Origin: Geosiphon pyriformis uo1 | Lineage: Eukaryota; Fungi; Glomeromycota | DNA: 28,722 nucleotides | Direction of reading: 5' to 3' | Assembly: GCA_016748015.1 (NCBI GenBank) | Contig: JAAOMT010000672.1 | Location: 549,816 to 578,537, forward strand | Part shown: in pieces, positions 1-28,722 of the stretch | How the letters are laid out: each line of letters starts with the position of its first letter | How positions within the stretch are numbered: the first letter of the stretch is position 1 | Translations under genes and position numbers: made by a program | Notes under the pieces: model-generated | What the model was told of the DNA's origin: nothing | The model's input: the letters and a program-made list of their open reading frames with translations, nothing else | Database searches by the model: none

Positions 1-299
1 TTGTGTATGAAAAATAAAAATGACATGATTTTTTATTAGATTAACAATTCAATATTTTAGATTAATTAATTGAACAATATATTGTTACGGGTTTGAGTAA
101 TGGAAATAATAAAAAAGGAAATTCAATCAAAGAAACGAATTGAATTTGTAAAGATTCAATGTGTGTAATCAATTTTAGAATCACTTAATTTTTTTTGGAA
201 AATTTGAAAATAGAAAAATAGTTCATGATTGTTAATAAAATAACACTATTGCAATTATTTTATGTTTTACTTAAAAATCAATAACAGGTATTGTGCTTT

Positions 300-1194
300 T
301 TAATTGTTTTTTTATTTAAGAAATTATAAAAGCAAACAAATATTTTTTAAATTAATTTTAACAATACAAATTAAGAAATACCAATAAGTAGTTTTTTATT
401 TAATACTTAAAGATAAAAAATTAAAAAAAAGAAATAAATAAAATAAGAAAGAATAATAGATATATTTTTATTGTATTTAATTTTTAAAATTTATGTTTTT
501 TTATATATAACTATTAAAAAAATTTAAATAATTAGATTAATAATTAAATTATTAATTAAGTTAATGATTAGATTAATAATCAAATTATTAATCAAATTAA
601 AAATTATTATCTGAAAATAAAATGGTTAATTATATAATAATAAATAATTAATACATAAAATATTAATAAAACTATAATATTTAATTATAATAATATTTTT
701 TAAATAAAATTAAACTATTTATATTTAATTTAAAAAATGTTGTTTAAATTAAAACCAATTAATTTGGCAAAGTTTTTTATTAATAAAATATATAAAATTT
801 AAGATAAAATAAGTTTTGTATTCTAAAAACCAAATTTTTATATAAAAATTTTAGTTTTTTTAATAATAGTTAAAACTTTAAAAATATTTAATTATATAAT
901 ATTCAAAATTAATATTTGTATCTTTATAGTTGTTTTTTTTAAGAGTTTTATGTTTTTTATAATTATTTTTTTAATTATATTAAAAAATAATAGTATAATT
1001 GTTTTATGTATTAAGTATATATTTATTTATTTTATTATTAGTTTTTTTAATTTAATAATAATATGTATTTTATTATTAATTATAGTAATTTGTTTTTTAA
1101 TAATCAAAATAGTATTTAAATAATTTTTGTAATATTTATAAAAAATAAAAAAAATAATTATTTATAATTAATTTTATAATATTATTATTATAAC
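300..1194. other. Extremely AT-rich, probably hypermutated repeat relic
   Basis: Almost devoid of C/G, with the same texture as 7975-8700, to which it joins once the LINE is removed. No motif is securely recognisable. Confidence 0.4.
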
Positions 1195-1208
1195 TAATTA
1201 AATTATTT
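1195..1208. repeat. Target-site duplication of the LINE (left copy, TAATTAAATTATTT)
   Basis: An identical 14-mer sits at 7961-7974. This copy directly abuts the (TAA)n tail. The AT-rich background lowers certainty. Confidence 0.72.
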
Positions 1209-1222
1209 TTATTATTATTATT
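1209..1222 (-). repeat. (TAA)n 3' tail of the LINE
   Basis: The minus strand reads ...GTTAAGC-AATAATAATAATAA, about 120 nt after the ORF2 stop. Confidence 0.7.
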
Positions 1223-1340
1223 GCTTAACGAATGAGGCCCAAACACTACCTAGTGCTATACATCAAAGAATTGATCTAAACTAGGCATGAATTATGCATT
1301 TTCTACATATGACCAGTCATTGGGGCCAATCAGAACAACA

Positions 1341-4300
1341 CTACGCATCTATATGAACTGATATCAAATCACCTATATCTGAAAAGAACAAACAGAACTT
1401 GCGAAAACCAAAATAAACACCCAAAGCATTAGTAATAGCAAGTAATTTAACCACTTCTGCAGAAAACCTTGAAGCCAAATCATAAACTGAGATAACAGCT
1501 GAACCATCCGGTGGGATCAATCCATTCTTTTCTATATAAGCATGATGCTTAGCATGAACTGACTAGACATCCTCCCTGAAAGCAAGACCAAGAGAATGCA
1601 CAAACTTGACAATCTCTAAAACTGCAATTTTGGGATCACAAAAGATGCAAACAGTCTCACGAAACCAACCATTGAAAACAAAGCCCTTAAAAAGAGTCAT
1701 GAACACAGAGGAATCAGAAACACAGGATGACAACAAATGTAAAATACCCGAGGAAAAAAGAGAGGAACCAGAAAGTGCCTTCCAGATTCCTACATGAGAA
1801 TTCAGCAATTGACGTCGAGTGGATTTATCAATTTTGCAGAAGAACACATGATCTGACATCTCTATCTCACCACAATATAAGCATAATACACTAGAATAAT
1901 GTCTATTATAAAGGCGTTTTCATATAGCAACTGGCAGCCAATAGTGCAGAGCCTTTATAAAATAAGTACGCACATTGGCCGAAGACTTGCTGGTGAAACC
2001 CGTAGCCATGTGCAAGTCAGGATGCCATACCAATGATGAGTGGAGCCAATCAACCTCGGAAAACAGACATCCCACCAAAATCTCAAAACCAGAACCAACC
2101 TCCCAGTGTGTACGACAAATAGAACGATAAATATCACAGATAAAATGTCTTGCATTCCCAGAAACAACACCACCATCAGCCATCAAGAAATGTTCACTCA
2201 AGCAGGAAGGAAGATACCACTTGGAGAAAGAAGCAGTACCAGCGATCTCATTAGCATGCTCATTCCTTGGAATGCCAGAATGACCTTTTATCTTGTGAAA
2301 ACTGACCTCCAACTCCTTACTGTGAATCAAGTTGACAATATGATGACGTTCGACCCAACACTGATTACAAAAATTGGGACACACTAGACACAACTCCGAT
2401 CTGCAAGCATACAAAGCTGATTGACTATCTGAAAACAAATGAACAGAGCTTAACAAGGAGACACACTCCAGAGCCAAGGCAATAGCCTGCAACTCTGCCA
2501 AAGTAGACAACATCAAACCCGACACATTAATGTCCAAACTCATGCTAATGTCCTCAAAAAAAACAGCAGTGCCAGCTTTACAGCCAACTGTGCCAAGATT
2601 ACTAAGGGACCCATCCGTATAAACTGACAAACTGTTAGCACCAGTCACCAGAAGACGATCATGAACAAGCACATATTCACTAGATTCAAGAATGTTCAAA
2701 GGGCCACCATTACCCAAAACCAAAGGCTGAGTGTGAAAAGATCTTACACCATCGAGAAACAAAACAGAATACTTGAACCACTCAGGAACAGGGCCACAGG
2801 GGTCCAATCTCTTCCACCACTTGAAGGTATACCAATCATAAATAGCATCATGACAGTCATGAAGTTGATTCACAAAAGCAATACCATACCACCAAAGGGA
2901 TGGGAGAAACCTGAAAAACCTTGACTTACTCAGAACCGTAGACATTGGTACCCTACCATAAAACTGAAAAGAATTGACCAAAGAGCCACCCAAAGACATA
3001 TTGCAATCAAGAAGAACATGAACCATGCCTGCCAGAAAGTTATTAGATGCACTAACCCGAATATGGACAGGAGAACTCAACAGATGAATAGGACACCAAC
3101 ACAGAACTTGCAAGTCATGAAATCTGTGGGAAAACAAATGACTCAAGATACTACTAAAGTTCACAAAACTGACAAGAGAAGCAATCTTGCTCTCAGACTG
3201 AATTTGAAAAAATGACTTTAAATCATAAAATAAAGGGTGATAAATCACATCATTAGGGAAATTGAGTGGCAGACCAGATTTGAGCTTTAAACCTTTACGA
3301 ATCAGAGCATCTTACTTGTTGCACACATCAACAAAAACAAAACTGAACTGAGTTCTATAGCTGACTATTGGATGTAGAACTGCTGACACCAAATATAAGA
3401 ACTGCTTATGTGAGACCGCTTTTTTCATCACCAGATTGGTAAAAAAGCAAACGTCCGAATGCGCCTTAACCAAGCTAGGCTTTGAAAGACCCTCAGTTGA
3501 AAGAAAAATGCCCAGATATCAGTGTGATTCCCTCTTTTTGACAATGGAAATAGGTGGACTGCTGATAGAAAGAGAGGAATTGCTAACTCTGCTATTGAAA
3601 AAAATGGCTACCGTTTTGTCATTGTTAATAGAGATGTCATTGACACAAAAAAATTCACTAGTGACATTGAGAATATGTTGAGTAGCCATCTGACTGCTGC
3701 CAACCCAAATTGTATTATCAACAAAAGCACCAGTGGTGAAAAAAGAAAAAAACCCAGCCTGGAATTTGGAACGACCATTCTTGGAAACAAAGTGAGAATT
3801 CAACCTATACCCATATACACTTTCCTGTCTTTTGACTTCACACAAAAGGGGATCATAAAATATGTGCCAGAGAAGAGGGGAGAAGATTTCTCTCTGGTCC
3901 AAACCATCATGCACATAATAACCACTTGTTAACCCAAAATCTGTCATAACTTGATTGGTATGATCCCTATGAATTCCGCCAAAAAACTGAATAAATTTGC
4001 TACACATCTTAATCCTGACCAAACTTTTCTCGAGATGCTCCCAGCCAACCGAGTTATATGCTTTTTGCATGTCTTAAAGAACCAGCCAAAGCTCCCTGTT
4101 TTTCTCCAAAGCATCTTCGACCACTGATCCAATTGCAAAAATAGGAGACTGGATTGTTGTACCCTTCAGAACCGAAAAATTGTCCTCCTGAAGAACATCA
4201 AAAGTGCTACACGCCAAAGAAATCCTGTCAGAGAGAATCTTAGAAAGAATCTTGCAAGTTGTCTTGATCAAGGCAATAGGATGTGTATTCGTCAGAACAC

Positions 4301-6029
4301 CTTCCCATTCATAAGATTTGGGAATCATCAAGACCCATGCTTCCTTCCAAGGGCTAAGCACCAATTCTCCAGACAAACAAGAGTTCAAAAGCACTAGCAA
4401 CATATCCAGAACCGACTTATCACAGTGTTTTCAAAACTCATTTGAAATACCCAACAAACCAGCTGCTTTGCCATCTGGAAGATCAAAAACCACCCCAAAG
4501 AACTCATCATACCCAATTGAGCACATAACCCCAGAAAAAGCTTCATCAAAAACATATTCCAATGGTTGATATTGGTGACACCAATCAACCGAGATATCAC
4601 CAACCACCTGGCATTTCCTAGTCCAACTCTCCATGATTACATCCACCTTAGACTTAACCAGATCAGGTTCCAAAATCAATTCATCATCAACCACCAAATG
4701 ATCCAGCACAACCTTACAAAACAGGTGTTCCAATATACTTCTTATCATATGACCCTTATTTATTTCAAAGCTTTCATTCCTTCTGCTTATGACAAACCTG
4801 ATGTTTGTCTCTTTAGCGCTCTGAGACTCAACAAGCTTGGATGCCCGATAAGATTTCCTAACACCCAGAAGAGTAGAAAAAACATGACCAGATTCTACAC
4901 CAGAGTCCACCAGATCCTGAATGGTTGAAGCTTTAACACTGTCCAAAGAAGCCCAATGCTCCATGAGAGAAGCAAAATCTAAAGCACACCCTACATGAGA
5001 TGTCTTAATAATCTTCAAAACCAGAAGCTCCAATTTGTAAAACTTTAAAGAGTCTTTGGTAAAGACATCATTGAATTTCTTAAACCATTTTTTCTTGAAA
5101 ATCTCACCAGCTGAGAAAACCATTATCCTGCAAATAACGCTCCACATTGCATCCAAATCCAAAAGCCTCGCAACAGCATCAAACTCATCTGAGAACAAAG
5201 TAGCATTGGCTGATGTAGTACCTTTAAAACTGTTCCACTTAACCTCATTAGCACTCTTGAAATTGAATTTCCAATGGTTTCTATTTGCTTGCCTGTGAAG
5301 AGAATTTAACTGCATATCCAAAAGCCCACCCAAACCTACAGCCATTGAAACAGCTTAGTGATCCGTGTCAAAATGCTTACTGACATCCAAAACCTCACAA
5401 TTCACTATTACATCGATCAGATTTGGAGAAACAAACACATAGTCAATCGTCTTCATAACACCCCTAGAATTTGTCCAAGTGAGCAATTTTGAAGCTGGGC
5501 TTCCAGCCAAAGAATTCACCAGACCTAAATCTAGACACTTTTTAAAACTTACACATTTATGAGAACTGTCTTCATTGAAATCGCCACTGAGAACAATGAA
5601 GAAAGATTCATTAACAGCTTTTGCAATGAGAGAGTTGACTTTACCAGCCTGAGAGAACTGAACTGCTGAGAAAGCACCAGCATATAGTTCCAGGATAGAC
5701 ACCGAAAGTTTATTTTTGAAAAGTAATTTAATGGACAAGAGCCGACCAGGCACTTCTGAAACCTTGTACACATGTCTCGCCAAAGAAAAATTCATAACAA
5801 CCATGACACTAGCACCCAGATAGCCAGATTCCAAACCAGAGGTAAACACCTGTACACCATCAAATTTGTTGACAATCCAAGGGCGAATCTTTCCTTTTAA
5901 CTTTGATTCTATAAAAATAGAAACTAAATTGTTCTTTTCCCTATGCCAATGAATGACATTATTCTGTTTCGCAGAATTGTTCATTCTTCTGACGTTGCAA
6001 GTAGCAATATTCCAAATCAGATTGGTCAT
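1341..6029 (-). pseudogene. LINE ORF2 polyprotein (APE endonuclease - RT - RNase H - CCHC finger), about 1560 codons, one frame broken by 7 stops
   Basis: APE motifs: NIATCNVR, ESKL, GDFNE, TIDYVFVS, TDH. RT motifs: LIPK, PIAL, (Q)DMQKAYNSV, GLDQ..IFSPLLW, AFVD(N)TIW, YLGIFL. RNase H motifs: YTDGS, AELQAI, SDSQSA, KIKGHSG..RNEHAN. The C-terminus reads CLYCGEIEMSDHVFFC. Six ORF-track fragments (5' ends 6107, 5345, 4403, 4070, 3248, 1859) share one frame. Confidence 0.93.
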
Positions 6030-7816
6030 TGAGAAGAAGAAAAATTTAAGCCTGCACCAAAACTGTCCACTTTGGCCGAAAGGTCCAGAACTGTTTTCAT
6101 CAGACACTTAATGCTGTCTTCCAACTTGGACACTACAGATACATCAAAAAACATTGCTCCCGCAACAACCTCACCACTGGTGGCTGCACCCAAACTCTCA
6201 CTCATTACTATATCCACCTCTTAATTCTGTGATGAGGGGGTCACCAATGGCTGACATCTAGGGCTTGGCTGGGAAACCATTGACCCAAGTGCATCCAATT
6301 TTTTAGCCAGCTTACCCACCTGCTCTACGAGGCTGGCGAGACTGCGCTCAAAAGTGGCAAACCTATCATTGACTTCTATCGAAACCAGCAGAAATGACTT
6401 CATCTCCAAAGAGGAACCAGATTTCACAGAAACATTTCGTCCAGAGAGAGAGGGAAAAAAAGACCCACTAGCAACCTTTGCCCAAGAGAGACCACCAAAA
6501 GAGACTGGACAAGCAACTAGAGCTGATTGTTTGACATAGATGGCTGCCAATCTGCTTTTATCTGCATCTGACAGGACTTTATGCAAAGACAAACCTGAGA
6601 AATCTTTCCCACCAACCTCACAGCCCAATGATGTATGGCCTGATTTCCCACACTTGGCACACTTAGCTGAGACAAGACAAGACCAGCAGAGATTGATGCT
6701 CCTCAACACTGGTGTGGTTCTCATGATAACATCCAGTGATTCAGCAGAATCAAAACAGATGACAGCACACTTAGCTCTAGCATATGTAACCAGATAACAA
6801 TCGATGACACATGTCCTTCCACCTACTGAAACAATAAAATCCCAGATGTTATAAGCAGTTGTTCCTATTAGTAAAGTATAAAGCAGCACCTTATGCTGGT
6901 CCCTTGCATCCCATGATTCTTTGTCTAAATCCGATCTAGCTATCCACATAGCATCCTTCCCGATTAAGATTGACCATTTTGCCGTAACCAAATCGGCATG
7001 ATCTGATTGCTCAAACTCTACCACAACCTTCTGCCACAGCCCCACCAATTGCATCTTAATCAACTTAATTATCCCAAACTCGGAGAGCGCAATGTGCACA
7101 GCCTCAGCTGATGTTCTAACCAGAATTTTCTTCAACACCACAGCCCAATCTGAGTGACCAGCAGATTTTTTAAGATTGGTGTTTACCATAATTTTTGCAT
7201 CAGTAGCCATTTTGGTAGCTTTCACCAAACTTGATTCAGAAGTGAATGTTGCCCAGATGATCCCAGCAAATTTTGAGGGGGTAGAGACCCCCCCAAAACT
7301 ATTGATTCTTAAAAACAATTTTCTAACCACCACCAATTTCTTCTGAGATGATTTTCCAGTAATCTTGTCTAAGCCAATATCTAAAGCAAAAGATTTATGG
7401 ACAGAAATGGCAACCAACTTTTTGACAGGTGTGGGAAGTGCCAGCGGAGTATCAAGGAAAACATCATCATCATCATTGTTAAGCGAAAAATCAATCTTTC
7501 CCAATGGTTTGCCCAGTGCTTTTTTTGTTTTGACTTTTATACCCATAGGTGTCTGATCATGATCCCTTTCAGCAAGAGCACCACCTTTACTGTAGTCGAA
7601 ACTGGTTTCCTTTACAAGGCATTCCTCTTCTATGTTAACATTTTCAGACTCAGTGGTGTCACTAGCCTCAGAATGCCATGAGCTACTTTTCCGAACTTAA
7701 GGACTGATAACACTACCACCAGAACCACCTTCCAAAATCCCACCTTTTTTCTTTTTTCCTGAAAGAATAGATCTGAAGCTGCCACCAGAAACAAAAGCTT
7801 TAGCAGCTTTCTTCAT
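6026..7816 (-). pseudogene. LINE ORF1 (RRM-like nucleic-acid-binding protein with zinc knuckle and coiled-coil), 2 in-frame stops
   Basis: MKKAAKAFVSGG... from 7816 continues in frame into ORFs 6221-7546 and 6026-6217. An RRM-like segment reads AVVLKKILVRTSAEAVHIALSEFGIIK..WQKVVVEF. The knuckle CAKCGKSGHTSLGC is at 6620-6661, followed by a heptad-like FERSLASLVEQVGKLAKKL. Confidence 0.88.
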
Positions 7817-7960
7817 AACAGCAATACTACAGCCAATGGTAGCTTCATAGTCAAAAATAAAGGGTTTAAATTTATTGTACTGAATTGTAAAAAACTTTTT
7901 TCAAAAAACTTTATGACTTCTTTTTAGGAATTTGGAACAAAAAAAAGAAAGAAGTTTTAT

Positions 7961-7974
7961 TAATTAAATTATTT
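7961..7974. repeat. Target-site duplication of the LINE (right copy)
   Basis: Identical to 1195-1208 and about 145 nt upstream of the ORF1 ATG. Confidence 0.72.
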
Positions 7975-9226
7975 ATAATATTTTTTAAGTTGTATATAAT
8001 AAAAAAATTACTTATTAAAGATTATTTTATATTAATCTTATAAGATATAAAATTATTATTTAAAACTTTATTAATTATAAATAGTTGTTTATTAATTAAA
8101 ACACTTATTTTCATAAATATTATTTCTGTTTAAATAATATTTTAAAACTAAATTATATAAAAAATATATTTTAGCATTTTTATTTTTTTAAAAATAATTA
8201 TTTATGTTTTTATTGATAAGTTAAAAATAATATTAATTTTTTTGGTAATTTGTTTAAAAATACTGTTTAAATATTTATTTTTATAAAACAAATAGAAAAA
8301 CTTATAATTTTTTATATTATAATTTACAATTTTATAAACAAACAAAATTAAAAACAATATTTTATCTTATAAATTTGTTTTTATCTGGTTTTGGCTAAAA
8401 TTTTACATAATGTTTTATTAAAATTTTTTTTTATTAAATATTTAATAAATATGATCTAACTAATATTTAAAAGTTAAAAACAAACTAAATATTTTAGAGC
8501 AAAATAAGATTTATGTACTTTTTATATGTAATTAACTATTTAAACCAGTTTAGATTATATTATATTAATATAATTAAAAAATTTTATTTGATAAAGACAT
8601 TTTTTAAACTATTTTAAACAAGATAAAATTACCAAAAATTAATCTAACCAGCTATTTAATTGTTTTTAAATAGTTAGTTCTAATCTTAATAAATTTATAA
8701 ATTTAAAGTAAAATTAAATTAGAAAATGTCTTATTATTAATAACAACTTGATTCACAAAACTACTAAACATGTTAATATTATCTATACAATATTTTTTTT
8801 TCAATAATATCACTTTTTTTTCTAACTTACTAATAATTTTGTTAAAAACATACAGATATACTATAATTTTATTAACTCTAAAGCTAAAAATACTGTTAAA
8901 AACAAAATTATTCTTAAAAAATTGTTCAAATACAATTATCAAAAAACCAACAAGTATAACAATAGATCAAACTAAAATAATTAACTTGGTTAAATCAAAT
9001 TCCAAAAAAACCAACCAAAAGAAAACCAAAAAATTATCAACTACTACAAAAAAAAAATACTATTAAAAAAAAAATCAAAAATGTTTACAAAAACAGAAGT
9101 CTTAATATAAGACTTAATATTTATAAAATAAAATACAAATATCTTAAAAATCTTGAAAGAAAAAAACAAAAGCACTTTATAATTTACAATCAGATAGTCT
9201 ATTTTTTGATACCTAAAACAGTATTA
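7975..9226 (-). mobile_element. Relic of an older, extremely AT-eroded LINE (3' part of ORF1, probably into the start of ORF2)
   Basis: The minus-strand translation next to the LTR junction gives CFRYQKIDYLIVNYK, an eroded CxxCxxxGHxxxxC knuckle. A coiled-coil-like segment lies at 8703-8942. FVYKIVNYNIKN near 8310-8345 resembles an APE N-terminus (weak). Confidence 0.6.
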
Positions 9227-9230
9227 ACAA

Positions 9231-10097
9231 TGTTACGGTTTAAGAATTTAGCAAAAAGAATCATAAAAATAATACAAACTATTCAATCATAATATAGCAC
9301 AGTAATAATCTTAGAAAGATAATGATTAACATAGTAGCAAACACCATCTCGCGATAGTGGCAAGCACCAGTTCACAATAGCAGCCAACACCAACTGGTGA
9401 TAGCAGCAAACACCAGGTTGAAATATCAAAAAGAAAGTATTTTCTCATAGAACTACAAACATGTATATATACAGTAGTTTTAATATTGGGAAATAATCAA
9501 TCAAGTAATAAAAATCATAACTTATCAAGCAATAGATCCAATTTTATCCAACAAACTCCACTTTAAATTATACTTTCAAATTAAATATCCCAAGAAACCT
9601 TTAAAATCAAAAAGAAATGAAAAAGAATATTTAAAACTGAACTATCACAACCCAAAGTATTAAGAAACTTACTTTGTATTATTTATTGAATAAAACTATC
9701 ATTCATCAACTGAATCTCTTAAAAGAATAATCCTTGATCAAGATTATTCATGTTGTTACTAATTGATAAAAGCTTTATTGTGAGAATTAGAAAAGCGCTA
9801 AAGACCATTAACATTCTGTGTTTCTAGATTAGAGAAACACATCAGGCAATTGCAAGGATAGCCTCAAAGAAGACCCCAGACAGTGGGTAGATTTCAGTTC
9901 AGCCTTTGAGAAGGAGTACATAAACACACACAACAATCAAGAATTAAAGAATAACTTACATTACGACAGTAAAAAGAAAGCCTTCAGTGTAACAGTGACA
10001 TTATCACACAAATAGAATTGAGGAACTCACAAAAGACTGATTGCAATTAAAGCGGGATATCAGCAATTAAATATAACAAGAAAACCATCCCATAACA
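9231..10097 (+). repeat. 5' LTR of family A (867 bp)
   Basis: Reads TGTTACGG...CCATAACA and is near-identical to 18059-18687 plus 19030-19519. A TATA-like ATGTATATATAC lies near 9460. Confidence 0.96.
9331..9415 (+). repeat. Four 16-bp repeats (ATAGYRGCMARCACCA) with 7-bp variable spacers (23-bp period) in U3 of the LTR
   Basis: Units start at 9331, 9354, 9377 and 9400, upstream of the TATA-like box. The array recurs in the 3' LTR (about 18159-18243). Confidence 0.85.
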
Positions 10098-10099
10098 TT

Positions 10100-10117
10100 T
10101 GGTGAACCCTACAAGAA
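10100..10117 (+). promoter_or_regulatory. Primer-binding site TGGTGAACCC...
   Basis: TGG starts 2 nt after the LTR-terminal CA. It is complementary to a tRNA ending GGGUUCACCA (tRNA-Trp-like, tentative). Confidence 0.8.
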
Positions 10118-10179
10118 AAGAAAATCAAAAAAGAAATAATAATTAGCAATAATTCATTGCTAAAAAGGAAAAGACAAAA

Positions 10180-13100
10180 GTGGTGACAAAAACCCCTAAT
10201 CTTACTGTTCTTGAATTCTGCCGTGCTATTTACACACAAAATCAAAGTGATCTTGGATTACCAGAAAGGTGTTGTCCAGCAGAATCTGCCCTCACTTATT
10301 ATATTAACGCCAGAATAAATTATCATATAGGAAAGGAAGAAGAACCACACGACGCAAAACTTGGATTGTATAGAGAATTATCACAATACACTACAAAAGA
10401 AGTAGCAGTAATAGCCGCAACTATTGTCAAAATCCATTGAGAAATTGAGCAATATGCCAACGAAAATTTTCCAATATCCACAGGAAACACTAGGGAACAC
10501 GCCAACAAAACCAAAGAAAATTTAGAAACTAATCAGAAAAGTAACCAGCAAAAACTAGGAACACCAGCTCAAATGCCAAAGAAAACTGTCACTCAATCAA
10601 TAAAGAAACAACGTATTTATTCACCAGAAGATAAATCATACCATTTTTCACCAGAAAATAAGATACAAATTCCATTAGGAGCTGCATTATCATCAACATC
10701 AACTCCACAAACGCCAAGAACTCCTAGTTATATTGATAAAATTAAACAACGTAACTGGGGAGACATACCAATTACAGGAGGATATTCATCACTATTCCAA
10801 AACCCTCTTTTTCAGCCAAAATTTAGAACGGGGTTTGAAAACCGTGAAGAGGAGTCTGAATCAGAATCCGAAAAAGAGACCAGCGAAAAAACAATTACAA
10901 GACCAGTCACTGGAACAAGCAGCCAGTCCAGAAACCAAGAAACTCGTGATCAAGAGGAAGAACCAGATATAAGGGAAGCCACCTTTAGGAACACTCAAGG
11001 AAATATCATCCCACCTCCTCTTAGACCAATAAACCCACCAGCAGAAAACGGCAATGAAATGACCACACCATACATTGCAAGACTAACAGATTTCTCAGGA
11101 GAGGAAGAAGAAACGGACGTGCACACATGGCTCAGAGAAACACAAAAAGCCATCCAGGTAAATAACTGGAATGACCAAAGAGCAATTCAAACATTACCTT
11201 TCTTCCTGAAAGGCACAGCCGACTCGTGGTATCAAAGCCTGGAAACAAAACCCACGAGCTTCGCCGAATTTAAAAATGCACTCCTACAGTATTTTAGTGA
11301 CCCAAACGCCGTAATCCAACTACAGAACGAATTCAATACTATCAAGCAAAATACCAGTGAAACTGTTACCCAATACCTTGCTCGATTCAATCGAATTCGC
11401 CATCAGATTGAAGTGATTGAACAAGGATACTACACTGATCCTCAGGTTTTAAATCAGTTTATTAGAGGATTAAAAAGCAGCATTTTAGGAAGAGTACGCC
11501 CTGCCCACCCTAATTCCTTACCAGAAGCCGTTACACTCGCCAGAGCCCTTGAATTGGCCGAGAAAGAAGCTAACTATAGTCAAATGGTTAACATGGTAAT
11601 GGAGGAAAATAAGATAGAAACATTAGAGAAAAGAGTAACGCAATTAGGGGAGGAACTCTCTAAGAAAATAGAAAGTTACCTCATCCCGAATCTGAGAAAA
11701 AATACATACCAATCACCCCAAAGACACAGCCAGGAAGTCAGTAACAGTTGAAATAATTGCTTGTCGCGCCAGGAATTCAGAACAGAAACACGCGCCTGCC
11801 ATTTTTGCAAACGCGTAGGACATTTGATTAGTCAATGTCGAACGCGAATGATGCAGGAAGCACGTGAAAATAATTACTACGCGCCACCCCAAATGCCCAG
11901 AAACCAGTACATGCCAATACCACGCCAATATTCCACCATGTATCAAAATCAAGGAGCTTACCAGCAACAGCCCATGATAGCCAACCCGAATTGGCGTCCC
12001 GAGACCCGAAATCAGCCCATCTAGAACCAGAACACGTTGGTCCAGAGGAATCCAAACCGCGCCAGAACCAATCAGCAAACTAATCCAAACTACCAAAATT
12101 ATCAACAAACTTACCTTAATATACCGGAAAACCTAATCATCGGAAACAATAATGGTAGAAACATAAACAGAACCAAGAATTCCTCCAAATTGAGCCAGAC
12201 AATACCACCAGCAGTTGCCACCAAAGATAGCAGCCTCGCAGCTATTTTTCCTTTTGAATTAGAGAAAAACGAGGCTATGTTCAGTGGAGCAGCATTGGAC
12301 AAAAAATGCCCAATCACTGCTATGTATATAGAAGCCACTGTAAACAATACCCCAATCAAACTTATCTTAGACAGTGGATCTGCTAGAAGCATCGTAATGC
12401 TTCAACTAGTAAACCAACTGGGTTTCAAAGTTGATCGTGCTGTGACGTCCCAAATCATAACAGCCAATGGAAGTACAAAGCTGCCTCATGGCAAAATCGA
12501 CTCATTCCCTTTCGAAATTAACGGCATAGTAATACCTACAAAAGTATTAGTAATGGACACTACACAATATCAAGTGTTAGTAGGGAATGACTGGTTAACA
12601 AAAGCCAACGCCACCCTAAACTGAACCACCCAAGAGCTTCTGATCAATTATAATGGCCACCAGGCCAAAATTCCAGCCACTTGTGGCCACTTCCAAAAAC
12701 CCAGCGCCAACCAAAGACCTACCTTTGAATTTGAGGAAAATCTAGCACTACCAGCCATTGAAACCTATCAGCTCTCTTGGGTTGATGACCAAAGAACAGG
12801 ACTACCAGCCATACCAACGTGGACCAGCGAAGAAAGATCCGAATGGAACCAGGTAAGTTCACAAAGAAACCACCAGTGACACAGATCAAAGCTAGAATGC
12901 TCGGTTTGCAAGAAAAAACTCTCGTCTATGACTGCGTGCAGCACACCGGACGAAGACCCAAGAAATCCCACCCACTACTATTGTAACCGTTGTAACAAAG
13001 AAAAATACGGTTACCCAGAAAGACACGGAAAATAGAATGAGGAACCGTGCCTCGCTTGTGGAGAACTGTTACCAAGAGGGTGCGACTGGAACGACTTACC

Positions 13101-15888
13101 AGGCAGAGGAGGAACGTGTAACGCAACTTGCCAATACATGATCCTTATCTGTGACTGGGTAAGAGGAGGAACGCCGTTTGAAGCAGCATTCAACAGAGCA
13201 TTAAAAAGACTACAGCACTACTCACACGACAAGAACGAGTTGTACAACATCACACAAGCCAAAGTAAGAGGAGGAACCGCTGAAAAAATACAACGTTGGA
13301 AAGAGTCAGCCGAAATAGCCGACGAAGTTGCCAGCTACAACATGTTTGACCCAGTGGACGAATTCCAGGACTACTACCAACAACTATGCCCCACTCGACA
13401 AGAGCAAGAACAATACCTCGCCCAAATCAACACTTACTTCTGCAAAAACTGTCTCATCCCGTGCCAAAATCAGTGCTGTGAAGAGTGTCAAGATGAAAGG
13501 GACTTAGAAAGAAAAATGGAAATTAAGAATCAGCAGTCTTAAAATCAATCAATAAATTAACAAGATTCACTTGACGGTCCCAAGTCAGAAAAATTTGTAG
13601 CCTATACTGACCTAGAACAGGTGACCGATATCCGATACTTCGACAACGGGCACTTAGGAATAATACCTGAAAGAGCCCATCCAACCGACACCGGATTTGA
13701 TCTACGTTATCCGGAAGACCAATCCACAATGTTACCACCCAGGAGCATCACCAAAATCGACCTAAAAATAGTGGTTGAAATTCCGCCAGAAATAATGGTT
13801 CAAATAGCGTCGCGATCAAGCCTTGCGAAAAAAGGAATAAGCGTTCAAGGAGGAGTAATTGACTCTGGATACACTAGAAATTTGATGGTCTTGCTACAGA
13901 ACAATTCAGAAAAGCCTTATACCATTGAATCTAAGAAAAAGATTGCACAAGCAATTTTCCTACCATTGGTAAAAATTGGGAAATTTGTGCCAATAGAAAA
14001 TCGTGAGGAATTGTCACAAACAATGAGAGGAACTTTTGGTTTCGGATCGACAGGAAAAGGAATTGAAGCGAATTTCGCTGAAACAATAGAGGAAAAAGGC
14101 GAAGTAATTAAAAATGAGCGGTCCATCACACTCCTACCATATGAAAAATCAGAAATAAGAATAAAAAGGACAATTAAAGAAAAAGACCTAATATTTGAGC
14201 CCTACCCAGAAACTTGCCAACAGTTTCTCATAGGACTTACTAATCTTTTTATTTCAGCTGATAAAGCTCAATGGATAAAAATTCCTATCGCAAACACCAC
14301 AGAAGAACCCGTCTACATTCCGGAAGATATCATCATTGGATACCTCGGAACGGAGCTAGAAAACGCGTCAACACCACAAGAAATTTTAAATTTCCCAGAA
14401 ATCGCCCTCTACTGTGAACTCACTTCAATAAATTGGCAACAACCAGTAGAATACTATCAATTTACGCCAGAAGAATTGGCCAAATTAAACATTGGAACAA
14501 TGGATCCTGACCAACAGCGACAATTAAAAGCATTAATTTTAAAATACTCTGATATATTTTCAAGAAATGGTGAATTTGGAAAAACCAACTTGGTTCAACA
14601 CCAAATCCTCACTGGAGACGCCAGATCTGAAAAACAACGCACTTACCGTGTCCCACCAATAGAGCATAATTTTATCAGAGAAGAAGTCCAAAGCATGTTG
14701 GAAAAAGGAATAATACAACCATTAATAAGCCCATGGTCCTTACCAGTTGTTTTAGTAAGGAAAAAGAATGGAAAAATTAGATTTTGCGTCAACTATTGCA
14801 AACTAAACAGCAAAACAACCAAAGACTCATACCCAATACCATTAATTGACGAAATCTTCAACGTTTTTGGAGGAGCAAAATGGTTTTCTACACTGGACTT
14901 GACCAGTGGATACTGGCAAGTGGAAATAGACCCAAAGAACAGGCATAAAACAGCATTCACAATACAAAATGGCAATTATGAGTTCAATATAATGCCATTT
15001 GGATTAACAAATGCTCCCGCGACATTCCAAAGACTAATGGATGTAATTTACTCCAGAATCCTGTGGCAATCTGTTGTTGTCTACTTGGATGATACAAATG
15101 TTTTCTCGTTAAAATTCACAGATCATCTCCAACATTTACAACAAGTTTTTAAGAGATTGAAACATGCTGGACTTAAACTAAATCTAGAAAAATGTTTCTT
15201 TGGGAAAAATGAGCTAGCATTTTTAGGACATGTAGTTGGAAAAGATGGAATAAAACCAGATCCATCAAAAATAGACAAAGTGGAAAATTTTCCAGTACCT
15301 CGAAACATTTCAGAAGTTAGAAGCTTTTTAGGACTCGCATCTTACTACCGCCACTTTGTAGAAAACTTTTCAAACATCGCCAAACCCCTTAATTGCCTAC
15401 TATCTAAAAATGTGAAGTTTGAATGGACTGAAGCACAACAAAAAGCTTTTGAGTACCTTAGACAAAAGCTCATTGAATCACCAATAATAATCTATCCAAA
15501 TTTCAACAAGAAATTCATTTTGACCACAGATGCCTCTAGAACTGGACTTGGAGCCATTCTGTCACAAAAAGATGATAATGGAAGAGAACGTGTAATTGCT
15601 TATGCCAGCAGAAGTCTCAGTACGGCAGAACAAAACTATGCAGCACATGAACTTGAATGCTTAGCAGTAGTCTGGAGTTGTATTCACTTTGACACATATT
15701 TATAGTACCAACCCTTTGAGATTACAACAGATCATAGAGGTCTGGTCTGGTTAAATAACAAGAAAATGCTAAAAGAAAAATACACCAGATGGTCACAAAT
15801 GTTAGCACTATACGATTATATTATCAAATACAAAGAAGGTACCAAAAATGCTAATGCCAACTGTTTGTCAAGAATAAGACACACATAA
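10180..15888 (+). pseudogene. Single-frame Gag-PR-CysRich-dUTPase-RT-RNaseH polyprotein (about 1900 codons, 9 internal stops, no frameshift)
   Basis: ORFs at 10180, 10573, 11761, 12037, 13138 and 13621 are all in one frame. Gag reads FSGEE..VHTWL..W.D.RAI..LPFFLKGTADSWY, with knuckle CHFCKRVGHLISQC (11797-11838). Protease reads ILDSGS (D at 12370). RT reads LDLTSGYWQV, MPFGLTNAPATFQ and YLDD. RNase H reads TDASRTGLGAILSQ, YASR, ELECLAVVW and TDH. The true start codon is uncertain. Confidence 0.93.
13630..14055 (+). CDS. dut: Trimeric-type dUTPase domain within pol, between protease and RT
   Basis: All five motifs appear in order: TGFDL, RSSLA, GVIDSGYT, KIAQ, RGTFGFGSTG. Confidence 0.95.
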
Positions 15889-15919
15889 AAAAATCACCAA
15901 CCCACCCGCCACAACAACA

Positions 15920-17298
15920 ATGAACAACCACCTTTACAAAAACCTCAGCCAATACTTGGAAACACTACAAATAGACAAAAAAATGCCAGTAAAAGAGCTA
16001 ATTAAGCTCCAAAAATTAGCAAAACACTATTTCATTCAAAATCACATACTTTATTACTGGAATCAACAAAATCCAGATAATCCATTAAGAGTTATAACCA
16101 CAGATGAAAAAGAAACTATTTTATTTAACATGCACTCAGATATTCATTCAGGCCACTTTGGAAAAACAGCAACCATCCAACGTGCAACTAGCCATTACTA
16201 TTGGCCAAAAATAAGTTCAGACATAATCCAATACATAAGAAATTGTGACCCATGTCAACGAAAAGGAGGAGCAAAAACAACGGAATTATTAAGACCAATA
16301 AAAGTTGGACAGCCATTGGACAGAATCAGAATTGATTTAGTTGGACCCTTACCAATAACAACAAGAAACAACCGTTATATTGCAGTAGCCATGGACTATC
16401 TCACCAAATGGCCAGAAGCTAGAGCTATTAAAACAGCTAATGCTATTTCCATAGCTTAATTCATACATGAAGACTTAATTTGCCGACATGGATGTCCACA
16501 AAAATTGCTATCAGATCAAAGCACACACTTCATAAACAGCACCTTAAAAAAACTTAGCCAAAAATTTGGAATCAAGCGACCACTGTCATCACCATACCAC
16601 CCTCAAACAAATAGATTAGTTGAAAGATTTAATCGCACATTATGCAAATCACTGGCAAAAATTAGTAACGAACATGAAAAAGAATGGGATTTGTTCATAC
16701 CAGCAGTACTACTAGCATATAGAACAGTAAAACAAGATACTACACAATTCACACCATTTGAACTAGTTTATGGAAGAAAAGCCACATTACCTGTTGAACT
16801 TACTATCCCAACTTATCCAAGTGACACTATCACGGAAGCAACATTCCAGGAAACACTACTTAGAAAAACATACAAATTAATGGGAACTTTAGAAAACAAA
16901 AGAAGAAAAGCAGCACAAAATATTGAACAATCACAAGAACAACAAAAAGTGAGACATGATAACCAGTTACCAGATAATATAATTAGCTACAAATTGGAGA
17001 TAAAGTATTGTTGTATTATACAAAAATGGAAAAACAGTGGAGTGGAAAATTTGATCACAAGTGGGATGGACCATTTTATATTCACAAAATACTTGGAAAT
17101 AGAGCATACAAGCTAAGATTAGATGATAAAATATTAAGAAAAGCAGCACATAGTAACCAGCTGAAATTCTATTACAGTAAACCAGTAATAACAACAAAAA
17201 CACCCAGAATTAGAACACAATTACTTTTAATTCTACCAGAACAAATTCCACGAGATTTAGAACCATTAGTTTTAATTGAACATTATTCGAAAAGATAA
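15920..17298 (+). pseudogene. Integrase (HHCC - DDE - GPY/F), in a different frame from RT/RH, with one stop (16457) and one frameshift (about 16993)
   Basis: Motifs: H..IHSGHFG...YYWP...CDPC, IDLVGPLP, DYLTKWPEA, SDQ.THF, YHPQTN.LVERFNRTL, TPFELVYGR. The C-terminus YK(I)GDKVLL..KWDGPFYI is restored by adding one A. Confidence 0.93.
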
Positions 17299-17340
17299 TT
17301 AATCTTAGATCACAGCAAAAATGATTTAACAATCATAAAA

Positions 17341-18045
17341 ATGCATGCAAAAGATTCCAAAATAACAGTCAAAATTAAAACAATGATATTTATTCCAGAA
17401 AACATCAACAATATAACTCAACAATTAGTTGAAAGCTTACAACAATTAAAATCCGATCTAGAAATCACAGTTAATAGCTCCAAAATAACATACATAAAAA
17501 GAACAATAGAAAATCCAAAAAAAGAACATAATTTCGAACCATATAATATTGTCAAATATAACAACAAATTTATTAGCAAGGTTATTGAAAAATTAGAGAT
17601 AGCATTGGGCAATACATTAATAATGGAAGAAATAAAAATAAGTGAATTAACACCAGACACATTTAGCAACTTGAAAACAAAATTTCCAATTAATTACTGT
17701 TATTATCAACTAGGAAAGCACTTGAACATACAAACATTATACTCAAAAGACTCAACTAGAGTGTTTGACAAAACAACTATCCAACTATTAGAACCTTTTA
17801 TTCGAAAAACCAACACTACATTCCATTCAAAAACAGTTTAGAGAATTTTCAAAGCATTTGAAAACTGTCACAAATTATTGTTGGACCCAACCATGAACAT
17901 AATAACAACCAACAGTATTGGACGACTTACCAACTCGCAATTTCAAGAATTACAACAACAAATTAATAACACAGTATTGAACCACTATAGTAACTTAAAA
18001 TTTAATGAAGAAATTAACTTCAATTTTGATGGAGCTCAATCTTGA
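17341..18045 (+). pseudogene. ORF3 of unknown function (about 234 codons, one internal TAG) between integrase and PPT
   Basis: The ATG at 17341 reads to TAG 17839 and continues in frame RIFKAFENCHKLLLDPTMNIITTNSIGRLTNSQFQEL...NFDGAQS* to TGA 18043-18045. A homologous C-terminus lies at 21123-21345 (-). Confidence 0.8.
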
Positions 18046-18055
18046 AAGGAGGGGA
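18044..18055 (+). promoter_or_regulatory. Polypurine tract GAAAGGAGGGGA
   Basis: A purine run ends 3 nt before the 3' LTR TGTTAC at 18059. Confidence 0.92.
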
Positions 18056-18058
18056 TAA

Positions 18059-19519
18059 TGTTACGGTTTAAGAATTTAGCAAAAAGAATCATAAAAATAA
18101 TACAAACTATTCAATCATAATATAGCACAGTAATAATCTTAGAAAGGTAATGATTAACATAGTAGCAAACACCATCTCGCAATAGTGGCAAGCACCAGTT
18201 CACAATAGCAGCCAACACCAACTGGTGATAGCAGCAAACACCAGGTTGAAATATTAAAAAGAAAGTATTTTCTCATAGAACTACAAACATGTATATATAC
18301 AGTAGTTTTAATATTGGGAAATAATCAATCAAGTAATAAAAATCATAACTTATCAAGCAATAGATCCAATTTTATCCAACAAACTCCACTTTAAATCATA
18401 CTTTCAAATTAAATATCCCAAGAAACCTTTAAAATCAAAAAGAAATGAAAAAAAATATTTAAAACTGAACTATCACAACCCAAAGTATTAAGAAACTTAC
18501 TTGTATTATTTATTGAATAAAACTATCATTCATCAACTGAATCCCTTGGAAGAATAATCCTTGATCAAGATTATTCACGTTGTTACTAATTGATAAAAGC
18601 TTTATTGTGAGAATTAGAAAAGTGCTAAAGACCATTAACATTCTGTGTTTCTAGATTAGAGAAACACATCAGGCAATTGCAAGGATANNNNNNNNNNNNN
18701 NNNNNNNCCAAAATAACAGTCAAAATTAAAACAATGATACTTATTCCAGAAAACATCAACAATATAACTCAACAATTAGTTGAAAGCTTACAACAATTAA
18801 AATCCGATCTAGAAATCACAGTTAATAGCTCCAAAATAACATACATAAAAAGAACAATAGAAAATCCAAAAAAAGAACATAATTTTGAACCATATAATAT
18901 TGTCAAATATAACAACAAATTTATTAGCAAGGTTATTGAAAAATTAGAGATAGCATTGGGCAATACATTAATAATGGAAGAAATAAAAATAAGTGAATTA
19001 ACACCAGACNNNNNNNNNNNNNNNNNNNNTCAAAAAGAAATGAAAAAAAATATTTAAAACTGAACTATCACAACCCAAAGTATTAAGAAACTTACTTGTA
19101 TTATTTATTGAGTAAAACTATCATTCATCAACTGAATCCCTTGGAAGAATAATCCTTGATCAAGATTATTCACGTTGTTACTAATTGATAAAAGCTTTAT
19201 TGTGAGAATTAGAAAAGTGCTAAAGACCATTAACATTCTGTGTTTCTAGATTAGAGAAACACATCAGGCAATTGCAAGGATAGTCTCAGAGAAGACCCCA
19301 GACAGTAGGTAGATTTCAGTTCAGCCTCTGAGAAGGAGTACATAAACACACACAACAATCAAGAATTAAAGAATAACTTACATCGCGACAGTAAAAAAAA
19401 AGCCTTCAGTGTAACAGTGACATTATTACACAAATAGAATTGAGGAACTCACGAAAGACTGATTGCAATTAAAGCAGGATATCAGCAATTAAATATAACA
19501 AGAAAACCATTCCGTAACA
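18059..19519 (+). repeat. 3' LTR of family A, assembled in two overlapping pieces around N gaps
   Basis: 18059-18687 matches LTR nt 1 to about 629. 19030-19519 matches the LTR 3' part and ends CCGTAACA followed by the TSD. Confidence 0.9.
18688..19029. other. Two 20-N scaffold gaps enclosing a 302-bp duplicate of ORF3 (17357-17658)
   Basis: N runs lie at 18688-18707 and 19010-19029. 18708-19009 matches 17357-17658 with 2 visible transitions. Confidence 0.92.
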
Positions 19520-19523
19520 ACAA

Positions 19524-20172
19524 TCAGAAATTTTTTATCAGATATAATACTTCTTTAGTATATTAGTTTTGATTACTATAACATTTAAATTAGTTTAAAA
19601 TCTAAATATAATCAAAACAAACTAAGAACAACAACCAGATTTAGGAAAGTAAGAAATAAAACACATTTAACCATCAATTTAAAAAATTATATTACTAATC
19701 TTAAAGACAGTACAGCCAGAAAAAAAATTGATTAACTTGGTCTTAAACCTATTATAAAACAAAATAATCTTATTTTAATTTACCAAAAAAAAAATTCTAA
19801 TACTATTCTTATTTACAAATACTAATTAATAATTTAAAGCAGACAGAGTAACATTCAGTTTTTTAAAATAAACAATAACATATTGTCAAATACCAGCAAG
19901 CTTTAGTATAATATAGATAATCTTATTAAACTTACTAAGTACTGTCTTAATATTAGCAGTAAACATATCTAAAAATATATTATATAGTATAACAACAATA
20001 AAAAAAGAACCAGTTTTAAAAATCACTAAAAACTTGGCAATTTTAAGAATTAAATAAACAGAGCTTATAAGCTTAACCAAAAAAACAGCTTCTAAAGATT
20101 TTTAAGAAGTAAACTTTATATAAAAAAGCTTTATATTGTCTTTTAATATTGGCTTTTTATTCAAAAAACCAT
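19524..20172 (-). mobile_element. Relic of the older LINE, ORF1 RRM-like region (continuation of 7975-9226)
   Basis: VVILYNIFLDMFTANIKTVLSKFNKIIYIILKLAGI*QYVIVYFKK aligns with AVVLKKILVRTSAEAVHIALSEFGIIKLIKMQLVGLWQKVVVEFEQ of the intact LINE ORF1. The frame is continuous across the ACAA TSD. Confidence 0.72.
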
Positions 20173-21122
20173 TGTTATAAGTAATTATTTGGGATGTTAA
20201 AATAAATAACAAACTCATAACTTGGTGCTTAATAGCTAATAATACTGTTGATAGTTTCTGAAAATTTTTTGGATTTAAAAGTTTTGGTTAAGTTTTTTGT
20301 ATAATAAACAGATATTTACTTAATAATAGTTTTTTTAAATTTTTTTTTTAGTGTAAAGACTAGTTTAATTTTGTAATTATGTCTTTTTAATAAGCTATCT
20401 TTAAATTTTTACTCTTGTTTTATAAGTTTTTTACAGACTATTTTTGATATTAATATTTTAGTACTTAATTTTTTAATCAATTAATACACAATATAAAACA
20501 AAAAATAAACAAAAAATAAACAAAAAAAAACAAAAAAAAAACAAAAAAAAACATAAAAAATTAGTATTTTATCAATAGTTATAATCAAAAACCATTAGTT
20601 TAGCATAGTTAAGTTGCTAATAAAATTGAGAAATAATAATGTTGATCTAATAATAAAATGACATAAATTAGATGATAAAACAATAATTTTATTTAATATT
20701 TAAATAATTTTACTTTAAGATATAACAAACTATCTTTTAAAAGAAAAAATATGTTATAAATATTTATTGTTAATTAACTAAAAACTTATCAAAATGTGAA
20801 TTAAGTAAATTGAATATTTTGAATATTTTTTAAATATTTTTTTTTACTTTTAATACTATTGTTATATATACATAATTTCTATTATACAAGATTTTACACA
20901 TTCCTATTTTTTTCTATGTTATTTTCTAAAACTGTGCTTATTTCTAAACAATATGTTATAATTTCTTAAAAATGTATTGTAATTTCTGAAAATGTGCTCA
21001 TTTTTTGTAAATATACATATTCTTAAAAATATGTTTATATATTGAGTACTATTTTTTTATTGGCCTATTTTTCTGATTTGTTTTTTTTATTTTTTTCTTG
21101 TACTTTTTTTCTATAAGTAACA
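20173..21122 (-). repeat. Family B 3' LTR (about 950 bp), minus strand
   Basis: The minus strand reads TGTTACTTATAG...ACTTATAACA and is homologous to 21474-22396 and 23861-24780. It is preceded by an eroded PPT. Confidence 0.85.
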
Positions 21123-21345
21123 TTATTTTTTCTTTTAATATTAAGCTTTATCAAAATTTTTATTTTGAATTAATTTTATTCCTTCTTTTTTCAATATTAT
21201 GTATTTAATTCTGGTTTTTAGATTTTCAAATTGAGAATTGGTCATTTTTTTTATTGGTTAACTATTATTGTTTCTATATTTGTATACAGTAGTATCTTTG
21301 AATAATTTTAAAATATAATATGTAATCAATAGATTGTTTTGATAT
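21123..21345 (-). pseudogene. Family B ORF3 C-terminal remnant plus eroded PPT
   Basis: Translates as IKTIY*LHIIF*NYSKILLYTNIETIIVNQ/IKKMTNSQFENLK...NFDKA*. The DNA aattttgataaagcttaatattaaaagaaaaaataatgttac matches family A aattttgatggagctcaatcttgaaaggaggggataatgttac. Confidence 0.8.
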
Positions 21346-21473
21346 TATTATTCATAGAAAAAAAATACGAAAAAAGATAAAAAAACAGATCATAAAATAA
21401 ACTAATCAAAGAATAGTATTCAATAAATAAGCACATTTTTAAAAAATTATGATACACTTTTAGAAATATACAC
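21346..21473 (+). repeat. 5' fragment of another family B LTR, interrupted by the next insertion
   Basis: TATTATTCATAGAAAAAAAATACG matches the LTR-B start TGTTACTTATAGAAAAAAAGTACA and is followed by the first GCACATT repeat units. Confidence 0.62.
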
Positions 21474-23860
21474 TGTTATTTGTTGAAAAGTACAAGAAAG
21501 AAAATAGGAAAAACAAATAAAATAGATTAATAAGGGAATAAAACTTAATAAATAAGCACAATATTAAAAAAATTATGACATATTGCTTAGCAATTGGCAT
21601 ATTGTCAGTAAATTATGGCATATTACTCAGCAATAAGCACATTGTCAGAAAATTATAGCATATTGCTTGGCAATAAACATATTGTCAAAGAAAATAGGAC
21701 ATATTGCTCAAAAAAATATGAGATTTTATATAACAAGAATTATGTATATATAGTAAAAGTATTAGAAACAAAAAAGATAGAATTAATACAAACAAGATTA
21801 GTTACAATCCATTAATTATCCAATACTTTTTTCTTCAAAAAATAGTTTTCTATAACTTAAAGTGAAATTAACTTACATATTAATAAAATATTAATTATTA
21901 TCTAAAATCCATGTTACTATTACTTGATTAAGAAATATTAATTAATTCTATGCTATTAATACTCAATGTTAATAAAATTTAATACTTAATTACACTAAAT
22001 TAATAGCTTTTGATTATAAATATTGACAAGATACTAATTTTTTATTTTTTTTAGTTTTTTAGTTTTTTTTATTTTTCTTGTTTTATTTTTTGTTTATTAA
22101 TTGATTAAAAAAATTATGCACTAAGTATTTGATGTCAAGGATAGTCTGATAAAAAAAGAGTAGAAATTTAAGGATAGCTTACCAAAAGGACATAATTGCC
22201 AGAATAAACCAGCTATTATGTTGAAAAAAAAATTCACAAAAAAAACCATCAATTAAATCTTTGTTCATTATACAAAAGACTTAACCAAAACTTTTAGACT
22301 CTAAAACTTTCAGAAATTACCAACACTACTAGTTATTAAGTACCAAGTTACAGATTTGTTATTTGTTTTAACACTTCCAAATAAGCACTTATAATATTTG
22401 ATGCTTCCTATGAGATATAATCTAACAGAAAACCAGCACTAACATTAACCATTTGGAAAAGTAGTAAACGAAGAAATTATAGGAGAAAATTATTTAAAAT
22501 TTGCGAAATTTTTATTTCAATATTATCAAACCCAATATAGACTAACAAATAACAATTGGCCAATAGAATCAGCTTTCAATTTCTACATCAACAAAAAAAT
22601 TAAATCTTATTTGGAAAACCAAAAAGATCCAGAAGCTGCTCTCAATAATTTCTACAGCAAATTATTCTAAAGCATTACAATTTCACCAAATTATTTGTTT
22701 ACATTACTAATCATAGAAATAAACAAAAAAATTGAAAAATATATCTAAAAAAAATTTTTTATTACTTTTGCAGATAAGAAAAATTTATATATCTTAACAA
22801 AAATATTAAAAAAAATACAAATACTTAATTAGAAAAAACCAAGAATTATTTTACTTATTTATTTATTATACTATTATATATTAGAAAGTACTATATATAT
22901 ACTATCAGAATCCACATTACCATCAATTGTGAAAACACTATTACTCAAAGTATTATTTCAAAATAATTAAGAAAAAGCTAAATTATTAAGAACCTATAAT
23001 GATTACTTTAAAAAATTTAGATCATAATCAACAACACCATTAAAACTTTAATCATTACTACTCCAATCAAATTTCAAATTTATCAGTCATTAAAAAGATA
23101 TTAATTCAGAGAAAAAAAACAGCAATCAAGAAAATAATAATCAAAATCTGATCCCAAATAATCTGAAAATACAAACTCTAATTGTTCTAACTTTGCCAAA
23201 TCTAAATAATCTAAACTCTGTTCTTATTATTTAGCAAAACTTATCTTCAGTTATTGTGATCAATCTATTAGTTGCATTAATTGTCTTATCACAACAATGA
23301 TTTCAATAACAATTATAACAACAACAACTAATATTAATAATATATACACTTATTGCTAAACTCAAAAAATACATTGGCAAAAAAAACAATGCTTAAGCAT
23401 GATTAAATGATGTTATCAAAACAATTACAGCCAATAATTAAAATAATGTCAGAGTCTTTTAAGCTATTTTTTACTACTTATAAGATACTATTAACTCGTG
23501 ATATTAGAATCTCATCAACAAGCCACAAATTTTTAATATGTTTAAAACTGTATTTTTATAATACTTTAGCAATTATAACAGTATTAATTAGTTATTAACT
23601 AGTTTTGCCACAATTAAACAAGGCAATACTGAAGCAGTTACTACTTACTTAAAATGTTTTCACAAAAATCTGTGCCAAATACAGGCAATTCAAGCTGATT
23701 ACTTTATTAAGACACAAATCTTAAACCAGTTTATTTATAGATTATACAGTAGTTTGTTACAATAAGTATGTTTAATACACTCAAATATCTTTTAAAATAC
23801 AGTCATACACACCAGAGATTTTGAATTAACCAAACTCAAAGCCAATTATGTCTAAACCAT
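21474..23860 (+). mobile_element. Family B copy 1: 5' LTR (21474-22396), eroded PBS and decayed gag, interrupted at 23861
   Basis: TGTTATT...TTATAATA is followed by TTTGATGCTTCC. The gag relic reads GENYLKFAKFLFQ..WPIESAFNFYINKKI...QILNQFI..RDFELTKLKANY. Confidence 0.85.
21555..21712 (+). repeat. About 20-bp tandem repeats (GCAYATTG core) in U3 of the family B LTR
   Basis: About 8 units, e.g. gcatattgtcagtaaattatg and gcatattactcagcaataa. Equivalent arrays lie at about 23935-24090 and 20915-21045 (-), each followed by TATGTATATATA. Confidence 0.8.
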
Positions 23861-26800
23861 TGTTACTTATAAAAAAAAGTATAAAAGAAATAGTAAGAAA
23901 AATAGACCAATAAGAAAATAGTATTGAGCATGTAAGCACATTGCTGATAAATTATGGCATATTGCTCAGCAATATAAGCAATGTCAGTAAATTAGGACAT
24001 ATTGCTTAACAATATAAGCAATATCAATAGATTAGAGCACATTACTCAGCAATATAAGTATTGCTTAAGAAATTATGAAAAATTGCTCACAAATATATAA
24101 AATCTTATAAAACATCAATTATGTATATATAGCAAAAATGTTAGAAGCAGAAAAGAGAAAACACACAGCTAGAATTCTCAGTTACAAAACACAATTAGAA
24201 GTAGTTCAAAATTCATATTACATATTAATAAATTATCAATTACTATTTGAATTTATGTTATTATTGCTTGATTAAAAAATCTTTATCATTTTTACTCTAT
24301 TAACACTTAACTATACAAAAACAATAGCTCTTGATTACAGTTATTGACAGGATATTAATTTCTTCTTTTTTTTATTTTTTTTTATTTTTTTATTTTTATT
24401 TTTATTTTTTGTTGTTTGTTGTTTACTAACGAATTTAAAAGATTAAGTATTAATTAATTGATGTCAAGAATAGCCTGATAAAAGATCCAGAAATAAGAGT
24501 ATAAAACTCAAAAATTAAGAATAACTTACCAGAAAAGCATAACTGCTAAAATAAACTGGCCACCATGCTAAAAAAAGAAATTAACAGAATAAGCATTTTG
24601 AAAAACTACTAAAACAACCATTAAATCTCTGTTCATTATACAAAAAACTCAACCAAAAATCTTCAGATATGAAAATTTTCAGATACATAAATTTTCAGAT
24701 ATTACCAATCATATTACTTATTAAGTACCAAGTTATAAATTTGTTATTTGTATTGACACTCCAAATAATTACCTGTAATATTTGGTGCTCTTTGTGAAGT
24801 ATAATCTAGCAAAGAACCAATATTAACAACAACCATCTAGAAAAGTAACAGACCAAAAAAGTATAGGAGAAAACTATTTAAGATTTACAAAATCTTTATT
24901 TCAGCAATACCAAAGTCATCTTAAATTAACAAATAACAATTGGCCAGCAGAATCAGCTTTTAATTTCTATATCAACGAAAAATTAAAGCATATTTAAAAG
25001 CCCAAGAAAATCTAGAATCTGTTTTTAACAACTTCAACAGTAAATTATTCCAAAACATTACACTTTTACCAAACTATCTGTTTGCATTAACAATTACAAA
25101 AATAAATAGAAAGATTAGAAATTACATTTAACAAAAATTTCTCATTACTTATGTAAATAAAAGCAAAGAAAAATTACAAACACTAGCAGAAACACTAAAA
25201 AAAATACAATCACCTACTTGGAAGAAACCAAAAGTTGTCTCTCTTATACACTTATCATACTATCATATTCCAAGAAATACCATTAACATAATATTAGCAG
25301 GCATGTCCACATCAACTGTGAAATTACTAATAGCTAAAATTCTATTTCAGAGTAAACTAAAAAAAGCAAAACTATTGGGAACCTATGGTAAGTATTTCAA
25401 GGAATTTAATTTATGACCTACAATGCTATCAGAACATTGGTCACCATTACGACAACTGGATTTTGGAAATACCAGCCCTTGGGAAAGAACTGATTTAGGA
25501 GAAGAAGAAGATAAAAATCAGAAATTTAATTACCAAAATTCAATCTTAGAAAATCTGAAAATACAAACTCCAATTATTCTAACTCAGCAAAATCAGAACA
25601 ATCTAAACTCCAATCTTATTATTCCTCAAAACTTATCTTCAGTAATTGTGATTGATTTACCACCAGTTGTCTCAATTGCCAAACAACAACAACAACAACA
25701 ATAGCTCTAATAATCACTTCAATTACCACTATCATAACAACTGTTATTAATAGCATATACACCAATTGTCAAATTAAAAAAATTCAACAGCAAAGAAAAC
25801 AATGCCCAAGTTTAGTTGAATAATATCACAAAAGCCATTACTGCCAATAATTGAGATAATGCCAAAGCTTTCCAAGTTATTCCATATTTTCTCCAGAATA
25901 CTACCAATTTATGATATCAAAACTTGATTTAAAAGCCCCAAAATTTCAATGATTTTAAAATTGAATTTTTGAAATACTTTAGTAATAATAATAGCATTAA
26001 TTATTTCACAACTGTCTTCACTACTATCAAACAAAGAAAAACTAAAGTTATTACTATTTACCTAAGACATATTTATAGAAATCTGCACCAAATACAAGCA
26101 ATTAATGCAAATTATTTTACAGCACAACAGATTTTGAATTGGCCAAGCTAGAAACTAACTATGCTCAAGTTATTAATCTAGTAATGAACAGATCATCTGA
26201 CTTGAATTCCAAATTGAAACAATTCAGTAATTTTATTAATCAAAAATTAGAGAAATACTTAGCTAACAATCAAGCAATTTATCAATCTTCACAATGTCAC
26301 AATAATCCAAGAAACCCAAATTATTTTTAAAATTAACTGCATCTATTATTAACCAATCAACAGTAGCAACAAGAGATATTTAGTTGCTACTATTGTGATA
26401 AACAAAAACATCTACAAATTGACTGTCATATTTGGTTAAATAATCAACAATTGGAAAATCAATATTAAAATTCCAATTACCAATTTTAAACTCCAAACTA
26501 TCAGCCAAACTAAGACTAATATCAGTCTTATTATTTACCAATAATACAACAAGCAATATATTTACTGCCAATTTATTAATCTTTAACATTGGCAATATAT
26601 CAATTGCAGCCTCAAATTATCTATCAATCATAACAACTTTAAATACCACCACCAAACTCAGCTTAAATGACAACCAGAAATCAAAGACTAAGGATCATTC
26701 ATACCTGACAAAACTGGAGATTGGCAATAGTAATACACCAACCAATTTTTAGTTCCTTAAATCAACCATTAAGATTATGCCAACAGAGTTTGGATATTGG

Positions 26801-28722
26801 GTACATTCAAAACTCAAATTCTCAAAACTACTTAAGTCTTCTGGTTATCCCAAAAGACACTCAAATTAGCAAACAGAAATCTAATTAAATTACTTACTAA
26901 TAATATCCTATTAGCAATTATTACTAAAAACAAATTACTTACCACTATTTTTCTTTTTGAATTTGAAGAATCAGTTAAAATGCTTTTATTCAATAAAGCC
27001 ATCCTGGAAGCAAAACCAATCACCACAATATATACTGATGTAAAAGTTAATGGCCATTCTATCAAGCTAATCCTTGATAATAGGTCAGCAAGCAGTATTA
27101 TTACATGACAACTGATGAACCAATTAAGTCATTGAGTTGATTGTATTACCAACACTAAGATTATTATAGCCGATAAAACAACCAAAACTCCAATTGGCAA
27201 AATTAATAATTTTTTATTTGAAGTCAATAACATTATCACACCAATTAAGATTTTTGTTATAGAAGTTATGTAATACCAAGTGCTAATTAGTAATGACTGG
27301 TTGTTTAAAACCAGTGCTATACTTAACTGAACCACTCAAAAACTACAGTTCAGTCAAAATAAACAACACATGTAAATACCAACTATGTGTGGTCATTTTA
27401 AACCACAAATTACTCAATCACAACCACTAATAAAATTAGAAAAAAAAAAGACAAATCTATCTGGGAAGTTTATCAAGTCTCATGGGCTAAAGAAAATTAC
27501 AACACGCTATCACCAATTCTGTTATGGAATGACAAAAAAAAAAGAAAAGAGGTGGACAAACCACAAGCTACCAATATCAATAAGGCTGTTAACAGTTAAT
27601 ATACCCCATACTCAGTAGACATAAAAAAAAACCACTTTATATTTCTCTTAAGTGTATTAATTGCAAGAAAAAACTTTTATTCATAGGAGCTTGGGTTGCA
27701 CCAGACAAAGACTATTAGATGTATATCTATTATTACTGTAAACTATGTTACCAAAAATGTTTTGGTTACCTAAAAAAACAAGAAAAGTGAGACAATAAAT
27801 TATGTCTCACTTGTGAAGAAACAATATTCAATAAAAGAATGTAAAATAACATTTCTGGTTAAAGAGAAACATGTAATGCATTATGCCAATACACAATTCT
27901 TATTAGCAATTGGATAATCCAAAGAACACTTTTTAATACTGCTTGGAATTGAATACTCTCATGCTTGAATAATTATCTACATGACAAAAACAAATTTTAG
28001 TAAATAACAAGTGCTAAAATTGAAAATGTTTTGCCCAATAAAATATTAGCAATCAAAAACAACCAACCAAAACCAGTTGAAACCACTCTTATTCCAAATT
28101 CAGATGCATTTTTTAATATTCTAAGTAATTCAGAACAATTCCATAAACACTACCAAAATCTAGCACCTATTAAAAAAGAGCAGAAGCAGTGTTTGGAACA
28201 ACTAAATACAAGACTGTATAAACATTGCTTAATTTCCAGTGACTTTGATTATTATGATAATTGTGATTTTATTTATAATCTATTACCTGCATAATTTATT
28301 TGATCCCTAAAGAGAAAGAACCAATTAGCAATTATGTCAGGGAATTAGAATTAAAATTCAATTCCAATTCAAACTTTGATAATAATAACAACAATAGTTT
28401 CAACTTTATTCACTATGACAATAACAATAACAATTCAAACTTCAATTATAATCTTGAACAATATATTGCACTTCCAAATTTTTCAATAAAGCAGAAATTG
28501 AAATAGTTCAGTAATAATAATAAAGATATTATGCCAGAATGAGCACATAATACTGATGCAAAATTTGATCATAGATATTCCAAAAAAACTGCTATTAAAC
28601 TGGAACCACATTCACATATCAGCATAAATCTGAAAATAGCACTGGAAATTCTAGTAACAACAATAGTTTAAATAATATTAAGATTTAGTTTAGCAAAAAA
28701 AGAAATCAACATCAAAAAAAAA
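23861..28722 (+). mobile_element. Family B copy 2: 5' LTR (23861-24780), PBS and decayed gag-PR-CysRich-dUTPase, running off the window
   Basis: The LTR reads TGTTAC...GTAATA, with PBS TGGTGCTCTTTGTGAAG at 24783. Relics: gag WPAESAFNFYINE and AFQVIPYFLQNT, knuckle CYYCDKQKHLQIDC (26385), protease LILDNRSASSII (about 27067), Cys-rich CINCKKKL/YYCKLC/CLTCEE/TCNALCQY, dUTPase IMPE*AHNTDAKFDHRY...RFSLAKK (about 28530-28722). Confidence 0.9.
24783..24799 (+). promoter_or_regulatory. Family B primer-binding site TGGTGCTCTTTGTGAAG
   Basis: Starts 2 nt after the LTR end. An eroded equivalent TGATGCTTCCTATGAGA is at 22399. It resembles the complement of an elongator tRNA-Met 3' end (tentative). Confidence 0.72.

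Follow-up and report, generated by a model that had tools for sequence, protein, structure and literature searches.

A dead Ty3/Gypsy copy in Geosiphon pyriformis with a separate integrase gene, a soluble ORF3 and accessory modules of different ages

The window, that is the whole stretch of 28,722 nt analysed here, comes from Geosiphon pyriformis, and coordinates are on its plus strand unless marked (−). Element A, a dead copy of a Ty3/Gypsy LTR element, spans 9231-19519. It is flanked by a 4-bp target-site duplication, ACAA (9227-9230, second copy at 19520-19523), and three X1 contigs join the two flanks directly, giving the insertion-free site. The 5' LTR (9231-10097, 867 nt) has the form TGTT...AACA. 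The 3' LTR (18059-19519) is interrupted by scaffold gaps into two pieces, 18059-18688 and 19030-19519, which show 11 differences from the 5' LTR over 630 nt and 20 over 491 nt; all are transitions apart from one indel. Since 18689-19029 consists of scaffold gaps and a repeated ORF3 fragment (18709-19010, between runs of N and likely an assembly artefact), the true length of element A is about 9.7 kb. A primer-binding site beginning TGG lies 2 nt past the 5' LTR (10100-10109) and, as previously proposed, is unlike that of a second family in the window, family B, from which it departs after 5 letters. A polypurine tract occupies 18044-18058. No tRNA was found by ARAGORN, and Rfam gave 0 matches in 20 sources.

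A single frame (10153-15888), broken by 9 internal stops, encodes Gag, protease (PR), a Cys-rich module, a dUTPase, reverse transcriptase (RT) and RNase H (RH). The Pfam scan found capsid, PR, dUTPase, RT, RH and integrase (IN): a methionine and the capsid that follows it (Ty3_capsid, Retrotrans_gag) lie at 11059-11553, the aspartic protease at 12328-12600, and RT with RNase H at 14755-15888, closing at a TAA (15886-15888); a CCHC zinc knuckle is visible in the sequence at 11797-11838. The TG...CA LTRs, target-site duplication, primer-binding site and polypurine tract, together with the domain order Gag-PR-RT-RH-IN, are those of the Ty3/Gypsy superfamily (Metaviridae), and the RT/RH region is of the Gypsy type, as judged by Pfam RT_RNaseH and Ty3_capsid and by the best 120 matches, which are Gypsy-type polyproteins. 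In a quick RT tree, from which 36 rows were dropped and which contained no named GyDB references, the window sequence clusters with 29 other ORFs lacking integrase and with the partial P0032, Rhizophagus clarus among them, in a clade of modest support (SH-aLRT 81) that sits away from the chromodomain-bearing row; the P0219 cluster includes R. irregularis members. No chromodomain was matched up to E 1 in P0002 or P0003, and on this count the element is not a chromovirus. Viral contigs searched with P0004, P0032 and P0215 yielded no relative, and with A3 a single locus, matched in the dUTPase only.

The integrase does not belong to the Pol polyprotein. The Pol frame stops at 15886-15888 after RNase H, and the integrase (15920-17298, with H2C2, rve and SH3-like parts) is a separate ORF that begins 31 nt further on with its own ATG in another frame, a departure from the canonical Ty3/Tf1 organisation in which IN is contained in Pol. 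Its frame is shifted near 16990, a point at which many of the other copies differ; at the Pol/integrase junction itself no family-wide indel was seen among the rows shown. The separation extends through the clade. Of 80 metagenome loci, 26 are nearest to the window clade; integrase is visible in 18 of these and is separate in all 18 (fused in 0), whereas it is fused in 36 of the 54 loci outside the clade. In each of the 18 junctions the N-terminus of integrase is led by a methionine, and all three frames are represented.

The geometry of these junctions suggests that the separate integrase is likely to be translated by ribosomes that restart after the Pol stop. Stop and ATG are between −14 and +5 nt apart in 7 of the 18 junctions (ATGA twice, TAATG once). 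Overlapping stops and starts, or short spacers (63 nt in LINE-1), are likewise found where termination-reinitiation operates in victoriviruses, hypoviruses, SART1 and LINE-1, as covered in the available part of PMC5972666; those are RNA viruses or non-LTR elements, whereas here restart, itself proposed from the junctions, would serve the integrase of an LTR element, which must reach the particle unfused to Gag-Pol. In the other 11 junctions the stop-to-ATG spacing is 30-727 nt, and restart fits these less well than would a spliced or subgenomic integrase RNA. Alternatively, integrase (and ORF3) could come from subgenomic RNAs, either spliced or started internally, in the way that foamy virus Pol comes from a spliced RNA. 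The gaps as large as 524 and 727 nt are as this alternative would have them; so is a covarying hairpin ending in ACAG that lies 7-33 nt upstream of the integrase ATG in five sister loci, and an unspliced X3 contig of 745 nt (a contig without strand information) runs over the end of ORF3 and the start of the LTR. The hairpin is absent from the window, however, no sense-strand GT-AG joint was found among the rows shown, and the seven junctions of the overlap type are those expected of restart; we consider subgenomic RNAs possible but on balance unlikely, and restart remains the preferred reading. In textbook Gypsy elements integrase is delivered within Gag-Pol. A whole fungal lineage with a separate integrase needs a different route for translating and packaging it, and the short junctions of naturally intact relatives make the question testable.

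Beyond the standard domains, the preliminary description had listed four extra modules, and all four are real in element A. Module 1 (10168-10506), of about 113 aa, precedes the capsid in a matrix-like slot and shows 23-31% identity between families; in the element A copy there is no upstream in-frame ATG. In the whole scan module 1, the Cys-rich module and ORF3 had no Pfam match at E<0.01; in isolation module 1 matches PAZ_2 at E 0.0037, under the curated cut-off. It was considered as a homologue of the N-terminal domains of sister elements and not accepted (hhalign E 0.46). It may be a variable matrix-like extension of Gag translated from a non-AUG or LTR-derived start.

Module 2 (12880-13524) is the Cys-rich module, in which several conserved CxxC pairs flank a helical bundle. 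The domain of some 300 aa with multiple CxxC pairs described earlier is conserved as a module, but its core is about 215 aa and the remainder is linker. Cys and Trp residues are conserved, and the module is likely to bind zinc. It was seen only in at least three Geosiphon families and in three proteins found only in ENA. It matches no family or fold in the libraries searched: P0004 reached at best E 0.038 in Pfam, the profile of the module at best E 0.16 against PDB sequences, and its model, at a pTM of 0.36, gave no significant match in PDB, BFVD or VIA (lowest Foldseek E 0.32; highest Z 5.5, with an rmsd of 3.7 over 61 aligned). Homology to the Cys/His tail that follows RNase H in sister elements was rejected (hhalign E 0.077). 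The protease may free this module as a zinc-binding protein of the particle.

Module 3 (13660-14055) is a dUTPase of the trimeric type (Pfam E 4.5e-23, the match covering positions 4-129 of 129); it belongs to the five-motif fold family, matched 77 PDB sequences and would, if active, exclude uracil from the cDNA. As cargo it is not novel, since its position between PR and RT is already known from Gypsy elements of fungi, rotifers and planarians. Between dUTPase and RT lies a conserved spacer of about 150 aa (14074-14520) without a family match; a second dUTPase here was rejected, with p 0.02-0.69 over four comparisons and no Pfam match. Against P0032, which is uninterrupted, the window sequence is 60% identical in PR, 47% in the Cys-rich module, 58% in the dUTPase, 33% in the spacer and 64% in RT.

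Three stretches of family B lie downstream, with LTR ends read by eye in the first two. The first is a 3' end on the opposite strand (20173-21349 (−)), comprising a C-terminal remnant of ORF3 (21349-21201), an eroded polypurine tract and an LTR (21122-20173). Copy 1 (21481-23860) is truncated, with an LTR (21481-22396), module 1 (22491-22766) and capsid (23352-23849). Copy 2 (23861-28722) has an LTR (23861-24780), primer-binding site, module 1 (24839-25149), capsid, PR (26893-27444), the Cys-rich module (27644-28285) and a dUTPase (28456-28716) that is cut by the window end. Module 1 is recognised in both copies (E 8e-16 to 5e-7), as are the Cys-rich module (E 4e-77) and dUTPase (E 3e-10) in copy 2. 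Both plus-strand copies end before the ORF3 slot, and a profile from family A ORF3 alone had no match in family B; the remnant on the minus strand, about 80 nt before a family B LTR, scores 57 against 31±5 in 2000 shuffles and is detected by an A+P0060 profile at E 3e-5 and 1e-3. The earlier claim that each module is recognisable in family B is thus correct for three of them, and holds for ORF3 only as a broken C-terminal remnant.

ORF3 itself (module 4, 17383-18045) encodes a basic protein of 220 aa, predicted to be soluble, between integrase and polypurine tract. This is the place of an envelope gene, and in principle ORF3 could be the fusion or envelope protein of an infectious, errantivirus-like agent. 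It is clear, however, that the protein has no transmembrane segment (maximum 19-residue hydropathy 1.05), no RxxR site and only 2 Cys, and so lacks both the membrane anchor and the furin site of errantivirus envelopes; without a membrane segment it is not an Env. Further, its relatives are of 143-230 aa, the model of their family is an all-helical soluble domain and no match to it was found in BFVD. An envelope function is hardly credible, and the "env position" noted earlier is without functional meaning.

The ORF3 slot is occupied in all 8 clade loci that extend 500 nt or more downstream, and seven of the slot proteins form one family in leave-one-out searches (25-75 bits). The window ORF3 scores 16.1 with the profile of this wider family, against a maximum of 5.9 in 1000 shuffles. 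The link is a weak one, at 8-16 bits in the leave-one-out runs, where the window ORF3 was among the top three non-training matches in 6 of 7, and at P 0.014 with a probability of 3% in hhalign. The window ORF3 probably belongs to a small helical family found throughout the lineage. The family is predicted to be all-helical over 149 aa with a pLDDT of 86.7, in a model built from the locus L016 and not from the window ORF3. This model has no significant match in PDB, BFVD or VIA (best Z 6.7, rmsd 6.9, 89 aligned), a missing match that does not establish a new fold, and the profile matched nothing among PDB sequences at E≤10. The small and mostly basic ORF3 may bind the nucleic acid of the element, or it may help the unfused integrase into particles. 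Neither the protein family of ORF3 nor that of the Cys-rich module has a match in the libraries searched; the ORF3 family is folded with confidence and is open to assay.

The modules are old and retained, as had been proposed: they occur in at least three families at 29-51% identity, and the Cys-rich module and dUTPase are uninterrupted in P0032, known only from ENA. Judged by their distribution they differ in age and do not form one co-inherited set, since ORF3 is probably lineage-wide and the Cys-rich and N-terminal modules are seen only in the sub-lineage of the window. In sister elements similar slots are occupied by other domains; the profiles of the modules and of ORF3 match none of the 80 metagenome loci at E<0.05, and PHROGs had nothing under E 0.04 for the three window modules.

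Two features had been overlooked in the preliminary description, the separate integrase with its own ATG and a spliced antisense RNA. Contigs of X2 (labelled "DNA?") and X3 ("RNA? (probably DNA)"), which were available as contigs only and were treated as probable RNA runs, reveal 17 introns with GT-AG ends, each 68-201 nt long, at 9453-15905 (−), while X4 gave no matching contig; the introns derive from another copy and were mapped onto element A, the strand being taken from intron polarity, and 4 of the 17 were moved by 1-4 letters to reach GT-AG. Twelve of the joints are common to the runs of the two studies, and X1 depth is 0 at each. A short first piece (17956-17985 (−)), with the putative 5' end of the RNA, is joined to 14425 in X2 and X3 by a joint that is not GT-AG, and an adapter-like loose end lies behind 17983 in X3. 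Three further X3 joints at 14751-15548, non-GT-AG and flanked by 32-nt sides, were not counted, since they are probably from another family. A protein-coding antisense gene was ruled out, with 43-68 stops per frame (43 in 1154 codons in the best). Because these minus-strand introns appear in two probable RNA runs, the family is likely also to be copied antisense into a non-coding RNA with many introns. Antisense transcription likely begins close to the 3' LTR of at least one other copy of family A, which probably has an internal deletion; the transcript, likely spliced at cryptic sites, would feed host RNA silencing.

It could be argued instead that the element encodes the antisense RNA as a regulator of its copy number, under selection, with splice sites kept beneath the coding sequence. 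In both runs no family A contig is deeper than the antisense one, and both stop at 17983-85, a short way before the 3' LTR; the donors of the 17 introns are mostly strong and joints are identical in the two studies. But strong antisense donors number 14 against 10.0±2.7 in synonymous shuffles, and selection for them was rejected at p 0.10; the antisense strand is U-rich and for that reason intron-like, and the two runs share identical letter differences, as from a single source locus. A selected regulator is improbable, and cryptic splicing of a transcript from another copy is preferred. Antisense RNAs with introns and no long ORF are also described, and tied to RNA silencing, for HeT-A and TART of Drosophila (PMC2615633) and among the lncRNAs of Blumeria hordei (PMC10648671), in the portions of those papers available. 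The difference here is that 12-17 introns tile LTR, gag and pol, whereas fewer than 1.9% of the Blumeria lncRNAs have more than 5 exons. Such an RNA gives a practical way into the study of transposon silencing in mycorrhizal fungi.

The preliminary description proposed, as inference, a counter-defence role for the modules; they might then act as a silencing suppressor, an anti-methylation factor or a chromatin reader in an arms race with C-to-T erosion by the host. Erosion is indeed strong: the CpG observed/expected ratio in family B is 0.07. Among 69 listed differences (the best-supported rows), 39 C/G losses are at CpG, 17 at CpA, 7 at CpT and 6 at CpC. RIP is a C-to-T change biased to CpA, and this is not the pattern seen, CpG being dominant; 5-methylcytosine decays to T, with which 39 of 69 losses at CpG are consistent, and CpG methylation is likely to drive the erosion. 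The modules are kept across diverged families, the antisense RNA suggests active silencing, the Cys-rich model has weak fold matches, all with E of 0.3 or more, among zinc-finger, LIM and RING domains, and CpG methylation together with transposon small RNA is described for R. irregularis in the available part of bioRxiv 2021.03.30.436303. On the other hand, the structure-library searches found no homology to known suppressors, and elements with all four modules are themselves eroded. A dUTPase lowers dUTP (PMC4531489, seen in part) and cannot stop the change from 5-methylcytosine to T. With erosion chiefly at CpG and beyond its action, the counter-defence role is unsupported and seems to us quite doubtful; the accessory parts are more likely to serve the element's own replication.

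Among known systems, dUTPases are described in the fungal Ty3/Gypsy elements PosPlaTy3-5 (between PR and RT), those of Phanerochaete, and Tmt1 of Tuber, which the available part of PMC2864245 treats with chromodomain-bearing elements; element A, unlike these, has no chromodomain and has the Cys-rich module ahead of its dUTPase, a separate integrase and ORF3 after it. The rotifer elements Juno, Vesta and TelKA (PMC5408684) and the planarian Burro (PMC6431247) are similar in having a dUTPase with non-envelope ORF3s or many accessory domains, but there, in the parts of those papers available, the ORF3s are GDSL, DEDDy, coiled-coil or membrane proteins, whereas that of element A had no family or fold match in our searches. 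No description of the lineage was found in the literature searched, in keeping with its earlier standing as a candidate undescribed element; Repbase, GyDB, subscription papers and the TE library in the supplement of PMC11952901 may contain one. It is a new form of Ty3/Gypsy element, apparently undescribed in that literature, with module roles that are predicted.

Taken as a whole, the locus is best explained as a dead Gypsy copy with three genes, in which a separate integrase is likely made by restart, ORF3 is soluble and the accessory parts likely work for the replication of the element itself, and to this we assign a probability of about 0.6. A bolder proposal strikes us as rather unlikely. 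It sees here a tricistronic lineage of Metaviridae, so far undescribed, in arbuscular mycorrhizal fungi, in which free integrase would be packaged in trans, a lineage-wide helical ORF3 of new fold would act in packaging or anti-silencing, zinc modules would be swappable and copy number would be under the control of an element-driven antisense RNA with many introns; such a lineage would be the fungal equivalent of complex retroviruses. The G. pyriformis genome is 41.2% LTR sequence (PMC11952901, available in part), and the lineage therefore bears on genome growth in these fungi. The named homologues of the element are G. pyriformis proteins; among the "hypothetical proteins" that carry a Geosiphon name, many are bits of these elements and of LINEs that were spliced wrongly.

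By its ends, domain order and RT, element A (9231-19519, plus strand) is a Ty3/Gypsy retrotransposon; its Pol organisation is non-canonical, and it is neither a chromovirus nor env-bearing. The copy runs from TGTT at 9231 to AACA at 19519 with ACAA on either flank, and has on the plus strand an 867-nt 5′ LTR, a PBS starting at 10100 and a polypurine tract directly before the 3′ LTR. The 3′ LTR is interrupted by two N runs enclosing 302 nt of duplicated ORF3 sequence, which probably arose in assembly; 5′ and 3′ LTRs show 11 differences over 630 nt and 20 over 491 nt, and apart from one indel every one is a transition. A single frame (10153-15888, stops read as X) encodes module 1, capsid, CCHC knuckle, protease, Cys-rich module, dUTPase, spacer, RT and RNase H and ends in a stop. 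Integrase has its own ATG at 15920 in a frame different from Pol, and ORF3 (17383-18045) lies downstream of it. The integrase frameshift near 16990 is missing in about two thirds of the depth there in X1, a sequencing run with contigs matching the element, and other copies differ at the stops at 15703-5 and 17839-41. An element with four accessory modules, as in the preliminary description, is confirmed. Internally deleted family A variants (16236/18008, 15509/18390 and 15891/17752) were also seen in X1 DNA contigs; the deepest contig of a second run, X2, passes through an LTR into the 16236/18008 deletion, which suggests tandem copies or an assembly join.

An RT-RH tree of 86 rows, built by a quick method with 36 rows left out as short or redundant, sets the window in a 31-row group with SH-aLRT 81. 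Thirty of these 31 rows, the window counted, are ORFs without integrase; one more such row, from a short contig, lies elsewhere in the tree. R. clarus is in the group, and proteins of R. irregularis cluster with the sister protein P0219. Among 80 metagenome loci, this group is the nearest for 26, with integrase separate in 18, not seen in 8 and fused in none; in the other 54 it is fused in 36, separate in 12 and not seen in 6 (two of these, lacking RNase H, were unassigned). Junctions were compared in 17 loci and the window, the permuted locus L021 being excluded. At these 18 junctions integrase begins with a similar Met-led helix, all three frames are used, and the ATG lies -14 to +727 nt from the Pol stop (-14 to +5 in 7). 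The use of three frames and the variable distances rule out a fixed frameshift linking Pol and integrase. The same features suggest that integrase would be made by restart or from subgenomic RNA; parallels for restart at stop/start junctions are described in PMC5972666. A conserved RNA motif that contains a covarying hairpin lies just ahead of the integrase ATG in five loci (L007:2238-2275, L028:3298-3335, L030:2799-2836, L035:4464-4501, L038:5193-5230); all 9 pairs form in all five, 3 being changed on both sides. It has no Rfam match in the four loci scanned, is not in the window, and is a candidate translation or splice signal.

That ORF3 lies in an env position says nothing of its function, as it has no membrane segment and no furin site. 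Eight clade loci extend 500 nt or more beyond integrase, and the slot is filled in every one; seven of these ORFs form one family and that of L021 scores weakly. Window ORF3 shares motifs and slot with this family but scores only 8-16 bits (hhalign P 0.014), so that its membership is no more than probable. Structure prediction gave two models, neither with a significant match in fold searches: an all-helical, L016-led ORF3 family model (pLDDT 86.7, pTM 0.83) and a Cys-rich module model (pLDDT 71, pTM 0.36). A Geosiphon protein, P0060, contains a diverged C-terminal piece of ORF3 (E 8e-12). One clade member has a fourth ORF between integrase and ORF3 (L004:7458-8255; 266 aa, coiled-coil-like).

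Both ORF3 and the Cys-rich module had been reported in family B; ORF3 is there as a remnant only, on the minus strand ahead of a B LTR, and the Cys-rich module is present at 27644-28285. The Cys and Trp columns of the latter are conserved from family to family, and it is 47% identical to that of the ENA-only relative P0032, an uninterrupted PR-module-dUTPase-RT ORF; nothing below E 0.1 was found in 120 RT relatives or in 161 loci. A representative-protein search gave 259 proteins at E<=0.001. The 150 of these that were listed fall by best reference into A (33), B (25), C (36), D (45), ENA-like (8) and unassigned (3), the references being 29-51% identical with B and D the closest pair; 20 of the 150, picked for divergence, comprise 17 named Geosiphon and 3 ENA-only. 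All 7 matches to the Cys-rich module and all 6 to ORF3 are named Geosiphon pyriformis, and it is from these names that Geosiphon is inferred as host. In sister elements (P0217, P0224, P0239, P0256, P0261 and others) a different Cys/His-rich tail of 200-400 aa follows RNase H; that of P0224 has no Pfam match.

Module 1 is 23-31% identical across families, compared with 41-46% for capsid. Since sister elements have other domains in its slot, the module looks like a matrix-like extension of Gag that varies between elements. These sister Gag N-termini (P0215, P0217, P0219, P0224, L035:6804-7436) carry H...CxxC plus a helical domain or another helical type, and L005:1-2916 has numerous short Cys/His repeats in its Gag N-terminal region. 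There is no in-frame ATG upstream of module 1 in the element A copy, the first Mets being at 10573 and 11059; translation may begin at a non-AUG codon or at a start derived from the LTR. Five Geosiphon gene models reach module 1 by splicing or from upstream sequence (window 10098-11059), and several families have a Met immediately ahead of capsid. The dUTPase matches its family over its full length and is mobile among the elements examined: in L014 it sits between PR and RT with no Cys-rich module alongside, and in P0214 it follows RNase H. Its position here has been described (PMC2864245 and PMC6431247).

Runs X2 and X3, from two studies, are labelled "DNA?" and "RNA? (probably DNA)"; we take both for RNA, as they gave 20 and 21 matching contigs against 21,411 in X1. 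At least 12 joints are common to both (13 listed, 41 more beyond), with X1 depth 0 at each; X2 also carries one in the LTR, where X3 shows a loose end that agrees with it, and another four that occur in X2 only. All 17 can be placed as CT..AC on the plus strand, that is, as GT-AG introns on the minus strand, of 68-201 nt with donors such as GTAAGT (4 shifted by 1-4 letters to fit). Letter differences from the window are identical in X2 and X3, which makes a different copy, with less erosion, their source. In both runs 14425 is joined to a short stretch of 28-30 nt whose end is at 17983-85; X3 has a loose end there that resembles adapter. After splicing no long ORF is left, and against synonymous shuffles there is no excess of antisense donors. 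The simplest account is cryptic splicing of a strand rich in U; matching non-coding antisense RNAs, likewise spliced, are described for HeT-A (PMC2615633) and Blumeria TEs (PMC10648671).

The earlier interpretation is supported in part; the env position has no functional sense for ORF3, and the proposal that the modules serve counter-defence gained no support. The antisense RNA and the folds without known match leave room for such a role, but nothing found connects any module to it. A dUTPase protects against uracil incorporation (PMC4531489); it gives no guard against 5mC decay. CpG accounts for 39 of the 69 listed C/G differences, yet for about a tenth of the C sites that remain; this CpG-weighted erosion fits methylation, which is reported for R. 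irregularis TEs (bioRxiv 2021.03.30.436303).

Four proteins of this clade (P0338, P0339, P0348, P0349) carry an NCBI Bacillus MAG label, probably through bin contamination. Elsewhere in the window, a decayed LINE-like element occupies 1563-7696 on the minus strand (RNase H E 1e-10, RT E 2e-6; upstream ORFs without Pfam match), and a further LTR-like start at 83-100 shares its first 8 letters with the element A LTR.
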